Source: a virus (lineage: Duplodnaviria; Heunggongvirae; Uroviricota; Caudoviricetes). Taken from it: a DNA stretch of 64,000 nt. Within the stretch, counting starts at the first letter, position 1; each line of letters opens with the position of its first letter. This document shows positions 1 to 64,000 of the stretch, in pieces. The stretch is taken from positions 175,836 through 239,835 of the IMG/VR virus record IMGVR_UViG_3300033076_000838. One strand, given 5' to 3'. The notes beneath the pieces are model-generated. The model was not told the DNA's origin and made no database searches. It was given only the letters and a program-made list of their open reading frames with translations. A program made the position numbers and the translations under genes.

Positions 1-1212
1 AAATCCTTTGATAATTAAATCTAATAATGAATTATCATTATTAACACTATTCATTATTTTAGAATGAACCAAATCAGACCACTCTTTACATAATACATAA
101 TTTGTATCAAATTCATTCATAAATGATTCCACAAATTGTGCAAATAATTTACTATTTGCTCTACATCTTTTAGAGTCTTCATAAAATGGATGGGGTGGAA
201 TATCAAACATCAACTCTAACATTTTAAGTGGATAATCATGTGTAGATATAAATGGTATTCCTGCTAAAATAAGTGCAAATGTTTTTTCTGAAAGATATTG
301 TGATAGATATTCTTTTTTACTCCATGACCAACTTTCACAAAGTATTTGCATTTTGGCTTTTGATAAAACTCTAAAAAACATATCCATATATCCTTGATGA
401 TTCATAATCCAAGTAACATCCTCAAAATCATTTTTACCATATACGGAATTTATAGGTATGTGTTTTATTTTTGGTGAATTCAAATTATAATCTGGATTTT
501 GTAATGAATCGCTTCGTTGTAACAATAACCTATCGTTTTTAATTTTACTCAATTCGTTTATTATCAAAACTCTATTTAGTTTATGATTTTTTATACTATA
601 CATTAAATCATAATCAAAATTAAGTTTATCATAAATTTGTTTGAATTCGTAAAACCATCTAATACCAATTATCTCATTCCACTGGAATATGGTATTTGTT
701 AATGCGTAATGAAAATTTGGATATTTTGATTCTACTGCTGAATTTAAAAATAAATTATCCACAATAATATGATGATTATTTAATTCAGATAATAATTTTT
801 CTACCTCAACCCATTTATCATTTTGTTCTATCGTATCATGAGTTTGAAGTATTTTTTCAGTTCTAAAATAAGTTATTATCCATTTTTGGTGAGGTGGTGC
901 ATCTTTAATTAATTTTTTATATATGGATAGAATTTGTTGTGATTCTTGTTCCATATAATGTTCATCTCTTTCTATGTATCCAATTTTAGAATCACCACTT
1001 CCGTAAAATAAAGCTGTGAAATAATCTAATATATGATGACCATCTTCTTCAAAACTAATTTGATTTTTAAATATAAATTGAAAATCAACACCTTTATACT
1101 GACAATCAATTATATCAACACCATCTGATGAAGAATATTTACGATTAATAGTATTGTGTGCTACTTTATAAAATATTGATTTTTGATATGAGTGATGTAT
1201 GTATATTTTCAT
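1..1212 (-). CDS. Hypothetical protein, partial (runs off window start); possible glycosyltransferase-like C-terminal half
   Basis: Manual translation: ATG at 1212, open to base 1 (404 codons, MKIYIHHSYQKSIF...). Contains CESWSW...YLSEKTFALILAGIPFI, loosely like the GT10 'TEK' motif. Absent from the ORF track because it has no stop in the window. Confidence 0.7.
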   Translation of the reverse strand, partial: MKIYIHHSYQKSIFYKVAHNTINRKYSSSDGVDIIDCQYKGVDFQFIFKNQISFEEDGHHILDYFTALFYGSGDSKIGYIERDEHYMEQESQQILSIYKKLIKDAPPHQKWIITYFRTEKILQTHDTIEQNDKWVEVEKLLSELNNHHIIVDNLFLNSAVESKYPNFHYALTNTIFQWNEIIGIRWFYEFKQIYDKLNFDYDLMYSIKNHKLNRVLIINELSKIKNDRLLLQRSDSLQNPDYNLNSPKIKHIPINSVYGKNDFEDVTWIMNHQGYMDMFFRVLSKAKMQILCESWSWSKKEYLSQYLSEKTFALILAGIPFISTHDYPLKMLELMFDIPPHPFYEDSKRCRANSKLFAQFVESFMNEFDTNYVLCKEWSDLVHSKIMNSVNNDNSLLDLIIKGF

Positions 1213-1214
1213 AA

Positions 1215-1739
1215 CTAAATTATTTTTGTATCAAAATCAATTCGATTTCCTTTTCGTAATTTTCCCGGTTCGTTTATATCATATATATCCTCATAAAACG
1301 TTATTGGAATATTAAGTGTATTTGATATGTAAACTAATTCATCATTACATTTTTGAATGTATTCATATTCTTTATCGTAATTAGGAGTTCGTTCCCACAA
1401 ATATGGTTGGTTGGATTTAAAACTTTTTTCCTTTTCTTTATACATCAAATACGCCCAACTTTCTGCACAATTGGTTAGATTCTTTCTTGACAATAATATA
1501 ACTTCATCAAATTCTTTGGTTAAATTTAACAACCATTCAATTCTATCTTCACTTTTAATTGTAGTTGGTAAATGAAAAATTATTGTCTTAACAACTGCAT
1601 TTTTAAATTTACTTATATCTGGTATAGTTGTTGATGAATTAAATGGTTCAAACTCATATTTTAAATTATGTTTTATAGATAATCTTTTACCTAATTCACT
1701 AGAACCCGTTCTCGGTAACGCAATTATTAAAATATTCAT
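1215..1739 (-). CDS. Sulfotransferase-like P-loop protein (Stf0-like)
   Basis: N-terminal IIALPRTGSS resembles the 5'-PSB loop; LLSRKNLTNCAESW resembles the 3'-PB motif. Confidence 0.6.
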   Translation of the reverse strand: MNILIIALPRTGSSELGKRLSIKHNLKYEFEPFNSSTTIPDISKFKNAVVKTIIFHLPTTIKSEDRIEWLLNLTKEFDEVILLSRKNLTNCAESWAYLMYKEKEKSFKSNQPYLWERTPNYDKEYEYIQKCNDELVYISNTLNIPITFYEDIYDINEPGKLRKGNRIDFDTKII

Positions 1740-2302
1740 ATCAACGAATTATTATTTTTTACCTTTGGATAATTAAAATCAGTTTCAGTCATCCAAACAT
1801 TTAACGCATATCGAATCCCCTCCGTTACCGGTAAAACTCCATGATATGTTTTAGTTCCAATAAAAGATATAGAATCTCCTAATTTCAAATCAAATATTTC
1901 AATTCCATCTAAATTTTTAAAATTAAGTGATGGATTCTTACTTTCTGATAATGCAAATTGTCCACCATTAAATCCATCCGATAATACTATGACAGTAGTT
2001 AGTTCACTTGTTTTATCTTTATGTAAATTTAAATACCTCCCATCGTAATATGATGTTAAACTGATATTGAAGTTTTTTAAATCAAATGTATTATAATCAA
2101 ACCACAAACTAAATTCATTCGATTTATATTTTTGGATTAATAAATTGATAATTTTAGTTTTGAATTCTTCATCATATATTCGTCTACAATCCCACTTTTC
2201 AGATGGATTATACGAAAAGCGTTCACCATTACTCAAACAAAAATCAATAATATTATTTGCTTCAGTCCTATCACAAAAATTATTATTTATAGAATAATTC
2301 AT
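1736..2302 (-). CDS. 2OG-Fe(II) oxygenase
   Basis: YLNLHKD (HxD), LSDGFNGGQF, TYHGVLPVTEGIRYALNVW (distal His and Arg). Confidence 0.85.
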   Translation of the reverse strand: MNYSINNNFCDRTEANNIIDFCLSNGERFSYNPSEKWDCRRIYDEEFKTKIINLLIQKYKSNEFSLWFDYNTFDLKNFNISLTSYYDGRYLNLHKDKTSELTTVIVLSDGFNGGQFALSESKNPSLNFKNLDGIEIFDLKLGDSISFIGTKTYHGVLPVTEGIRYALNVWMTETDFNYPKVKNNNSLI

Positions 2303-3117
2303 TATAAAATTTTTATTTGTTTAGACGATGTAGATTTGATAATATTGGTTTCAGTAATAAATCTAAATAACTCTTCACCTATTAGTTTGTATCCTAATTT
2401 CGAAGGATGCATACCAGGAACATTTAATATATTATATTGTGGAGATTCCCATACATTTCTATCGTTAGTATTTGTTAAGAATTGTTTAAATGTCGTATTA
2501 CCAAATTTCCAATAGTTTGATTTATTGATTAAATTAGTTTTATCATCCTCCAATCGTATATTATCAATCATCATATCAAATGCATCACAAAAAATGTAAT
2601 TTATACCATAATATTCAAATAATGATTGTAGGAATAATATATAATTCTGATTGATTATATTGTAATAATTTTGTGTATATAATTCTCTTACAAAGAATTC
2701 TTTGAAATTGATAAGAAATTCGTTATACGTTGGATTTTTACTAAACTTATTGTGGGTAAACCATTTGGTTTTATGCTGCTCTTCTAAATACTTCACACCC
2801 CACACATGCCATTCATCGGTAGGAAAAAATGGAACACTATCTCTAAGAGTAGAACTCCACATAATAACCACTAAATCATTTTGTGATATTTTATAAGATT
2901 TTACTAAATCAATTATTCTATCGAATATTTGTTTATTTGAACTACCGGCTTCTCCATAATTTATATGAGGAATATCTAATAAATCACTCAATACCTTTGG
3001 CCATGCATGTTGGTTTCTATATTGTGTTTTTTCCAAATCGTTTGTGATTTTAGATTCAACATCTATATTACCACCAACACCTTCGGTCCAACTATCGCCA
3101 AATGCACATAACCTCAT
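2302..3117 (-). CDS. SGNH/GDSL hydrolase-fold protein
   Basis: AFGDSWTEG (block I), NYGEAGSSN (block II), MHPSKLGY (block V). Confidence 0.8.
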   Translation of the reverse strand: MRLCAFGDSWTEGVGGNIDVESKITNDLEKTQYRNQHAWPKVLSDLLDIPHINYGEAGSSNKQIFDRIIDLVKSYKISQNDLVVIMWSSTLRDSVPFFPTDEWHVWGVKYLEEQHKTKWFTHNKFSKNPTYNEFLINFKEFFVRELYTQNYYNIINQNYILFLQSLFEYYGINYIFCDAFDMMIDNIRLEDDKTNLINKSNYWKFGNTTFKQFLTNTNDRNVWESPQYNILNVPGMHPSKLGYKLIGEELFRFITETNIIKSTSSKQIKIL

Positions 3118-3129
3118 ATTATCAAATCA

Positions 3130-3267
3130 TTATGATAAATGCTTATCCTTTATTCTATTTACAAACTCTTGAACTGCAGCTGCAATTTTTACTTTTGTAT
3201 TAGATGGTATTGGTGCTATTAAAGCCTTAATGACCGTAGTAGGTCTTTCTATTCTTGTACTTGCCAT
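3130..3267 (-). CDS. Small hypothetical protein (45 aa)
   Basis: Manual translation MASTRIERPTTVIKALIAPIPSNTKVKIAAAVQEFVNRIKDKHLS; fills the gap between co-oriented genes. Confidence 0.65.
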   Translation of the reverse strand: MASTRIERPTTVIKALIAPIPSNTKVKIAAAVQEFVNRIKDKHLS

Positions 3268-3290
3268 AGTATAATATTTTTTTTAATTAT

Positions 3291-4769
3291 TTAAAGTTTA
3301 CCTCCACTACATGTTGGGCACCACCCAGAGTGGCAATAATATCCACACCAATTCCACGGACACCAACACGAGTTGTGCATCACACTAAAATCACCATCAC
3401 CTATATCAACAAGGAATAAATCGGATGGTTCAAAATCCATACTATAAATTACTTTTTGAGCATGTTCCATCTCTAATCCTGTAATTTCAATAGTTGTTAA
3501 TTGGTTGGTAGTAGAATCAGTTACAATTAATTTATCACCCACATACATTTTGTTTAATTTTTCAAAACGAGTTGCTAATGACCCAGATTCTTCAATATAA
3601 TATGTACATGAAGGCGAATCTACCCAAGTCTTACCATCGGCTAAAGTAACTCTTACATATATTGTATCGATGGATGCTGAAACAATTGATTGTAAACTAG
3701 ATGATGTAGATGTTAGAGTATCATTTGAATATTGTAATGAACCCGACCATCCATAAGTTTCGATTTGTGTTTCTTCAAATTTTGCTGCATGATTGTTATT
3801 AAAATCAAGAAAATCAATAGAACGAACGTAATCACCCAATTTTATAGTATCCACATCTATTAATGAACCAGTGTAATCTAAAATAACACTTTCATCATCG
3901 GTGTGATATTCGACTCCTCTATTTTTACCCAACTCTTTTGTAAGATATTTGTATCTACTTTTTTGATTTAACGTAGTTGTAGTAGAAAGTAATTCAGTAG
4001 ATGCGAATGTAAGTGGAATAATCGCAGATTGTCTATATCCACCCATATTAATTACATCTAAATTACCACCATATATAATATCTATACTTCTGATAATTGC
4101 ATATCTACCTTCTACTAAATTCGTTTCATCATAAATAAATTCTTGTAATAAATGATTTGTAGGAGTTGTAGATTTTAATGAACCCAATTCAGCATCAGAT
4201 GTTAATATATGTAATTCTGGATATAATTCACTATTATAATTTGGGTATCTTGCTTTAATTAATACATTTGGATTATTACCATTATCGGTTATTGTAGTAA
4301 TACCATCAAATCCCAATACACTATCATCTTGATATGTGTTTGGAATATAAGTAGAACCACTCATTAATGAGAAAAATTCAAATTTATCTGCACAATATGT
4401 TTCATCTACCAATGCAGTAGTATCAAATGCTTGTCTTAAAATAAATTTATTAGAAGTATCTTCAATATAAGGAACTGTCACCGAACCGAATGGAACAACA
4501 TAATCAGTAAACGTTATATTGTTTTCAGAACATTTTTGTTGTAATAATACCTTAAATTTATATGGTTGATTTACTGGTTTGTGTGAATCAACTTCAGTCC
4601 ATATATAATGGAATTCAGTTATTGAATTCGCTACCAACATAGTAAATAACGCATCGTAATCTAATAGGTCTGCACCATCGTTGTATATTGTGGTATTTGT
4701 GTTCGTTTCTAATATCTTAACATCACCATTATATTCTAATAGGTCAGTTCCAATAATTGTTGCTTTCAT
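3291..4769 (-). CDS. Fusion: circularly permuted ATP-grasp-like domain + Hint domain + 26-aa Cys/Trp-rich C-terminal peptide
   Basis: N-terminal GTDLLEYNGDVKILETN (D...ExN) precedes VLIKARYP and LLQEFI, the permuted ATP-grasp order. Hint blocks: SVILDYTGSLIDVDTIKLGDYVRS ... VGDKL ... IYSMDFEPSDLFLV ... VMHN, followed by SCWCPWNWCGYYCHSGWCPTCSGGKL. Confidence 0.7.
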   Translation of the reverse strand: MKATIIGTDLLEYNGDVKILETNTNTTIYNDGADLLDYDALFTMLVANSITEFHYIWTEVDSHKPVNQPYKFKVLLQQKCSENNITFTDYVVPFGSVTVPYIEDTSNKFILRQAFDTTALVDETYCADKFEFFSLMSGSTYIPNTYQDDSVLGFDGITTITDNGNNPNVLIKARYPNYNSELYPELHILTSDAELGSLKSTTPTNHLLQEFIYDETNLVEGRYAIIRSIDIIYGGNLDVINMGGYRQSAIIPLTFASTELLSTTTTLNQKSRYKYLTKELGKNRGVEYHTDDESVILDYTGSLIDVDTIKLGDYVRSIDFLDFNNNHAAKFEETQIETYGWSGSLQYSNDTLTSTSSSLQSIVSASIDTIYVRVTLADGKTWVDSPSCTYYIEESGSLATRFEKLNKMYVGDKLIVTDSTTNQLTTIEITGLEMEHAQKVIYSMDFEPSDLFLVDIGDGDFSVMHNSCWCPWNWCGYYCHSGWCPTCSGGKL

Positions 4770-4790
4770 ATTTTTCCTTTATATTTCATC

Positions 4791-4798
4791 TATAAATA
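4791..4798 (-). promoter_or_regulatory. Putative late promoter TATTTATA
   Basis: Octamer lies 22 nt upstream of the 4769 start; the same motif recurs before many structural genes. Confidence 0.65.
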
Positions 4799-4807
4799 TA
4801 TAATTCA

Positions 4808-5095
4808 TTAAATTAAGGAATTTTCATCCTTATCTGGTATAGGTTCTAAATATCCTAAATCAGTCTCTCCCCATTTTTTCTTTGTGCATGCATTAAATGT
4901 ATTCGAAAATACCTTTTTATTTAAAGGACACCCGCAGTGATTACATAATGCAGACCATTTTACACCTGATAATATTTCTTTTCTATATTCGCATCCCATA
5001 CACACATTTAATCTTTTCTCTGCTAATTCTTCTTGTAAAGGTGTTGGATTAAACGATGATTTCCATGCATCAAATATTTCTTTATAATCAATCAT
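4808..5095 (-). CDS. Small Cys-rich putative metal-binding protein
   Basis: CMGC ... CNHCGC ... CTKKKW. Confidence 0.7.
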   Translation of the reverse strand: MIDYKEIFDAWKSSFNPTPLQEELAEKRLNVCMGCEYRKEILSGVKWSALCNHCGCPLNKKVFSNTFNACTKKKWGETDLGYLEPIPDKDENSLI

Positions 5096-5857
5096 TTATA
5101 TTAGAGTTTTAACTGATTTTGGTAAATCGTAATAATCATAAATACTATTGTATTTTTTAATAAATTCGGAATTTAATTTTAAATTAGTTTCCATATGTTT
5201 ACTAGAATTTACTTCTTTTAATTGAAATGGTTTTTGAGTAATATTTGAAATCCACATTTCCATCTCTTTTAAATTTTTAATATCAAACCATATAATAGTT
5301 GGGTCGTTATTATGCCAATAAATTCCCGGTGTTATTAAAATATCAAGTATATTAACAATATATTCTTCGGAATGCAATTTTAATTCGATTGGTATGCCAT
5401 AACGTTGTGATAATAAATTTTTATCTATTAAATAATCGCATATAATATCCCATCGATTTTTCTTTGTAAGCAATTGTTCCGTTTTGTAAAAAAATAATTC
5501 ATCTAATGTAATGTTTTTAAAATATTCATATACATCATTTGCACCTGCTCGTTTTAAATCAAAAAGTATGTGTTTATATAATGAATAAAATGTTTCATGT
5601 CTATCTCTTTTTACTGCTATTATAGGATACTCAAATCCAAATTTTTTACCTAAATCAATTAGTGGTTCGTGTCCATGCTGAATATAATCCATTATAGTCG
5701 ATTCATCTATATTAGTAAAATCTATTTTCGAATTAAAAGAATTCCAACTTTCTTTAATAGTTTCAACTGATAATCCATTCAGTATACAAGAATAATGAAA
5801 CGACGTTGAACCTCTTCTTGGTAAACTCAAATATATAAACTTATTATCTATTAACAT
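5096..5857 (-). CDS. Sulfotransferase-like protein
   Basis: YLSLPRRGSTSF (5'-PSB-like); IAVKRDRHETFYSLY (3'-PB-like). Confidence 0.6.
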   Translation of the reverse strand: MLIDNKFIYLSLPRRGSTSFHYSCILNGLSVETIKESWNSFNSKIDFTNIDESTIMDYIQHGHEPLIDLGKKFGFEYPIIAVKRDRHETFYSLYKHILFDLKRAGANDVYEYFKNITLDELFFYKTEQLLTKKNRWDIICDYLIDKNLLSQRYGIPIELKLHSEEYIVNILDILITPGIYWHNNDPTIIWFDIKNLKEMEMWISNITQKPFQLKEVNSSKHMETNLKLNSEFIKKYNSIYDYYDLPKSVKTLI

Positions 5858-6507
5858 TATATCAAAGATTTTTCTTTTTTAATAAATTCAAATCCAACAT
5901 TACCAGCCATTACAATTCTATCTATTGTAGATTTCGGTGCATTGTTTGGAGTATGTGGCATATCACCTGGCATTATAATTAAATCATCTTCTTCCGGTCT
6001 TATCCAATATTCTTTTTTATTTTGGCCTCTAAAGTATAATACACCATCTTCGCCTTCCATTACATCTGGCATTTGAATATAATAAACGTAAGTATAAGTT
6101 GGAACAAATGATTCCATTTGTTTATTGATTTCAGTATGAACATGAAATTTATCTACACCTTTTAGTTCATTGTGTTTAAATTGTATTTGAACTGGGTCAA
6201 TTGAACGAACTACATTTACCCAAGAATCTGTATTAATTCTATTAAAAATTTTACCTTCTTCTACATAAATTTGTTTACATAAATTAATTCCATTTTGAAG
6301 TATTTCATCTAATTTATTTTCAATTTTAACATCACCTATAAAATTTAAATTATTTTTTTCTTTCTTATACCCAAACCCATCAGTTTTAACATCTGGCAAT
6401 GATTCAATCACATCTTTTGCTTCAGATATAATTTGGTTTTTGAATGATGATAAATTTAATTTTGTTTTCCAAATGAAAGTGGATTCATCAAAATATATTT
6501 TTTCCAT
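5857..6507 (-). CDS. 2OG-Fe(II) oxygenase-like (cupin/DSBH) protein
   Basis: FHVHTE, TYVYYIQMP, DLIIMPGDMPHTP, RIVMAGNV. Confidence 0.7.
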   Translation of the reverse strand: MEKIYFDESTFIWKTKLNLSSFKNQIISEAKDVIESLPDVKTDGFGYKKEKNNLNFIGDVKIENKLDEILQNGINLCKQIYVEEGKIFNRINTDSWVNVVRSIDPVQIQFKHNELKGVDKFHVHTEINKQMESFVPTYTYVYYIQMPDVMEGEDGVLYFRGQNKKEYWIRPEEDDLIIMPGDMPHTPNNAPKSTIDRIVMAGNVGFEFIKKEKSLI

Positions 6508-6508
6508 A

Positions 6509-7759
6509 TTATAACAATTCTTTTTTTATAATTTTTTTATTTTTTCTAAAAATGGTTGTATAGTTTGATACTGCAAATGGTAATTCATTCGTTGATGATT
6601 CTTTCAATTCAAACGAATTTAATAATTCTACATCATTTTTTGAGTTAATACTTTTATTCTCATTTAATATTAATTTTAATTTAGTTGGTATTGGTGTAGA
6701 TTGAGCATCCTTCCAAAATTGTGTATCATCTCGTTCCGTTAAATAATGATAACGAATAAATAACATATTTTGTTCATTTATTTCCGAACTCCATTGGTTG
6801 AATCTATCTCTATAATTTTCATTAAATTCAACATCTAATAAACGTTTTAATTGCATTATAGTTGTCATTAATGAGGTTGCTTCTAATGGTTCTATAAAAC
6901 TAAATGATAATCCAATTGATATAGAATTACCAATCCAACTTCGTTTGAACGTACCTGGATTAAAATCAAACACTTTTTGAATACTAATTTGATGACCTAA
7001 TTTAGTTTCAACTTCTACTTTAGCATCCTCAACTGATGTATATTTATCACTAAATACATATCCACATCCTAATCTATGTTGCAATGGTATTTGAAACATC
7101 CAACCATATTTCAGTGCTTCTAATTTAGTTTGTGTTCTATCTTTTATAGTAATTTTATTTTCTTGTGGTAAGAAAAACCCAAATGCTTTATTTACTAATA
7201 AATATTCTGAATAATCAATCCAATCTTCTTTATGTATTTTACCAGTTATTAATCTAGCAAATCCACTGCAATCAAATATAAAATCTAAATTGATTTTTCC
7301 ATTGTTTAATAAATCTAAACTATTAATAATTTCATTTCTATTATTTATTTTTACAATGTCATCATCAATCCATTTAACACCCCTACTAATAGCAATTTCT
7401 CTAAGATATTTAGAAACCATTTTAGCATCAAAATGATATGCATACGAAATAGATTGCAATAATTCGGATGGTTGTTTACCCATAAGTGGATGTTTAGCAA
7501 TTCTACCATCACCATTCCAATTTATAAATTCTAATCCATTTTTTATAGATGAACCGGTTTTATTAAAAAAATCAGTTTGGTCTATTTCTAATAATGAAAG
7601 CATTTTACCAAAATTAGATGTTCCACCTTCACCCGCACCTAATATTCCAATTTTAGAACTTTCGATTAGTGTTACATCTACGTTTTTCCAAAATTTATTT
7701 ACAACTAATGCAGTCAACCAACCAGCAGTACCTCCACCAATAATCACAACTTTTTTCAT
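6509..7759 (-). CDS. Flavin-dependent tryptophan halogenase-like protein
   Basis: IGGGTAGW, GAGEG, SIKNGLEFINW (Lys at the catalytic position), FDCSGF, GWMFQIP, FIEPLEATS. Confidence 0.85.
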   Translation of the reverse strand: MKKVVIIGGGTAGWLTALVVNKFWKNVDVTLIESSKIGILGAGEGGTSNFGKMLSLLEIDQTDFFNKTGSSIKNGLEFINWNGDGRIAKHPLMGKQPSELLQSISYAYHFDAKMVSKYLREIAISRGVKWIDDDIVKINNRNEIINSLDLLNNGKINLDFIFDCSGFARLITGKIHKEDWIDYSEYLLVNKAFGFFLPQENKITIKDRTQTKLEALKYGWMFQIPLQHRLGCGYVFSDKYTSVEDAKVEVETKLGHQISIQKVFDFNPGTFKRSWIGNSISIGLSFSFIEPLEATSLMTTIMQLKRLLDVEFNENYRDRFNQWSSEINEQNMLFIRYHYLTERDDTQFWKDAQSTPIPTKLKLILNENKSINSKNDVELLNSFELKESSTNELPFAVSNYTTIFRKNKKIIKKELL

Positions 7760-8325
7760 ATAACTGATTTTTTTATTTCTTTACTTGGCCAAACATTTAA
7801 AGAATATCTAATCCCACTATTTAATTTATCTACACAATGCAATATATTTGAATCGAATATAAAAATACTACCTTGTTTTTTAGGAACATTATATTCAATA
7901 CCATCAATCATATAAATTACATCACCACCATCGTAATCATCATTTAATTGAAATATGATAGTTGATGATGCCCCATACATAATTTCGTGTGAATCGGAAT
8001 GCCAATCTAAAAAATCATCCTTTGAATATTCATTAAAAGAATATTTTGGAATTCCATTATATTTGATTCCATTAAAAGGTTTTAACTCATTTAAAATGGT
8101 TATTGTTTTATCTGATATAGATTTTATTTCTGATAATTCTAATGTATTATCTACAAAATAACAACCCATTCTTTTGTTTGTATTTTCATTTAAACCACTT
8201 TCAGTATAAACACCATTTACAAATTTAGATGATGTCATTTTATTTAATCCGAGTGATTTACCCAAATCAATAATAAAATTACATTCTTCTGGTGTTAAAA
8301 AATTTTCAATATATTTTACAAACAT
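7756..8325 (-). CDS. 2OG-Fe(II) oxygenase (P4H/PKHD-like)
   Basis: DWHSD, QLNDDYDGGD, ILHCV...GIRYSLNVW. Start moved to MFVKY at 8325 because the track start (8433) runs through the promoter region. Confidence 0.85.
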   Translation of the reverse strand: MFVKYIENFLTPEECNFIIDLGKSLGLNKMTSSKFVNGVYTESGLNENTNKRMGCYFVDNTLELSEIKSISDKTITILNELKPFNGIKYNGIPKYSFNEYSKDDFLDWHSDSHEIMYGASSTIIFQLNDDYDGGDVIYMIDGIEYNVPKKQGSIFIFDSNILHCVDKLNSGIRYSLNVWPSKEIKKSVI

Positions 8326-8344
8326 AATGTATCTATTTTGTATA

Positions 8345-8389
8345 TATAAATATATAAAAACTACTTTTTTTGATATTATAATATTTATA
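8345..8389. promoter_or_regulatory. Back-to-back putative late promoters (TATTTATA on minus at 8345-8352 and on plus at 8382-8389)
   Basis: Each copy lies 20-24 nt upstream of its divergent start codon (8325 and 8413). Confidence 0.7.
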
Positions 8390-8412
8390 AGCAATAAACA
8401 AAATATATAATT

Positions 8413-8592
8413 ATGAAAGACGTGTATAAGCAAAAGATTGTAGATTTGATTAATTCAATTAACGGAAGAGTAGTATTGATTGATAAAATGATTGATGGCC
8501 AGAAACAACCTAACCCACAAGAAGCAAAACAATACATCAGAGAAATTCAAAAAGGTTTAGAACAAATAGACGAGTTTATCTCAATATCGTAA
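8413..8592 (+). CDS. Small hypothetical protein (59 aa)
   Basis: Manual translation MKDVYKQKIVDLINSINGRVVLIDKMIDGQKQPNPQEAKQYIREIQKGLEQIDEFISIS; lies between the promoter and the 8594 gene. Confidence 0.7.
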   Translation: MKDVYKQKIVDLINSINGRVVLIDKMIDGQKQPNPQEAKQYIREIQKGLEQIDEFISIS

Positions 8593-8593
8593 A

Positions 8594-9667
8594 ATGAACT
8601 GGCTGAAATATTTGGTAGGATTATCAGCGATAATTGTTGCCGGATGTGCTGCTTATTTTTCGGTTACAGGTTTGGGCGTTTTATTCGCCGGAGCATCTAC
8701 ATCGGTAATGATAATGGCAGGTTCATTAGAACTTGCTAAGTTAGTTGCTGCAACTTATCTAAAACAAACGTGGGATGATATTAAAGGATTCAACAAATGG
8801 TATTTAACCCTTTCAGTTGGTATTCTTATGATGATTACATCTGCAGGTATTTTTGGTTATTTATCTAATGCATTCCAACAACAAAATTTAGCATTACAAC
8901 AAGTTGATAGAGAGATTTTAGTGCATTCAACAAAAATAGAACAAAACACCAATCAAATTACACAACTCTCTACGCAAATTACCGAATTCAATTCTAATCA
9001 AGGTAAAATCATAGATGGTGGTAAAGTAAATTCACGTCTATTACGTTCAATCGATAATAGAGATAAACAAATTGCAAAGTTAAATGATAAGATTGCAAAA
9101 TTACAAGAAGATAATGCTACTGAAAACGATGCAATCAATAAAATCAAAACTGATAATTTAGGTTTAGAAAAAGAAGTTGGTGGATTTAGATTTGTTGCTG
9201 AAGCCTTTGGATTGGAATTGAATACTGTCGTTAAGTTCTTCATCTTTATTATTGTAATAGTATTTGACCCTCTTGCAGTTGCACTAATCATTGCGTTTAA
9301 CGGATTGATTGGTAAGAAAAATATGTATGGTGAATCCGAACCCTTAGTGGAAAAAAATTATCAAATTTACGAAGATAGTGGAAAAAATTCTACAATTGAT
9401 GAAGAAATTCCAATTATGGTAGAAAATACTCCACAATTTGATGAAGCAGATTTGAACAAAGATGGAGTTGTAAGTGAAGAAGAACTTAGAGAGTGGTATG
9501 AAAAAGATGGATGGAAAGACCCATATCAGGGTAAATCTTATTTTACTCACCCGTGGTTTGATTGGAAAAAGAAAGAACGTTGGGTAAACGATAGAGAGGC
9601 TATCAATTACTGGTTAAATCACGAAGGTGGTAATCATAATGCATTAAAAGAATTACAAAAAAAATAA
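8594..9667 (+). CDS. Multi-pass membrane protein with coiled coil and EF-hand-like loop
   Basis: Three N-terminal hydrophobic helices, a heptad coil, one more TM helix, then DLNKDGVVSEEE. Confidence 0.7.
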   Translation: MNWLKYLVGLSAIIVAGCAAYFSVTGLGVLFAGASTSVMIMAGSLELAKLVAATYLKQTWDDIKGFNKWYLTLSVGILMMITSAGIFGYLSNAFQQQNLALQQVDREILVHSTKIEQNTNQITQLSTQITEFNSNQGKIIDGGKVNSRLLRSIDNRDKQIAKLNDKIAKLQEDNATENDAINKIKTDNLGLEKEVGGFRFVAEAFGLELNTVVKFFIFIIVIVFDPLAVALIIAFNGLIGKKNMYGESEPLVEKNYQIYEDSGKNSTIDEEIPIMVENTPQFDEADLNKDGVVSEEELREWYEKDGWKDPYQGKSYFTHPWFDWKKKERWVNDREAINYWLNHEGGNHNALKELQKK

Positions 9668-9669
9668 AT

Positions 9670-9993
9670 ATGGTGACAGTTTCAGAATCTGCGGCTAAAA
9701 AACTTAATAATCTTATAGAAGAAAGTGGGTTTACTACTCCTTATGTAAGAGTGGCAGTTAAAGGTGGTGGGTGTAGTGGTTTATCATATGACCTTTCATT
9801 TGATACCAACCAACAACCGAATGATACACTTGCTGAAGATAAAGGTATAAAAATCTTAGTAGATAATAAATCTCTATTATACCTATTTGGGACAGAATTG
9901 GAGTTTTCCGATGGATTAAATGGTAAAGGATTCCAATTTATTAACCCAAATGCCAGTAGAACCTGTGGTTGTGGGGAAAGTTTTTCCCTATAA
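9670..9993 (+). CDS. iscA: A-type Fe-S cluster carrier (IscA/HesB family)
   Basis: RVAVKGGGCSGLSY and the C-terminal CGCGESF motif. Confidence 0.92.
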   Translation: MVTVSESAAKKLNNLIEESGFTTPYVRVAVKGGGCSGLSYDLSFDTNQQPNDTLAEDKGIKILVDNKSLLYLFGTELEFSDGLNGKGFQFINPNASRTCGCGESFSL

Positions 9994-9995
9994 AA

Positions 9996-10027
9996 TTTGG
10001 TAATATCAGATATTTTTCGTATATTTG
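9996..10027 (+). promoter_or_regulatory. Bacteroidota-type primary sigma promoter
   Basis: TTTG-N20-TATATTTG, matching the Bacteroidota -33/-7 consensus. Confidence 0.8.
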
Positions 10028-10045
10028 TTATATAAAAAATACGAT

Positions 10046-10945
10046 ATGAATTTAGGTTACGCATGTATCAATATGACATTAGGAGAACAAACTCCTAAGA
10101 TTACTACCAATCGTAGTATGGTCAAAAAAACCTTTGCACAAAAAGGTACATCTTACGCATCAGAGTTAGCGTTACAAAATGTACGTGATTTGTTTGAAAT
10201 CATCAAATGGAACGTAAAATCTAACATCAAAGTATTTCGTGTATCATCCGATATATTCCCGTGGGGTAGTGAATACAACTTAGAAGATTTACCTGATTAT
10301 GGTAAGATTTCAAATATTCTAAAAGGTTGTGGAACTTACGCAAAAGAAAACGGATTACGAATTACATCACATCCCGGTCCTTTTAACGTATTAGTTTCAC
10401 CAAACGAAAACGTAGTTCAAAATACTATTAAAGATTTAGAATTACATGGTAAATTATTTGATATGATGGGATTATCTCTCACTCCTTACAATAAGATTAA
10501 TATCCATTGTAATGGTGTTTACGGAGATAAAATCTCTGCGTTGGATAGATTTATCACTAACTATAAAAGACTCTCTCAATCGGTTCAAAAACGTTTAACA
10601 ATTGAGAATGATGATAAGGCATCGATGTATTCGGTAGATGATTTAGTTTATGTCCATAATAAGATTGGTATTCCGATTGTATTTGATTATCATCATCACC
10701 AATTTTGTACTGGTGGTCTTACCGAAGAAGAGGCGTTAACCAAAGCAGTATCAACTTGGCCAAAGGATATTAAACCTATCGTTCATTATTCAGAATCCAA
10801 AGCGTTACATGAAAATGATACAAAACAAAAACCACAAGCCCATTCAGATTATATCAACTCACTCCCTAACACATATGGATTAGATGTAGATATTATGGTT
10901 GAGGCAAAGGCGAAAGAATTAGCAATATTACCTTTTATTAAATAA
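10046..10945 (+). CDS. uvsE: UV-damage endonuclease (UvdE/UvsE)
   Basis: MNLGYACIN, FRVSSDIFP, RITSHPGPF, KINIH, LTIENDD, PIVFDYHHH, AHSDY, MVEAKAKE. Start moved to 10046, downstream of the promoter. Confidence 0.93.
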   Translation: MNLGYACINMTLGEQTPKITTNRSMVKKTFAQKGTSYASELALQNVRDLFEIIKWNVKSNIKVFRVSSDIFPWGSEYNLEDLPDYGKISNILKGCGTYAKENGLRITSHPGPFNVLVSPNENVVQNTIKDLELHGKLFDMMGLSLTPYNKINIHCNGVYGDKISALDRFITNYKRLSQSVQKRLTIENDDKASMYSVDDLVYVHNKIGIPIVFDYHHHQFCTGGLTEEEALTKAVSTWPKDIKPIVHYSESKALHENDTKQKPQAHSDYINSLPNTYGLDVDIMVEAKAKELAILPFIK

Positions 10946-10946
10946 T

Positions 10947-11066
10947 ATGGAAAATCAAGGAAAAACAAAACAACAAATGGAGGATTCAGAAAATTTTGTA
11001 TCCATCGGTGTAGTAGGTGCAATTATTACATTAGTGGCTGTAATTTTGGTTGAATTATTTTTTTAA
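10947..11066 (+). CDS. Small single-pass membrane protein (39 aa)
   Basis: Manual translation MENQGKTKQQMEDSENFVSIGVVGAIITLVAVILVELFF; abuts both neighbours. Confidence 0.6.
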   Translation: MENQGKTKQQMEDSENFVSIGVVGAIITLVAVILVELFF

Positions 11067-12452
11067 ATGAAATTAAGAGATTATCAGATAGAACCAGTTG
11101 CCATTGGTATTGAATTTTTTAAAACACCAAAAATGGCACCTTCGATTATCGTTGCACCTACTGCATTCGGTAAATCAATTGTTATTGCCCATATCGCAAA
11201 AGGTATCGGTGAAAAGGTATTAGTAATTCAACCTTCAAAAGAATTATTGGAACAAAACTACAACAAACTTATTACATTAGGAGGTACTGCATCAATCTAT
11301 TCTGCATCTATGGGTGAGAAAGAGATTGGTGATATTACTTATGCAACAATAGGTTCAATCATAAACATTGCTTGGAAATTTAAAGAATTAGGAATTACTA
11401 AGGTTATTATAGATGAGTGTGATAGATACCCTCGTGATAAAAGTGGTCAATTACGAAAGTTTATTGATTCACTCAAAGCAACTCACGTTTTAGGTTTAAC
11501 TGCAACTCCCTTAAAATTACAAACCAATATGGGAGAAACTGGTCCTTACTCTAAGTTAGTAATGTTGACCAATCGTTCTAAACATGGAACATTCTTCAAA
11601 CACATTATTCACGTTTCCCAAATTCAAGATATTGTTGATATGGGATTTTGGACTCCGTTAGAATATCAATCATATGATTTCGATACCGGAGCATTGGTGT
11701 ATAATTCAACTGGTGCTGAATATACCAACGATTCTATTGCACGTGCATATGAGAATCAAAATTTACAAGATAAGATTGTTAAAAAGGTTCACGAACTTTA
11801 CGATAGAAAATCTATATTAGTTGCAGTACCTACTATTGAACAAGCAACAATACTTGCGGGTAAAATTCCATCTGCAGCAGTAGTACATGGAGAAACTCCA
11901 ACTGCAGAACGTAATCGTATTATTGAAGAGTTTCGTTCACAAAAGATTAGAGTTATAGTTCAGGTGAATGTATTGACGGTTGGATTTGACTATCCAGAAT
12001 TAGATTGTTTGATTACCGCAAGACCAACTGCATCTATCTCATGGTGGTATCAGTTTGTTGGTAGAGGAACTCGTATTCATCAAAACAAAAAAGATTGTTT
12101 AGTTGTTGATTTTGTAGGTTCATTAGAAAAGTTTGGTAAAGTTGAAGCACTTTATTACAAAGAAGATAATGAAGGTATTTGGGAATTGTATGGTGAGAAT
12201 AAAAAGAAAATCACAGGTATTCCAATGCATGAAATTGGTATTCACTTAGAAGGTGGAATCAATCTTGCAGAACAACGAAATGCAGAAGGTGAAATCGAAA
12301 AGGTGTATATGACGTTTGGTAAATATAAAAACAAACCAGTTGCATCCATTCCACCATATTATCGAAAGTGGTTATTGGATAATATAACATGGAATCCATA
12401 TAACGTAAAAATTAAAAATGAAATTATCCGTTTAGAACAATTAAAAAAATAA
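11067..12452 (+). CDS. SF2 DExH helicase (RadD/YejH/UvsW-like) with small C-terminal FGKY domain
   Basis: LRDYQ, APTAFGKS, IIDECD, GLTATP, LTVGFDYP, YQFVGRGTR; C-terminal TFGKYKNKPVASIPPYYRKWL. Confidence 0.9.
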   Translation: MKLRDYQIEPVAIGIEFFKTPKMAPSIIVAPTAFGKSIVIAHIAKGIGEKVLVIQPSKELLEQNYNKLITLGGTASIYSASMGEKEIGDITYATIGSIINIAWKFKELGITKVIIDECDRYPRDKSGQLRKFIDSLKATHVLGLTATPLKLQTNMGETGPYSKLVMLTNRSKHGTFFKHIIHVSQIQDIVDMGFWTPLEYQSYDFDTGALVYNSTGAEYTNDSIARAYENQNLQDKIVKKVHELYDRKSILVAVPTIEQATILAGKIPSAAVVHGETPTAERNRIIEEFRSQKIRVIVQVNVLTVGFDYPELDCLITARPTASISWWYQFVGRGTRIHQNKKDCLVVDFVGSLEKFGKVEALYYKEDNEGIWELYGENKKKITGIPMHEIGIHLEGGINLAEQRNAEGEIEKVYMTFGKYKNKPVASIPPYYRKWLLDNITWNPYNVKIKNEIIRLEQLKK

Positions 12453-12484
12453 TTTGGAAATACAATAATTTTTTCGTATCTTTA
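12453..12484 (+). promoter_or_regulatory. Bacteroidota-type promoter
   Basis: TTTG-N20-TATCTTTA. Confidence 0.7.
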
Positions 12485-12489
12485 ATTTA

Positions 12490-12774
12490 ATGAAAAAAAT
12501 GCTATTAGTGCTAATGTTATTGGGAGTGATGACATTAGAGGGGAAACCCAAATATAGAATTGAGACTTGGATTGATAATGGAACTCGTTATTATCTACCA
12601 CAAAAAAAAGTGTGGTATAAAACAAATTATTTTACTTTACCAATTAAGGTGTGGCAAAGTGGAGCATTTCCATTTCAAAATCAATCACAAGCAGAAGAGA
12701 TTATTCAAAATTGGAAAATGGATTATCAAGCAAAATTAGATTATAGACGTTCGGAATATATAGAAATAAAATAA
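12490..12774 (+). CDS. Hypothetical protein with N-terminal signal/hydrophobic segment
   Basis: MKKMLLVLMLLGVMTL. Confidence 0.65.
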   Translation: MKKMLLVLMLLGVMTLEGKPKYRIETWIDNGTRYYLPQKKVWYKTNYFTLPIKVWQSGAFPFQNQSQAEEIIQNWKMDYQAKLDYRRSEYIEIK

Positions 12775-12775
12775 T

Positions 12776-13150
12776 ATGGATAATTTTTTAAGATATTGGC
12801 CAGTAATATTACTATTTTCAATATTGATACTTGCAATTGGATTAAGTGTGAATCATAGTAAAGTTAATATAACAAAAGCTGAAGAAAGTTATTTGATTAA
12901 ATTGGAACAAATTGATTCTCTACAAAATGTAATTGATTCATTACAAACTGAATTAAAATTTCAAGATGATGGATTTGATAGTAAAGAAAATAGATATGAA
13001 GATATTATAAGTGAATATGAAATTGGATTATCTTATTTAAAAGATTACCATCCAAAAGCATATAAAGATTTTCATAGAATAATTGGGATGAGAGAACGAT
13101 ATAGCAGAGAATTAGATAGAGAAAATAAACAAAGATTAAAAATAGAATAA
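12776..13150 (+). CDS. Membrane-anchored coiled-coil hypothetical protein
   Basis: N-terminal TM helix followed by a heptad pattern. Confidence 0.65.
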   Translation: MDNFLRYWPVILLFSILILAIGLSVNHSKVNITKAEESYLIKLEQIDSLQNVIDSLQTELKFQDDGFDSKENRYEDIISEYEIGLSYLKDYHPKAYKDFHRIIGMRERYSRELDRENKQRLKIE

Positions 13151-13151
13151 T

Positions 13152-13421
13152 ATGTTACAAATTACAAAAGAAGAATTGGTAGAAAAATTATTAGTAGAAG
13201 AAATTTCCGTAACTTTTACAAAGGCAGATGGTACTGATAGAACTATGTTATGTACCAAACAATTTAGTAAAATACCGCAAGAGTTTCACCCAAAAACTGA
13301 TAAGGTTGTTAAATTAGATGAAAACGGAAACGTAATCGAAACGGATTTGATTTCAGTTTGGGATTTAGAAAAACAAGGATGGAGAAGTTTTAATTTTAGT
13401 AAAGTAAAAGAAATTGTTTAA
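13152..13421 (+). CDS. Small SH3/WYL_2-like beta-barrel phage protein
   Basis: VTFTKADGTDRTMLCT ... VWDLEKQGWRSF pattern. Confidence 0.65.
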   Translation: MLQITKEELVEKLLVEEISVTFTKADGTDRTMLCTKQFSKIPQEFHPKTDKVVKLDENGNVIETDLISVWDLEKQGWRSFNFSKVKEIV

Positions 13422-14527
13422 TGAATACGATAGATAAAAAGTATCAAGACCTGTTACAAGATATTTTAGATAATGGAGTAAAGAAAAAAGATAGAACCGG
13501 AACTGGTACTATATCCGTATTTGGTAGACAAATCCGTCACAAAATGTCACAAGGGTTTCCATTACTAACCACAAAAAAAATGGCGTGGAATGTAATGGTT
13601 ACGGAACTCCTATGGTTTTTAAGAGGAGATACTAACATTAAATTTCTATTGGATTATAATTGTCATATTTGGGATGGTGATGCTTACAAAGTACATTTAC
13701 ATAATGCTCCCATAGGAAATGAAAATTATTTAACAAAAGAAGAATTCATTGCCAAAATTAAAACCGATAAAGAGTTTGCAAAGGTATGGGGTGATTTAGG
13801 ACCAATCTATGGTAAACAATGGCGAAGTTGGAAACGAAACGCAACTCGTGATGAAAAAATAGTTGAACCGGGTGTTTATACAAAATATATAGACCAAATA
13901 GATAATCTGATTAATGAACTCAAAACAAACCCAGATAGTAGAAGATTGATGGTTAATGCTTGGAATGTTGGTGAATTAGACCAAATGGTTTTACCACCTT
14001 GTCATTATGGATTTCAAGTTTATACAAGAGAATTAAGTAATAAAGAACGATATAGAATTTGGTTTAATAAAAACTATGAGAGTGGTATGGAGTTTAACGA
14101 TGAACTGATACCTGATTTTGATGACAAGTATTATGAATCCACTCCAAAGAGAGCAATTTCTTTAATGTGGAATCAACGTTCGGTAGATACATTTTTAGGA
14201 TTACCATTTAACATTGCTTCTTACGGATTACTATTAGAGATTATAGCAAAGGAGGTTGGGATGTATGCAGATGAACTGATTGGTAACTTAGGAGATGTAC
14301 ATTTGTATTCTAATCACATAGAACAAGCAAAAGAACAAATCAGTAGAGAACCATTTGATTTACCAAAGATTAACATCACCGAACGAAATTGGTATCTACA
14401 TGAAAAAGTAAAAGAACATTTAGGTCCTAAAACATTTAGTGAAAAGATTTTAAGTTATAGACCAGATTGTTTTGAATTACAAAATTATATATCACATCCA
14501 AAATTAAGAGCACCTTTAAGTAATTAG
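13421..14527 (+). CDS. thyA: Thymidylate synthase
   Basis: DRTGTGT, FPLLTTKK, GDLGPIYGKQWR, LPPCH, QRSVDTFLGLPFN, GDVHLY. Confidence 0.96.
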   Translation: MNTIDKKYQDLLQDILDNGVKKKDRTGTGTISVFGRQIRHKMSQGFPLLTTKKMAWNVMVTELLWFLRGDTNIKFLLDYNCHIWDGDAYKVHLHNAPIGNENYLTKEEFIAKIKTDKEFAKVWGDLGPIYGKQWRSWKRNATRDEKIVEPGVYTKYIDQIDNLINELKTNPDSRRLMVNAWNVGELDQMVLPPCHYGFQVYTRELSNKERYRIWFNKNYESGMEFNDELIPDFDDKYYESTPKRAISLMWNQRSVDTFLGLPFNIASYGLLLEIIAKEVGMYADELIGNLGDVHLYSNHIEQAKEQISREPFDLPKINITERNWYLHEKVKEHLGPKTFSEKILSYRPDCFELQNYISHPKLRAPLSN

Positions 14528-14529
14528 TT

Positions 14530-14775
14530 ATGGCTAAGAAACCAGAACCATCAATTAAAGATAAACCATTAAAGTTTGAATACACTTACGAAGATGATGA
14601 ATCTATTTCTATTTGGAAATATGATAAAACAAAATTCCTTAATGGTCCAATATCAGTAGAATATAAATGGAAACCTGCATATACGAATAGGATGAAATTA
14701 TTACAAAAGCAGGAAAAAGAATCAAAGAAAAAGAAAACTAAAACTAACGAAAAAACGTTAAATAAGTTTAAGTAA
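14530..14775 (+). CDS. Hypothetical protein
   Basis: ORF track; packed tightly between neighbours. Confidence 0.6.
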   Translation: MAKKPEPSIKDKPLKFEYTYEDDESISIWKYDKTKFLNGPISVEYKWKPAYTNRMKLLQKQEKESKKKKTKTNEKTLNKFK

Positions 14776-14776
14776 A

Positions 14777-14808
14777 TTTGGAATTATCAAAATATTTTCG
14801 TATCTTTA
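14777..14808 (+). promoter_or_regulatory. Bacteroidota-type promoter
   Basis: TTTG-N20-TATCTTTA. Confidence 0.7.
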
Positions 14809-14839
14809 CATAATATTAACCAAATACTAAATAAATTTT

Positions 14840-15037
14840 ATGAGTAATACTACAATTACTATTCCTATTTCACTAATAAAAGAAACACCAAACAATTTTG
14901 AATTGGGTGAAAAAATTAGAAAAATATTCAACGAAACTATTAAAGAAGGACATTCTATATTTCCAGATAATGTAGAATATACCGATGAGTATTTCAAACC
15001 AAATTATGTAAATCCTTACAAATCAAATAAAAAATAA
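14840..15037 (+). CDS. Hypothetical protein
   Basis: ORF directly after a promoter. Confidence 0.6.
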   Translation: MSNTTITIPISLIKETPNNFELGEKIRKIFNETIKEGHSIFPDNVEYTDEYFKPNYVNPYKSNKK

Positions 15038-15041
15038 TAAC

Positions 15042-15659
15042 ATGCAAATTGTAAAAGACAAACTTAAACTATCTAAACCGATTAAACCTTCAAAATTATC
15101 TGCAGAAGAAATTCAAAAGATTACGGATACTCTTACTACCGAATTAGAAAAACATGGTGGTATTGGATTATCTGCTAATCAGTTAGGTTTGGATGTTCGT
15201 GCATGTATAATTAAGGTAATCGACCCGTTAGTTTTAATCAATCCAACTATTATTGAACGCTCAGAAGATGCTGTTGCGTATGTAGAACAATGTCTATCTA
15301 TTGATAAGACGTTAAAAAGTCCAGTTAAGACAGTTCGTTCAAAACGAATTTTAGTAGAAACTGATAATTTAGGTGTAGTGGAATTTAAAGCAGATAATCA
15401 ATTTAACGATTGGAAAGATGCAGATGAATTCTTTGGTGATGCTGGTTTAATGGAATGTGTTTGTGCACAACATGAAATCGACCACTTAGATGGTATTCTT
15501 ATTACAAACCCAGAACGTAGATACACAACTACTTACATTGCACCAAAATCTTATGGTAGAAATGAAATGGTTATGGTTAAATTACCAGATGGGAAAACTG
15601 AATTTATGAAATATAAAAAAGCACAGAAATTTTTAGAAGTGGGTGCGGAGATTGTATAA
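15042..15659 (+). CDS. def: Peptide deformylase with C-terminal extension
   Basis: GIGLSANQ, EQCLS (variant of EGCLS), QHEIDHLDG. Confidence 0.9.
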   Translation: MQIVKDKLKLSKPIKPSKLSAEEIQKITDTLTTELEKHGGIGLSANQLGLDVRACIIKVIDPLVLINPTIIERSEDAVAYVEQCLSIDKTLKSPVKTVRSKRILVETDNLGVVEFKADNQFNDWKDADEFFGDAGLMECVCAQHEIDHLDGILITNPERRYTTTYIAPKSYGRNEMVMVKLPDGKTEFMKYKKAQKFLEVGAEIV

Positions 15660-15660
15660 T

Positions 15661-15888
15661 ATGGCAAAAATGACATTTAATATAAGTGGTGATGATTATA
15701 GAGAAGCATCTAACATAGAACTGACAGTGCCGGATGATATGAACATATTTGAATATAAAACAATATGTATTAGAATGGCATCGGCATTAGGTTATCATCA
15801 CACAACGATTGAAAAAGCTTTTGTAGAAACCGAAGAAGAGCGTAAAACTTTTAATGATTTAATAAATGAGCTCAAAAAAACTATCTAA
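15661..15888 (+). CDS. Hypothetical protein
   Basis: ATG at 15661 (MAKMTF) preferred over the overlapping GTG at 15643. Confidence 0.6.
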   Translation: MAKMTFNISGDDYREASNIELTVPDDMNIFEYKTICIRMASALGYHHTTIEKAFVETEEERKTFNDLINELKKTI

Positions 15889-16114
15889 GACAGAACATAT
15901 CAAATTATTAGAACAACATATAATCAATCATAGTTTTATAATTGATGCGTTGATTCATACGATAATTGAAAACAATATTTGCACATTTGATGAATTACAA
16001 CAAAAGATTCAGAAAAATGTTAAGATAGTTGAAAACGAATTAAATAACACCCCCACCCAATCCGATGAGGAAACTCCAATAATGAATTACTTTGGACCAA
16101 TGGGTGAAGCATAA
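15866..16114 (+). CDS. Hypothetical protein
   Basis: ORF track; operon-like packing. Confidence 0.6.
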   Translation: MSSKKLSKTEHIKLLEQHIINHSFIIDALIHTIIENNICTFDELQQKIQKNVKIVENELNNTPTQSDEETPIMNYFGPMGEA

Positions 16115-16123
16115 AAAATACCT

Positions 16124-16387
16124 ATGGAAATAATTTATATAATATTAGGTGCATCATTAGTTTTAAATGTTGCACTTTTTATAGGAGTAAGAAATTTACT
16201 TAAACAAAATGAGGAGTTGGAAGACACCGTTTTGGACACAATATCCGATGTGAAAACAAAAGTATCAACTGCATTGGATGCATTGAAAGATGCAGATTTA
16301 AAAGGTTCGTTTGAATCCGATGATGAAGTTGGAGTGGTTTTCAAAGAAATGAAAGAAATTGTTGAAAATCTAAACGAAATAATTTAA
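16124..16387 (+). CDS. Membrane-anchored coiled-coil hypothetical protein
   Basis: MEIIYIILGASLVLNVALFIGV followed by an acidic coil. Confidence 0.65.
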   Translation: MEIIYIILGASLVLNVALFIGVRNLLKQNEELEDTVLDTISDVKTKVSTALDALKDADLKGSFESDDEVGVVFKEMKEIVENLNEII

Positions 16388-16388
16388 A

Positions 16389-17147
16389 ATGGCAAAACAA
16401 AGAAAACCAAAAGATAAAATTTATTTTGGAACTCCTGCACAAGATGCAATAGTAGAATATAATAAATGTAAAGACCCAGTTAAAAGGTCAAAGATTTATG
16501 AAGAAAGAATTAAATATCCTTTTGAAAAATTAGCAGAAAATGTTTTAAACACATTCAAATTTTCATATTTTGATGTATCTAAAAAAGATATACAAATGGA
16601 AGTAGTTTCTACTATGGTAGAAAAAATGCATATGTTTAAAGAAGGTAAAGGTAGAGCATTCTCTTACTTTACAATTATAGCAAAGAATCATTTGATTTTA
16701 AAAAACAACGGAAACTATAAACGTTGGAAGCAAAATGCTCTTATATCTGAAATGCCAGAAAGTTGGAATCCTGAAAATGATTTCTATGAGGTTGAAGAAG
16801 GAACTGAATTTAGAGAATTTAAAGATATAATGTTAGCATATTGGGATAAACATCTTACTACCATCTTTAATAAGAAGAGAGATATTCAGATTGCAGATGC
16901 AGTATTAGAATTATTCCGTAGAAGTGATTATATAGAAAATTTTAACAAAAAACATTTATATCTACTTATTAGAGAAATGACTGATTGTAAGACTCATTAC
17001 ATCACAAAGGTAGTGAATATAATGAAACAACATCAGAAAAAAATGTTAAACGATTATTTAGAAGAAGGGGATTTTTCAGTAAGAGATGAACCTTTTTGGG
17101 TCTCACCGGATTTAATAAGTGGTGAGGAAGATTATGATGACGAATAA
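16389..17147 (+). CDS. Phage sigma factor, T4 gp55-like (late transcription)
   Basis: GKGRAFSYFTIIAKNHLI resembles the gp55/sigma region-2 'AFxYFTxIAxN' motif. Confidence 0.7.
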   Translation: MAKQRKPKDKIYFGTPAQDAIVEYNKCKDPVKRSKIYEERIKYPFEKLAENVLNTFKFSYFDVSKKDIQMEVVSTMVEKMHMFKEGKGRAFSYFTIIAKNHLILKNNGNYKRWKQNALISEMPESWNPENDFYEVEEGTEFREFKDIMLAYWDKHLTTIFNKKRDIQIADAVLELFRRSDYIENFNKKHLYLLIREMTDCKTHYITKVVNIMKQHQKKMLNDYLEEGDFSVRDEPFWVSPDLISGEEDYDDE

Positions 17148-18849
17148 ATATATTTTAGGAATAGCATGTGGGTATCATGATTCAGCTGCATGTTTAGTAA
17201 AAGATGGAAAAGTTTTAGGAGCAGTAGAAGAGGAAAGATTTACAGGAATTAAACATGATTCTTCGTTTCCTACTAATGCAATTCAATGGCTTTATAACGA
17301 AATGAAAATTACCGGTGCAGATGTATCGGTAGTTTCGTTTTATGAAAATCCTACTTTAAAGTTAGAACGTATTGAAGAAACTACTAAAAGAGGTGGTATA
17401 TTACAATACTTTAAACGTAATGCTATTCTAAAAGAAAATAAACAAAATTATAGGGAAACCGAACGTAAGATTTATGAAATCACAAATGATAAAATAATTC
17501 TTTCATATGGAGACCATCACCTTTCCCATCTTGCATATTCATATTATACATCACCATTTGATAGAACTGCAATACTTTCGGTAGATGGTGTGGGTGAGTG
17601 GGAAACGACAGTTTTAGCATTTGCTGAAAATAACAAAATCACAAAAATTCAAAATATTAAATTCCCACATTCGTTGGGTATGATATATTCTGCATTCACT
17701 GCATTCTTAGGATTTAAACCAAACGAAGGTGAATATAAGGTAATGGGACTTGCACCTTATGGTAATCCAAATACTTACACAAAACACTTTAAGGAAATTA
17801 TTAAGGAAATCGAAAATGGTGGGTTTGAAATCAATATGGATTATTTTACATATGATTACTCAAACAATTCCATGTTCAACGAAAAGTTGGGATTATTATT
17901 AGGTATTCCAAATAGATTACCAGAAGATGAATTATTACAATGCCATAAAGATTTAGCAGCAACAATTCAATCACAATATGAATATTATTTTTTCCGTTTG
18001 TTAAATAAAATGTTTGCAACAAACCCATCTAACAATATTTGTTTAAGTGGTGGGTGTGCATATAATGGAACTGCAAATGGAAAAATAACAAATGAAACCC
18101 CTTACAAACAATTATGGATTCCACCTGCTCCATCTGATGCAGGTTCTGCAATTGGATGTGCGTTGGAATATTATTATACTCATAGTGAAATAAAAGTAAG
18201 AGTTGATAATACAAATCCTTATTTAGGTCCACATCATTCTAACGATGAAATCAAAGAAGAATTAGATAAACATCAAATTGATATATGGTATGAATACAAA
18301 AATCACTCCGAACTTATTCCAATCATTTCTAAACAAATTACGGATGGAAATGTTATTGGCTGGTATGAGGGTAGAATGGAATTTGGTTCTCGAGCACTCG
18401 GTAATCGTTCTATACTTGCTAACCCAAGAGACCCACAAATGAAAAGTAGGGTAAATAGAGTAATCAAAAAAAGAGAAGGTTTTAGACCTTTTGCTCCAAT
18501 TGTAAAAGAAGAAGAGAGATTAAAATATTTTGATTACAAACTATTAGTTCCATATATGAATCAGGTTGTTAAGGTAAAAGAAGAACATAGAAATAATTTA
18601 CCTGCAATCACACATATAGATGGTTCTGCTAGAATTCAAACTCTAAATAATAGACAACATAGAAGAATGTATTCTTTACTTAATCAATTAGAGATTGATA
18701 ATGGATACCCAATCGTTTTAAATACATCATTCAATTTAAAGGATAAAACTATTGTAAATTCACCAAAAGATGCAATAGAAACATTTTTAGATTGTGAGAT
18801 GGATACATTAGTGTTGGGAAATTATATAGTTAAGAAAAAAATAAAATAG
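17134..18849 (+). CDS. Carbamoyltransferase (NodU/CmcH/TobZ family)
   Basis: ILGIACGYHDSAA, EEERF, HHLSH, VDGVGE, SLGMIYS, EGEYKVMGLAPYG, LSGGCAYN, DAGSAIG, EFGSRALGNRSILA, REGFRPFAP, LNTSFN. Confidence 0.95.
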   Translation: MMTNKYILGIACGYHDSAACLVKDGKVLGAVEEERFTGIKHDSSFPTNAIQWLYNEMKITGADVSVVSFYENPTLKLERIEETTKRGGILQYFKRNAILKENKQNYRETERKIYEITNDKIILSYGDHHLSHLAYSYYTSPFDRTAILSVDGVGEWETTVLAFAENNKITKIQNIKFPHSLGMIYSAFTAFLGFKPNEGEYKVMGLAPYGNPNTYTKHFKEIIKEIENGGFEINMDYFTYDYSNNSMFNEKLGLLLGIPNRLPEDELLQCHKDLAATIQSQYEYYFFRLLNKMFATNPSNNICLSGGCAYNGTANGKITNETPYKQLWIPPAPSDAGSAIGCALEYYYTHSEIKVRVDNTNPYLGPHHSNDEIKEELDKHQIDIWYEYKNHSELIPIISKQITDGNVIGWYEGRMEFGSRALGNRSILANPRDPQMKSRVNRVIKKREGFRPFAPIVKEEERLKYFDYKLLVPYMNQVVKVKEEHRNNLPAITHIDGSARIQTLNNRQHRRMYSLLNQLEIDNGYPIVLNTSFNLKDKTIVNSPKDAIETFLDCEMDTLVLGNYIVKKKIK

Positions 18850-18851
18850 TA

Positions 18852-18859
18852 TATTTATA
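18852..18859 (+). promoter_or_regulatory. Putative late promoter TATTTATA
   Basis: Exact motif at the start of a structured 100-nt leader. Confidence 0.65.
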
Positions 18860-18862
18860 TTC

Positions 18863-18927
18863 GAAACCTTGTGGTTAAACATTCAGTGTCCTTTGTGGCA
18901 TTTGAGTTGGAGAAACACCAACGAATG
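18863..18927 (+). promoter_or_regulatory. Structured 5' leader RNA (long-range pairing arm plus three-way junction)
   Basis: 18866-18877 is complementary to 19753-19764. Local stems: CATTC/GAATG, AGTGTC/GGCATT, GTTGG/CCAAC. Confidence 0.55.
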
Positions 18928-18959
18928 AATTTTTAAATACAAATAAAATAAGGAAAAAT

Positions 18960-19745
18960 ATGAAACAATCAGTATGGACTAACGGGAGTCCTGGAAACCC
19001 GCAGGCTTTTATTACAAAAAGCAAACAAAGAATCAAACAATTCGAAGGTCAGGTCTATCTTAATGATGGAGATGAATATCAAATCGAATTATTCAACCCA
19101 ACATCAAATCACATTCTTGCTAAAATCAAAATCGATGCGGATTACCTATCGGGTGGCGGTATTGTATTAAGACCAGGTGAAAGAGTGTTTTTAGAACGTT
19201 TTTTGGATTCAAATAACAAATTTGTATTCAGAACATATGAGGTAGGAAAAGAAGCAGTTAATACTGGTGCTTTAGCAAATAATGGATATGTTAAAATTGA
19301 GTTTTATCAAGAACAACCGAAATTCAATTCGTACCCATCTTATCCAAATAGAACAATTTATACAGGAAATAGTGGTACATATACTCTAAATAATGGTATA
19401 ACATATACTACAAATACTTTGGGTAATACATCCTTTACTACATCAGGAACAAATCTTACTACATCAACTGCGTATTATAATAATATTACTCCAACATCTA
19501 TGGTAAGTAATAATAAAGTAGAAACGGGATTAACTGAAAAAGGTGGAAGTTCTAATCAAACATTTACAAATTCAGATAGAGAATTTTATTCATACTCATT
19601 TCATAATGTAGCATGGAGAATTCTACCAACATCACAAAAACAATATCGTAAAGAAGAACTTTCAATTGCGTATTGTGGTGAATGTGGTGCCAAAAGAAAA
19701 AAAGATTCACACAAGTTCTGTCCACATTGCGGAACTAAATTCTAA
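18960..19745 (+). CDS. Hypothetical protein: beta-rich N-terminal domain, Thr/Asn-rich linker, C-terminal double zinc ribbon
   Basis: C-terminal CGECG...FCPHCG. Confidence 0.75.
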   Translation: MKQSVWTNGSPGNPQAFITKSKQRIKQFEGQVYLNDGDEYQIELFNPTSNHILAKIKIDADYLSGGGIVLRPGERVFLERFLDSNNKFVFRTYEVGKEAVNTGALANNGYVKIEFYQEQPKFNSYPSYPNRTIYTGNSGTYTLNNGITYTTNTLGNTSFTTSGTNLTTSTAYYNNITPTSMVSNNKVETGLTEKGGSSNQTFTNSDREFYSYSFHNVAWRILPTSQKQYRKEELSIAYCGECGAKRKKDSHKFCPHCGTKF

Positions 19746-19771
19746 ACAAATATAATCACAAGGTATTCACT

Positions 19772-19799
19772 AAGGAGAGCAGAAATGTTCTCCTTTTTT
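19772..19799 (+). terminator. Intrinsic terminator
   Basis: AAGGAGAGCA-GAAA-TGTTCTCCTT followed by a T-run. Confidence 0.85.
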
Positions 19800-19832
19800 A
19801 TTTAAAAAAAATGAAAAATATTTTACAAAATA

Positions 19833-19864
19833 TTTGGAAATATGAAATATTCTTCGTATGTTAG
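19833..19864 (+). promoter_or_regulatory. Degenerate Bacteroidota-type promoter
   Basis: TTTG-N20-TATGTTAG, with the same GAAATAT...TTCG spacer as the other copies. Confidence 0.5.
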
Positions 19865-19901
19865 CTTTGTAATAAGAGATGAACATAAAACAAATAAAGA
19901 T

Positions 19902-20099
19902 ATGGAATTAATTGATGTAAGAGGTATGAGTGTTGTTGAGTATTGTAACTTCATAGAGAGTAGAGCTCTCCATTTGGGAATTAGTGCGTGGGAGCTGAAT
20001 ATTCAGATGTGGGAGAAGGATTTGATTAGTATGGTGAAGTACGACCTGGCAAAGGCAGAGTTGTTTCAACGTCAGTTAGATATGGAGTATGATTATTAA
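19902..20099 (+). CDS. Hypothetical protein
   Basis: Start moved to MELIDVRG at 19902 because the track start lies inside the promoter. Confidence 0.6.
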   Translation: MELIDVRGMSVVEYCNFIESRALHLGISAWELNIQMWEKDLISMVKYDLAKAELFQRQLDMEYDY

Positions 20100-20124
20100 A
20101 ATTTAAAACTTAAAATATAAAAAC

Positions 20125-20349
20125 ATGAGAATAGATATTGCAACTTTAAAAGAAATTGAGAATGTGTTTGGTGAGTTTGATATTTCCCAAGTGTGGGGTG
20201 GTTCAAACGATGTGTATTTACGATTTGGTTATTGGAATAGTGTAGATATAAATAAACTCCAAGAGATTGTTGGTAGTGGAGTGAAGGTAATTGAAGATGA
20301 AGATTGGGATGATGATTGTGGTTATCAGTTTATGTATCGGTTAAAGTAG
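20125..20349 (+). CDS. Hypothetical acidic protein
   Basis: ORF track; followed by a terminator. Confidence 0.65.
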   Translation: MRIDIATLKEIENVFGEFDISQVWGGSNDVYLRFGYWNSVDINKLQEIVGSGVKVIEDEDWDDDCGYQFMYRLK

Positions 20350-20373
20350 TGGATTTACCCACTACTTTTTTTT
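20344..20373 (+). terminator. Intrinsic terminator
   Basis: AAGTAGTGG-ATTTAC-CCACTACTT followed by a T-run. Confidence 0.8.
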
Positions 20374-20438
20374 ATATCATTTTGAAATAAAAATATATTT
20401 ATTAGCGTGAGAATTTAACCAATCTCCTTACGCCATAA

Positions 20439-21248
20439 ATGGATACTAAATTGAATGAGTGTATTATTGTTAGAAAAAAAATGGGAGATACTGTCGTTAT
20501 GGCTAAGAACCGCGATAGAATGTATAAACCCGAATTGGAAATAGTACATGAATTGATTAATGGAGTTGAGGTAGTTTATTTACATGATATAACTACGGAT
20601 TGGAGTGAGGGTATAAATGAATATGGTATTGGTGTTCTTAATACTGCATTGATGGTTGGGTATGATGAAAAAGAAAAGCAGTTGGTTAAGAAGACCGGTA
20701 AGAAATCAAAAGATGGTATTAAGATTAGAGAAGCATTGGGACAAAAATCCTTAAAGAATACCATAACAATAGCAGCCAAATTTATGGGTGGTATTAAAGG
20801 TCATACTTTCATATCTACACCTGATAAAGTAGTATCAATCGAAACTACATCAAAACATAATCCACGTTTTACAATTCACCAATCAGATGCACATGTGGTT
20901 AGAACTAATCATGGACACGACCATTGGGATGCAGGATATACCGAAGGGCCCGATTACCTATCATCGAAAGTAAGAAAAGCATCAGCAGAAAAATTAACAG
21001 CAAAATCAGAAGACCCAGCAAGTGTATTAGATGCATTAAGAAAAGATTTGTTTAGTACAAAATCAAATCTTAATATGGCTCGTAAAACTGATAAAATGAA
21101 TACATCATCACAAGTTTTGTTAAATCTAAGTGACCTTATTTTTGAGTTAAACTATTTTGATGACAAAGTAGAAAAGTTTCACGGAATTAAAACAAATTTA
21201 CCAAAAGGTTACGAATCAAAAATTAAAATCGAAATCAAAAAATTGTAA
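20439..21248 (+). CDS. Ntn-hydrolase fold protein (NRDE/C45-like)
   Basis: Cys8-led CIIV...MAKNRDR, WSEGINEYGIGVLNT, VRTNH. Confidence 0.7.
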   Translation: MDTKLNECIIVRKKMGDTVVMAKNRDRMYKPELEIVHELINGVEVVYLHDITTDWSEGINEYGIGVLNTALMVGYDEKEKQLVKKTGKKSKDGIKIREALGQKSLKNTITIAAKFMGGIKGHTFISTPDKVVSIETTSKHNPRFTIHQSDAHVVRTNHGHDHWDAGYTEGPDYLSSKVRKASAEKLTAKSEDPASVLDALRKDLFSTKSNLNMARKTDKMNTSSQVLLNLSDLIFELNYFDDKVEKFHGIKTNLPKGYESKIKIEIKKL

Positions 21249-21257
21249 GGGGTTACT

Positions 21258-21356
21258 ATGACACGAAGAGAACAAAAAGAAAAAAATCGTAAGAAAATTG
21301 CTAAGAAGACCGTAAAGGAACAACAAAAACGTGGCAATTATAAAAAACACACTTAA
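21258..21356 (+). CDS. Small basic peptide (32 aa)
   Basis: Manual translation MTRREQKEKNRKKIAKKTVKEQQKRGNYKKHT; SD-like AAGGGG upstream and a terminator directly after. Confidence 0.5.
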   Translation: MTRREQKEKNRKKIAKKTVKEQQKRGNYKKHT

Positions 21357-21360
21357 ATGA

Positions 21361-21388
21361 AAAACCTCACTAAAAATGAGGTTTTTTT
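21361..21388 (+). terminator. Intrinsic terminator
   Basis: AAAACCTCA-CTAAAAA-TGAGGTTTT followed by a T-run. Confidence 0.8.
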
Positions 21389-21396
21389 ATTTGATA

Positions 21397-21404
21397 TATT
21401 TATA
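21397..21404 (+). promoter_or_regulatory. Putative late promoter TATTTATA
   Basis: Exact motif 21 nt before 21426. Confidence 0.65.
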
Positions 21405-21425
21405 GATTGAATCAATTTAATAAAT

Positions 21426-21836
21426 ATGAGCACAGAATTTGAAATATTCCCTGGCAAAAGTTTAAGTGGATTATTTAAAGATATTTACGATAATCAACAA
21501 AATAAGAAGGCAAGAATCTCTGAATTGATTGCCGAAATGAGAAAACTAATCCGTCACGCAGGTGATATGGCTGTTATTGGTCCTATCTTAAAAGATTTGG
21601 TAGATGTATCCGTTCGTAACGATGATGCCCTAATCAAACTTGCAACAATCGCACAACGTATCGTTACTGCAAACACAAAAACCGAAGGTGAGACTGGATT
21701 CTTAACCGATGCGGAAAAAGAACAATTATTAAAAGAAATTGAAATAACTGTCAATGATGTGAAAGATGAACAAGATGCAAAGGTAGATGAATTGACAAAT
21801 GAAGTTGAAGAACTAAAACAAAAGATTGGTAAATAA
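21426..21836 (+). CDS. Helical hypothetical protein heading the baseplate operon
   Basis: ORF track; coiled-coil character; follows a late promoter. Confidence 0.7.
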   Translation: MSTEFEIFPGKSLSGLFKDIYDNQQNKKARISELIAEMRKLIRHAGDMAVIGPILKDLVDVSVRNDDALIKLATIAQRIVTANTKTEGETGFLTDAEKEQLLKEIEITVNDVKDEQDAKVDELTNEVEELKQKIGK

Positions 21837-23062
21837 TGAGTCAAAGAACCCAAATATCAAACGCAACTTACGCTACTAATCCAAACACAAGTGGTGCATC
21901 TGGTGTAATGACTGGTATTGTTTTGGATGTCATTTTAGATGATAAACACAAAAGAGTTGAGACGTATGATTTTAGTGAGGTGGAAACCAAAGATACAAGT
22001 ATTATTGGTTGTGCGGTTGTTAGAAAGTTAAATGACCCATCTGCATCTACAACTGGTGTAAAAGCATACAAACCATTCAATAGTGATGAAGGTGTCCCTT
22101 TAATTGGTGAAACTGTCGAATTAATTTCATTAGGTGGTAAATTACACTTTAAAAGAATAGCATCAACTAATATTAATGCAGGAAATGCAATCGAAGATGT
22201 TGATATTAAAAATTTCCAACCAACCCAAAAACCAGGACAACCTGCAACTGAATATTCTACAATATCCGCAACAGGTACTCCAAGTGGTGGTAGTGGTACG
22301 GAAGATAGAAAAACAAAATTAGGTGAGTATTTTGAAACAACACAAATAAATCCTCTAAAATTATATGAGGGTGATAGAATTATACAATCTCGTTTTGGTC
22401 AAAGTATTCGTTTTAGTGGATATAATAATCAAGATAAAAAATACGCACCTACTATTATTCTTCGTAATAGACAAAACGATGAATCTTTAAGTAAATTAAA
22501 GAAAGGTGCATTAACCGAAGAAGATGTAAATAAAGATGGAACTACCATTGCAATTACATCTGGTGTGTATAAATTAGATTACCAATCACCATTAGAAACT
22601 AAACCAACTAAATTTACAAATTATCCATCAGAATTAAAAGGATATGACCAGGTTCTATTAAATACTGAACGAATTATACTTTCGGCAAGAACACAAGAAA
22701 TGATTTTCTTTTCAAAAGGAAATTGGGGTTTTATATCAGATGGTAAGATGTCAATTGATAATGGTAAAGCCGGTGCTGATTTAGATTTTCACGGCGATGT
22801 TAGAATTACAACAAATGATAATAGCACTTATATTTTAGGTGGTAAAGGAAACATTTTCTTAAATACTGAAAGTGATAAAGAACCTTTGGTGAGAGGTGAA
22901 ACTTTAAAAGGATTGTTAGAGGAATTGATTGATGCAATAAATAATCAAGTGTATAAAACTCCAGCAGGACCAACTGCAATAGGACCTGAAAACAAAAACA
23001 CATTTAACGATATTAAAGGTAGATTGAATAAATTCTTATCAACTTTAAATTATACCGAATAA
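21836..23062 (+). CDS. Putative baseplate hub/spike protein (gp5/VgrG-like)
   Basis: N-terminal OB-like region (PLIGETVELI), EGDRIIQSRFGQSIRFS, beta-repeat-like C-terminus; position before the gp25-like gene. Confidence 0.55.
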   Translation: MSQRTQISNATYATNPNTSGASGVMTGIVLDVILDDKHKRVETYDFSEVETKDTSIIGCAVVRKLNDPSASTTGVKAYKPFNSDEGVPLIGETVELISLGGKLHFKRIASTNINAGNAIEDVDIKNFQPTQKPGQPATEYSTISATGTPSGGSGTEDRKTKLGEYFETTQINPLKLYEGDRIIQSRFGQSIRFSGYNNQDKKYAPTIILRNRQNDESLSKLKKGALTEEDVNKDGTTIAITSGVYKLDYQSPLETKPTKFTNYPSELKGYDQVLLNTERIILSARTQEMIFFSKGNWGFISDGKMSIDNGKAGADLDFHGDVRITTNDNSTYILGGKGNIFLNTESDKEPLVRGETLKGLLEELIDAINNQVYKTPAGPTAIGPENKNTFNDIKGRLNKFLSTLNYTE

Positions 23063-23063
23063 A

Positions 23064-24212
23064 ATGTCATTAGAAATATTCAAACAAAATATGTTAAGTT
23101 TTATGCAAAACCAAAAAGGAATTGGTTCTTATGGAGATTTTGCAAAAAAACTTACTATGGAATATGATATGGCAGTTAAGAGAGGGTTTGATACTACAAA
23201 TAGTATTCCAATTGCAAAGGGAAATACTGAATTGATGGAAGCAACCCTAAATGGTATTTTAAACACAGCATTACAACAATCATCAGGCGAACATCCTATT
23301 ATCACAAATATGGGACCTGCGTTTATTGCGTATTGGACTGGTGCAACTATGAGTTCCGTACCACCTCCAATAATCCCATCACCTGGCTCTGTTATGAATA
23401 TTGCAACTGTCAATAGTTTTATTACCGACCCTGGTATCTGGCAACCAACTGATATACAATCACTAACTCCACCGGATACATTAGCATCGGAAGGAGATGG
23501 AGAACCAACTACGGAAGAATTACTTGCAACAATACCTGATGATAATAATACATTAGAAGGTGCACAAGAAATAATGGATGAGACCGGAGTGGAAGTTTTA
23601 ACTGATGGTGGTGAAGATGGTGGTTCTCAAATAGAATCCATACAAGAAGCATATGGTGAAGATAATTCTCCATACGATGAGAATCCATCTGCAGAAGAAG
23701 TTGCAATCACAACATCATCAGCATCTGCTAAACCAATATCATGTGGAGGAACATTAGATTACAACACACAATTATCACCAAACTTTAAGTTAAAACATTT
23801 ATCGATTGCAACAACGTTTCCACATAAAATTAAATCACAAGTTGGGTTAAGTGCAGAAGATATTGTATGTAATTTAAAAAATGTAGCTGTGAATATATTA
23901 GAACCAATAAAAGCAAAATATCCAAATATGAAAATAAATTCTGCTTTTAGAGGTGCTCCTTCTATTCCTGGTGGAGTATCACAACATCAAAAAGGTGAAG
24001 CTGTTGATTTACAATTTGTAGGAGTTTCACCAAAAGATTACTTACCAATTGCAAAATGGATTGCAGGAACATTACCTTTTGACCAAATGATTTTTGAGCA
24101 TGGTAATTCAATTTGGTTACACATAAGTTGTAAACGAAGTGGAGGACAACGAAAACAATTATTGACAATGTTAAAGGGTAAATATTCTCCCGGTATAAAG
24201 TGTTATTACTAA
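23064..24212 (+). CDS. Virion-associated protein with C-terminal M15-type Zn peptidase (peptidoglycan hydrolase)
   Basis: INSAFR ... SQHQKGEAVD ... DQMIFE ... WLHIS, after an acidic linker. Confidence 0.8.
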   Translation: MSLEIFKQNMLSFMQNQKGIGSYGDFAKKLTMEYDMAVKRGFDTTNSIPIAKGNTELMEATLNGILNTALQQSSGEHPIITNMGPAFIAYWTGATMSSVPPPIIPSPGSVMNIATVNSFITDPGIWQPTDIQSLTPPDTLASEGDGEPTTEELLATIPDDNNTLEGAQEIMDETGVEVLTDGGEDGGSQIESIQEAYGEDNSPYDENPSAEEVAITTSSASAKPISCGGTLDYNTQLSPNFKLKHLSIATTFPHKIKSQVGLSAEDIVCNLKNVAVNILEPIKAKYPNMKINSAFRGAPSIPGGVSQHQKGEAVDLQFVGVSPKDYLPIAKWIAGTLPFDQMIFEHGNSIWLHISCKRSGGQRKQLLTMLKGKYSPGIKCYY

Positions 24213-24215
24213 TAT

Positions 24216-25196
24216 ATGGCAAAACCAACGGATAATAGCGAAGTATTTTTAGACCAATTGATTGCATCAATTCAATCCCACTTGCCCACTATTAAAGGAA
24301 CATACCTTACAACATCATTATACCCACCTTTAATGACACCTGGTCCTGGTGCAGTACCTTTTGTTGGTTATACAATTCCGCCTGCAGGAAGAGGTGTAGG
24401 AGGGGGTGGAAATGATACTTTAACTACCGAACCAACCGAAGTGAGTGATGAAGAAAAAATGGTAGAAGAAGCTATAACTTTATCACCCGAACAAGAAGCA
24501 ATGGCCGATAGTGCAACAGAGGCTGGATATGATATAAACGATTCCACATCTGCAGGATTGAGTGGTGAAACATCCGATTTTCCTGCTGAATCACTTGATG
24601 AGGGTGGTGGATATTCAGATAATCAATCAGATTCCGAAGTTGAAAACCAATCACCATCAGAAAAAATTGAAGAATGTGGTAATGTAAGAATCAAAGAACC
24701 ACCACAAGTTGTAATTGATGCTATGAGAAAATGGGGAATTAAAACTCCATTGCAAAAAGCACATTTCTTAGCTCAATGTGCACATGAAAGTGGTAATTTT
24801 ATTTTTACAAAAGAAATATGGGGGCCAACACCTACACAGCAAAGATACGAAGGTAGACGAGATTTAGGTAATACACAACCTGGCGATGGTTTCCGTTTCG
24901 CAGGAAGAGGATACATTCAAGTTACAGGTAGAGCAAATTATTCACAATTCAGAAAAGGTGTATCTGATGATGTTGTTGCTAATTCTACGTTAGTTGAAAA
25001 GAAGTATGTTGCCGAAACTGCTTGTTGGTTTTGGAGAACTCGTAAATTAAATGAAGCAGCAGTAGATGATACGATTGGAACTTTAAAATATATTACCAAA
25101 CGTATAAATGGTGGATATAATGGATTGGATGATAGAAAGAAGAAATTCTGTGCATATTGGAAAAAACTAAAAGAAAACCCTAATTTATACTCATAA
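24216..25196 (+). CDS. Virion-associated protein with C-terminal GH19 lysozyme/chitinase domain
   Basis: AHFLAQCAHESG, GNTQPGDGFRFAGRGYIQVTGRANY, ITKRINGGYNGLDDR. Confidence 0.88.
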   Translation: MAKPTDNSEVFLDQLIASIQSHLPTIKGTYLTTSLYPPLMTPGPGAVPFVGYTIPPAGRGVGGGGNDTLTTEPTEVSDEEKMVEEAITLSPEQEAMADSATEAGYDINDSTSAGLSGETSDFPAESLDEGGGYSDNQSDSEVENQSPSEKIEECGNVRIKEPPQVVIDAMRKWGIKTPLQKAHFLAQCAHESGNFIFTKEIWGPTPTQQRYEGRRDLGNTQPGDGFRFAGRGYIQVTGRANYSQFRKGVSDDVVANSTLVEKKYVAETACWFWRTRKLNEAAVDDTIGTLKYITKRINGGYNGLDDRKKKFCAYWKKLKENPNLYS

Positions 25197-25219
25197 GAAT
25201 TCAAAATCCATCGAAGATA

Positions 25220-25227
25220 TATTTATA
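25220..25227 (+). promoter_or_regulatory. Putative late promoter TATTTATA
   Basis: Exact motif 23 nt before 25251. Confidence 0.65.
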
Positions 25228-25250
25228 TGAAGTAAACAAATATTTTCAAA

Positions 25251-25877
25251 ATGGATTCTAAAAAATTAGCACAACTAATTAAATTAGTAGTAGAACAAGA
25301 AATTAAAAAACAACTTCCTAAAATGATTAAAGAGGAGGTTGGTAAGTTATTAAATGAAACTACAAAACCAACTCCTAAGAAAAAGGATATATTGGAAGAT
25401 GTAGACCCATTTGAACTTGCAAATCAATTGTTAGATAAGGAAAGAGTGCAAACTCCTAAGATTCAAAAAGAATCAGTTCAACCTAAAAGACAATTTTCAA
25501 AAAATCAAACAATAAACGATATTTTAAATCAAACACAACCATTCACTTCTGCACAACGTTCGGAAGGTGGAATTGGAGGTGGTACATCGGTTTTAGATAA
25601 TTTCCAAACACAACAACCATTAGAAGAAGGTTATTCAAATTCACACATTCCAAACTATATGGATGCAGAACCTGATATAGATGAAACTATGTCATTTGGC
25701 GGTGGAGCATTAGGTGGTGTAGAATCTATGAGAGCACAAATGGCTGCTAAGATGGGATATGGTGATATGAATGTTGGTGGAAATAGAGGTGGATTGGGAG
25801 TTCAAACTGGTTTGGCCGGATTAGATAGAATTTTAAATAGAGATAATTCAGAATTAGTTAAGAGGTTTAAAAAATAA
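25251..25877 (+). CDS. Hypothetical late protein
   Basis: ORF track; follows a late promoter. Confidence 0.7.
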   Translation: MDSKKLAQLIKLVVEQEIKKQLPKMIKEEVGKLLNETTKPTPKKKDILEDVDPFELANQLLDKERVQTPKIQKESVQPKRQFSKNQTINDILNQTQPFTSAQRSEGGIGGGTSVLDNFQTQQPLEEGYSNSHIPNYMDAEPDIDETMSFGGGALGGVESMRAQMAAKMGYGDMNVGGNRGGLGVQTGLAGLDRILNRDNSELVKRFKK

Positions 25878-26308
25878 TGGCATACGTTTTAGGAAATAAA
25901 ATTGTAAAAGATACAAAAGAGTTCGATACATATGCGTATGGAATTACTCTACCTTTAAAAAGAGGTGGAAATGGTTATTTTGAACAGGCTTTTACTTCCT
26001 TCGAACAAGCTAAATCAAACTTAAAAAATTTACTCCTAACTAAAAAAGGTGAGAGAGTAATGCAACCAGAATTTGGAACAGGTTTAGAAGCATTATTATT
26101 TGAACCGATGGATGGTGAATTCGAAAGTAAATTGACGGATACAATTACGCAGACCGTAAATTACTGGTTACCTTACATCAACGTTGAAGAAATCGATATA
26201 GAAATGACAGATGAGATGAAAGATAGACATATTGCACATATGAAAATACAATTCACTGTCGGTAATCAAATTGAATTACAAGAAATAACATTCACAGTCA
26301 GGGGATAA
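25877..26308 (+). CDS. Baseplate wedge protein, gp25-like
   Basis: NLKNLLLTKKGERVMQPEFGTGLEALLFEP. Confidence 0.9.
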   Translation: MAYVLGNKIVKDTKEFDTYAYGITLPLKRGGNGYFEQAFTSFEQAKSNLKNLLLTKKGERVMQPEFGTGLEALLFEPMDGEFESKLTDTITQTVNYWLPYINVEEIDIEMTDEMKDRHIAHMKIQFTVGNQIELQEITFTVRG

Positions 26309-26314
26309 TAACAA

Positions 26315-28330
26315 ATGGCATTAAATAGTATAACAAAAAAGAGTAATCAAGGTAGAGATATAAAGTATCTTAATAAAGATTTTGCTGGATTCAGACAAAA
26401 CTTAATTGAGTATGCAAAAACTTATTTCCCAAAAACATATTCAGATTTTAACGAATCATCACCGGGTATGATGTTTATCGAAATGGCATCATATATTGGT
26501 GATGTTATGGGATATTATATCGATGATACATTAAAAGAATCTTTAATGTTATATGCAGAGGATAAAGAAAACGTTCTTGCCCTTGCACAATATTTAGGAT
26601 ATAAACCAAAAGTTACATCACCTGCATTAGTTAGTTTGACAGTTTATCAATTAGTTCCTGCAATCGGAACTGGTGTAAACAATAGACCCGATTCAAAATA
26701 CTATTTAAGAATTAAAGAGGGTATGATAGTTCAAGCAAATTCAACAGGTACGATGTTTAGAACTACTGAATTATTAGATTTTAACGTTAGTGATGATAGA
26801 GAAATAACAATATATTCTAAAAGTGGGGATGAACCAAATTTTTATCTGATTAAAAAGCATGTAAATGCAATTTCTGCAGAATTAAGAACAATAGAAAAAA
26901 CATTTGGTTCTCCAGAAGAATTTTCAAAGATTGATATTGCAGATGATAATGTAATTGAAATATATGATGTAAGAGATAGTAACGGAAACAAATGGTATGA
27001 AGTTCCATATCTTGCACAAGAGACAGTTTTTGTAGATTATCCTAATAATGAATATAACGATAAAGATTTAGTTCAATTCAAAGATTCGGTTTCAAATATA
27101 TTAAAGGTATTAAAAACATCTCGTAGATTTGTAACTAAAGTAAACGCAGATAATACTACAACAATCGTATTTGGTGGTGGTAATTCTACATCATCAGATG
27201 AAACTCTTATACCTAACTTTAAAAATGTAGGATTGGGGTTAAATTCATCAATTTCTAAATTAGGTGAATCATTTGACCCTGCTAATTTCTTAAAAACAAA
27301 AAGTTATGGTCAAGCACCATCACAAACAACTATAACCGTCTCTTATTTAGTAGGAGGTGGAATATCTGCAAATACACCAATTGGTGATTTGACAAGAATC
27401 GAAAACATTTCATTCGATGAAGACACAAATATATTTTCAGAAAGTGAATTAGGAGTATATAGAGTAACTAAAGGTTCAATTGCAGTAGAAAATGAAGTAA
27501 CTGCAGTGGGTGGTAGAGGAGCAGAAACAATTGAAGAAATTAGAGAAAATGCATTAGCAAACTTCTCTTCTCAAAATCGTGCAGTAACTCGTAAAGATTA
27601 CCAAGTAAGAGCATTATCATTACCAGCAAAATATGGTGGAATTGCTAAAGCATATTGTGCACCGGATGGTGAGTTAGATAACAATTCACCTGCATCAATA
27701 CTTGCAAACCCAGATACATTAAGTGAATTTACACAATTAGTTCAATCCATGCAAGGTAAATCTGAAATGGAAATTAAAGATAGTGTGAATAAATTTTTAG
27801 TTGGTAAGAAAAATAATTTAAATGAAAAGAATAATCCATTCGCAATAAACTTATATGTGTTGGGTTATAATCAAAATAAAAATTTACAACAAATTGGAAC
27901 TAACCAAGCCTTAAAACAAAATTTAAAAACATATCTAAATGAATTTAGAATGTTGACCGATGGTGTAAATCTATTAGATGGATTTATTATCAATATCGGT
28001 GTAGATTTTGAAATTATGGTATATGGTGGATATAATAAAAGAGAAGTATTGGTAAGATGTATCGATGAGATTACAAATTATTTTAATATAGATAATTGGA
28101 CATTTAATATGGCAATCAACCTAAGTGAATTAGAATTATTGATTGCAGGTATTGAGGGAGTTCAATCCGTTCCAAAATGTGAAATAGTAAATAAATGTTT
28201 AGGACAATATTCGCAATATTCATACAACATTGCTGAAGCAACAAAAGGTAAAATGGTTTATCCATCATTAGACCCATCAGTATTTGAATTGAAATATCCA
28301 GCGAAAGACATAAAAGGAAGGGTAGTTTAA
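26315..28330 (+). CDS. Baseplate wedge protein (gp6/baseplate J-like)
   Basis: YLNKDFAGFRQNLIEYAKTYFP...DFNESSPGMMFIEM; GGRGAETIEEIR...QNRAVTRKDY. Confidence 0.85.
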   Translation: MALNSITKKSNQGRDIKYLNKDFAGFRQNLIEYAKTYFPKTYSDFNESSPGMMFIEMASYIGDVMGYYIDDTLKESLMLYAEDKENVLALAQYLGYKPKVTSPALVSLTVYQLVPAIGTGVNNRPDSKYYLRIKEGMIVQANSTGTMFRTTELLDFNVSDDREITIYSKSGDEPNFYLIKKHVNAISAELRTIEKTFGSPEEFSKIDIADDNVIEIYDVRDSNGNKWYEVPYLAQETVFVDYPNNEYNDKDLVQFKDSVSNILKVLKTSRRFVTKVNADNTTTIVFGGGNSTSSDETLIPNFKNVGLGLNSSISKLGESFDPANFLKTKSYGQAPSQTTITVSYLVGGGISANTPIGDLTRIENISFDEDTNIFSESELGVYRVTKGSIAVENEVTAVGGRGAETIEEIRENALANFSSQNRAVTRKDYQVRALSLPAKYGGIAKAYCAPDGELDNNSPASILANPDTLSEFTQLVQSMQGKSEMEIKDSVNKFLVGKKNNLNEKNNPFAINLYVLGYNQNKNLQQIGTNQALKQNLKTYLNEFRMLTDGVNLLDGFIINIGVDFEIMVYGGYNKREVLVRCIDEITNYFNIDNWTFNMAINLSELELLIAGIEGVQSVPKCEIVNKCLGQYSQYSYNIAEATKGKMVYPSLDPSVFELKYPAKDIKGRVV

Positions 28331-29394
28331 TGTATCAATTTATAACAGCATCAAAAGATGCAACAATCTATTTACAACAACCTAAACAAAACACAGGGTT
28401 GGATGAAATATTAGAAATTTCCAAAGTTTATTATGGAAATCTAAAAGATACTGCCCGAACTTTAATTAAGTTTGATACATCTGCGTTATCTGCATCTTTA
28501 TTATCCGGTGATGTAACTATGAGTTCTTGTGATTTAATTCTTAAAGAATGTGAATCAAATGAAATACCAATAGATTACACAATTTATGCATATGCGATTT
28601 CTCAAAGTTGGGATATGGGTATTGGAACTCGTTTTGATGATATATCAATTGATGGTGTTACTTGGAATTATAGAACATCAGATAATGATTGGTTACAAAA
28701 TTCAGGTAGTTTAAATCCACAAACTACTGGTTCACTAACTGGTAAAGGTGGGGTGTGGTACACTGGTTCATATGCTTCACAATCTTTCAATTATCAAAGT
28801 TCTGATATTGATATGAATATATTACCACTTGTTTCCGCATGGTTAAGTGGTAGTTTTGTAAATGAAGGTATTATATTAAAACATTCATCTTCATTAGAAA
28901 ACGATACGCTAGATTACGGACAATTAAAATTCTTTTCAAAAGAAACAAATACGATATATCAACCAAAAATAAGAATTGGTTGGGATGATTCATCATTTAC
29001 AACAGGTTCTTTAACGGAATTGACAAGTGATGATATTCATGTAACATTTAAGAAACTAAAAGCAAGATACAAAGTAAATAGTAAACCAGAAATTAGAGTG
29101 TTTGCTAGAGAAAAATATCCTCTTAAAACATACACAAATCTTTACTCATATAATGATGTAAAGTATTTACCTGCAACAACTTATTATCAAATTAAAGATG
29201 TAGTTACTGATGAGATAGTTGTTCCATTTGGTGATTACACAAAAGTAAGTTGTGATAGTAATGGTAATTATTTTAAAGTAAACTTAACAAATTGGGAAAC
29301 TAATAGAGAATATTATATTGAAATTAAGATAGATAGAGATGGTGCAATTGAATATTTCTCTGATAAAGATTTAACCTTTTTAGTGGAAAAATAA
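28330..29394 (+). CDS. Putative baseplate/tail structural protein (beta-sandwich)
   Basis: DATIY...NTGLDEILE...RTLIKFD; position in the baseplate operon. Confidence 0.55.
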   Translation: MYQFITASKDATIYLQQPKQNTGLDEILEISKVYYGNLKDTARTLIKFDTSALSASLLSGDVTMSSCDLILKECESNEIPIDYTIYAYAISQSWDMGIGTRFDDISIDGVTWNYRTSDNDWLQNSGSLNPQTTGSLTGKGGVWYTGSYASQSFNYQSSDIDMNILPLVSAWLSGSFVNEGIILKHSSSLENDTLDYGQLKFFSKETNTIYQPKIRIGWDDSSFTTGSLTELTSDDIHVTFKKLKARYKVNSKPEIRVFAREKYPLKTYTNLYSYNDVKYLPATTYYQIKDVVTDEIVVPFGDYTKVSCDSNGNYFKVNLTNWETNREYYIEIKIDRDGAIEYFSDKDLTFLVEK

Positions 29395-29395
29395 T

Positions 29396-30487
29396 ATGTC
29401 ATTACAAAATGAATTTAGAGTATCGGAACTAATATCAAGTGGTTCTGCAGTTATTACCTCACAAAATAGTTTGGGTAATCATACATTCTATGCAAAACCA
29501 ATAAATGAAGATTTTGATGGTGAAACAAGTGGATATGTAGAGAGACCAAAATATAACGAAGAGGAACTTAAAAAAGCAGTAGATGTTGTGGTTGATGAAC
29601 TTATACCACAAACTCCAAAAGAACAACCAAAAGTAGTTCCTCAAAAAACTTACGATAGATTAGAGGGACTATATAGTGGTAGTTTATCAAATGTAAAAAA
29701 TTTAGATAAAGAATTAAGTAATGCTATTGCACAAATACAAACTCTTACTACTGAAAATGAAAATCTAATAACACAAATTGATGTTGAACGTTTATTAAGA
29801 GCATCAGCAGAAAATGAATTAGATATTACAAATGATAAATATGTAACGTTAGTACAAGATTTTCAAAACGCATTGAGTAAAGGTATTAGAGAAGGTATTG
29901 AAAGAGTTTCATTAGAAGCACAACTTAGAGGTTTACAAGCTGAAAAACAAACTTTTAACGAATTACAAACCCAATTAGAAACACAATTACAAAGTGCATT
30001 GGCAAGAACGATTGATTTACAAAACCAAGTAACTAATGCACAACAATTATTAGCATCAGCACAAATTGAAGCATCACAGGCTCAAGCAGCTGCAGCAGCA
30101 GCACAGGCAGCAAAAACACAAGCAGAGTTGGCTAATACTAAGAAGAAGAAAATTATTTGTAACGAATTATATAATCAAGGATACTTACCTCAAAACATAT
30201 GGGATGCGGATGAAAGATATGGTAATATGATGTGGGAAAAAGACCCTCAATTAGTATTAGGTTATATGATGTGGGCTAGAAATGTGGTTAAATTTATGAA
30301 AGAAAAACCTAAATATACCAAATGGATTTACAAAGTGGTTAGACCGTGGACAGAACATATGGCATATGAAATGGGTGAATTATCAAATGATAATTGGGTA
30401 GGTAAAATAATTCACAATATTGGTAAACAATATTGTTATTATGTATATAATAAAACGATGAGTAAAAGAAACGTAGTATGGCAATAA
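29396..30487 (+). CDS. Coiled-coil structural protein with distinct C-terminal module
   Basis: Long Q/E/A-rich coil followed by KIICNELY...GYMMWA...HMAY. Confidence 0.65.
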   Translation: MSLQNEFRVSELISSGSAVITSQNSLGNHTFYAKPINEDFDGETSGYVERPKYNEEELKKAVDVVVDELIPQTPKEQPKVVPQKTYDRLEGLYSGSLSNVKNLDKELSNAIAQIQTLTTENENLITQIDVERLLRASAENELDITNDKYVTLVQDFQNALSKGIREGIERVSLEAQLRGLQAEKQTFNELQTQLETQLQSALARTIDLQNQVTNAQQLLASAQIEASQAQAAAAAAQAAKTQAELANTKKKKIICNELYNQGYLPQNIWDADERYGNMMWEKDPQLVLGYMMWARNVVKFMKEKPKYTKWIYKVVRPWTEHMAYEMGELSNDNWVGKIIHNIGKQYCYYVYNKTMSKRNVVWQ

Positions 30488-32220
30488 CTCAATTTAAAGA
30501 AGTAGTTGATAAGAAAGGCTATAAAGTTGATAGTAAAGATAGAGCAATTTTTGAACAAGAAGTTGCAAAATCATACTTTGGACTTGGAACAGCCGATACT
30601 ATTGAATTTGTATTATATGATGCAAGTGATAATGTATTGCCACAAGGTGAAAGTGGAGATAAAGTTAGATACATTTTTTTAGATGATGTAAACATCTCTA
30701 AATATTTTATTTTTAGTGAAAATAAATCTAACAAAAAAACAAATGGTGCAAAAGAATACATCATCGATACTGAAAAATTAGTTAGAGATGCAGGATATTC
30801 AAATGGTATATTTAAAACTCAAACTACACTTTTAAATAGAAGAGCAGGTTCTGCAGATATAGATAAAGATAAATTATGGATACATGAAATATCACCATCT
30901 CGTACCGAAATTCGTATTTTACCACTTAAAGATAAAGATGGTAAAATTATCAAAGATTTAGATACTCGTGTAGATATTTTCTTAAAAGAAGGTGAGTTTA
31001 GAGATGATACTATATACTTTATACAACCATTTATTGAAAGTCTTAAAGTAGAAAATATTTTACAAAAATTTGTTTCACAAAAAGGAACAATTCAACAAGG
31101 TGAAACATATGTAAAACTTATCCAAAAAGAATTTAATATTTTAAATTGGGAAGAGTTTATAAATGTAATAAAAACAAAATTGATTGAAAGCACAAAATAT
31201 TTTATTGAAAATAGAGATTGGTCTATAAAATCAGTAACTTATGGTAAACCACTTTCAAGTCCAATACCAGTAGAATTATCAATTGATAGAATTAAACAAA
31301 CTATATTACAATCGTTGGTAGAAATTATTGAATATTATTTACCAAAAAGAAATATACAAGAAGATAATATTCTCTCAAAAGATGAGCAAATTACTTTTGA
31401 TGAAACTAAACAAATTTTAAAATCTATTCTTAGCAATAATCAAAATACTTCAACTGAAATTGGTAACAAACAAGGAGTAGTTAGAGGTTGCACAGACCCT
31501 AATGCGTTGAACTATAATCCTCTTGCAGTAGAAAACGATGGTAGTTGTGTTTATAGACCTATACAAGATGCAACTCCAATTCAAAAGATTAGAGGTTGTA
31601 TGGACCCGAACTCATTAAATTACAATCCAGCAGCAACGGAAGATGATGGTTCATGTAGATATGCAGATAAACCCCAAACTACAACTAAAACATTCTATGT
31701 TTGGTCTAGCGAAGGTGGTATTATTTTTACCGATAAAGATGGTAATAAAAACACAAACGTATTTGGTAGAGAATATCAATCATTTACAATCACATATCAA
31801 TCAATTGACCATTTTCAAGGGGATGTAAGAGAAATACCAAAACAAAAAGTAGAATTAAAATTATTCTCATATACAATCTATAATGGTTCACATGAAGCTA
31901 ATCAAAGTGGAAATTATGGTAGTTATGGAAGTGGGTTTACAAACTCATTCCAATACAAAAACTCAGCAGGTGAACCACAAACTGGTCCATCATTAGAACC
32001 GGGAAAATCGGTTACATTATGTGCGGCTGAAGGCACTATCACTGTCGGTGGGCCTAATTGGACGGTTACTAAAGTTGGTGATTGTGGAGTTCCTACAAAT
32101 TATCAACCGACAGTTTCCTATGGTGGCGGCGGTGGTGGTGGAATAACCGGTGGAACTAATGCTAGATATGAAACTGGATTTAATACTGATGTAAATATGG
32201 GTGTGAATAATATACAATAA
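30478..32220 (+). CDS. Putative structural protein with two GCxDPxxxNYNPxAxxxDGSC repeats
   Basis: ORF track; repeats visible in the translation. Confidence 0.65.
   Translation: MAITQFKEVVDKKGYKVDSKDRAIFEQEVAKSYFGLGTADTIEFVLYDASDNVLPQGESGDKVRYIFLDDVNISKYFIFSENKSNKKTNGAKEYIIDTEKLVRDAGYSNGIFKTQTTLLNRRAGSADIDKDKLWIHEISPSRTEIRILPLKDKDGKIIKDLDTRVDIFLKEGEFRDDTIYFIQPFIESLKVENILQKFVSQKGTIQQGETYVKLIQKEFNILNWEEFINVIKTKLIESTKYFIENRDWSIKSVTYGKPLSSPIPVELSIDRIKQTILQSLVEIIEYYLPKRNIQEDNILSKDEQITFDETKQILKSILSNNQNTSTEIGNKQGVVRGCTDPNALNYNPLAVENDGSCVYRPIQDATPIQKIRGCMDPNSLNYNPAATEDDGSCRYADKPQTTTKTFYVWSSEGGIIFTDKDGNKNTNVFGREYQSFTITYQSIDHFQGDVREIPKQKVELKLFSYTIYNGSHEANQSGNYGSYGSGFTNSFQYKNSAGEPQTGPSLEPGKSVTLCAAEGTITVGGPNWTVTKVGDCGVPTNYQPTVSYGGGGGGGITGGTNARYETGFNTDVNMGVNNIQ
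31486..31656 (+). repeat. Two coding Cys-flanked DGSC repeats
   Basis: GCTDPNALNYNPLAVENDGSC and GCMDPNSLNYNPAATEDDGSC. Confidence 0.85.
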
Positions 32221-32224
32221 GTTA

Positions 32225-32232
32225 TATTTATA
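32225..32232 (+). promoter_or_regulatory. Putative late promoter TATTTATA
   Basis: Exact motif 18 nt before 32251. Confidence 0.65.
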
Positions 32233-32250
32233 GACGAGGAATACAAATAA

Positions 32251-35200
32251 ATGGCAATAGAAAGAGTAGAAGATATAAATGATGACCGTAGCGGAGTAGG
32301 TGTAAATCCCGGTGGTATTGATAATGCTATTTTAGCTACAAGTGGTGGTGGCGGTGGTGGAACTTACGTTCCTCCAACTACAACTTTGAATGCACCACAA
32401 AATGTATATGAAACTCAAAATTTATTTGTAAATATTGCAATTAGTTCTACTCCAAATGATAGTATGATTGTAGTTGATGGAAACGAAACTAATCAATTAG
32501 CACCATCTACTATTCGTTTTACGGAAAAAGAATTACTTTCACCAAAGACAATATCGGTAAAAAAATCAGGTCAACAATCTACGGATATATACAAAGTTTA
32601 TACTATCCAAAAAGAAAGTAGAAAAGATACGGAAGTAATAATTCCACCTGCTGATAGAATCGATTACACTTATAGACAAGACCCGAACAATCCCGGTGCA
32701 ATAATTAGAGAACAAGTAGACCCACCAAAGGTATATACAAACGTAACTTATTTCCCATATTTTGAATTAATTGTAGAAAAGTTGATTGATGGAAACTACA
32801 TTCAACAAAATAAATTAGAATCTACAATTGGTGATAGACAAGCAACATTAAATTTAAATCTTTCGTTTAATGTAACTACTGCTGCAGTTTATACCGAACC
32901 AATTCCAACAGCAAAAGGTAAAATTACAATTAATGGTGATGTATATCAAAACGATTTAATTGAATATAGAACTACCGATGGTAAGGTTGGATTAGTAACT
33001 CGTGGAACTACTGAATTAGATTTTTCACCAAATTCAAATGGTGCAAATAACGTTCAATTTACTTCTAAGGGGTTAGATTCACAAACACATTCGGTTACTT
33101 ATAGAATTAATAAAAATGGTAATATAATCACAAACAATACCTTAAATCAAACAATTGATTTGGTAAATGATAATGTGATTGTTGATATTATCGTAACTAA
33201 AAATAACAATCAAGCAGTTCCACTACCATCAACTCCAACATTAAAAACGGAAGGTAATACTTTCGAATTTAATATTTCAGGTAATGATGATTTAAAAATA
33301 CCATACAATTCATTTAATGCAGATGAGGTTGTATTTTCATTAGGAAACACACAACGTGTTATTTCTAATAGTGGTTCTATTGTATTAGGTAAAAATGATT
33401 TTTATAACGGAGTTGGTAATTATGTTTTATATTTACAACCTCGTAGTAATAGAGCAGGAAGTGGTGAAACTATTAAAGTTACAATTAATGTTGTAAATAA
33501 ATATTATTTACCAGGACCAGATATTACAAATATCTACTATCCTCAAAATATTAAAGGTGCAGATTTTAAAGAATTTGAAGTTGATTTTGATATTAGTTGG
33601 CAATCAATCAATACTAACTACGTTGAAATTTACGTTTCAAAATATGATAAAGAATATGCATTAGGTAAATTTTCACCATCTGGTTTAGCAACATTCAAAG
33701 TTAGTGATGTGTTGCGTAAAGCAAAATTACAATTTAATGAAGATACTGATAAGATTCAATTTGAATTCTTATTAATTCCATTTAATGCAGAAGGTGATGA
33801 ATTAACGGAAGGAAAAGTAGAACGTATTTCTATGTTGTTTGATAAGGGTGACCTTAAATTACAACGTGGTAATGTTGTTGCAGATATTCGTAAAGCTTTC
33901 GAACAAAGTTGGGATGAAACTATTTTAAGAGAAGAAGTTTCTAAATTCTTAACTCACTACATCCATATGGGTGATGGTGATAATAAACTTATTGCAACAT
34001 GGGGAATCGATAGAGAAACATTCTCTACATATGAAGAAGACCCAACTACTGGTAATAGAAGTAAAACAAAAGAAGAAAGAGCGTTGGTTCTTAAATTATA
34101 TGAACCATTACCTCGTGAAGTAGAACCAAACCAACAATTATGGATTTCTAAAATTCAGTCTATTCCTATAATAGAACAAATTACTATTATTGATGAATTG
34201 AAGAGTGAATGTGTTCCATTACGTCCTAACTTTAATGTTAGTGTAACGGATGATATTGGATACCAAATTTTAGATGATTTAATTGCAAGTGGTTCATCTA
34301 CATCAACTGATTTAGTAAATACATTTGTAAGTTCAAGTGGATTCTCATTAGAAAACCTAAACATTCAGTATGAAAGTGGTTCTGAAATTTATTGGGAAAA
34401 CTTTGTAAAATATTCATCTGCTGAAGAACGAATTAGAAACTTCTATTATAAAGTTCAATTAATAGAGGGATATAACAATAAAATTAATTTTGTTAGTGCA
34501 TCTACTGCATTTATAAATGGTGGTATTGCAGCATCAAACGAAATTAAATCATACGAATCACAAATCCAAACTTTAAAAAATGGATTCGATGGATTTGAAA
34601 AATATTTATTTACATCATCATCAAATGGTTTAACATATCCATTTATTGATTCAGCATCATATTACAATCCAACGAGTTCACAAGCAATTAGTTGGTATAA
34701 TGGAACTCTTAGTGAAGCAGAAACATATGATGTAAATAACAAAAATTTATTAACAAATAATATTCCTGCACATATTACTAATGATGCCGATAATGAAGAG
34801 TTTACCTTATTCTTAACGATGATGGGTCAACACTTTGATATTCTATGGGCACACATTAGAGGTATTTCACAAACTAAGAAATTAGAACACAAATACGAAG
34901 ATGGAATTGGAAATGAAATGATATACCATATGTTAGAATCTCTTGGATGGGATGCTGATATGGGGGTTCAATCACAATTCTTATGGGAATATGCATTTGG
35001 CAAAGATACTGATGGAACTACTCGTTCTACGATGAGTGGTAAATCAAGACAACATCAAATATGGAGAAGAATTTTAAATAACTTACCATATTTGTTAAAA
35101 CATAAAGGAACGAAACGAGCATTACATGCAGCAATGGCGTGTTATGGAGTTCCAGCTTCATTATTAACAATTATGGAGTATGGTGGGCCACAAGACCCAT

Positions 35201-37242
35201 CATCAGATGCTACAACAACATTCACATTTGATGATAGAACATGTGCACTTGCATTTGATTCATCATCTTATTTAAAAGTTCCATTTACAACATATAATGG
35301 ATATTATCCAAACGCGGTTGAATTCCGTTTAACTGCAATAGATAATCATGCAACACAATCATTAATTAGTGGTAGTGGTTGGGAATTAAACTTAATACCA
35401 GGAACTACCGGTTCTCTTGCTAAAGTAGAATTTAAAATTAGTAATGGTGGATATGTAACTGCATCATCTACGGATTATATGCCGTTCTATAAAGATGATT
35501 ATGCAAACATAGTTGTAAATAGAAGAACAGGTTCTACTACCGAAACTTATGAAGTTTATTTCAAAGAAGGATTTGATGGTAGAATTAGAAATCAAGTAAG
35601 TTCATCTATTTCATATGTGACGGGAAGTACGAGTTGGGGAAGTGGTTCTACATTATATGTGGGACAAACTTTAACAGGTTCTATCGATGAATTCCGTTTA
35701 TGGAGAACACCACTTTCAGAATCTCGTATTAATAATCACACTTTATTACCAGATGCAATTGATGGTTCACATATTTCTGCATCATCAGTTGATTTATTAT
35801 TCCGTTTAGATTTTGAATATCCAAAAGATTTAAGTTTAACCGGTAGTATTAACAACGTTGCAATTTTACAAGATTACACATCATCTGCCCAAGCAGTTGG
35901 ATTTAGTGATACATCATATCCATACAACTACATACCATATGAAAGAAGTGTAACTGCAAATGTTCCATCTTCTGGTTTAACTTATGGAAATAAATTCCGT
36001 TTTGAATCTCAAACACTAACAGGTGATTTGAATTACAAAACTCGTGCAACTAAAAAATCGTTTGACCAAGCTGCAATAGATTCTGATAAATTAGGATTAT
36101 TCTTTTCACCGATGAAAGAAATCAATATGGATATTCTTCGTTCATTAGGTGAATTTAATATTGATGATTATATCGGAAATCCTGCAGATGAATATAGTGA
36201 TTCATATAGTGATTTAACACAATTAAGAAATTATTATTTCCAACGTTACAATTTGAATACACATGAGTATATTCAATTAGTAAGATATATTGATAAATCT
36301 CTTTTTGAAACACTAGAATCATTAGTTCCTGCAAGAGCAAAAGTTTCTTCGGGTCTTTTGATTGAACCTCATATTTTAGAAAGAAGTAAAGTTAAATGGA
36401 ATAAACCAACTGGTTCGTTAAATCATTTTGAAACACAAATTAATACAACGGATACTACTTTAACTACTGCAACTTACACTAATTATCAAACAATACTTTC
36501 AACTACGGAATCAGTTTCGTTAAGTGGTGTAAATACACAATATTCTGCAGAGATTATTACTGAAAATTTAACAACTGCTTCTGCAACATATACAACATAT
36601 GAGGGTGAAGTAGATACTACAACGGAAATTGTAATTGAATCAACATATGATACAATTACATCTACGATTGATGCTCAAATTACTGGTTCAGTAAAGGGTG
36701 CATATGATAATGTAGAATTTGTTCAGGTAGGATTAGATAGAAACTCATTAGGTGTTGCTGGATTCGGATTGTATGGTGAAAACGGAAATAGTATAAGAAA
36801 TTATATAGATTCGTTTGGAAATCGTATCAAAGAAAGAAGTAAAGTATATTTAATAAAAGAAAGTTATACTGAAAAAGTTCCTATAAACGTAAATTCACAA
36901 GATAAGAGTTTGGGAACTGAATTACAAAGTGTAACTAAATACAAATATAATGTAAACATTTTACCATTCACAGGTTCAGATGGAAACGAAACTAATGCAC
37001 CAAGTATAGGTGGTAAAATTGTAGAAGTTACTCCATTAAATGGATATTTCCCAACACATTATAGAAATACAGGTGATTTAACAACTGGTTTACAAAATAG
37101 TTACTTTAATGGTTCAAAACAAACTGCAACTACTAATATTTTAGGTGGTTCGCCAGTACAAACATTTACAACTAACCCTAACGTATTAAAAGTTTCTGAT
37201 ACTGGTAGAGGAAGTGGGGAGCCAATCCTAGAGGTTAATTAA
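32251..37242 (+). CDS. Large baseplate/tail structural protein with Ig-like and LamG-like domains
   Basis: NNLPYLLKHKGTKRAL (baseplate wedge-like); GSIDEFRLWRTPLS (LamG-like); position. Confidence 0.65.
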   Translation: MAIERVEDINDDRSGVGVNPGGIDNAILATSGGGGGGTYVPPTTTLNAPQNVYETQNLFVNIAISSTPNDSMIVVDGNETNQLAPSTIRFTEKELLSPKTISVKKSGQQSTDIYKVYTIQKESRKDTEVIIPPADRIDYTYRQDPNNPGAIIREQVDPPKVYTNVTYFPYFELIVEKLIDGNYIQQNKLESTIGDRQATLNLNLSFNVTTAAVYTEPIPTAKGKITINGDVYQNDLIEYRTTDGKVGLVTRGTTELDFSPNSNGANNVQFTSKGLDSQTHSVTYRINKNGNIITNNTLNQTIDLVNDNVIVDIIVTKNNNQAVPLPSTPTLKTEGNTFEFNISGNDDLKIPYNSFNADEVVFSLGNTQRVISNSGSIVLGKNDFYNGVGNYVLYLQPRSNRAGSGETIKVTINVVNKYYLPGPDITNIYYPQNIKGADFKEFEVDFDISWQSINTNYVEIYVSKYDKEYALGKFSPSGLATFKVSDVLRKAKLQFNEDTDKIQFEFLLIPFNAEGDELTEGKVERISMLFDKGDLKLQRGNVVADIRKAFEQSWDETILREEVSKFLTHYIHMGDGDNKLIATWGIDRETFSTYEEDPTTGNRSKTKEERALVLKLYEPLPREVEPNQQLWISKIQSIPIIEQITIIDELKSECVPLRPNFNVSVTDDIGYQILDDLIASGSSTSTDLVNTFVSSSGFSLENLNIQYESGSEIYWENFVKYSSAEERIRNFYYKVQLIEGYNNKINFVSASTAFINGGIAASNEIKSYESQIQTLKNGFDGFEKYLFTSSSNGLTYPFIDSASYYNPTSSQAISWYNGTLSEAETYDVNNKNLLTNNIPAHITNDADNEEFTLFLTMMGQHFDILWAHIRGISQTKKLEHKYEDGIGNEMIYHMLESLGWDADMGVQSQFLWEYAFGKDTDGTTRSTMSGKSRQHQIWRRILNNLPYLLKHKGTKRALHAAMACYGVPASLLTIMEYGGPQDPSSDATTTFTFDDRTCALAFDSSSYLKVPFTTYNGYYPNAVEFRLTAIDNHATQSLISGSGWELNLIPGTTGSLAKVEFKISNGGYVTASSTDYMPFYKDDYANIVVNRRTGSTTETYEVYFKEGFDGRIRNQVSSSISYVTGSTSWGSGSTLYVGQTLTGSIDEFRLWRTPLSESRINNHTLLPDAIDGSHISASSVDLLFRLDFEYPKDLSLTGSINNVAILQDYTSSAQAVGFSDTSYPYNYIPYERSVTANVPSSGLTYGNKFRFESQTLTGDLNYKTRATKKSFDQAAIDSDKLGLFFSPMKEINMDILRSLGEFNIDDYIGNPADEYSDSYSDLTQLRNYYFQRYNLNTHEYIQLVRYIDKSLFETLESLVPARAKVSSGLLIEPHILERSKVKWNKPTGSLNHFETQINTTDTTLTTATYTNYQTILSTTESVSLSGVNTQYSAEIITENLTTASATYTTYEGEVDTTTEIVIESTYDTITSTIDAQITGSVKGAYDNVEFVQVGLDRNSLGVAGFGLYGENGNSIRNYIDSFGNRIKERSKVYLIKESYTEKVPINVNSQDKSLGTELQSVTKYKYNVNILPFTGSDGNETNAPSIGGKIVEVTPLNGYFPTHYRNTGDLTTGLQNSYFNGSKQTATTNILGGSPVQTFTTNPNVLKVSDTGRGSGEPILEVN

Positions 37243-37262
37243 TTAAAATTATAGAATACTTA

Positions 37263-37270
37263 TATTTATA
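37263..37270 (+). promoter_or_regulatory. Putative late promoter TATTTATA
   Basis: Exact motif 24 nt before 37295. Confidence 0.65.
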
Positions 37271-37294
37271 TAGGAAATAAAAGGAAATTAAATT

Positions 37295-37918
37295 ATGGCA
37301 TATTTAGATAATACCGAAATTACGGTCGATGCGATTCTTACAAAAAAAGGAAGAGAGAAGTTAGCATCAGGTGAAGGATTAAACATCACAAAGTTTGCTT
37401 TGGGTGATGATGAAATCGATTACACACTTTATGAACCTGCACATCCAAAAGGTTCTGCATATTATGATGCAGCAATCAGAGCTATTCCGGTAACGGAAGC
37501 ATCTCCAGATGAAACACAGGTTTTAAAATACAAATTGGTGACATTACCAAAGGGTACAACTAAAATACCAAAAGTAGAATTTGGTGTTCCTTCTATTTCA
37601 GTAAATCAAAGAAGTGGTCAGGTTTCTTTAACTCCAACTACTTCACCAAGTGGTAATACACAAAGTGGTTACACAATCGTATTAGCAAACAAAAACGCTG
37701 GTTCAATTGTTGGTAGTGGTTTAGCAGCAGGTACTGGTACAATTCCGGTATTCTTAGGTGATGAAATCACAACAACTGCAGCAGTAGAAAGAGGATTAAC
37801 ATTCTCATTCATCCCTAACCCAAATATTACTCAAACTATTAAGACAACAATTACTGTCTACGGAAACGAAACGGGTGGTTCACAAACTATTCCAGTGACC
37901 GTAACATATGTAGCATAA
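37295..37918 (+). CDS. Putative tail/baseplate structural protein
   Basis: MAYLDNTEITVDAILTKKGREKLA...ITKFALGDDEIDY, a tail-collar-like N-terminus. Confidence 0.55.
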   Translation: MAYLDNTEITVDAILTKKGREKLASGEGLNITKFALGDDEIDYTLYEPAHPKGSAYYDAAIRAIPVTEASPDETQVLKYKLVTLPKGTTKIPKVEFGVPSISVNQRSGQVSLTPTTSPSGNTQSGYTIVLANKNAGSIVGSGLAAGTGTIPVFLGDEITTTAAVERGLTFSFIPNPNITQTIKTTITVYGNETGGSQTIPVTVTYVA

Positions 37919-37936
37919 AACGGAGAATAAAATAAT

Positions 37937-39154
37937 ATGGCACAAATTACAGGACAAGCCGGTGTAAACTTAACATCAGAATTAGCAGCGTATTTACAAG
38001 CTAGTAATGGTAATGTTACTACCGAGCAATTGACAAACCTTATTAACCAATACTTAACTGGTGGTGATAAATTAGCCGCACAAGGTGGTTCTATCACAAC
38101 CGGAATTTACAAAAGATTTGGTGAATTTGACCAAATTACTGGTAAAGTAGAAGTAGTAACAACTGGTCTTTGGAGTGGTGATACGGGAAGTTTAACATCT
38201 TTCTACACATCATCTACACAAGCTGTTGCTGATAGTTCAAACTACTACTTAAATGTATATGATACTGCTGCTTCTGCATCAATTCAATTTGCATTAGCAT
38301 ATGGACACAAATATGCAAGTGGTTCAATCAGTTTAGGAAATAGTGATTCATCTACTTTAGCAACAAAAGCAACATATGCACAATATCGTTCTTTATTGTT
38401 AGAACAAGATGACCAATTCTTTACATTTGATTCTGCTTCAGGTGAAAATCTTTTAGATTCATCAGACATCTATATCATCAACGTATCACGTGCCAGATAC
38501 AAAGAAACTATGGATGCAGGAAACTGGCAATTAACTTTGAGTGGTTCTAATGGTGTATCTACATTCATCGATGATAGTGGTAAGAAATTCTCTGACACAG
38601 TCGGTAAAGCAGGTAGAGTATTCTATGTTGCAAGTGGTTCATTAAACTTAGGACAAGATGCTGAAGCAAGTGTTTCTAGTAACTATTCATCAAACGGACA
38701 AGGTTTTGGTTTGTTCTACCCAGATAGAGGTATAATCATTCTTAACCCAACTGCAATTCACAATACAATCGGAACATCAAAAGATAGTGGTTCAAACGCA
38801 GGTAAATCTATTTACTCTGGTGTTGCATATGAAGGTAAAAACCAATTCTTATTGTATAATGCAATCAAAGGTGGTGCGGATTTTGAAGCAAGAAGAACTG
38901 AAAACGTTTCTACATCACATTATTTTGTAAGAGCAACAAATAGAGAATTTAACTTCTCAAACAATCCAACATTTGTAACTGGTTCTGATGGAACTTTTGC
39001 TGAATCTTCATTTGAAAGAGACCCTAAGACATTCATTACGACAGTTGGTTTATACAACGATGCTAATGAATTATTGGCAGTTGCAAAAACATCACAACCA
39101 ATCGCTAAATCATACGATAAGGAAGTGTTAATTGCAGTTAAGTTAGATTTCTAA
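37937..39154 (+). CDS. Putative tail/baseplate structural protein
   Basis: C-terminal ITTVGLYNDANELLAVAK, tail-collar-like and shared with the next gene. Confidence 0.55.
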   Translation: MAQITGQAGVNLTSELAAYLQASNGNVTTEQLTNLINQYLTGGDKLAAQGGSITTGIYKRFGEFDQITGKVEVVTTGLWSGDTGSLTSFYTSSTQAVADSSNYYLNVYDTAASASIQFALAYGHKYASGSISLGNSDSSTLATKATYAQYRSLLLEQDDQFFTFDSASGENLLDSSDIYIINVSRARYKETMDAGNWQLTLSGSNGVSTFIDDSGKKFSDTVGKAGRVFYVASGSLNLGQDAEASVSSNYSSNGQGFGLFYPDRGIIILNPTAIHNTIGTSKDSGSNAGKSIYSGVAYEGKNQFLLYNAIKGGADFEARRTENVSTSHYFVRATNREFNFSNNPTFVTGSDGTFAESSFERDPKTFITTVGLYNDANELLAVAKTSQPIAKSYDKEVLIAVKLDF

Positions 39155-39181
39155 TAAACTCAATATAAATTTATAAAACCG

Positions 39182-39209
39182 AAACCCAACCTTAAAAAGT
39201 TGGGTTTTT
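39182..39209 (+). terminator. Intrinsic terminator
   Basis: AAACCCAAC-CTTAAAAA-GTTGGGTTT followed by TT. Confidence 0.8.
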
Positions 39210-39245
39210 GTTTATTAAAATACTTATATAGGTAAGGACTTTACT

Positions 39246-40409
39246 ATGTTTAAATCAATACCAAAATCAAATATATCCAAACGTTCATTCAAAGCTTATA
39301 AACTTTGGTCTGATGAAACGGAAGCAGATGCACCGATAATTAAATTATATAATGTATCTGGTTCTCATTTTGAAGGAAGTTCTCCAACATCACAAGGATA
39401 TTATATTAAATCACTTTACAATTCCGTAAAGAAAAAATATTATTCATCGGAAGGAAATGCATTTACAACATTTGGCAGTGTAGAAAATTTGGCAGATTGG
39501 GAAAATGAACGTATATTACCAACAAATTCTGATATTTATGTATTTTCAATACAACGTTCAAAATTTGGTGAACAAATAAAACCAAACTCCGTTGAATTAT
39601 CGATAAATGGTGAAACATATTCAGATGATGGATATGGACAATTAATCCCACCATCTCCAATATTTGAACTTATTTCATTAGATTTACAATCCGGCAGTGT
39701 TGGTGAATTATTAATTTCAAATGGTGCAACTACATTTTCATTAGAGGTATTGGATTCATCGATGGGAGTAGGAATTGATATGGATTCTGGTGAAAGTAAT
39801 TTTATTTATTTAAGTTTATCAGATACTATTACTTTAGCAGAAATTGATTTTTTAAATGCTACTGTCGAATTCTTAGAAGATTTTCAATTTGATGGAACTG
39901 AATTATCTCGTCAAATACATGGTAATGTGTTTTACGATGAAGGATTGGTGGTATTAACAACACAAGATACCGAACCATCCTCATATTCTTTAAATTTCCG
40001 TTCAACACATACGATATATGAAACTGAAATATTAGTATCCGCTGATACGGGTGAATTTAATTATTCACAAAACCCATCGGCAGTAGATGTTATATTGAGT
40101 GGTTCATATGATTTCGAAACAACTGCTATTCCAAACGTTCAATCTGCTAAAAATGTAAAGATTAAAGAAATTTTGGATATTAAACAAAGACAATTTTTCT
40201 CAGGTAGTATTGGTTCATCATCTGGTTCATGGGATGATTATTATAATAATGCACTAAATGACCCAACTGGTTCTTATTTAACACCTTATATTACAACAAT
40301 TGGATTATACGATGATGATGATAATTTGTTAGTTGTTGCAAAATTACCAAAACCAATAAAAAACTTACCTGATTATAATGTTAATTTTTTGGTTCGTTTT
40401 GATACTTAA
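39246..40409 (+). CDS. Putative tail/baseplate structural protein, paralogue of 37937-39154
   Basis: Both share an LSxNG...DDG segment, GxxFYDxGxxxL, and ITTxGLYxDxxxLLxVAK. Confidence 0.55.
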   Translation: MFKSIPKSNISKRSFKAYKLWSDETEADAPIIKLYNVSGSHFEGSSPTSQGYYIKSLYNSVKKKYYSSEGNAFTTFGSVENLADWENERILPTNSDIYVFSIQRSKFGEQIKPNSVELSINGETYSDDGYGQLIPPSPIFELISLDLQSGSVGELLISNGATTFSLEVLDSSMGVGIDMDSGESNFIYLSLSDTITLAEIDFLNATVEFLEDFQFDGTELSRQIHGNVFYDEGLVVLTTQDTEPSSYSLNFRSTHTIYETEILVSADTGEFNYSQNPSAVDVILSGSYDFETTAIPNVQSAKNVKIKEILDIKQRQFFSGSIGSSSGSWDDYYNNALNDPTGSYLTPYITTIGLYDDDDNLLVVAKLPKPIKNLPDYNVNFLVRFDT

Positions 40410-40412
40410 TCA

Positions 40413-40420
40413 TATTTATA
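40413..40420 (+). promoter_or_regulatory. Putative late promoter TATTTATA
   Basis: Exact motif 21 nt before 40442. Confidence 0.65.
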
Positions 40421-40441
40421 TAATATAAAAGGAATAATATT

Positions 40442-40624
40442 ATGGCAACAATTTTAGATTTATACAAAGGTTCTGAATTTGCAAAAGTAGGTGTATCTTC
40501 AAAAGATAAAACTCCTATTTCTGCAGATGAGAAAAATAAATTACACACCGATGATGCAAAATTGAATTCTGCTAGACACGGTCAATTGCAAGAAAAAAAA
40601 TATTCGGATACAATTAAAAAATAA
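40442..40624 (+). CDS. Small late hypothetical protein
   Basis: ORF after a late promoter, with AAGGA upstream. Confidence 0.7.
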   Translation: MATILDLYKGSEFAKVGVSSKDKTPISADEKNKLHTDDAKLNSARHGQLQEKKYSDTIKK

Positions 40625-40630
40625 TAAGTT

Positions 40631-41203
40631 TTGTCTTTAATAATAAACCATTCTAAAAAATGGGGTTATTTACATATTCCAAAAACAGGTGGAACATCTT
40701 TAACTAAATTACTTTTAAATGAAGAAGGAAGTGAAGATGTTGCAACACATGGTGATTTGGGAAATTTCGGTAATATTTCAAATTATTTTATTTTTACAAT
40801 TGTAAGAAATCCATTTACAAGAACCGCATCTGCATATCAACATAATGTTAGAAGTGGAACTGCATCTAATTTCAAACATTTCTTAGAAACAATTTCACCA
40901 ATTAATTTTTGGTATTTTCCACAAACATATTTTTTAAATCACAACAGCAAAGAAGATAGGGTTGTAAATTACATCGGTAGATATGAAACTTACGAAACCG
41001 ATGTCAAATACATACTAAATAAAATTGGTATATCTTCTACTGAAATTCCTAACGAAAATCGAAATCCTATTTTCAATAGACACCCACAATTAAACGATAA
41101 AGACTATTATAAAATGCTTTATAAAGATGAGTGGTGTAAGAATTGGGTATTGGAGAGATATAAAAATGATTTCAAATTTTTTAACTATGAGTTGGACATA
41201 TAG
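40631..41203 (+). CDS. Sulfotransferase family (Sulfotransfer_2-like) protein
   Basis: LHIPKTGGTS and FTIVRNPFTRTASAY; TTG start. Confidence 0.85.
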   Translation: MSLIINHSKKWGYLHIPKTGGTSLTKLLLNEEGSEDVATHGDLGNFGNISNYFIFTIVRNPFTRTASAYQHNVRSGTASNFKHFLETISPINFWYFPQTYFLNHNSKEDRVVNYIGRYETYETDVKYILNKIGISSTEIPNENRNPIFNRHPQLNDKDYYKMLYKDEWCKNWVLERYKNDFKFFNYELDI

Positions 41204-41630
41204 AGGACACTTTATAACCGAACTTTCAGATATGCCTGAAAACACAATCGGTTTTATTTACAAAATTAGTAATGGTGAAACCGGTGAATATTATATCGGT
41301 AAGAAAAATGTATTATCAATTACAAAACGTAAATTTGGTAAAAAAGAAATTGCAGCTCTAACTGATAAACGTAGTAAGCATTGGGAATGGGTTACTAAGG
41401 AATCAGATTGGAAAACCTATCGTTCATCTAATGGGACAGTAAAAAAATGGGAAGGTGATAGAATTAAATTAGAAATTCTTCGTTTTTGTAAATCAAAGAA
41501 ATCCTTAACATATTACGAATTACAAGAACAATTTTCTCATAACGTATTAGCAGATGAAAAAGCCCTAAATGATAACCTACTTGGTAAGTTTTTCCGTAGA
41601 GATTTAGATGAAATAGATTTGGAAAATTAA
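41187..41630 (+). CDS. GIY-YIG family nuclease (T4 endonuclease II-like)
   Basis: GFIYKI...YYIGKK, ESDWKTY, EILRFC. Start moved to MSWTY at 41187. Confidence 0.75.
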   Translation: MSWTYRGHFITELSDMPENTIGFIYKISNGETGEYYIGKKNVLSITKRKFGKKEIAALTDKRSKHWEWVTKESDWKTYRSSNGTVKKWEGDRIKLEILRFCKSKKSLTYYELQEQFSHNVLADEKALNDNLLGKFFRRDLDEIDLEN

Positions 41631-41709
41631 GATATTTTTCGTATCTTTGGATAGTATAATAGCAAATGTAAAATAAATTTGGAAATATCAGATTTATTTC
41701 GTATATTTG
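41618..41709 (+). promoter_or_regulatory. Two tandem Bacteroidota-type promoters, 60 bp apart
   Basis: TTTG(41618)-N20-TATCTTTG and TTTG(41678)-N20-TATATTTG. Confidence 0.8.
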
Positions 41710-41731
41710 TATATCACAAATTGTAGTATAA

Positions 41732-42670
41732 ATGCTATCAACACCTGATAAACTAACAATTATTAGTATCTTAGATGATACATTAGGACATGGTTCATCC
41801 CTAAAAGGAAGTGAACAAGCACATTATTGTCCTTTCTGTCATCATCATAAAAAGAAACTCCAAGTAAATTTAGATACACAACAATGGCATTGTTGGGTGT
41901 GTGATTCTAAGGGAAAGCGTATTTATTCTCTTTTACGAAAACTACAGGTTGATTCCCATAAATTAAAAAAGGTATTAGAAATATATGGTGATGATTATGT
42001 TGTCACTAATGGAAATGATGATGAGCAAATCGATTTACGATTACCATCAGAATTTGTTTCACTTACCGAAACTCCAAAAGGATTAAATCCACTTTATAAA
42101 AAGGTAAAACATTATCTAAAAGTTAGAGGTATTACTGAAAGTGATGTAATACGATATAATATGGGGTATTGTCAAAAAGGATTATATGCTGGAAGAGTTA
42201 TTATACCATCATATGATTCCAATAATAAATTAAATTATTTTATTGCACGTTCGGTTTATGATGATGAACCTTACAAATATAAAAATCCACCAGTTTCAAA
42301 GAATGTAATTATGTTTGAAAACCAAATCAATTGGGATGAACCTATTACACTTTGCGAGGGTGCATTTGATGCTCTTTCTATTAAACGAAACGCAATTCCA
42401 ATCTTAGGTAAATTTATTCCAAAAAAATTAATGGATAGTATATATCAAAGAGGGGTTAAAAAAATCAATATTGTATTAGATAGCGATGCACAAGACCAAG
42501 CTTTATATTATACAATTTATTTTCAAAAACAAGGTATAGACACAAAAAATATAATCCCCTCTGAAAAAGATGCATCGGAAATGGGATTTCAAAATATCAA
42601 TAAAATATTAAAAAATACTAAACAAACTGATTTTGGTGATATTATATCCCAAAAGTTACAAATTCTATGA
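41732..42670 (+). CDS. DNA primase (Zn finger + TOPRIM; gp61/DnaG-like)
   Basis: CPFC...CWVC, RVIIP, YKNP, LCEGAFDA, VLDSD. Confidence 0.9.
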   Translation: MLSTPDKLTIISILDDTLGHGSSLKGSEQAHYCPFCHHHKKKLQVNLDTQQWHCWVCDSKGKRIYSLLRKLQVDSHKLKKVLEIYGDDYVVTNGNDDEQIDLRLPSEFVSLTETPKGLNPLYKKVKHYLKVRGITESDVIRYNMGYCQKGLYAGRVIIPSYDSNNKLNYFIARSVYDDEPYKYKNPPVSKNVIMFENQINWDEPITLCEGAFDALSIKRNAIPILGKFIPKKLMDSIYQRGVKKINIVLDSDAQDQALYYTIYFQKQGIDTKNIIPSEKDASEMGFQNINKILKNTKQTDFGDIISQKLQIL

Positions 42671-45600
42671 TAGTAAACAAAATATACCATTTAGCAGATT
42701 TACACATCAGAAATTTACAAAGACATAAAGAATATCGTGAGGTATTCAAAAAGTTTTTGAAACAAGTAGAAGATGATAAAATTGAAGATTCTATTATTTA
42801 TTTAGCAGGGGACATTGCTCATGCTAAAACTGAAATGTCTCCTGAATTGATTCAAGAGATAAGTTGGTTTCTAACGGAATGTTCTAAGTTAAGAGAAACT
42901 TTCTTAATCACAGGTAATCACGATTGTAACTTAAACAACCAACATAGATTAGATGTTCTTACGCCCATTATTGACAATCTTAATAATTCTCGCATACACT
43001 ATCTTCGCGACACTGGTGTTTATAAGCAGCATAATCTTACTTTTGTCGTTTATTCCATATTGGATAAAAAAGAAAATTGGCCAGAGGCTAAAACGATAGA
43101 AGGTGAGAATAAAATTTGTTTATTTCACGGCCCTGTAAATAAAGCACAAACCGATATTGGTTATGTGGTATCATCCAACTCATTCACTGTCGATATGTTC
43201 GATGGGTTTGATATGGTTATGATGGGTGATATTCACAAACGTCAAACTTTTGGTGAAGGGTATGAACACGTTGCATATGCAGGTTCTATGATTCAACAAA
43301 ATCACGGCGAAATGTTGGAGAATCATGGTTACTTAATATGGGATGTCCCAACTCGTACTTTTACCGAACATCACATTCATAATGATTATGGATTCTTAAC
43401 AATTGATGTGGTTGGTGGTGTAATTCCACAATGGGTCTATGATGAAATTGGAACTAAATTACCAAAAAATCCTCGTTTAAGATTACGTTTTACAAACACC
43501 GAACCATCGGATATGAAACTCCGTATTGCAGAGTTAAAACAAATGTTTAACGTTGCAGAGGTGACAGTAACAAGAACCGATACGATTGGTCAATTAAAAC
43601 GTAATTCTAAATTAAATAAAAATATCGTTGGTAATGTAAAGGATGAAACATTCCAAAACCAATTGATTAGAGATTATTTAGAAAGACAATTTTTATTAGA
43701 AGATTCAGAATTAGATAAAATTTCAGAAATAAATAAAGAAATAAATCACCGAATAGATGATTCCACTCTTACTGAAAATATTCTTTGGACTCCTAAGACA
43801 TTGGAGTTTTCAAATATGTTTTCATATGGTGAAGGTAACAAAGTTAGATTTGAAGATGCAAATGGTGTGATTGGTATTTTTGCACCAAACGCTAGTGGTA
43901 AATCATCGTTATTTGATGCACTTTCATTTTGTATATTTGATAAGACATCTCGTACCTCTTCATCAAAAAACATCTTAAATAACCAAAAAGATAATTTCTA
44001 TTGTAAGTTTAATTTTGAAATCGATGGTGTTGATTATTTCATCGAACGAAGTGCAAAGTGGACTAGAAAAGGAACAAACCTTTCAGTAAACGTAAACTTT
44101 TGGAAAGAAGATGCAGGTGTAATTACATCTCTAAATGGAGAACAACGTAGAGATACTAACAAAAATATTGAAAGATATTTGGGTAAGTTTGAAGATTTTG
44201 TTTTAACATCATTATCTCTACAAGGAAACAACGCACTCTTCATAGATAAATCCCAAGCGGAAAGAAAGGAAATCCTTTCACAATTTATTGGAGTAGATAT
44301 TTTCGATAAATTATATCAATTAGCATCAGATGAGAATAGAGAAAATGCAACTTTGATTAAGAAATTTAAATCGGATGATTTCACATCTAAACTTGCTCAG
44401 ATTGAAACTGATTTAAAGGAAAACAAAAATGAATACAAATTAGTTGAAATTGAATTGAATGGTATTAGAGATGAAGAAGATGGTTTAAATAAGGATTTAA
44501 TCAGATTAAATGGTAAAATTGTAAAATTAAATTCTGATTTAGTTGGTATAGACGAATTAGAAAAAAGAAAGAAAATTCTTACCGAAAAGGAAACTGAAAT
44601 CCTAAATACTAAAACTGCAATACAAGAAAGAATTACCAAATTAGAGGATTTACAACTACAATTAGAGGAAATTATTGATGGATACGATGAAGAAGATTTA
44701 GAAGAAAAAATGGGAGTGTTAAAGATTTGTAGAAATGATTTTAACACATCCAAACATGAATTAGAAAAATTAGATATTAAAATCAATTCCTTAAACGATA
44801 AGAAAGCACATTTAGATTTACACAAATACAATCCAAATTGTGAAATTTGTATGGAGAATTCGGAAACGATTTTGGAATCTAAAAAAGATGTAGAAGAGGT
44901 TCTTGCTAATCTAATGGATGAATGGGGAGATGCTATTCGTATTAATGAACTTGCAGAAGAAAAAATAAATCAATATTCATTATATGAATCAGATTGGAAA
45001 AACTTAGTGGAAACTAAGGAAAAGGAAGATAAGGTTGATAGAGAATTATCAACTTTAATGAATAAACTTTCTGCATCCGAAACCGAAGAGGTTAGAATAC
45101 AAACTCAAATTTCAGAACAAATCAAACTTATTGAAGAGTACCATCAAAATGAAGAACAAATCAAAAAGAATGGTGAAATTAGAGAAGAAATTAAAGGTAA
45201 GAGAGATTTATTAGATGATGTAAAAAGACGATTTACAAAAACAAACAAATCACTTTTAGAACTAAATGGTAAAGTTTCATCTCTAAAAAACCAAAAAGAA
45301 ACCTTAGAGGATAAAATCAAAGAGGTTAAAAAATTAGAGGAACAATCCAAATTATATGAGTATTATCTGAATTCTTTGAGTAAGGATGGTGTATCATATG
45401 AATTGATTGAAAAGGCATTACCTATGATTGAAGGTGAGGTAAATAATATCCTTGCACAGATTGTAGAGTTTGGAATGCAATTAGAGATGGATGGTAAGAA
45501 TATCAATGCTTACCTTGTTTATGGTGATAATAAGTGGTCTTTGGAGATGTGTAGTGGTATGGAGAGATTTATATCAGGACTTGCAATTAGAGTTGCTCTA

Positions 45601-45822
45601 ATTAATGTATGTAACTTACCTCGTCCAAATTTCTTAGTAATCGATGAAGGGTTTGGTACATTAGATAGTGAGAATTTACAATCTCTATTTATGTTATTTA
45701 CCTATTTGAAAACACAATTTGATTTTGTAATGATTATTTCACACATCGACTCAATGAGAGATGTAGTTGATGGTCTAATCGAAATTAAAAAGATAGAAGG
45801 ATTTAGTCACGTGAAGTACTAA
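42667..45822 (+). CDS. Fused SbcD/Mre11-type nuclease and SbcC/Rad50-type ATPase (gp47-gp46 fusion)
   Basis: ADLHIR, AGDIAH, GNHD, FHGPV, MGDIHK, YAGS; then FAPNASGKSS, coiled coil with CEIC hook, CSGME, IDEGFGTLD, IISH. Confidence 0.92.
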   Translation: MIVNKIYHLADLHIRNLQRHKEYREVFKKFLKQVEDDKIEDSIIYLAGDIAHAKTEMSPELIQEISWFLTECSKLRETFLITGNHDCNLNNQHRLDVLTPIIDNLNNSRIHYLRDTGVYKQHNLTFVVYSILDKKENWPEAKTIEGENKICLFHGPVNKAQTDIGYVVSSNSFTVDMFDGFDMVMMGDIHKRQTFGEGYEHVAYAGSMIQQNHGEMLENHGYLIWDVPTRTFTEHHIHNDYGFLTIDVVGGVIPQWVYDEIGTKLPKNPRLRLRFTNTEPSDMKLRIAELKQMFNVAEVTVTRTDTIGQLKRNSKLNKNIVGNVKDETFQNQLIRDYLERQFLLEDSELDKISEINKEINHRIDDSTLTENILWTPKTLEFSNMFSYGEGNKVRFEDANGVIGIFAPNASGKSSLFDALSFCIFDKTSRTSSSKNILNNQKDNFYCKFNFEIDGVDYFIERSAKWTRKGTNLSVNVNFWKEDAGVITSLNGEQRRDTNKNIERYLGKFEDFVLTSLSLQGNNALFIDKSQAERKEILSQFIGVDIFDKLYQLASDENRENATLIKKFKSDDFTSKLAQIETDLKENKNEYKLVEIELNGIRDEEDGLNKDLIRLNGKIVKLNSDLVGIDELEKRKKILTEKETEILNTKTAIQERITKLEDLQLQLEEIIDGYDEEDLEEKMGVLKICRNDFNTSKHELEKLDIKINSLNDKKAHLDLHKYNPNCEICMENSETILESKKDVEEVLANLMDEWGDAIRINELAEEKINQYSLYESDWKNLVETKEKEDKVDRELSTLMNKLSASETEEVRIQTQISEQIKLIEEYHQNEEQIKKNGEIREEIKGKRDLLDDVKRRFTKTNKSLLELNGKVSSLKNQKETLEDKIKEVKKLEEQSKLYEYYLNSLSKDGVSYELIEKALPMIEGEVNNILAQIVEFGMQLEMDGKNINAYLVYGDNKWSLEMCSGMERFISGLAIRVALINVCNLPRPNFLVIDEGFGTLDSENLQSLFMLFTYLKTQFDFVMIISHIDSMRDVVDGLIEIKKIEGFSHVKY

Positions 45823-45967
45823 CCTTCAAAACATTCTTAGGAAGGGTTATTCTTTGCATAATTAAAGATTCAACTAACCCACTTAATTTATACCCACGTT
45901 CCTTGCAATATTGTTGTAAGAGTTCGTGGGTTTCTTTTTTTATTTGTATCGTAGTGTATTTATTCAT
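45803..45967 (-). CDS. Ribbon-helix-helix DNA-binding protein (54 aa)
   Basis: Manual translation MNKYTTIQIKKETHELLQQYCKERGYKLSGLVESLIMQR...: alternating beta ribbon, helix A, G turn, helix B. Confidence 0.75.
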   Translation of the reverse strand: MNKYTTIQIKKETHELLQQYCKERGYKLSGLVESLIMQRITLPKNVLKVSTSRD

Positions 45968-45986
45968 TTCTATGGAATTCTATGGA
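45968..45986. promoter_or_regulatory. Direct repeat TTCTATGGA x2, putative RHH operator
   Basis: 10-bp period, immediately upstream of the RHH start codon. Confidence 0.5.
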
Positions 45987-46013
45987 TTTTACAATAAGTA
46001 TTAAAAAGAATTA

Positions 46014-46021
46014 TATTTATA
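46014..46021 (+). promoter_or_regulatory. Putative late promoter TATTTATA
   Basis: Exact motif 19 nt before the tail fibre start; AGGAG follows. Confidence 0.65.
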
Positions 46022-46040
46022 CCTGCATAGGAGAAATATA

Positions 46041-49000
46041 ATGGCAATAATCAAATCATATTCACCACTACAAAATTTATCAAATTACGGAACGTTCATA
46101 ACGGATACAAATCCTAATTCAGATTACTTTCGTATAACTGAATTTAACGAAACGTTTACAGGTGGTAAAAATGGATTCTTAATAGAGGGTTCAGAGCATT
46201 TAAAGGAAACAACTGAAATTAAAATTGAAATTTTAGATGTTGATGGAAATCCTGTCTATTACGAACCAGGTAATGGAGTGCCTGAATATTATGAGGGTAT
46301 CTCTAAATTGGTTTCTGTCCACGTTTATGAGGACACACCTATTGGGATAGGTAAGATTACCATTTTGGGAGAATTGAAGACTTATGAGGATGCTAGCGGG
46401 GTTATTCGTGATATTCCAACCGAATGGAGAGGTGCATATAATGTTAAGTGGGAAAAATCATTCCAAATCAATAAAAACCTTACAAATGAAACTCGTGTAA
46501 GATTTTATAGAAGACCATCAATTTCCATAGATGAAATTACCAAACCAATATACAACGTAACAACTCCTTACATAACAAGAAGTGGTTCGGTAGAAGGTAT
46601 TTCTGAAATTCCTATTGCAGGAACTAATTTAAGTAGATGGACTGCAGGAACTCTTTATAAATTAAAAAGAGTGAGTGGTGATGGTTGGACTGCATCAATT
46701 GATGAAAATACAATTACGTTATCAGATTTAGGATATACGGCAACTGTCAAAGAGGTATTAAATACCGATGAAATTTTAGTTGATATTCCATATACAATCA
46801 ATAATATTGTAACAAATTTTACACAAAGTAGTTGGACATCTTCATTTGAATATTTAGATGGCCAAACTTTTACGGAATCTGCATTGACTGGTTCTTTTGC
46901 TAAAATAAACATTTCAAATCTTAAAACATTTGTGGGTGATGTAGCAAGGGTAAAGATATTCCGTAAATCTCGTAACGATGTTGGTGATTATGTTTTAGTA
47001 CAAGAATCAAAATTAGAATCTACTGAATTATTGAGAGATTTGGGTGCAAGTGGTACTACCGATATTTCGTATGGCAATTTTACACAAACAAATTTAGAAA
47101 CATATTGGACAGGTTCATCTAATTTGCATCCAACAATCAATTTGGATAAGTTATATGCATCGGTAAAACCTGCAGATGGGTATAGTGGAGTGCAAACTCT
47201 ATATACAACACAATCAGTTTCCGTTTCTAAGGATGTTGAATACACTCTTACGTTTAAAACTCTTTATAGTGGTTCGGTTGATAATACAAAATCGTTACGT
47301 GCATATTTGAGTTCATCAACTTACACTCAAGATTTTTTAACTCTATCGGGTTCTGCAATATATCAAACAAAACAAGATATAACTAAAAATATTATTGCAA
47401 ATCCAATAAGTGGGTCGGTAGATACTAAATTAGTATTTGAATTTAGTGGAAGTGGATGGCATGTATCAAATGTGAGTTTGAAAAACGCACAAGAAACATC
47501 ATTTTCACCTGATGAATTTACAATTGTACAAGATGTGTCAAAAAATGTATCAACTGAAACTTTTGATTTCCGTTTTGAATTTTACGATATAAACAACAAT
47601 TATATTCCGGTTGATGTATTTGCTACAAAACAATTTACTGGCGGTAATAATTTCCCAACTAGTGCAAAAATTCTTTTACTACAATCGGATAAATCGGCTT
47701 TCCGATTTACAACAGGTTCGGTAGCAAATCCACCCTTTCAACAAATTGGGTTTACAACTACTCGTCAAAACATTGCAGGTGGTATTACATATGGTCGTTC
47801 GGTATTTGATATAACGGGTAGTTATATTGAACCAACACACTATTCACAATCGAATGGTACAATTATGGATTATCCTGGTGCTTTACATTCATCAAACGAT
47901 GCTGGATTTATTGTGCAAATTGATGAATTTAGTGGTTCATTAGATGTGCCAGGAAGTACAAATCTTATTAGAGTTGGATTTATTACTTACACTGCATCGG
48001 GCGATGGACTGGAAGAATATGAAACCATTTATAGATTAGAAGATGGTGATAACGCACCTGGTCTATTTGCTTCTTCAACTGCTAATCAATTCATATATAA
48101 AGCAACGAATTTATCTTTAAATCCATCAACTCAAGTTATTACGTTTGATGTAAGAAGAAAAAATTTAGGAGTTAGTGGTACTACAATCACTGTCAATTCA
48201 GGTAGTCAATTTGGAACAGCATCAGCAATTACACTTTTATCCGATGACCCATCAACCGCAGTAGCAACTTATTATTTATCTGGTTCTACTTTTAACTATA
48301 CATCGGGTTCAGCAACTTATTTTTTCAGTGCATCTGATGGTTATGGTATTGATTATCATGACACAATTAAGATTACACCTATTAAAATATTAGATGGATT
48401 ATCAGTAACACTTACAAATGAAAATGCTACTTTACCTGCTAAATCAACTGGATTTGTGGAAAGTGGTTCATTCAGTTTGACAAGTGGTTCGGTAAGTGTA
48501 AAAGTTGGTAATGAAACAATTACATTTGATGATGAAGGAGATGGACAAGGAAATAACACATTTGCTATAACATCAGTAAGTGGTAGTACCGGTATATCCG
48601 TAAATTCATCAAACCCAACTACAAATGAATATGGAATCACTACACTTAATGGTGTAGATAGTGGTTCTATAAATGTAGTGGTTAGATACAAAGATGGTAG
48701 TGGAGATACAACTGACGTAACAAAGATTGTAACTTATACAAAAGCAAAAAGAGCAACTCCGGTAGTTATTTCATTATTATCAAATGATGCACAATCAGTA
48801 ACCAAATCAAAAACAGGTGTATATGGAACTCCATCAAATTTTACAATTTCAGTAAATGAAGGTGGTTCGAACTATTCATATTCAAATAGTGGAGCAATAA
48901 ATACGTTTTATGTTTCAGCAATAACAGGTGCACCCACACCAACCAATGCAACAATAACACCAACTACACCATCTGCAGATACTGGTACGACAGTAAATTT

Positions 49001-51284
49001 AACCATTGCTTATGTAAATTCAGAAGGTATATCCGGTACGATTTCAAAAACTCATAGAGTAAGTGTTACAATAGATGGTAGTGATGGTACAAACGGAACA
49101 AATGGTACTGATGGTAATGATGGTGCACCGGGAGCAGATGGACCGGGTGTAGTATTCAGAGGGCCGTGGAGTTCTACTACAACTTATTATGATACTGATG
49201 ATTATCCGACTCGTAGAGATGCAGTTCTATACAACGGAACTTATTACGCAACAAAAACAAATGCAACTACAAACTTAAATAAACAACCAGATACTCAAAC
49301 TGCTTTTTGGGAATCATTAGGTACTGATTCGTATTTTGTAGCAGCTGAAATTGCAATATTTAGAGAATCATATGTAAAAGAAACTATAAACGTTGGTACA
49401 AATAGTAGTGGTAATGCAAATATTACTATTGCAGGTGGTACAACATCACCATATATTTCAATCGGTCAATCAACAAAAGGATATAATCAAACTGGTGCAT
49501 GGATTGGTAGTGATGGTACAAATGGTAAATTATCGTTAAAAAGTGCATCAAATTCTCTTTTATGGGATGGTACAAATTTAACTATAACAGGTGGTGGTAC
49601 ATTTAGTGGAGCGTTATCTGCAGCAAGTGGAACATTTACCGGTGCCTTAAGTGGTGGTACAATTTCTATCGGTAGTGGTAATAGTATTTTTAAAGCAGAT
49701 TCAGACGGAATTTATTTAGGAAACGCAACATTTGCTTCTGCACCATTTAGAGTAACTCCTGCAGGTGTTTTAACTACAACATCAGGAACTATTGGTGGAT
49801 GGACAATTGGGTCATCTACTTTGACAGGAGGTGCAGCAACATTAAATAGTAGTGGAGCGATTTCAATCGGTAGTGGTAATAATATTTTCAAAGCAGATAG
49901 TAATGGTATATATGTAGGTAACGCTACATTTGCAGATGCACCATTTAGAGTATCACAAGCAGGTGCAGTAACTGCTACAAATTTAACTTTGACCGGTGGT
50001 AGTTTAACTATTGGTAGTGGTGGAACGTATGCAAATATAAATTCCGCTGGTAAATTAACTGCAGCGAATGTTGATGTTTCTGGTCGTATTACTGCTACCG
50101 AAGGATTTATTGGAGATTGGGTATTAACTGGTCCTAACTTATATGCATCGGTAGGTACGAAAAAATTACAATTAGCAGCAGGAAGACCTGCTATGGAATT
50201 ATATGATGGAGCATCAGTAGTAGTGGATGTCAATGCAAATACTGCTTTATCAGATAGGTCTGCGGGTTCGATAACACCATCACCCGGCACACTCAATTCT
50301 TACAACGAACCTGTATATTATGCATTCTACGATAATCATTCGGGTCCAACATATTCTTATACAAATACTCCTGATAATTTAGGGCCGAATCAATCTACCT
50401 TTACAATTTCAAGTGGAAATGCATTAATAGGTCAGACCTGTACAATTTCAGCTACGGTCTCAGGTGGTTCAAATTCATTTATTGCATCCGGTGATGATTC
50501 ACATGGTAAATATTTAGAATATATGGAATGGAGATTTTCATATGGATTTAAATTAGTAACACCATCCCAAACTATCTATGTAACAACTCCAACTTTATAT
50601 GGTGAGGTATTACATCAAATCGGTGATTATACAATGAATGCATCATATGGTACATTTACTTTGAGTACATCGGTTACATTAGAAGCAGGAACATATTATA
50701 TAACACCCGTATTAAATAATGTTTATGCAGCTGCAATATTATCTGCACCAAATTTACCTGGTCCTTCAACGTTCCAAGTATATATGAGAACACCACTATT
50801 AAGTTCAATAAGTGCAGCAGTACCTGTATCAAAAACTGAATTATGTGCAGGTGGTTTCCAAGTTGTATATGATACATCAAAATATTTAGAGGTAAAACGT
50901 GCTAATGAAACGGATTTTGTAAAAATTGGTGGTGGATTGACGGTTACAGGCGATGTTACTGCAAATACATCTTCGGATATAAAATTAAAAGAAAACTTAG
51001 TAAAAATTAAAAATCCGCTTGAAAAAGTATCTTTAATAAATGGATATACTTATGATTGGAAAGAGGGTTTTGAAGATATTCATACTAACAAAGGAAATGA
51101 TATTGGAGTTATAGCACAAGAAATAGAATTAGTATTACCACAATTAGTAGCAACTCGTGATAATGGATTTAAGGCCGTGAGATATGATAAAATTGTTGCA
51201 CTATTAATCGAAGGTATAAAAGAATTGGTAAATAAAACCGAAGAGTTGGAAACTGAAATAAAAAAATTAAAAGAAGATAAATAA
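46041..51284 (+). CDS. Tail fibre protein with C-terminal intramolecular chaperone (peptidase S74)
   Basis: Short GXY collagen run, duplicated 'SIGSGNxIFKADS...APFRV' unit, C-terminal SSDIKLKEN...GYTYDWK...GVIAQEIE...VRYDKIVALLIEGIKEL. Confidence 0.9.
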   Translation: MAIIKSYSPLQNLSNYGTFITDTNPNSDYFRITEFNETFTGGKNGFLIEGSEHLKETTEIKIEILDVDGNPVYYEPGNGVPEYYEGISKLVSVHVYEDTPIGIGKITILGELKTYEDASGVIRDIPTEWRGAYNVKWEKSFQINKNLTNETRVRFYRRPSISIDEITKPIYNVTTPYITRSGSVEGISEIPIAGTNLSRWTAGTLYKLKRVSGDGWTASIDENTITLSDLGYTATVKEVLNTDEILVDIPYTINNIVTNFTQSSWTSSFEYLDGQTFTESALTGSFAKINISNLKTFVGDVARVKIFRKSRNDVGDYVLVQESKLESTELLRDLGASGTTDISYGNFTQTNLETYWTGSSNLHPTINLDKLYASVKPADGYSGVQTLYTTQSVSVSKDVEYTLTFKTLYSGSVDNTKSLRAYLSSSTYTQDFLTLSGSAIYQTKQDITKNIIANPISGSVDTKLVFEFSGSGWHVSNVSLKNAQETSFSPDEFTIVQDVSKNVSTETFDFRFEFYDINNNYIPVDVFATKQFTGGNNFPTSAKILLLQSDKSAFRFTTGSVANPPFQQIGFTTTRQNIAGGITYGRSVFDITGSYIEPTHYSQSNGTIMDYPGALHSSNDAGFIVQIDEFSGSLDVPGSTNLIRVGFITYTASGDGLEEYETIYRLEDGDNAPGLFASSTANQFIYKATNLSLNPSTQVITFDVRRKNLGVSGTTITVNSGSQFGTASAITLLSDDPSTAVATYYLSGSTFNYTSGSATYFFSASDGYGIDYHDTIKITPIKILDGLSVTLTNENATLPAKSTGFVESGSFSLTSGSVSVKVGNETITFDDEGDGQGNNTFAITSVSGSTGISVNSSNPTTNEYGITTLNGVDSGSINVVVRYKDGSGDTTDVTKIVTYTKAKRATPVVISLLSNDAQSVTKSKTGVYGTPSNFTISVNEGGSNYSYSNSGAINTFYVSAITGAPTPTNATITPTTPSADTGTTVNLTIAYVNSEGISGTISKTHRVSVTIDGSDGTNGTNGTDGNDGAPGADGPGVVFRGPWSSTTTYYDTDDYPTRRDAVLYNGTYYATKTNATTNLNKQPDTQTAFWESLGTDSYFVAAEIAIFRESYVKETINVGTNSSGNANITIAGGTTSPYISIGQSTKGYNQTGAWIGSDGTNGKLSLKSASNSLLWDGTNLTITGGGTFSGALSAASGTFTGALSGGTISIGSGNSIFKADSDGIYLGNATFASAPFRVTPAGVLTTTSGTIGGWTIGSSTLTGGAATLNSSGAISIGSGNNIFKADSNGIYVGNATFADAPFRVSQAGAVTATNLTLTGGSLTIGSGGTYANINSAGKLTAANVDVSGRITATEGFIGDWVLTGPNLYASVGTKKLQLAAGRPAMELYDGASVVVDVNANTALSDRSAGSITPSPGTLNSYNEPVYYAFYDNHSGPTYSYTNTPDNLGPNQSTFTISSGNALIGQTCTISATVSGGSNSFIASGDDSHGKYLEYMEWRFSYGFKLVTPSQTIYVTTPTLYGEVLHQIGDYTMNASYGTFTLSTSVTLEAGTYYITPVLNNVYAAAILSAPNLPGPSTFQVYMRTPLLSSISAAVPVSKTELCAGGFQVVYDTSKYLEVKRANETDFVKIGGGLTVTGDVTANTSSDIKLKENLVKIKNPLEKVSLINGYTYDWKEGFEDIHTNKGNDIGVIAQEIELVLPQLVATRDNGFKAVRYDKIVALLIEGIKELVNKTEELETEIKKLKEDK

Positions 51285-52552
51285 TGCCTTTACCTAATAG
51301 TGGTCCTATAAAAATGTCCGATATTAAAGCTGCATTAAGCACTGCTTCAAATTCATTAAGACAATATAATGTTATTGCTAAAGCAGCAACAGGTCTTAGT
51401 AAGTTTGATATACCAGATGTTATGTCTGAATTTTATGGATATAGTAGTACTCCAACTCCGACAGTTCCAACACCTACTCCAATAGTACCAACACCAACAC
51501 CGGAAGTACCTTCACCAACCCCAAATTATACTCCACCAACACCAACACCTACTACACCGGAAACTGGATTAAGTGTTTATTTAGGAACGGATTCAGAGGT
51601 AACATGTGGTGGTGGTGATTATGATTATGTAGATATTACTGTCTATGGAACTACCATTTGTGATGCAACGTCAATAAAAACATTACCACAATATGTGTTA
51701 AACGATTTACCATCAAGTGCATATTTTTATGTTTCTGACATAGTTGGTGGTACACGATATTATAGAAGATTTAGAGTTTATGGTAGTGGTGCAACTACAG
51801 CCGGAACTTGTACTGAATGTGCAGTAACCCCAACACCTACACCAAGTGTTCCAACTCCAACACCAATAGTACCAACACCGGATTATTATGCACCTACGCC
51901 GGATTATACCCCACCAACACCAACCTATGTTCCACCAACACCTACATTATCAATTGATTCGGGTTGTGTAAGTTATGAAGGAACTGGTTATATAAATTTA
52001 TCAGCATCGGGTGGTTCGGGTAATTATAAATACCATATTGGTCCATCGGTTATCGATTTCAACAATCCTTCTGCATATAACGGAGTTCAGAATGCTTCTA
52101 ATTTAGCAGATAATGCAGGATATTATGTTGCGGTTTATGATTTAACTTATGGAACTAAAAGTGCAACAACTCGTGGTATAGATTGTCTTCCTGCTCCAAC
52201 TCCAAGTGTTCCTACACCTACACCAGAAGTACCAACACCTACACCAGAAGTACCAACACCTACACCAAGTGTTCCAACACCTACACCGGCTATTACTGGT
52301 TGGAATTATTCAATAGGTATTGGTACAGGTGACCCAGGTAGTAGTGGAACTGCATGTGTAAACGCCCAATATGGTTCATATTATGGAACTGTCTATTCAA
52401 ATCAATGGTCTGAATTAATTGGTGGTAGAATTTATTATAATTACGATGGTTCGCCATTTAATGATAGTGGTATATTCTCTGATGGATTATCATATGGATA
52501 TTTTAGTGCAGGTGGACAATATCAAGCAGGTGGAGTTTGTGAAATATTATAA
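51284..52552 (+). CDS. Pro-Thr-repeat (mucin/extensin-like) tail-fibre-associated protein
   Basis: Three PTPT-rich blocks separate Cys-bounded globular domains. N-terminus MPLPNSGPIKMSDI...MSEFYG is a type often found after phage fibres. Confidence 0.75.
   Translation: MPLPNSGPIKMSDIKAALSTASNSLRQYNVIAKAATGLSKFDIPDVMSEFYGYSSTPTPTVPTPTPIVPTPTPEVPSPTPNYTPPTPTPTTPETGLSVYLGTDSEVTCGGGDYDYVDITVYGTTICDATSIKTLPQYVLNDLPSSAYFYVSDIVGGTRYYRRFRVYGSGATTAGTCTECAVTPTPTPSVPTPTPIVPTPDYYAPTPDYTPPTPTYVPPTPTLSIDSGCVSYEGTGYINLSASGGSGNYKYHIGPSVIDFNNPSAYNGVQNASNLADNAGYYVAVYDLTYGTKSATTRGIDCLPAPTPSVPTPTPEVPTPTPEVPTPTPSVPTPTPAITGWNYSIGIGTGDPGSSGTACVNAQYGSYYGTVYSNQWSELIGGRIYYNYDGSPFNDSGIFSDGLSYGYFSAGGQYQAGGVCEIL
52195..52290 (+). 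repeat. Coding 21-nt tandem repeat (PTPTPEV / PTPTPSV)
   Basis: CCAACACCTACACCAGAAGTA-like units; related blocks near 51449-51560 and 51827-51944. Confidence 0.85.
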
Positions 52553-52558
52553 TAAAAT

Positions 52559-54013
52559 ATGAAAAGATTAGTTACATTTGGTGATAGTTGGACTGCAGGA
52601 CATGGTGTAGAAACTGATATACAATATAAAGAAATTATTTCTCCAAATTTGTTTATTGATTATTTACGTTTGATGAACGGATGGCCAAGATTTTTAGCTA
52701 ATAAATTCGATATTCCATTTGTTAATTTAGCATTTTGCAATAAATCAAATAATGAGATTTATGAAGATATTGTAAAGTGGAAACCACTATTAGATAAAGA
52801 TGATTTAATAATTGTGATGCTCTCATATCCATATAGAAAATATGGTAATCCAATTATAGATGTTGGTAATATTATTAATGAATTAAATGGATATAACTAT
52901 TTTATTATTAATTCATTTTTTCCAACATTTTCAAATGTAGAACCTTCTGATATTTCTGATTTAAATCTTAGTAGATTTTTAAATATAGATGGGTGTGTTA
53001 GTGATGGGTTAGTTAAATGGGAATATGAAAATAAACAAAGTTGTTGGGAATATGGATTTAGAAAAGTTAATAATTCTGATACATTTTTAGGTGGTGATTA
53101 TCACCCAAATACAATTGGATATAAATTAATAGCAGATGAAATATATCTTAGATTAAAAAATTATAATTCATATAAATTATTAACTATACCTATTGCAGCA
53201 CCTACGGAATTATTTAGATTTCAAACATCATTATTTGAATTTTTTCAAAAAAGAGTTTATGGTGATGATGCTAATATGAACGCAATTATTATTATGTTAG
53301 ATAGAAATCAACATAATAGTTCACATAAATCTCTCCCGTGGACTATCGATTTAAGAAATAAATTATTACCAGGAATACATAAAGAGTTAGACCAATCTAA
53401 AAAACATCCACATTATAATTCTATAAATGTGTTTTATCCATTAAAATATATGGTAGATACATTACCAGATGAAAAAGTTTTATGTATTATAGATTGTGAT
53501 GTAGTACCTTTAAAGGTATATGATGGTATAATCCCAAATGATGATGAGGTTATTACATGTGATATTTACGAAAATTGGCATATGCATATTAAAAATCCAT
53601 CACAAGAAAATTTTTATAAAATAGAACCATTTTTAGAACATACTGATTATGAATATATGGATGGTGGTTTTGTTCCGATTATTATAAATGTAAAAACTCT
53701 TAAAAAAATATTAAATGATGTAATTAGTATTTCTGAAAGATTAATCGATAGTTTAGATGATGATGATATGTTTGGTTGGTGGGGTACAATGGCCGGATTT
53801 CAAATTGCATGTCATAATCATAAAATAAAATGTATTTCACAAGATAATACATATGTTCCAAATATAAATGATTTATCTGATAATCATTATTTTTGTCATT
53901 ATTCATGTGACCCATTGTTTGCAAAAAAAGATTATCCAAATTGGGATATAACTCAATTCAAATCTAACAAATTTTATAATCATATTAGAATGTGGTTGAA
54001 AAATTTTAAATAA
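52559..54013 (+). CDS. SGNH domain fused to a GT-A glycosyltransferase resembling plant HPAT/SGT1 (GT95/GT96)
   Basis: TFGDSW...HPNTIGY, followed by FRFQT...YNSIN...IIDCD...GWWGTMAGF...CHYS. Confidence 0.6.
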   Translation: MKRLVTFGDSWTAGHGVETDIQYKEIISPNLFIDYLRLMNGWPRFLANKFDIPFVNLAFCNKSNNEIYEDIVKWKPLLDKDDLIIVMLSYPYRKYGNPIIDVGNIINELNGYNYFIINSFFPTFSNVEPSDISDLNLSRFLNIDGCVSDGLVKWEYENKQSCWEYGFRKVNNSDTFLGGDYHPNTIGYKLIADEIYLRLKNYNSYKLLTIPIAAPTELFRFQTSLFEFFQKRVYGDDANMNAIIIMLDRNQHNSSHKSLPWTIDLRNKLLPGIHKELDQSKKHPHYNSINVFYPLKYMVDTLPDEKVLCIIDCDVVPLKVYDGIIPNDDEVITCDIYENWHMHIKNPSQENFYKIEPFLEHTDYEYMDGGFVPIIINVKTLKKILNDVISISERLIDSLDDDDMFGWWGTMAGFQIACHNHKIKCISQDNTYVPNINDLSDNHYFCHYSCDPLFAKKDYPNWDITQFKSNKFYNHIRMWLKNFK

Positions 54014-54025
54014 ACAATAAATATA

Positions 54026-54033
54026 TATTTATA
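54026..54033 (+). promoter_or_regulatory. Putative late promoter TATTTATA
   Basis: Exact motif 17 nt before 54051. Confidence 0.6.
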
Positions 54034-54050
54034 TACATAATCAAATAATT

Positions 54051-54605
54051 ATGGTCACAATTATAGATAATGTTTTAACTAAAGATGAATGTAAAATATT
54101 AATAGAACTTGGTTCTAAAAATATGATTAAAGCCGGAACTTTGGGTAAACAAATTGATGGATATAGAACCGCCGATGGTAGTTGGTTATTAGAACCAAAC
54201 GAATTAGTTGATAAGGTAAAAAATATGATTTCCGTAATGACAGGAAATCCAATAGAAAACCAAGAAGAAATTCACATAGTTAAATATGATATTGGTGGTG
54301 AATTTAAAGTTCATACTGATTATTTTCATAGTAATGAAGAATATTATTCAGAACATATAAAACGAGGTGGACAACGAATAATGAGTTGTTTGTTTTATTT
54401 GAATGATGATTTCGAAGGCGGTGAAACTGAATTTCCATTAAAAAAATTAAAAATAACGCCAAGACTTGGTAGATTATTAATGTGGAGTAATGTTACACCA
54501 GATGATGCTTTAGATTATGAAAGTTTACATGCAGGATTACCCGTTATAAGTGGAACTAAATATATAGCAGTTATATGGATTAGAGAATCTAAATTTAAAA
54601 AATAA
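54051..54605 (+). CDS. Prolyl 4-hydroxylase-like 2OG-Fe(II) oxygenase
   Basis: HIVKYDIGGEFKVHTDYF, GGQRIMSCLFYLND, GGETEFP, SLHAGLPVISGTKY...WIR: the plant/algal P4H pattern. Confidence 0.85.
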   Translation: MVTIIDNVLTKDECKILIELGSKNMIKAGTLGKQIDGYRTADGSWLLEPNELVDKVKNMISVMTGNPIENQEEIHIVKYDIGGEFKVHTDYFHSNEEYYSEHIKRGGQRIMSCLFYLNDDFEGGETEFPLKKLKITPRLGRLLMWSNVTPDDALDYESLHAGLPVISGTKYIAVIWIRESKFKK

Positions 54606-54609
54606 ATAT

Positions 54610-55113
54610 ATGCATTGTGATTTAGGTAAAATATTAAATGAATATGAATGTGAATATATAAAAAAAGAATTTTTACATTTTATGGAAATTGGTAAAATCA
54701 ATTTAGAAAATGATAATAATTTTTACAAAAATTCATATGGGGGTAATACTCCAGTTACTTGGTATTTATTGGGTAGATTTTTACCATTAGTAGAAGAAAA
54801 AAGTGGAAAAAAATTAAAAACAGCCAATCCATATATTAGAATTTATAAAAATGGGTCTACTCTACCAAATCATATAGATAGACCTGGATTAGATTGGACT
54901 ATATCAGTTTGTATATTTACAAATTTAGATAATGATTGGCCATTATATGTAGAAGATATTACCCATAAGGATGGTAAAGTTCCATATGTTACACAACAAG
55001 GATATGCTGGATTAGTTGATGGTAGAATTACAAATCATTGGCGTGATGAATTAATTTGTAATGATTCTGAATATGTAATTCAATTATTTTTACATTATAC
55101 TGAAATAGAATGA
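54610..55113 (+). CDS. 2OG-Fe(II) oxygenase
   Basis: YIRIYKNGSTLPNHIDRP (HxD), HWRDEL, QLFLHY. Confidence 0.8.
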   Translation: MHCDLGKILNEYECEYIKKEFLHFMEIGKINLENDNNFYKNSYGGNTPVTWYLLGRFLPLVEEKSGKKLKTANPYIRIYKNGSTLPNHIDRPGLDWTISVCIFTNLDNDWPLYVEDITHKDGKVPYVTQQGYAGLVDGRITNHWRDELICNDSEYVIQLFLHYTEIE

Positions 55114-56147
55114 GTTATAAATTATTAGTTACAACCGGAGCAGGAAATACCATACAAGGTGGTTCTGATATTTGGACTAATTATTTTTTAGAATTAGTAT
55201 GGTCTACTTTACCTACAAAAAAAGAATGGAGGTTATTAATAGATTCTAAACGACCAATAACATTTGAAGAAAAATCATTACCGAAGGGATTACAATACCA
55301 CTTTCATTATGATGATGTTGAAAAAACAAATAAATGGTTAGAAGAAAGTGAAATAATTCATGTCCTACATCCACATTATCACAAACGTCCACATCTTTGG
55401 CATTGGGAAGATAAATTTGGAACTGTCTTTGTTCATGCATATGCAAGAGAAATGACGGAAGTGATTGATAATAATCCAGAAATAAATCGATTACAATTCG
55501 GAACAAACGTAGATGTTGAATTTTATGATGAATATCTTGCAACATTCAAACGAAGAATATGGGTAGGTAATAATCCAACTCAAATGATTGATGAATTTCC
55601 AAATTACACTTACAACGTTCCAAATTTTTATGAATTTAAAAATAATTTACCACTTACAACTCATATAGATAATGGTAAAATAGGATTTGCTTCTCGTGCT
55701 GAATCTCGTAAGTGTTTGCATTGGATGAATAATCATACAGGGTTTGTATTGACAAATCAATTTGATGTGAAAAATTTAAGAGATACTACAACATATTCTC
55801 TAAATGGTATTGATTTATTCCAGTGGGACCCATCTATACATCATTTTTTTATGTTAAAAAATTGGGGTATATTTCATGGTGCATATTTTAAAGAACCATT
55901 TGGATATTCAATATTTCAAGCAGTTGATTATGGTAAATTACCAATAATAAATAAAGATTGGGCATCAGAAGTTGATTACAAATATAGAGTTTCAACTAAA
56001 AATGAATTTGATGAATGTGTGAAAGAAATACTAAATGATTCGTATGAAGAAAGAGAACAAAATTGGTTAAATCTCAAAAATTATATGAAAAAATTTGATA
56101 ATAAAGACGAATGGGTTGATAAAATCCGTACCGCAATTTTAGCATAA
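55110..56147 (+). CDS. GT-B glycosyltransferase (GT4-like)
   Basis: KEPFGYSIFQAVDYGKLPII resembles the EPFG...EA..G.P motif. Confidence 0.7.
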   Translation: MSYKLLVTTGAGNTIQGGSDIWTNYFLELVWSTLPTKKEWRLLIDSKRPITFEEKSLPKGLQYHFHYDDVEKTNKWLEESEIIHVLHPHYHKRPHLWHWEDKFGTVFVHAYAREMTEVIDNNPEINRLQFGTNVDVEFYDEYLATFKRRIWVGNNPTQMIDEFPNYTYNVPNFYEFKNNLPLTTHIDNGKIGFASRAESRKCLHWMNNHTGFVLTNQFDVKNLRDTTTYSLNGIDLFQWDPSIHHFFMLKNWGIFHGAYFKEPFGYSIFQAVDYGKLPIINKDWASEVDYKYRVSTKNEFDECVKEILNDSYEEREQNWLNLKNYMKKFDNKDEWVDKIRTAILA

Positions 56148-56196
56148 TTCCAAATATTTATTTTTCAGATTTTTTTACGTTTTGTATATTTTTATA

Positions 56197-56329
56197 TATT
56201 TATATACAAAGGGGGTAGGGGGTTAGCTACAAAGCTAATAACTACTACACTATAACTTATACTATTTTATTAATACTATATTTTATATAAAGCTTAATAA
56301 AGCCTATCTCCGTAATCTCGGAAATATAT
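56197..56329 (+). other. Non-coding element: late-promoter motif, G5-TA-G5, small hairpin, AT-rich tract
   Basis: TATTTATA at 56197, GGGGGTAGGGGG at 56211-56222, TTAGC/GCTAA hairpin, ACTAT-like repeats. Confidence 0.45.
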
Positions 56330-56335
56330 TTGGTT

Positions 56336-57106
56336 ATGACATCATTACAAGATTTAGAATATCTAAAAAACAATCTTACAAACAATCAGGAATTTAACGA
56401 ATCACATGAAGTGGAGGATAAACCAGTTCCATATCGTTGGTCACATGGTGCTACTGATTTACACTTAGGAGATGGTTTAATTGTTTACTCAATTATTCAA
56501 TATATGCGAGCAAAAGTTTGTGTATGTTTGGGTAGTGGTGGTGGATTCATACCTCGTATAATGACTCAAGCTAGATACGATTTACATCAACAAAAAATAT
56601 TTGAAGGTGATAATAATTTAAGTTGGGGTGATATTGGAGTTACATACGTTGTTGATGCAATGAACGGAATTGGTGGAAATGTTGATTGGTTTAGAGAAGA
56701 ATCATTTTTCAGAAGAACATTTCACCCACGTATCATCAGTAATACTACCGAAAACGCATTTCATAATTTTTTTGTGTTAAACGATATTCAAATTGATTAT
56801 TTACATATCGATGCAGGACATTCATATGAAAATGTAAAGGAAGATTTTGATTTATACACTCAATTATTATCACCAAATGGTATTGTATCAATTCACGATA
56901 CTGACCCAAATTATGCAGATAGTTATATCGTTACAAATGAAGTGAAAGATAGAGGTGATTTTGATGATTGGCACGGACCGATTACTTTTGCAAAAGAATT
57001 AAAAAATAATTCAGAGTGGGAAACATTTGACCTATTTAATTTTGGAATTCAAAAAAATAAACCAGCATCCACAGGAATAACATTAGTTAGAAGATGTCAA
57101 AAATAA
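56336..57106 (+). CDS. Class I SAM-dependent methyltransferase (Methyltransf_24-like)
   Basis: VCLGSGGG, LHIDAGHSYE, LSPNGIVSIHD. ATG at 56336 (the track starts at TTG 56330). Confidence 0.85.
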   Translation: MTSLQDLEYLKNNLTNNQEFNESHEVEDKPVPYRWSHGATDLHLGDGLIVYSIIQYMRAKVCVCLGSGGGFIPRIMTQARYDLHQQKIFEGDNNLSWGDIGVTYVVDAMNGIGGNVDWFREESFFRRTFHPRIISNTTENAFHNFFVLNDIQIDYLHIDAGHSYENVKEDFDLYTQLLSPNGIVSIHDTDPNYADSYIVTNEVKDRGDFDDWHGPITFAKELKNNSEWETFDLFNFGIQKNKPASTGITLVRRCQK

Positions 57107-57942
57107 ATTTAGTTACTGTCGTTGGCCATAACACAACTATGTTAGGACATATGATTCAACATTATAAAAATATAGTTGATGAAATTCATGTGGTTGTTTA
57201 TAGACAAAACGTAAATGATGGTATATTGGATGAAGTTAAAAAATTAGGCATAATACCAATCAAAGTAGTTACTGAACCAAAATTTAATTGGGAACGGGTA
57301 ACTGAATTATATAATGAAATTAAACAAACCAAACCAAACGAATGGTGGGTAGTTTCAGACGATGATGAATTCCACATTTATCCAAAACCAATTAAAGAAC
57401 TGATTTCAGAATGCGAAGAAAATGGTTGGGATTTTATAACAGGTGGATTCATAGATAGGATAGGAGAAAATGGAGAATTTCCAATCGTTGAGAAAGACTC
57501 TAATATTTGGGAAAAGTTTCCACTTGCTGGATTTTTTAGGCATCCGATGAGTGGGGCTTGTCCTAATAAAGTTTGTGTAATGAAAGGATATGTTGATGTA
57601 ACCCCTGGTCAACATTATGCTAAAATTGGTGATAGTGATACTTGGAGAGAAAGGGGTTGGAATCACCCAAAACGATACCCATATGGTAATGGTGAAGGAT
57701 TTATACAAGTTCATCATTTTAAATGGGATTCGACCGTTTTAGAAAGATTAAAAGAAGTTTCTGAAACAAAAGAAGATTATACATTTTGGAAAGAATATAA
57801 AAAAATGTATAGAGGCATACAAATAAATGATTGGAAAATTGATATTAATAATCCTACATTTATGATAGAAAAAATGACAGATAATACTCATTCTGATTAT
57901 TCAAAATGGGATAAACTAACAAGAATTATACTTCATATATGA
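57094..57942 (+). CDS. GT-A glycosyltransferase (GT2-like)
   Basis: HMIQHY...; WWVVSDDDEF (DxD); HHFKW. Confidence 0.75.
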   Translation: MSKINLVTVVGHNTTMLGHMIQHYKNIVDEIHVVVYRQNVNDGILDEVKKLGIIPIKVVTEPKFNWERVTELYNEIKQTKPNEWWVVSDDDEFHIYPKPIKELISECEENGWDFITGGFIDRIGENGEFPIVEKDSNIWEKFPLAGFFRHPMSGACPNKVCVMKGYVDVTPGQHYAKIGDSDTWRERGWNHPKRYPYGNGEGFIQVHHFKWDSTVLERLKEVSETKEDYTFWKEYKKMYRGIQINDWKIDINNPTFMIEKMTDNTHSDYSKWDKLTRIILHI

Positions 57943-59414
57943 AAGATAAATTAGCATTAATAGTTCCATATCGCGATAGACAAGACCACTTAAATGTGTT
58001 TATACCACATATGACTAAATTCCTCCAAAACAAAGGAATTGATTATACTATTTTTGTAGCAGAACAAGCAGATGAAAGACCATTTAATTATGGTAAGTTG
58101 TGTAATGCGGTTATAAATGAAATATCCGATGAATACACTTATTTTTGTTTTCACGATGTTGATATGTTGCCATTAACGGATGATTGTGATTATGGATATC
58201 CAGAAACACCAATTCATTTAGCAACAAATGTAGAGGCACATAATAATGAATTACCATATCCACAATATTTTGGTGGGGTTATATTGATTAATAGAGAAGA
58301 TTTTGAAAACTCAAACGGATATTCAAATGAATATTGGGGGTATGGGTTTGAAGATTTAGATTTATTACGAAGATTAGAAAAATCAGGTGCATATTTAGAA
58401 AAATACTATGATTTAAATCAAACATATTCTTATTATGATAAGGATGATACTTTACCATATAGAATAGAAAATGTAAATATTTCAAATAGTAATAAAACAC
58501 ATATATTAAAAGCAATAAATTTACCAAAAGGTAATAGAATTTATGGAATACAAAATCCTATAATGAAAACCTTTACTAATTCATCATTTACAATTTCATT
58601 ATGGTTTAAAGACGATTCCGATAACACCGATAAAAAGAATTTATTTTCATTTGAAGGGTGCGATACCGGATTATTTTTATCGGCAGATGGAAATTCAAAC
58701 ACTTATGTGATTGGTCAAATTTGGAATAAAAATCAAGAACACTTTGAAGTATCCGTTGAATATTATAAAAATCGTTGGAATAATGTAGTGTTTGAATACA
58801 ATAAAGAACAAAATTTAATTAGAATTGTTCTAAATAATAAAAAAATTGTAGAAAGAAAATTATACAATTTTGAAATGTTTGATTATAGTGATAAATGTAT
58901 TAAAATATCAGATTTAGAAACTGACATTAAGTTAGCAAATATAATAACCTTTAATAATATTATTTCAGATTTACATATTAAAAAATTGTATTACGAAGGA
59001 AACGAATATTTGGAAATTTTATCATCAATTGATGGATGTACTCCAACTAATATTTTTACATTTGATTCATTATATAATGGTAGATTTATATTAGATAAAG
59101 GTAAAAATTCTAATCATATTAAGTTAGAAGGAACATATTCACCCTATACCGAAATGATAACATTATCAGATGTAGTTTATTTACCAACTAGAATTGAAGG
59201 ATTATATAAATCATTAGTTCATAAAGAAGATACACATATTATAAACAAATATTATAATTTTGACCCAGATATTGAGGAAAATGCTGATATATTCTTTAAT
59301 GAAGTTTTACGTGATAAAATAGATTTTACTAAATTAGGATTATCTAATGTAAAATATACTTTATTAAATAATGAAGAAAAAGAAAACTATGTTTTAATAA
59401 AAATAGTAACTTAA
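57939..59414 (+). CDS. GT7-like galactosyltransferase with inserted LamG-like domain
   Basis: IVPYRDR, FNYGKLCN, FHDVD, YFGGV, GYSNEYWGYGFEDLD; LamG-like insert; GLSNVKY end. Confidence 0.8.
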   Translation: MKDKLALIVPYRDRQDHLNVFIPHMTKFLQNKGIDYTIFVAEQADERPFNYGKLCNAVINEISDEYTYFCFHDVDMLPLTDDCDYGYPETPIHLATNVEAHNNELPYPQYFGGVILINREDFENSNGYSNEYWGYGFEDLDLLRRLEKSGAYLEKYYDLNQTYSYYDKDDTLPYRIENVNISNSNKTHILKAINLPKGNRIYGIQNPIMKTFTNSSFTISLWFKDDSDNTDKKNLFSFEGCDTGLFLSADGNSNTYVIGQIWNKNQEHFEVSVEYYKNRWNNVVFEYNKEQNLIRIVLNNKKIVERKLYNFEMFDYSDKCIKISDLETDIKLANIITFNNIISDLHIKKLYYEGNEYLEILSSIDGCTPTNIFTFDSLYNGRFILDKGKNSNHIKLEGTYSPYTEMITLSDVVYLPTRIEGLYKSLVHKEDTHIINKYYNFDPDIEENADIFFNEVLRDKIDFTKLGLSNVKYTLLNNEEKENYVLIKIVT

Positions 59415-59418
59415 AAAT

Positions 59419-59643
59419 ATGATAAATACTATAATTAAAAATGAAAAGGCTGTAAAAACGTTAGAACGATTAGCAGATGAATTAGAAAATTTAAAAACAA
59501 AAGAAACCGATTTATCATTCGTTCCGGCAATGATTTTTCTGATATTAGAAAGATTCAGAACATCTAATACTCCGTTTCCTATAACATTTTTCACCAAACA
59601 ACCAAATAAAAAAAATAAAAAAAATGGCAAAACAATTAAATGA
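59419..59643 (+). CDS. Small hypothetical protein
   Basis: ORF track; shares VKxLERxADxLE with the next gene. Confidence 0.45.
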   Translation: MINTIIKNEKAVKTLERLADELENLKTKETDLSFVPAMIFLILERFRTSNTPFPITFFTKQPNKKNKKNGKTIK

Positions 59644-59863
59644 TTCTTCGATAGAAGAAAGAGGTGTTAAGGCATTAGAAAGAATAGCCGATACATTAGA
59701 AGACATGAACGATTGGGTTTATGCATTAGAAACCGATGCCTGGTCTGAAAGATTAGAGTGGTATTTGAATGAATTTTATATGATTGCAAAAGCTAAAACA
59801 ATTGGTTCAGTAAATAGACCAGTAAGAGATGCCGAAAGACAAGAAACCGATAGTGAAAAGTAA
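59624..59863 (+). CDS. Small hypothetical protein
   Basis: ORF track; A-rich start context. Confidence 0.65.
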   Translation: MAKQLNDSSIEERGVKALERIADTLEDMNDWVYALETDAWSERLEWYLNEFYMIAKAKTIGSVNRPVRDAERQETDSEK

Positions 59864-61271
59864 GCATAAATTAGGAGTTATTGTTCCATATCGTAATAGA
59901 GAAACCCAACTTAGTAGGTTTTTAAAACATATGGATAAATATCTAACTAATTATGATTATCAAATCTTCATAGTAGAACAAAACGGAAGTGCTCCGTTTA
60001 ATCGTGGTAAACTATTAAATATAGGTTATAAAATTGCGTGCGATTATAATTGTGATTATTTTGTATTTCATGATGTTGATATGTTACCAGAAAAAGTAGA
60101 TTATTCATATACGGATAAACCACTACATTTGGCTACTCATTTACAAGAAAATGATTATGAAACATCATTTTTTGATTATTTTGGTGGTGTTACTCTTTTT
60201 AACAAAGAAGATTTTGCTAAAATAAATGGGTATTCTAATGAATATGTTGGATGGGGGTTTGAAGATGATGATTTATTAATTCGTTGTATTCAATCAGATT
60301 TAGAAATTGATTTTGAAAATTCTAATGATGATGATATTAAAGAAATTGAAACATTTAAATTTGATGGAGATTTTTCATATATTGAATTACAAAAAATAAA
60401 AAACGCATCTTTTTTATCTGATGATTTTTCCATTTCAGTAATGGTTAAACCATCCGATGTTCAAATTAACCCAAACAAACAATATGATGAATATCCAATA
60501 GTTTCTATACCAGGTTATAACATAGGAATATTTTATAATTCATTTCGTAGATTCTTTTGTCAAATTTTTGATAAAAATAAAAATCCATATTCAATAACAA
60601 CTGATATTTTGGGTGAGCGTTGGGTTCATTTAACTATGGTGTTTAAAAACAACACCGAAGTTTATTTTTATTTAGATGGTCAATTAATAGATACTATAAA
60701 AATGAATGAAGAAATATTAGAATTATCTACTGATAAAATATACATAGGTTCTGCTAGTGGTAAAAAGGATAATAAAGATTTCTTCTATGGTAATATTGCA
60801 AATGTAGAAATGTATGATATTGGATTAGAGGCTAATGAAGTTTTAGAAATATACAAAAATAGTTTAAAACCTAAAATTAGAAATTTTGGAAATTTTAAAT
60901 CATCCGAATACCTATATTTCCAACTACTACCAGAATTATCAAATGATACAACCTGTGTAGAATTAGCAAATGAATATAAACCAAAATTAAATAATGTTAA
61001 ATTAGAAAAATTAAAACAATCATTTAATACTTTTTTACCTAAACCATATAGAAGAGATGGTAAGTTTAAATCATTAAAACATCAATCTAATTCATCAGTA
61101 GGAAATCGTTGGGTTCAAACTGAAACTAGAAAAAATCAATTAAGATATTATAACGAAGTTAGAACAAATATTATAGATTATCATATTGATGGGTTGAATA
61201 CATTACGTTATACGGAATCTGAAAAAATAGTAATATCACCAAACACATTACATATAAAAGTAAATTTATAA
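59829..61271 (+). CDS. GT7-like galactosyltransferase with inserted LamG-like domain
   Basis: IVPYRNR, FNRGKLLN, FHDVD, GWGFEDDD; LamG-like FYGNIANVEMY; DGLNTLRY. Confidence 0.85.
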   Translation: MPKDKKPIVKSKHKLGVIVPYRNRETQLSRFLKHMDKYLTNYDYQIFIVEQNGSAPFNRGKLLNIGYKIACDYNCDYFVFHDVDMLPEKVDYSYTDKPLHLATHLQENDYETSFFDYFGGVTLFNKEDFAKINGYSNEYVGWGFEDDDLLIRCIQSDLEIDFENSNDDDIKEIETFKFDGDFSYIELQKIKNASFLSDDFSISVMVKPSDVQINPNKQYDEYPIVSIPGYNIGIFYNSFRRFFCQIFDKNKNPYSITTDILGERWVHLTMVFKNNTEVYFYLDGQLIDTIKMNEEILELSTDKIYIGSASGKKDNKDFFYGNIANVEMYDIGLEANEVLEIYKNSLKPKIRNFGNFKSSEYLYFQLLPELSNDTTCVELANEYKPKLNNVKLEKLKQSFNTFLPKPYRRDGKFKSLKHQSNSSVGNRWVQTETRKNQLRYYNEVRTNIIDYHIDGLNTLRYTESEKIVISPNTLHIKVNL

Positions 61272-62710
61272 TGAAATTAGGAGTTTGTGTTCCATATAGA
61301 AATAGAGAAGAACATTTAAAACAATTTATACCGGCGGTTAGTAAATATTTAACCGAACAAGGTATAGATTTTTGTATTTATTTTGGTCATCAAACTGATG
61401 ATAAATTATTTAATAGAGGTGCAATGAAAAATATTGCAGCTAAACACGCATTTGAGGATGGGTGTGATTATATAGTTTGGCATGATATTGATATGATACC
61501 AGAAGAAGGATGTGATTATTCTTTTCCAACAGAAACTCCAATTCATATTGCAACTAATATCTCACAAATGGATTATAAATTAAAGTATGAAGAATACTTT
61601 GGTGGTGCTGTAATTTTTTCAAAAGAACAAGTCGAAAAAACCAACGGATATTCTAATGATTATTGGGATTGGGGTATGGAAGATGATGACCTATTTTGGA
61701 GGTGTGTATTGGAGGGGTATGTAGATGATTCTTATATGAAATTTCCAAATGAACCAAAAAATTTTTTATCATTTAATGGTAAGGATTCATACGTTCACAT
61801 ACCGGCCACTCGTAGTTTACGAAATTTAACATCACGTTCTCACACAATTTCGGTTTTAGTTCGTGCACATCAACAAGAAGAAAAAGTTCCAATTTGGTTA
61901 GTTGGTGATGAACAACGGAGATTTTGTGAATATCCAATATTAAGAAGACCGGGGTATGATTATGGACTTAGTTATAATAATAGTAGAGCATATACTGCAC
62001 AATTATGGAATAACCAACGAGAACATCTATATCAGTGGATGAAACGATATGAAAATCGTTGGACAATCGTAACGTTAGTTGTTGATGAAAATAATATTCA
62101 TTTTTATATGAATGGTAAAGAATCGGATGCAAGGCATGGAACTGGTACTCATTCTCCACAATATTTTGAAGGAATGTTGAAACGTTATGGTATGGTTGAT
62201 TATTATTTAGGAACAACTACATCAGTTGGAAAAGATGATGTAAATAAATGGTTCAAAGGAGATATTGCAGAAGTTAAAATGTGGGATAGAGCTTTATCAA
62301 AAAATGAAGTAGAAAATATTGCAAATACTACTTCAACCGATGGTTTAATTTTACACTATGATTTCAAAGATGGTGGTGTTGATGATAAAAGTGGTAATGG
62401 TAATGATGGTATTGCATATAATTGTGAAAATAAATTAGAACCGATTCAAATTCCATATACTATTATTCCACATAGAAGACCGGGAAGATTACGTTGTTTA
62501 CCTCATAAAGATGAAGGTTTGGTAAAAATAGGTGGTGTTGATAAATGGGCAAAGGGTGAAACTACTGCAAGAAACGAAAGAAGATATGTTTTACAAATGC
62601 AACAAGGAAAATGGGATTATAAATCAGATGGAATTACACAATTAAAATATGAATTAGTTTCAATTGATGAAATAACTCCTAAAGCAAAATTGATAAATGT
62701 AAAACTTTAA
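61271..62710 (+). CDS. GT7-like galactosyltransferase with inserted LamG-like domain
   Basis: VPYRNR, FNRGAMKN, WHDID, WGMEDDD; LamG-like FKGDIAEVKMWDRAL; DGITQLKY. Confidence 0.85.
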   Translation: MKLGVCVPYRNREEHLKQFIPAVSKYLTEQGIDFCIYFGHQTDDKLFNRGAMKNIAAKHAFEDGCDYIVWHDIDMIPEEGCDYSFPTETPIHIATNISQMDYKLKYEEYFGGAVIFSKEQVEKTNGYSNDYWDWGMEDDDLFWRCVLEGYVDDSYMKFPNEPKNFLSFNGKDSYVHIPATRSLRNLTSRSHTISVLVRAHQQEEKVPIWLVGDEQRRFCEYPILRRPGYDYGLSYNNSRAYTAQLWNNQREHLYQWMKRYENRWTIVTLVVDENNIHFYMNGKESDARHGTGTHSPQYFEGMLKRYGMVDYYLGTTTSVGKDDVNKWFKGDIAEVKMWDRALSKNEVENIANTTSTDGLILHYDFKDGGVDDKSGNGNDGIAYNCENKLEPIQIPYTIIPHRRPGRLRCLPHKDEGLVKIGGVDKWAKGETTARNERRYVLQMQQGKWDYKSDGITQLKYELVSIDEITPKAKLINVKL

Positions 62711-62736
62711 TATATATAGATATATAAAATTAAGTT

Positions 62737-64000
62737 ATGGAAAATAAATTTTACGAGCACTCTTTGAAGGTAAAAGAAGAGTTAAATAAGACCGGATGTG
62801 GATTTTGTTTAGCAAAATGGACACAAGTTACAATGCACTTACAAATAGGTCATACACACTCATGTCACCATCCAGGTACACATCCGATACCTGAAAGAGA
62901 AATTAGACGTAACCCATCTGCATTACATAATACACGTTTTAAGAAAATTCGTAGAAAAGAAATGTTGGAAGGTAAACGACCAACTGAATGTGATTATTGT
63001 TGGAATGTGGAAGATAATTCTAATGAATTTTCAGATAGAATTTTTAAATCAGGTGAACCTTGGTCTCATCCACATATGAAAGAAATTAAAGCATTAGATT
63101 GGAAAGCAGATTTCAACCCAAAATATGTAGAAGTTTCTTTTTCAAATGCTTGTAATTTTAAATGTTCGTATTGTTCTCCACAATTTTCAACTCGTTGGAT
63201 GGAAGAAATAGAACAATATGGTGGGTATCCTACAACTGATAATTTCAACGATTTATCATATCTTAGACAAGAGGATAAAATGCCAATACCAATTTCACAA
63301 GAAAATCCATATGTTGAAGCATTTTGGAAATGGTGGCCAGAATTATATCGTGATTTATATACATTCCGTATAACAGGTGGTGAACCACTTATGAGTAAAG
63401 ATACTTGGGAAGTATTAGATTATATTATAGAACAAGAAAATCCCAATAAGAATTTATCATTAGCTATTAACTCAAACTTAGGAGTACCTGATAAATTGAT
63501 TGATAAATTTATTGATAAAATAAATAGAATTACACAAGAGGATAGAGTTAAGGATTTTGTAATTTTTACATCATGTGACACCAAAGGACCTCAAGCAGAA
63601 TACATTAGAAATGGTATGGTTTATAACCAATTTATGGATAATGTAAATAAAATCTTAGAAAAATGTCCAAGAGTAAATATTACTTTTATGACAACATACA
63701 ATGCGTTATCCGTTCCAAATTTTGGTGGTATGATTGCAGATGTATATGATTTAAAATATGCACATAAGAGCACTGATAGATATTGGCCAAATGCTGTGTT
63801 ATTAGATAGTTCATATTTAAGACATCCACAACATCAAGCAGTAAAAACTTTAATGGCAGATGATTCACATGATTGGGGAGTTGATATATTAAACCAAGCA
63901 AAACTTATGGATTTCTTAGCAACCCCATATGCAGCTAAAACCGAAGCAGGTTATGGTGATATGGAAATTGCAAAAGTAAAAAGAATTTACGATTGGTATA
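62737..64000 (+). CDS. Radical SAM protein with N-terminal twitch/SPASM-like Cys cluster, partial (runs off window end)
   Basis: Manual translation MENKFYEH...FCLAKW...SCHH...CDYCW...CNFKCSYC...GGEP; no stop before 64000. Confidence 0.85.
   Translation, partial: MENKFYEHSLKVKEELNKTGCGFCLAKWTQVTMHLQIGHTHSCHHPGTHPIPEREIRRNPSALHNTRFKKIRRKEMLEGKRPTECDYCWNVEDNSNEFSDRIFKSGEPWSHPHMKEIKALDWKADFNPKYVEVSFSNACNFKCSYCSPQFSTRWMEEIEQYGGYPTTDNFNDLSYLRQEDKMPIPISQENPYVEAFWKWWPELYRDLYTFRITGGEPLMSKDTWEVLDYIIEQENPNKNLSLAINSNLGVPDKLIDKFIDKINRITQEDRVKDFVIFTSCDTKGPQAEYIRNGMVYNQFMDNVNKILEKCPRVNITFMTTYNALSVPNFGGMIADVYDLKYAHKSTDRYWPNAVLLDSSYLRHPQHQAVKTLMADDSHDWGVDILNQAKLMDFLATPYAAKTEAGYGDMEIAKVKRIYDWY

Follow-up and report, generated by a model that had tools for sequence, protein, structure and literature searches.

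We examined a stretch of 64,000 nucleotides of DNA, referred to here as the window, from an uncultured phage (genome size 287 kb). All features described below lie on the plus strand. A 1747-aa ORF (46041..51284) carries a C-terminal Peptidase_S74 intramolecular chaperone domain (Pfam PF13884, 50.2 bits), and is therefore fibre- or spike-like. The next gene, P0001 (51284..52552), encodes a candidate substrate of 422 aa, and its ATG overlaps the TAA of the fibre gene by one base (TAATG). The fibre gene is also located directly 5' of the gene for the Pro-Thr protein in the relatives L003, L006, L009, and L012. The original prediction had placed a protein with three Pro-Thr blocks directly after a tail fibre, and this arrangement was confirmed, as were the positions of all ORFs.

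The prominent feature of P0001 is three Pro/Thr tracts of 41 to 46 residues each, at aa 53-96, 179-224, and 299-339 (nt 51440-51571, 51818-51955, and 52178-52300). Each tract contains 15 to 16 Pro and 10 to 14 Thr, and is based on the heptad VPTPTP[EIS], which recurs with a 21-nt period in the DNA. The tracts link a conserved N-domain of 58 aa and three small globular modules that contain Cys. The Pro content of P0001 is 13.5%, compared with 3.5% in the long ORFs of the genome, and it is the sole protein of its type across the 287 kb. No match to Pfam or PHROG and no homology to known virion proteins was found; gene position alone suggests that P0001 is a virion protein. Pro/Thr linkers are kept in its homologues in every relative with the full cluster, with repeat units that vary (PTPTPEV, PTPDYVPP, TPAP, TPAPNVTPQV).

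P0002, which follows, consists of two domains. The N-terminal one (52559..53170) is SGNH/GDSL hydrolase-like, with GDSW (block I) and DYH (block V) motifs readable in the sequence, and its GDSL matches in Pfam are weak and below cut-off. In a sister clade this domain is a separate 216-aa gene (L009, Lipase_GDSL 21.8 bits). The C-terminal domain (53171..54013) is an HPAT/SGT1-like retaining GT-A domain with a DxD that is invariant in the alignment. P0002 matches the Pfam HPAT family (PF23452) at 26.2 bits (cut-off 23.9), and P0016, a stand-alone relative of the C-domain, matches at 46.5 bits over profile positions 7-249 of 307. A Swiss-Prot fold search with the C-domain model (pLDDT 93.7) returned HPAT or SGT1 at all of ranks 1-9 (E 1e-10 to 4e-9, TM 0.63-0.68), with GT8 enzymes next (E ~1e-6). 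The modelled fold is thus nearest to plant HPAT (CAZy GT95) and SGT1 (GT96), and the predicted HPAT/SGT1-like glycosyltransferase was upheld by both searches. Since SGT1 acts on Ser and not on hydroxyproline (Hyp), the fold similarity leaves the acceptor unfixed.

Two 2OG/Fe(II) oxygenase genes come next. P0003 (54051..54605) is a collagen-type prolyl 4-hydroxylase (P4H) that matches Pfam 2OG-FeII_Oxy_3 (PF13640) at 59.6 bits. Among solved structures it is closest to the Bacillus anthracis P4H (5iax, 3.7e-29), with which the His-Asp-His and the 2OG-binding Lys align, followed by Chlamydomonas Cr-P4H (1e-23), human C-P4H alpha-2 (2.9e-19), and PBCV-1 vCPH (1e-12). The prediction of a plant/algal-type P4H therefore held for the prolyl 4-hydroxylase and not for its specifically plant/algal character, because the B. 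anthracis enzyme matches ahead of that of Chlamydomonas. P0004 (54610..55113) was rightly predicted to be a second oxygenase. It has a PHD2/PKHD-like fold, matches PHD2, PPHD, and vCPH in fold, and retains an intact HxD...H...R set among its invariant residues (R77, Y79, H88, D90, R91, H143, and R145).

Further downstream, P0005 (55110..56147) belongs to a family without a name, conserved in L003, L006, L007, and L009-L012. It has no Pfam, PHROG, or NCBIfam match, and is possibly a GT-B glycosyltransferase; the one basis for this, and for its earlier designation as GT4-like, is a feature lead from a protein-language-model atlas (Glycos_transf_1/AGT clusters, 0.96-0.97). P0006 (56330..57106) is a class I SAM methyltransferase (Methyltransf_24, 45.9 bits), for which the 'O-' of the predicted O-methyltransferase lacks support. 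P0007 (57094..57942) is a GT2-like (GT-A) glycosyltransferase as predicted (Glyco_tranf_2_4, 29.0 bits, cut-off 27.5). P0006 and P0007 are conserved in both clades with the full cluster. The three expected GT7 enzymes were all found, each with GT7N, GT7C, and Laminin_G_3 (LamG) in Pfam: P0008 (57939..59414; 77.7, 63.8, and 33.6 bits, respectively), which is beta-4-galactosyltransferase-like with a LamG/ConA-like domain, P0009 (59829..61271), and P0010 (61271..62710). Between the first two lie two small overlapping ORFs of 74 and 79 aa (59419..59863), the latter kept in L006 and L009 (4e-10). The conserved synteny in two clades suggests that the GT7, GT2-like, and methyltransferase genes may extend one and the same glycan. 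Contrary to the earlier supposition, the locus extends past 62710. A radical SAM gene (62737..63999, truncated by the window end) opens a sugar-nucleotide island that extends about 15 kb beyond the window, with epimerases/dehydratases, an RmlC-like gene, TPP enzymes, radical SAM enzymes, and a cytidylyltransferase.

We then surveyed 80 phage loci with an HPAT-like enzyme, which were dereplicated at 85% to 43 lineages. A P4H and/or a P0004-type oxygenase adjoins the HPAT-like enzyme in 26 of the 43, usually directly upstream, and no adjoining oxygenase was found in the other 17. PF13640 genes occur in G000 at a density of about one in 70 kb, so that chance adjacency would be rare. Both oxygenase types are present in 22 of these lineages, mostly as one protein of 380 to 400 aa that ends 0 to 3 bp before the glycosyltransferase gene; in most other phages the P0004-type oxygenase and the P4H thus form a single fusion protein, and both domain orders occur. 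The HPAT-like enzyme is itself fused to oxygenases in some phages and bacteria, to PF13640 in P0035, L055, and L056 and to Cupin_8/JmjC in P0036 (Pseudohongiellaceae), and to a PF11397 Skp1-type glycosyltransferase in Planctomycetaceae. The whole cluster is kept in two clades in the order fibre, Pro-Thr protein, oxygenases, and HPAT-like enzyme, and in the sister clade (L009-L012) a PF11397 gene stands immediately 3' of the HPAT-like gene. In three complete phages of 32 to 36 kb, which lack a PF13640 gene, the P0004-type oxygenase is directly upstream of the glycosyltransferase and (PT)n proteins adjoin.

The survey also showed that ORFs with Pro tracts are concentrated near the glycosyltransferase. 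They make up 6.9% of the ORFs within 1.5 kb of it and 1.6% of those beyond 3 kb (odds ratio 3.6, p = 0.001, for less versus more than 3 kb; these statistics are not independent, because of kinship between the lineages and the fragmentary nature of the contigs). A blind DNA scan of viral contigs for (PT)6 gave 80 loci among the matches listed. An HPAT-like enzyme was present at none of these 80, and PT linkers therefore usually exist without it; most of the listed (PT)n loci have no hydroxylase/glycosyltransferase module. Two of them, L165 and L150, do have a (PT)n protein followed by a P4H, and then a radical SAM gene, a PF11397 glycosyltransferase, and an epimerase in L165, and an epimerase/dehydratase and two genes without a name in L150. 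The co-occurrence that the original prediction had proposed as a check was thus mostly borne out by the adjoining oxygenases and the Pro-tract enrichment, with the blind scan counting against it. Enzymes without Pro-rich neighbours, which had been named as evidence to the contrary, were encountered in part: in 26 of the 43 lineages (~60%), no ORF with a Pro tract lies within 3 kb of the HPAT-like enzyme.

Four known systems offer a comparison. In plants and green algae, P4H acts first, and then HPAT on Hyp and SGT1 on Ser of extensin-type repeats. The phage locus likewise pairs a collagen-type P4H with an HPAT-family glycosyltransferase, next to a candidate substrate with Pro-rich repeats and further glycosyltransferases and a methyltransferase. 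In contrast to the ER or Golgi enzymes of plants and algae, to which the HPAT-like enzyme is about 15% identical (plant HPAT or SGT1), the phage enzymes are soluble, without the plant membrane anchor on the HPAT-like enzyme, and are predicted to work in the bacterial cytoplasm. The repeats are of VPTPTP type rather than Ser-Pro4, the glycosyltransferase carries a fused SGNH domain, and a second, PHD-like oxygenase is included. Skp1 of Dictyostelium and Toxoplasma is hydroxylated by PhyA and then modified by the GlcNAc-transferase Gnt1 (PF11397), also a cytoplasmic, soluble pair. PF11397 genes accompany the phage-type enzymes in L009-L012, L165, and Planctomycetaceae, whereas the window itself has none; the Skp1 target is a single Pro instead of repeat tracts, and its hydroxylase is PHD-type, unlike collagen-type P0003, though P0004 is PHD-like in fold. 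Among giant viruses, PBCV-1 has a prolyl 4-hydroxylase for viral Pro-rich repeats, and Mimivirus L230, a collagen lysyl hydroxylase/glucosyltransferase, couples hydroxylation and glycosylation in one enzyme. These viruses resemble the phage in encoding a hydroxylase for their own repeat proteins, and P0003 is related in sequence to vCPH, but they infect eukaryotes, the Mimivirus system targets hydroxylysine, and we know of no Hyp-linked glycan described for either. Mycobacteriophages Che8, Corndog, and Myrna reportedly decorate their own capsid and tail proteins by phage-encoded glycosyltransferases, which is said to influence immune recognition of the virion; unlike the present cassette, this involves no hydroxylase, and other glycosyltransferase families and target sequences.

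With the enzyme families, folds, intact catalytic motifs, gene order, fusions, and Pro-tract enrichment established, we consider it fairly likely that a phage-encoded cytoplasmic system modifies a phage protein, the linkers of P0001 being hydroxylated and then glycosylated, most likely on Hyp. The earlier reading of the locus as a phage Hyp-type glycosylation pathway is supported by the enzyme coupling, the Pro-tract enrichment, the kept linkers, the fold, and the second oxygenase. For the substrate, acceptor atom, sugar, order of steps, and virion location, we infer the following. P0003 and P0004 would hydroxylate prolines of the VPTPTP-type linkers in P0001, a modular protein presumably co-translated with the tail fibre. 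The GT-A domain of P0002 would attach the first sugar to the linker after hydroxylation, with Hyp as the most likely acceptor, and the SGNH domain, the GT-B-like, GT2-like, and three GT7-LamG enzymes, and the methyltransferase may extend and trim the glycan, with donor sugars supplied by the downstream sugar-nucleotide genes. Several points count against this explanation: the identity of only about 15% between the HPAT-like enzyme and plant HPAT or SGT1, the lineages with no adjoining oxygenase or Pro-tract ORF, the lack of homology of P0001 to known virion proteins, and the improbability that a bacterial host would supply UDP-L-arabinofuranose.

The same cassette and substrate could instead carry the sugar on Thr; Hyp would then serve for recognition or stiffening alone, or the transferase would not need it at all. 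Plant SGT1 galactosylates Ser beside Hyp and scores equal to HPAT in the fold search, and Thr-Pro dipeptides occur in all linker variants of the P0001 homologues. Moreover, the T4-like phage L004/L008 encodes both the glycosyltransferase and a fibre that bears a (PT)30 tract, with no oxygenase within 10 kb on either side or in its 83-kb contig, although the L004 contig is 30% complete. Acceptance of Thr would not explain why the glycosyltransferase is so closely coupled, or fused, to prolyl-hydroxylase-type enzymes in most lineages, and members of PF11397, the Skp1 Hyp-GlcNAc transferase family, are found at the same positions. We regard this alternative as unlikely.

More doubtful still is that the module modifies another protein, either of the phage (the fibre or a component of the capsid or tail, for instance) or of the host, and that the PT tracts of P0001 are unmodified flexible linkers in the same variable region. 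In several lineages (L061, L064, L078, and L034) the pair does adjoin large ORFs of no assigned function, and the surrounding 4 kb contain no Pro tract; viral contigs, moreover, abound in PT linkers (at least 80 (PT)6 loci). Against this stand the enrichment of Pro-tract ORFs within 1.5 kb, the order of Pro-tract protein, oxygenase, and glycosyltransferase kept in two clades, and the blind recovery of L165 and L150 through their PT tracts. It is very unlikely that the island serves to build or modify a glycan other than one on protein (such as that of host LPS, capsule, or phage DNA) beside an unrelated auxiliary P4H, as its passage into a large sugar-nucleotide island and the weak feature-level likeness of P0005 to T4 DNA alpha-glucosyltransferase might suggest, given that both oxygenases are prolyl-hydroxylase-like and not TET/JBP-like, that the ThyA-family gene passes TIGR03284 as a canonical thymidylate synthase and so gives no sign of hydroxymethyl bases, that no membrane polysaccharide-export or polymerase genes were found among the ORFs scanned, and that fusions tie the glycosyltransferase to protein hydroxylases.

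We found no paper in the literature describing such a phage Hyp-type cassette, and know of no experimental demonstration of plant-like glycoprotein stalks for any phage. The cassette of hydroxylation followed by glycosylation is found again in many phages, where it probably produces such stalks; stiff, coated with glycan, and resistant to proteases, they would connect the globular modules of a protein associated with the fibre.

The 287-kb phage record, which is estimated to be complete (CheckV), has a G+C content of about 30% and carries baseplate, primase, and SbcCD genes; the window covers its bases 175836-239835. A 1747-aa fibre-like protein with a C-terminal Peptidase_S74 chaperone domain is encoded at 46041-51284. 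The TAA of this gene overlaps, as TAATG, the ATG of P0001, a Pro/Thr-linker protein (51284-52552), and we infer a virion role for P0001 from this translational coupling. Next come P0002, an SGNH/GDSL + HPAT-like fusion (52559-54013), the prolyl 4-hydroxylase (P4H) P0003 (54051-54605), a second 2OG/Fe(II) oxygenase, P0004 (54610-55113), the 345-aa P0005 (55110-56147), a Methyltransf_24 protein, a Glyco_tranf_2_4 enzyme, three GT7N + GT7C + Laminin_G_3 paralogues (57939-62710), and a radical SAM gene. From P0001 to radical SAM the genes lie on one strand with short gaps. ORF and Pfam analyses confirmed the predicted locus of fibre, PT protein, and sugar and oxygenase enzymes. The sugar genes, however, do not stop at 62710 as had been proposed, but run on for about 15 kb beyond the window.

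The 15 kb that follow contain two radical SAM genes, three NDP-sugar epimerase/dehydratases, an RmlC-like epimerase, split TPP-dependent enzymes, a HAD phosphatase, and a cytidylyltransferase domain, which taken together suggest that an unusual sugar is made, possibly a branched or deoxy one. This sugar-nucleotide island lies just past the window end (L206:573-19812, equal to 238572-257811 of the whole record, G000). Its split TPP-dependent subunits are E1/transketolase-like, the RmlC-like gene encodes a 3,5-epimerase, and the cytidylyltransferase domain resides in a 1615-aa protein. A scan for sigma-70 promoters and terminators returned fewer sites than in shuffled sequences and has no bearing on operon structure. 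Searches of GenBank phages gave no match to the locus (megablast) or to P0002 (tblastn), so that no cultured relative is at hand; the probable hosts are heterotrophs of marine or fresh waters. NCBIfam gave no match for the cluster proteins, and PHROGs gave none for P0001, P0002, P0005, P0007 (the Glyco_tranf_2_4 enzyme), or P0008 (the first GT7 paralogue).

The P4H had been described as plant/algal-type. Residues 2-183 of P0003 matched the solved P4Hs of B. anthracis (3.7e-29) and Chlamydomonas (Cr-P4H-1, 1e-23), human P4HA2 (collagen P4H alpha-2, 2.9e-19), and PBCV-1 vCPH (1e-12), and its similarity to characterised peptidyl-prolyl 4-hydroxylases spans the whole catalytic domain. When P0003 is aligned with 5iax/3itq, the iron triad (HTD at aa 88-90 and the histidine in LHAG) and the 2-oxoglutarate-binding lysine in GTKYIA fall on identical residues, and Pfam assigns the protein to 2OG-FeII_Oxy_3 (PF13640). 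These alignments place P0003 securely in the peptidyl-prolyl 4-hydroxylase family. The family assignment therefore stood, whereas the type is collagen-type and not specifically plant/algal, the best match being that of B. anthracis. Besides P0003, three further PF13640-type matches, one of them below the Pfam cut-off, were seen at 5899-6153 (-) and 7789-8040 (-) of the window and at G000 114846-115151 (+).

P0004 had no Pfam match. Within its family R77, Y79, H88, D90, R91, H143, and R145 are invariant, and its structural model (pLDDT 94.6) is nearest in fold to PHD2/EGLN, Pseudomonas PPHD, PBCV-1 vCPH, OGFOD1, and PKHD-type hydroxylases. By this model P0004 is a second prolyl-hydroxylase-like oxygenase, and probably an active one. 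The PHROG label 'ferrochelatase' was rejected because of the oxygenase fold. An identity as TET/JBP DNA-base oxygenases was likewise discarded for the pair, given these nearest folds of P0004 and the P4H matches of P0003.

The prediction of an HPAT/SGT1-like glycosyltransferase was borne out by the C-domain of P0002. It scored 26.2 bits against the Pfam HPAT profile PF23452 (cut-off 23.9) over a partial stretch, and its stand-alone relative P0016 scored 46.5 bits over profile positions 7-249 of 307; no PF23452 match was found in 14 control genomes. Residues D108 and D110 of the DxD motif are invariant in A1, our alignment of the P0002 C-domain with 17 relatives (18 sequences). When the model of the C-domain (pLDDT 93.7) was searched against Swiss-Prot folds, ranks 1-9 were all plant HPAT (HPAT1-3, RDN1/2, NOD3, PLENTY) or SGT1 (E 1e-10 to 4e-9, TM 0.63-0.68), followed by GT8 LPS glucosyltransferases at E of about 1e-6. 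In comparison with solved structures it is similar to retaining GT-A enzymes of GT6/GT8; neither sequence nor fold searches returned an HPAT or SGT1 member from our PDB copy. The family is small, with only 97 cluster representatives among 1.84 billion proteins reaching E 1e-3. Some members consist of this domain alone, at about 276 aa, and in others it is joined to a soluble SGNH, oxygenase, or glycosyltransferase domain; no hydrophobic anchor of a type II membrane protein was visible in the HPAT-like enzyme sequences.

Of the other sugar enzymes of the locus, P0008, P0009, and P0010 are GT7 enzymes, each with Glyco_transf_7N (63-81 bits), Glyco_transf_7C (64-70 bits), and Laminin_G_3 domains. 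The GT4-like enzyme of the original prediction corresponds to P0005, a possible GT-B enzyme by a language-model lead. A second GDSL/SGNH-like gene, 35% identical to the P0002 N-terminus, was noticed at 2842-3114 (-) of the window.

HPAT transfers L-arabinofuranose to hydroxyproline (Hyp), and SGT1 transfers galactose to Ser, of extensin-type peptides. The fold matches include both, and what favours Hyp as the acceptor of the HPAT-like enzyme is solely the genomic coupling to prolyl hydroxylases. That the acceptor is Thr, as Ser is for SGT1, we regard as unlikely.

The coupling that favours Hyp was assessed by scanning IMG/VR with A1. The scan gave 80 loci from phages of 29-60% G+C, many on contigs that are fragments. 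Dereplication at 85% glycosyltransferase identity left 43 lineages; representatives of 60% clusters proved too coarse. A P4H and/or a P0004-type oxygenase adjoins the HPAT-like gene in 26 of the 43 lineages, and 17 have no adjacent oxygenase. Both oxygenases are adjacent in 22/43, mostly as one two-domain protein of 380-400 aa in which P4H and P0004-type domains are fused in either order, and the stop of the two-domain oxygenase lies 0-3 bp before the glycosyltransferase. Adjacency by chance would be rare, given a density of about one PF13640 gene in 70 kb (four in the whole 287-kb genome). Three complete phages of 32-36 kb, which have the glycosyltransferase and (PT)n proteins and no PF13640 gene, were considered as a hydroxylase-free counter-example; this was ruled out by a profile search, which found a P0004-type oxygenase directly upstream of the glycosyltransferase in each.

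Domain fusions point the same way as the adjacency. The HPAT-like domain is fused to PF13640 in P0035 and L055/L056, to Cupin_8/JmjC in P0036 and in Pseudohongiellaceae genomes (contigs up to 1.3 Mb), and to PF11397 and an FkbM methyltransferase in Planctomycetaceae. PF11397 is the family of Gnt1, which adds GlcNAc onto the hydroxyproline of Skp1. Its matches lie at L213:5134-6837 and L214:3405-5795 in the Planctomycetaceae fusions, and a (PT)n protein is encoded 4 kb from the PF11397/HPAT-like fusion in L213. On a 1.07-Mb contig of an uncultured gammaproteobacterium (L219:6001-11956), an HPAT-like gene has a P0004-type oxygenase domain at a distance of 2 kb and, at 4 kb, a gene for a 422-aa protein of extensin-like (PPSPSPK)n repeats.

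The whole cluster is common to two clades, between which glycosyltransferase identity is only 51%. In the window's clade (L003, L006) the order is SbcCD, fibre, PT protein, GDSL-HPAT-like fusion, oxygenases, GT-B-like, methyltransferase, GT2-like, GT7s, and radical SAM. The sister clade (L009-L012) keeps this order, but the fused oxygenases come first, then a separate GDSL gene, and then the HPAT-like gene, directly followed by a PF11397 glycosyltransferase (73.1 bits in L009; L009:10828-11610, L012:5878-6660). No window protein matched PF11397 in Pfam, and the Skp1-type arrangement of Gnt1 beside a hydroxylase was not found here.

P0001 itself consists of 422 aa, with a 58-aa N-domain, three Pro/Thr tracts (aa 53-96, 179-224, and 299-339), and small globular modules, bearing Cys, that separate and follow the tracts. 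Pro makes up 36% of the tracts, which repeat the heptad VPTPTP[EIS] (DNA period 21); tracts of this type were found in no other protein encoded by the 287-kb genome. When the four modules of P0001 were compared by phmmer with the full genome and every fetched locus, orthologues were the only matches, with no paralogues and no known virion domains. The Pro/Thr linkers are kept in all full-cluster loci of both clades, with repeat units as different as PTPTPEV, PTPDYVPP, TPAP, and TPAPNVTPQV. Such constant composition with a changing repeat unit fits selection on composition, as expected of a modified linker.

Two further proteins drew attention. The sister-clade homologues of P0001 (L009:6543-8189, L010/L011:6573-8189, L012:1539-3239) end in a domain of about 150 aa with a Cys start and a His-Asn end. 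Its Pfam matches to Hint are weak and below cut-off, and it may be an autoprocessing Hint module on a Pro/Thr-linker protein. A 505-aa protein encoded outside the window (G000 80958-82472 (+)) has an apparent N-terminal hydrophobic, signal-peptide-like segment. It also contains a long mucin-like tract, rich in Ala, Ser, and Thr and with TPPP motifs, and another tract rich in Lys and Glu; the protein could be a further glycosylation substrate or a host-surface mimic.

The proposed co-occurrence of PT repeats with the P4H and the HPAT-like enzyme was examined in both directions and held in part. A Pro tract, taken as 8 or more Pro in 20 residues, was present in 6.9% of the ORFs lying no more than 1.5 kb from the glycosyltransferase, compared with 1.6% beyond 3 kb. 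The odds ratio for ORFs nearer versus farther than 3 kb was 3.6 (p = 0.001), a value that is indicative only, since the lineages are related and the control is internal to the loci. A Pro-tract ORF lies within 3 kb in 17 of the 43 lineages, and 26 have none. The neighbouring tracts are (PT)n, (PV)n, (PA)n, or mixed, often start just after a CxxC motif, and often occur within proteins of 1000-2200 aa, one of them a Collar-domain fibre. In a T4-like phage (L004:14909-18115 (-), equal to L008), a 1068-aa fibre has a collagen-like N-terminal part, a Phage Tail Collar domain, and, at its C-terminus, a (PT)30 tract followed by a small domain rich in Cys. A stand-alone HPAT-like gene lies 4 kb away, and no oxygenase was found in this 83-kb contig (30% complete). 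That a protein other than P0001 is the target of modification seems to us quite improbable.

For the reverse direction, 80 loci were chosen solely by a (PT)6-coding DNA pattern. Among the matches listed, none of these 80 carried an HPAT-like enzyme and four carried a P4H. PT linkers are therefore mostly independent of the HPAT-like module. In two of the four, L165 and L150, the P4H gene comes after the (PT)n gene. In L165, an unrelated phage, the next genes encode a radical SAM-SPASM protein, a glycosyltransferase of PF11397 (122.6 bits; L165:841-1794), and an epimerase; in L150 an epimerase/dehydratase gene comes next. P4H beside PT proteins thus recurs with either eukaryotic Hyp-glycosyltransferase family.

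From gene content and homology, we lean towards a phage pathway acting on the linker prolines of P0001. P0003 and P0004 would hydroxylate these prolines, the HPAT-like domain would begin a glycan on the hydroxylated linker, elaboration would fall to the remaining transferases together with the SGNH domain and methyltransferase, and the downstream island would provide unusual sugar nucleotides. The locus proteins apparently lack signal peptides, their N-termini being judged by eye, and so the chemistry would take place in the host cytoplasm, as in the cytoplasmic Skp1 pathway; the hydroxylation would require O2. That the glycan is on no protein at all is very improbable, and its DNA version was set aside because the only ThyA-family gene of the genome encodes a thymidylate synthase of the canonical kind and the two oxygenases resemble prolyl hydroxylases. 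To the wider form of the Hyp pathway we give about even credence: many phages and some bacteria would hydroxylate proline in the cytoplasm and then O-glycosylate the Hyp with kin of HPAT/SGT1 and Gnt1, yielding extensin-like stalks on virion appendages.

Hydroxyproline-linked glycans are regarded as a trait of plants, algae, and a few protists. Kindred systems are the plant HRGP pathway, the Skp1 pathway, the PBCV-1 P4H, Mimivirus L230, and mycobacteriophage virion glycosylation. The SGNH fusion, the separate P4H and second-oxygenase genes, the GT7-LamG trio, and the link to a large sugar-nucleotide island are traits of the present window. Full-text literature searches that paired phage terms with hydroxyproline, prolyl 4-hydroxylase, or HPAT turned up no account of such a system, and a 2022 virome survey stated that viral use of P4H 'remains cryptic' (PMC9301287). 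If true, our reading would give a function to these abundant 'cryptic' viral P4H genes, which are among the commonest 'auxiliary' genes of aquatic viromes. It would also give the plant GT95/GT96 families viral and bacterial kin, provide small, soluble, bacterially expressible relatives of HPAT/SGT1, and offer a compact toolkit to make Hyp-glycosylated linkers in bacteria. For the phages themselves it would constitute a new class of virion modification, with possible effects on how hosts are recognised, how stable the particles are, and how well they withstand proteases or grazers.

Follow-up and report, generated by a model that had tools for sequence, protein, structure and literature searches.

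Introduction

The O-glycosylation of hydroxyproline (Hyp) counts as a hallmark of the cell-wall proteins of plants and algae and of the protist Skp1 pathway. The latter runs in the cytoplasm of Dictyostelium and Toxoplasma, where the hydroxylase P4H1 is followed by Gnt1, a GlcNAc-transferase of family PF11397, and by further glycosyltransferases including AgtA. Among giant viruses, a hydroxylase-glycosyltransferase of Mimivirus and the prolyl 4-hydroxylase of PBCV-1 modify collagen or proline. The plant hydroxyproline O-arabinosyltransferases (HPATs) have been described as GT8-related, and the activity of the peptidyl-Ser galactosyltransferase SGT1 requires Hyp in its substrate, its acceptors being Hyp-containing Ser-Pro-rich peptides (PMC4908140). 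GT95, the family of the HPATs, has furthermore been described as related to GT96, the family of SGT1 (PMC8012813). Prolyl 4-hydroxylase (P4H) genes are abundant in viruses, and their use ‘remains cryptic’ (PMC9301287). Here we describe a phage gene that joins an HPAT-like glycosyltransferase domain to an SGNH/GDSL-type domain and is directly followed by a P4H gene.

Results

A fusion gene in a jumbo phage

The window analysed here is a stretch of 64,000 nt from a virus of the class Caudoviricetes (IMG/VR record IMGVR_UViG_3300033076_000838, positions 175,836 to 239,835), a 287-kb (jumbo) phage. All features described below are located on the plus strand. The ORF list contains a gene of 484 aa at 52559..54013, made up of an SGNH/GDSL-type domain (52559..53170, aa 1-204) and an HPAT-family (PF23452; GT95/GT96-like) GT-A domain (53171..54013, aa 205-484). 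An earlier note, made from the sequence alone, had proposed this fusion as well as the domain start at 53171, and both are borne out by the homologues: stand-alone HPAT-like proteins of 276 aa start at the equivalent of aa ~207, and in L008/L009 and L016-L019 an SGNH gene and an HPAT-like gene form an overlapping adjacent pair in this order. The fusion arose by the joining of such an overlapping pair, which other phages still have as separate genes. Fused homologues were found in four clusters with 74-85% identity.

The full-length AF2 model of the fusion protein reached a pLDDT of 93.3 and a pTM of 0.71, the latter leaving it uncertain how the two domains are placed relative to each other. 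The protein is predicted to be soluble, with no transmembrane-like segment (maximum KD19 1.56), and as it begins straight at SGNH block I without a hydrophobic segment, it has no type II membrane anchor. Such an anchor and a secretory location are traits of the plant HPAT setting and not of catalysis. That the fusion protein is a cytoplasmic two-domain enzyme is an inference we make with moderate confidence, jointly with the whole explanation given below. A tblastn search of 50,697 GenBank phage records with the fusion protein gave no match; the family does not occur in that collection, and PHROGs has no matching family either.

The HPAT-like glycosyltransferase domain

PF23452 (HPAT) was the sole glycosyltransferase Pfam family above cut-off for the C-terminal domain (26.2-27.8 bits, cut-off 23.9). 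It also matched 18 of 19 family members (best 5e-13), while other GT families matched none of the 19; membership in CAZy GT8 finds no support by sequence profile, neither the domain nor the 19 homologues having a Pfam GT8 match. A profile of the phage domain retrieved a Brassica HPAT at E 6.5e-12 from a library of 1.8 billion proteins, and this Brassica protein itself matches Pfam HPAT at 4e-164. Using hhalign, the alignment to 15 plant HPAT3/RDN2/NOD3/PLENTY sequences was obtained with a probability of 93% and E 3.4e-7 over 192 columns, with the first 60 residues left uncovered. Identity to the plant HPATs is only about 20%. With a Pfam score above cut-off, the match of a plant HPAT to the phage profile and the hhalign result, the resemblance to HPATs (GT95) that the earlier note had pointed out is far beyond chance, and the outcome it had named as a refutation, best profile hits to GT8 or another GT-A family, did not occur, as HPAT was the only GT family hit. 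This comparison was limited to GT95 HPATs, no SGT1 (GT96) sequence being part of the alignment.

The six motifs that the note had matched to Arabidopsis SGT1 are all present in the ORF 52559..54013 and in the order given, namely FRFQT (aa 219), YNSIN (aa 286), IIDCD (aa 310), DGGFVPIII (aa 368), GWWGTMAGF (aa 406) and CHYS (aa 446), and hhalign pairs five of the six with plant HPAT counterparts. In the DxD metal/nucleotide-sugar motif (53486..53500), Asp312 and Asp314 are both invariant in 19 homologues and align with the invariant E-P-D-H of plant HPATs. Additional invariant columns of the family alignment form the blocks YENWH, GGFVP, WW..M and HYSxD (53567..53911), the last three of which are paired with the plant blocks GNSPV, GWVLEMY and HYTYGCD.

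The glycosyltransferase domain is predicted to fold with a pLDDT of 93.7. In a structural comparison, a type of check that the earlier note had suggested, it matches green-algal proteins: HPAT-family models of two Chlorophyta clusters (PF23452 in 98-100% of members) superimpose with a TM of 0.80 over 262-264 residues, and solved GT6/GT8 structures reach about 0.5. The best matches among solved structures are sugar-acting enzymes of GT8, GT6 and GT24. Searches of the PDB with the domain by phmmer and by profile gave no meaningful match, and no solved GT95/96 structure was found in the PDB searches made by sequence, profile or structure. By profile, conserved residues and fold, the domain belongs to the HPAT superfamily (PF23452) of GT-A glycosyltransferases. 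For a peptidyl acceptor, as in the transfer of L-arabinofuranose to hydroxyproline by GT95 or of Gal to Ser by GT96, the only support is the linkage of the gene to P4H and to Pro-repeat proteins. The enzyme is probably retaining.

The SGNH/GDSL-type domain

Block I of the N-terminal domain (G-D-S-W, 52580..52591) holds Ser10, the putative nucleophile; G8, D9, S10 and W11 are invariant in 24 homologues. In block V (53093..53110) H182, P183 and N184 are likewise invariant, and D180 is nearly so, located at His-2 and not at His-3. Block III (GxND) is absent, the family having S-Y-P-Y-R at that position, and the Gly of block II is replaced by Ala in the window’s domain, so that with the displaced Asp activity is not assured. 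N56 and N64 are invariant in the homologues and may substitute for the oxyanion residues of blocks II and III. The Pfam models Lipase_GDSL_2 (7e-4; 20.5 bits, cut-off 32.9) and Lipase_GDSL (0.02; 15.5 bits, cut-off 23.6) both stayed under cut-off, whereas the family profile matched the GDSL protein 4rw0 in the PDB at 3e-4, and precomputed GDSL matches are carried by many homologues. Foldseek with the full-length model returned GT matches only, without an independent match of the SGNH fold to solved structures. Judged by sequence, the SGNH assignment holds, more weakly than the HPAT assignment. Stand-alone homologues of ~206 aa form more than 275 clusters (45-58% identity), and in an ESM-Atlas search the nearest clusters to the domain were all viral. 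The setting of the stand-alone homologues is phage NDP-sugar/GT clusters, with which an action on O-acyl sugars would be consistent; the latter remains an inference.

Distribution of the HPAT-like family

The earlier note had taken these families to be mainly plant and algal. This has to be qualified, since a distinct viral and bacterial branch exists that comprises 89 clusters at 50% identity and 87 IMG/VR loci, many members of which are already labelled by Pfam’s HPAT model. No member of the phage branch has been characterised biochemically. A quick tree places the window’s domain inside an all-viral clade, with the plants on a long separate branch. The tree, which the note had suggested as a check on transfer, thus gives no sign of a recent plant-to-phage transfer, but as it was midpoint-rooted for drawing only, no direction of transfer is claimed. 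Bacterial homologues fused to JmjC/Cupin_8 hydroxylases are located in ordinary chromosomal contexts.

Neighbouring genes

Upstream of the fusion gene lies a tail fibre gene (46041..51284, 1747 aa) with a C-terminal S74 intramolecular chaperone (Peptidase_S74 3e-13), whose synteny is retained in L010-L012. Directly behind it and 7 nt ahead of the fusion gene, a position conserved in relatives, is the gene for a 422-aa protein (51284..52552), which has a weak phrog virion-protein match and is the candidate acceptor. It contains three Pro-Thr-rich linkers (nt 51437-51574, 51815-51958 and 52175-52303), and its composition is 13.5% Pro and 13.7% Thr with 33 PT/TP dipeptides.

The next gene after the fusion encodes a protein of 184 aa (54051..54605; PF13640 6e-16) that, going by its homologues, is a true prolyl 4-hydroxylase: a phmmer search of the PDB returned the P4Hs of B. 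anthracis (4.5e-29), Chlamydomonas (1e-23) and PBCV-1 (1e-12), all matches being peptidyl-prolyl hydroxylases, with no nucleic-acid oxygenase among them. It is followed by a second oxygenase-like protein of 167 aa, the P4H partner (54610..55113; phrog_2954 3e-21), which jackhmmer merges with the 2OG set. A 385-aa protein of L008 carries the P4H module with the phrog_2954 module joined to its C-terminal side, and proteins of ~380-440 aa matching both modules flank other HPAT-like genes. As the window holds at least two further PF13640 genes, the single P4H adjacency is less telling here than the statistics across loci.

Genes in the same direction continue from 55110 to 62710 and are candidates for glycan extension; they encode an unknown protein of 345 aa and, by Pfam matches, a Methyltransf_24, a GT2-like protein and three GT7 proteins with LamG inserts. 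The 345-aa protein is a possible GT-B. Its Atlas language-model features led to the cluster of T4 AGT, a DNA alpha-glucosyltransferase (0.97), which is a lead only. The gene order downstream of the HPAT-like gene recurs in L016 and in L010-L012.

Linkage to hydroxylases across phages

For statistics across loci we used 28 dereplicated phage clusters, which are not phylogenetically independent. A 2OG oxygenase is present in the locus of 20 of the 28 clusters, and within 2 kb or fused in 15; 2OG genes are 7.3 times as dense up to 1 kb from the HPAT-like gene as at greater distances (p 4e-6). In distant loci the adjacent oxygenases are P4H homologues as well (1e-31 and 1e-40). Direct fusions of the HPAT-like domain were found to 2OG-FeII_Oxy_3 (P4H-like; P0025, L060/L061), to Cupin_8/JmjC in Gammaproteobacteria, and to PF11397, the family of the Skp1-hydroxyproline GlcNAc-transferase. 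On the other hand, the fetched loci of 8 of the 28 clusters contain no 2OG oxygenase, and PF13640 was not found in three of four whole records searched, these records being only 30-68% complete; a phage P4H is therefore not obligatory. The immediate neighbour is a Pro-repeat protein in 5 of 28 clusters against a background of 3.2%, a modest association (p about 0.03). Among these neighbours are tail-type proteins, namely crAss muzzle C-domain proteins and a T4-like fibre with collagen repeats and a long (PT)n run.

Three groups of neighbouring genes were considered as divergent partners and rejected. DUF5672, found after stand-alone SGNH genes in L006/L007, is unrelated to the HPAT-like domain (hhalign probability 0.1%). 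The ~220-aa gene ahead of the HPAT-like gene in L020/L035 is unrelated to SGNH and has no PHROG. In L001, the stand-alone gene has neighbours of 183 aa and 223 aa, neither of which is a P4H or an SGNH protein; the 223-aa protein is RuvC-like.

Discussion

Proposed mechanism and alternatives

The position of the fusion gene between a Pro/Thr-rich tail-associated protein and a P4H suggests an extensin-like sugar-coating of virion linkers. What we observed are the identities of the domains, their conserved residues and fold, the linkage of the genes and the fusions between domains. On this basis we favour, with some confidence, a pathway in which Pro-rich virion linkers are hydroxylated and then O-glycosylated, with editing of an acyl group by the SGNH domain; this pathway is inferred and not shown. 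The P4H and its phrog_2954 partner would hydroxylate prolines in Pro-Thr/Pro-Ala linker repeats of tail-associated virion proteins, the first candidate substrate being the PT-rich protein encoded directly upstream. At the DxD site (Asp312/Asp314) the HPAT-like domain would then attach the first sugar, taken from a nucleotide sugar, to hydroxyproline, or alternatively to an adjoining Thr/Ser. The glycan may be lengthened or modified by the products of the GT2-like, GT7-LamG and methyltransferase genes further downstream, and the SGNH domain (Ser10/His182) would probably remove or transfer an O-acyl group on the sugar or its donor. Acceptor residue, acceptor protein, donor sugar and SGNH reaction are all inferred. 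Only tentatively do we extend the reading to several tailed-phage lineages and a few bacteria, in which Pro-Thr/Pro-Ala linkers of tail fibres or muzzles might be hydroxylated and O-glycosylated in the cytoplasm in an extensin-like manner; the HPAT superfamily (GT95/96) would then be an old family, spread across prokaryotes and viruses, that glycosylates hydroxylated residues, and not a plant invention.

It is unlikely, while still deserving consideration, that the sugar is placed as by SGT1 on Thr/Ser of the PT repeats and not on Hyp, with the P4H giving the Hyp context or acting independently. Pro and Thr do alternate in the linkers, plant SGT1 adds Gal to Ser and requires Hyp in the substrate (PMC4908140), GT96 is described as GT95-related (PMC8012813), and a P4H was not seen in some phage records carrying the HPAT-like gene. 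The sequence comparison, however, covered GT95 HPATs only, and the tight P4H linkage with the P4H/JmjC fusions slightly favours a hydroxylated acceptor. To the possibility that the module modifies a host protein or envelope component (takeover or ‘auxiliary metabolic’) instead of the virion we give little credence: the gene sits within the tail-fibre block right after the PT-rich protein in this phage and its relatives, and the Pro-repeat proteins next to it in other phages have domains of tail proteins, even though viral P4H genes are usually classed as auxiliary metabolic with use unknown (PMC9301287), the JmjC/Cupin_8-fused bacterial homologues have ordinary chromosomal contexts and many loci lack a nearby Pro-repeat gene.

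The solved structures closest to the domain (GT8, GT6, GT24) act on sugars, and many other GT genes lie downstream; one could thus think of a generic GT8-like enzyme that builds or primes a glycan without dependence on a hydroxylated residue, its HPAT likeness being mere ancestry. The missing Pfam GT8 match, the 7.3-fold enrichment of P4H-type oxygenases adjoining the gene and the direct fusions to protein hydroxylases make this quite improbable. We can hardly credit a DNA hypermodification, with base hydroxylation by the oxygenases and further decoration of the phage DNA by the GTs and the methyltransferase. Such genes do occur together in the cluster, and the 345-aa neighbour offers its T4 lead, but the oxygenase is closely related to the peptidyl prolyl 4-hydroxylases (4.5e-29) with no nucleic-acid oxygenase among its PDB matches, HPAT-family enzymes are peptide glycosyltransferases, and the Pro-repeat neighbours would be left unexplained.

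If glycosylation of hydroxylated virion linkers proves true, Hyp O-glycosylation chemistry would be extended to bacteriophage virions and viral P4H genes would gain a concrete role. A glycan coat on the tail linkers would matter for protease resistance of the phage, host recognition and immune recognition, and the phage branch would be a source of HPAT-family enzymes that are small, soluble and well folded in prediction (pLDDT above 93).

Comparison with known systems

The Skp1 pathway differs from the proposed phage system in that its target is a single Hyp and not repeats and its first glycosyltransferase is not of the HPAT family; the window, in turn, has no PF11397 gene. Mimivirus and PBCV-1 resemble it in that a virus-encoded hydroxylase, in Mimivirus also a glycosyltransferase, acts on repetitive viral structural proteins, but these are viruses of eukaryotes, Mimivirus modifies lysine, and no HPAT-family enzyme is known to be involved. 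In mycobacteriophages, virion proteins receive their glycans in the host cytoplasm from phage GTs encoded beside structural genes; these GTs belong to other families, however, and no hydroxylase step or Pro-repeat acceptor is known. SGT1 is a large ER/Golgi membrane protein unlike the phage fusion, while its action on Hyp-containing Ser-Pro-rich peptides (PMC4908140) is relevant to the phage PT repeats. Plant HPAT1-3/RDN/NOD3/PLENTY (GT95) belong to the same Pfam family (PF23452) as the phage domain. The phage domain falls in a viral/bacterial clade apart from them, with about 20% identity, has D-C-D as metal motif in place of E-P-D-H, and is part of a soluble SGNH-fused enzyme without their type II membrane anchor and Golgi setting. 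Both share a predicted GT8-related GT-A fold, an acidic x-D metal motif and the elements G-x-x-P-V/I-I, G-W-x-x-x-M and H-Y-x-x-x-D, and both act, on the phage side by inference, downstream of a prolyl 4-hydroxylase.

The fusion gene and its source genome

The IMG/VR record containing the window is 287,455 bp long and is rated complete by CheckV. The window itself has a GC content of ~30% and carries baseplate-wedge, endolysin and tail-fibre genes as well as many sugar-related genes. Because the phage helicase has its nearest relatives among Cellulophaga and crAss-like phage helicases, its sequence suggests a host of Bacteroidota type. A Nol-like carbamoyltransferase (17119-18849 (+), phrog_1601 match 4e-117) could be a further glycan-decorating function of this phage. 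The ORF under study (52559..54013 (+)) encodes 484 aa, and the six glycosyltransferase motifs that the earlier note had matched to those of a plant enzyme are all found in it, in the same order. The domain start proposed there, 53171 (aa 205), is the very point where stand-alone homologues begin, and its claim of a fusion to an SGNH domain holds, both parts lying in one ORF with fused relatives at 71-85% identity.

The C-terminal domain belongs to the HPAT superfamily

In both the protein search and the six-frame genome search PF23452, the family of plant hydroxyproline O-arabinosyltransferases (HPAT, GT95), was the sole Pfam glycosyltransferase (GT) family above its curated cut-off. It was matched by 18 of the 19 aligned homologues (best 5e-13), while none of the 19 matched GT8 or any other GT family in Pfam. 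A profile of the phage domain, searched against 1.84 billion representative proteins, reached only 89 clusters at E<=1e-3, among them a Brassica cretica protein (E 6.5e-12) which UniRef names HPAT-like protein and which itself scores 4e-164 to Pfam HPAT. HPAT3/RDN2/NOD3/PLENTY orthologues were collected as a plant comparison set, and hhalign aligned the phage sequences to 15 of these with 93% probability (E 3.4e-7, 192 columns). The invariant phage Asn (aa 290) was hereby paired with the Asn of plant L-N-R-P, phage D-C-D with plant E-P-D-H, and GGFVP, GWW..M and HYSxD with the corresponding plant blocks. The N-terminal F-x-x-Q block lies outside this local alignment and is covered by the Pfam alignments of other members.

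The AlphaFold model of the GT domain (19-sequence alignment, pLDDT 93.7, pTM 0.91) matched two Chlorophyta clusters among the ESM-Atlas cluster models with a TM of 0.80 over ~263 residues, and 98-100% of the members of these clusters carry PF23452. Against solved structures the TM was only 0.46-0.55 (GT6, GT8 LgtC, GT24 UGGT), and no solved GT95/96 structure turned up in any PDB search. Low similarity to the solved enzymes and high similarity to the algal clusters agree with the statement that HPATs are a family of their own, related to GT8 (PMC4908140). Best profile matches to GT8 or another GT-A family, with no GT95/96 affinity, would have refuted the earlier note; since Pfam, profile, hhalign and structural evidence favour HPAT, that outcome did not occur and the assignment to the HPAT superfamily is confirmed, the comparison having been made with GT95 HPATs and not with the GT96 galactosyltransferase SGT1. 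Pseudomonadota clusters in the ESM Atlas (TM 0.80 to the model) join PqqD, a RiPP recognition element, to PF23452, which hints that the same fold glycosylates peptide natural products.

A pattern scan of 185,579 GTDB species representatives confirmed only 13 loci (Pyrinomonadaceae, Gammaproteobacteria and Planctomycetaceae MAGs) and that of IMG/VR 87; the HPAT-like clade is mostly viral. A quick ML tree groups the 43 viral and bacterial sequences in a single clade (SH-aLRT 99), the bacterial ones nested among the viral ones; the domain of the window falls within an all-viral subclade (SH-aLRT 99), and the plant HPATs have a long branch in common with divergent metagenomic sequences. This tree, which is unrooted and gives no direction of transfer, showed no sign that the domain was recently acquired from plants or algae.

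The SGNH domain and the origin of the fusion

GDSL Pfam models matched the N-terminal domain weakly, under their cut-offs. Stand-alone homologues of ~206 aa make up >275 clusters at 45-58% identity, and the nearest neighbours listed by an ESM-Atlas feature search were viral clusters only. Every one of 24 aligned sequences keeps block I G-D-S-W (Ser10) and block V His182-Pro-Asn, and nearly all keep Asp180, this Asp standing two residues before the His instead of the usual three; S-Y-P-Y-R replaces the G-x-N-D of block III. The family profile reaches a GDSL protein of the PDB at 3e-4. Going by these features alone, the domain would be a divergent Ser/His SGNH enzyme, probably active, whose reaction is inferred. 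Other homologues lie within phage NDP-sugar/GT clusters, adjoining DUF5672, which supports a carbohydrate-related role without defining the reaction.

In two such clusters (L006, 7626-8354; L007, 7618-8349) DUF5672 proteins come after the stand-alone SGNH homologue; DUF5672 was ruled out as a relative of the HPAT-like domain, to which it is unrelated. The window holds a second SGNH-like gene (2302..3117 (-), GDSL and DUF6071) adjoining a 2OG-FeII_Oxy_3 gene (1736..2302 (-)), so that the pairing of SGNH and oxygenase recurs in the same phage. A tryptophan-halogenase-like gene (6509..7759) has another 2OG-FeII_Oxy_3 gene (7756..8433 (-)) as its neighbour.

Fused SGNH-HPAT proteins are confined to a handful of close relatives. 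The loci L008/L009 and L016-L019 have the two parts as separate genes: an SGNH gene on its own (in L008 56% identical to the N-terminal domain of the window) is followed, with an overlap of ~30 nt, by a stand-alone HPAT-like gene and then by a PF11397-type GT gene. The L001/L016 pair is sister to the domain of the window in the quick tree, and L016 has the split arrangement. By the split pairs and the tree position, the fusion is recent and united two genes that were already working as neighbours.

Association with prolyl hydroxylases

The fusion gene is embedded in a conserved module of prolyl 4-hydroxylase (P4H) and GT genes beside Pro-rich tail proteins: S74 tail fibre (46041..51284 (+)), 422-aa PT-rich protein (51284..52552 (+)), SGNH-HPAT, P4H (54051..54605 (+)), phrog_2954 protein (54610..55113 (+)), 345-aa unknown, Methyltransf_24, GT2-like, three GT7-LamG and radical SAM. 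This order is kept in relatives at 74-82% identity. The 184-aa neighbour is, by its matches to the P4Hs of B. anthracis (4.5e-29), Chlamydomonas (1e-23) and PBCV-1 (1e-12), a true P4H homologue.

We examined adjacency in 86 loci with HPAT-like relatives, 80 of them fetched from IMG/VR, grouped into 28 clusters at >=70% identity. A 2-oxoglutarate-type (2OG) oxygenase was present in the fetched locus in 20 of the 28 clusters, in 15 of them at <=2 kb from the HPAT-like gene or fused to it; none was found in the fetched locus of the other 8. Around the HPAT-like gene of the cluster representatives, 2OG genes were 7.3-fold denser inside 1 kb (2.45 per 10 kb) than farther out (0.33 per 10 kb; conditional binomial p 4e-6). 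Three of four whole records searched, 30-68% complete, had no PF13640 match; the window holds further PF13640 genes besides the P4H next to the fusion. The adjoining oxygenases are typically 380-440 aa long with a P4H and a phrog_2954 module joined, which in the window are two separate genes, and two distant ones are clear P4H homologues (7e-31 and 1e-40). HPAT-like domains are also fused to 2OG-FeII_Oxy_3 (P0025, L060/L061), to Cupin_8/JmjC (Pseudohongiellaceae and other Gammaproteobacteria) and to PF11397, the Skp1-hydroxyproline GlcNAc transferase family (phages and Planctomycetaceae). The inference that the viral and bacterial branch acts on hydroxylated peptides, like plant HPAT and SGT1, rests most strongly on this repeated pairing with protein hydroxylases.

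Some gammaproteobacterial MAGs encode, on contigs of chromosomal size, proteins of 649-679 aa whose N-terminal domain is HPAT-like (L100-L103 and L105, about 5900-7950; L003, 8001-9995). Both that were scanned with Pfam (P0026 in L003; L101) have a C-terminal Cupin_8/JmjC protein hydroxylase, and such an enzyme would let a bacterium both hydroxylate and glycosylate a so far unknown target. In L035 the P4H fusion gene and the HPAT-like gene are separated by an SDR NDP-sugar epimerase/dehydratase gene (8286-9314 (+)), whose product may provide the donor sugar. The 345-aa protein (55110-56147 (+)) has no Pfam or PHROG family and its gene accompanies the HPAT-like cassette in L016 and L010-L012; by language-model features a T4 DNA alpha-glucosyltransferase (PF11440) cluster is at rank 29 of its 30 nearest clusters (0.97), a lead only. 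The three paralogous GT7 (beta-1,4-GalT-like) genes (57939-62710 (+)), each with Laminin_G_3 after the GT7 N and C regions, are conserved in relatives.

A candidate acceptor and comparison with known systems

The 422-aa protein contains 13.5% Pro and 13.7% Thr, with three linkers of alternating Pro and Thr mixed with Val/Glu/Ser, and is our candidate acceptor; its glycosylation is inferred. The gene directly next to the HPAT-like one encodes a Pro-repeat protein in 5 of 28 clusters, against a background of 3.2% of ORFs of >=150 aa (p about 0.03 without correction for relatedness). Those neighbours that can be named are virion tail proteins, two with crAss muzzle C-terminal domains. Another is a T4-like phage tail fibre of 1068 aa in L001 (12909-16115 (-)), which combines collagen G-X-Y repeats at its N-terminus, a tail-collar-like region and a long (PT)n run, and lies three genes away from a stand-alone HPAT-like gene, itself beside gp32/UvsY. 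A further Pro-repeat protein, in L008 (10833-13073 (-)), measures at least 746 aa; its small Cys-containing modules are linked by many (TPAP/TPAV)n linkers, and it adjoins the SGNH, HPAT-like, PF11397 GT and P4H-phrog_2954 gene set. As no membrane segment was found in any protein of the window's module, the acceptor would be modified in the host cytoplasm, before virion assembly. Attachment to Hyp or to neighbouring Thr, the identity of the sugar and the role of the SGNH domain are all inferences.

A full-text literature search found no published link of HPAT or PF23452 to phages. Viral P4H genes are regarded as auxiliary, with a use that 'remains cryptic' (PMC9301287). The protein described here extends the HPAT superfamily by a new viral form, with an SGNH domain fused to it; virion glycosylation is known from mycobacteriophages, but there it is carried out by GT families other than HPAT.
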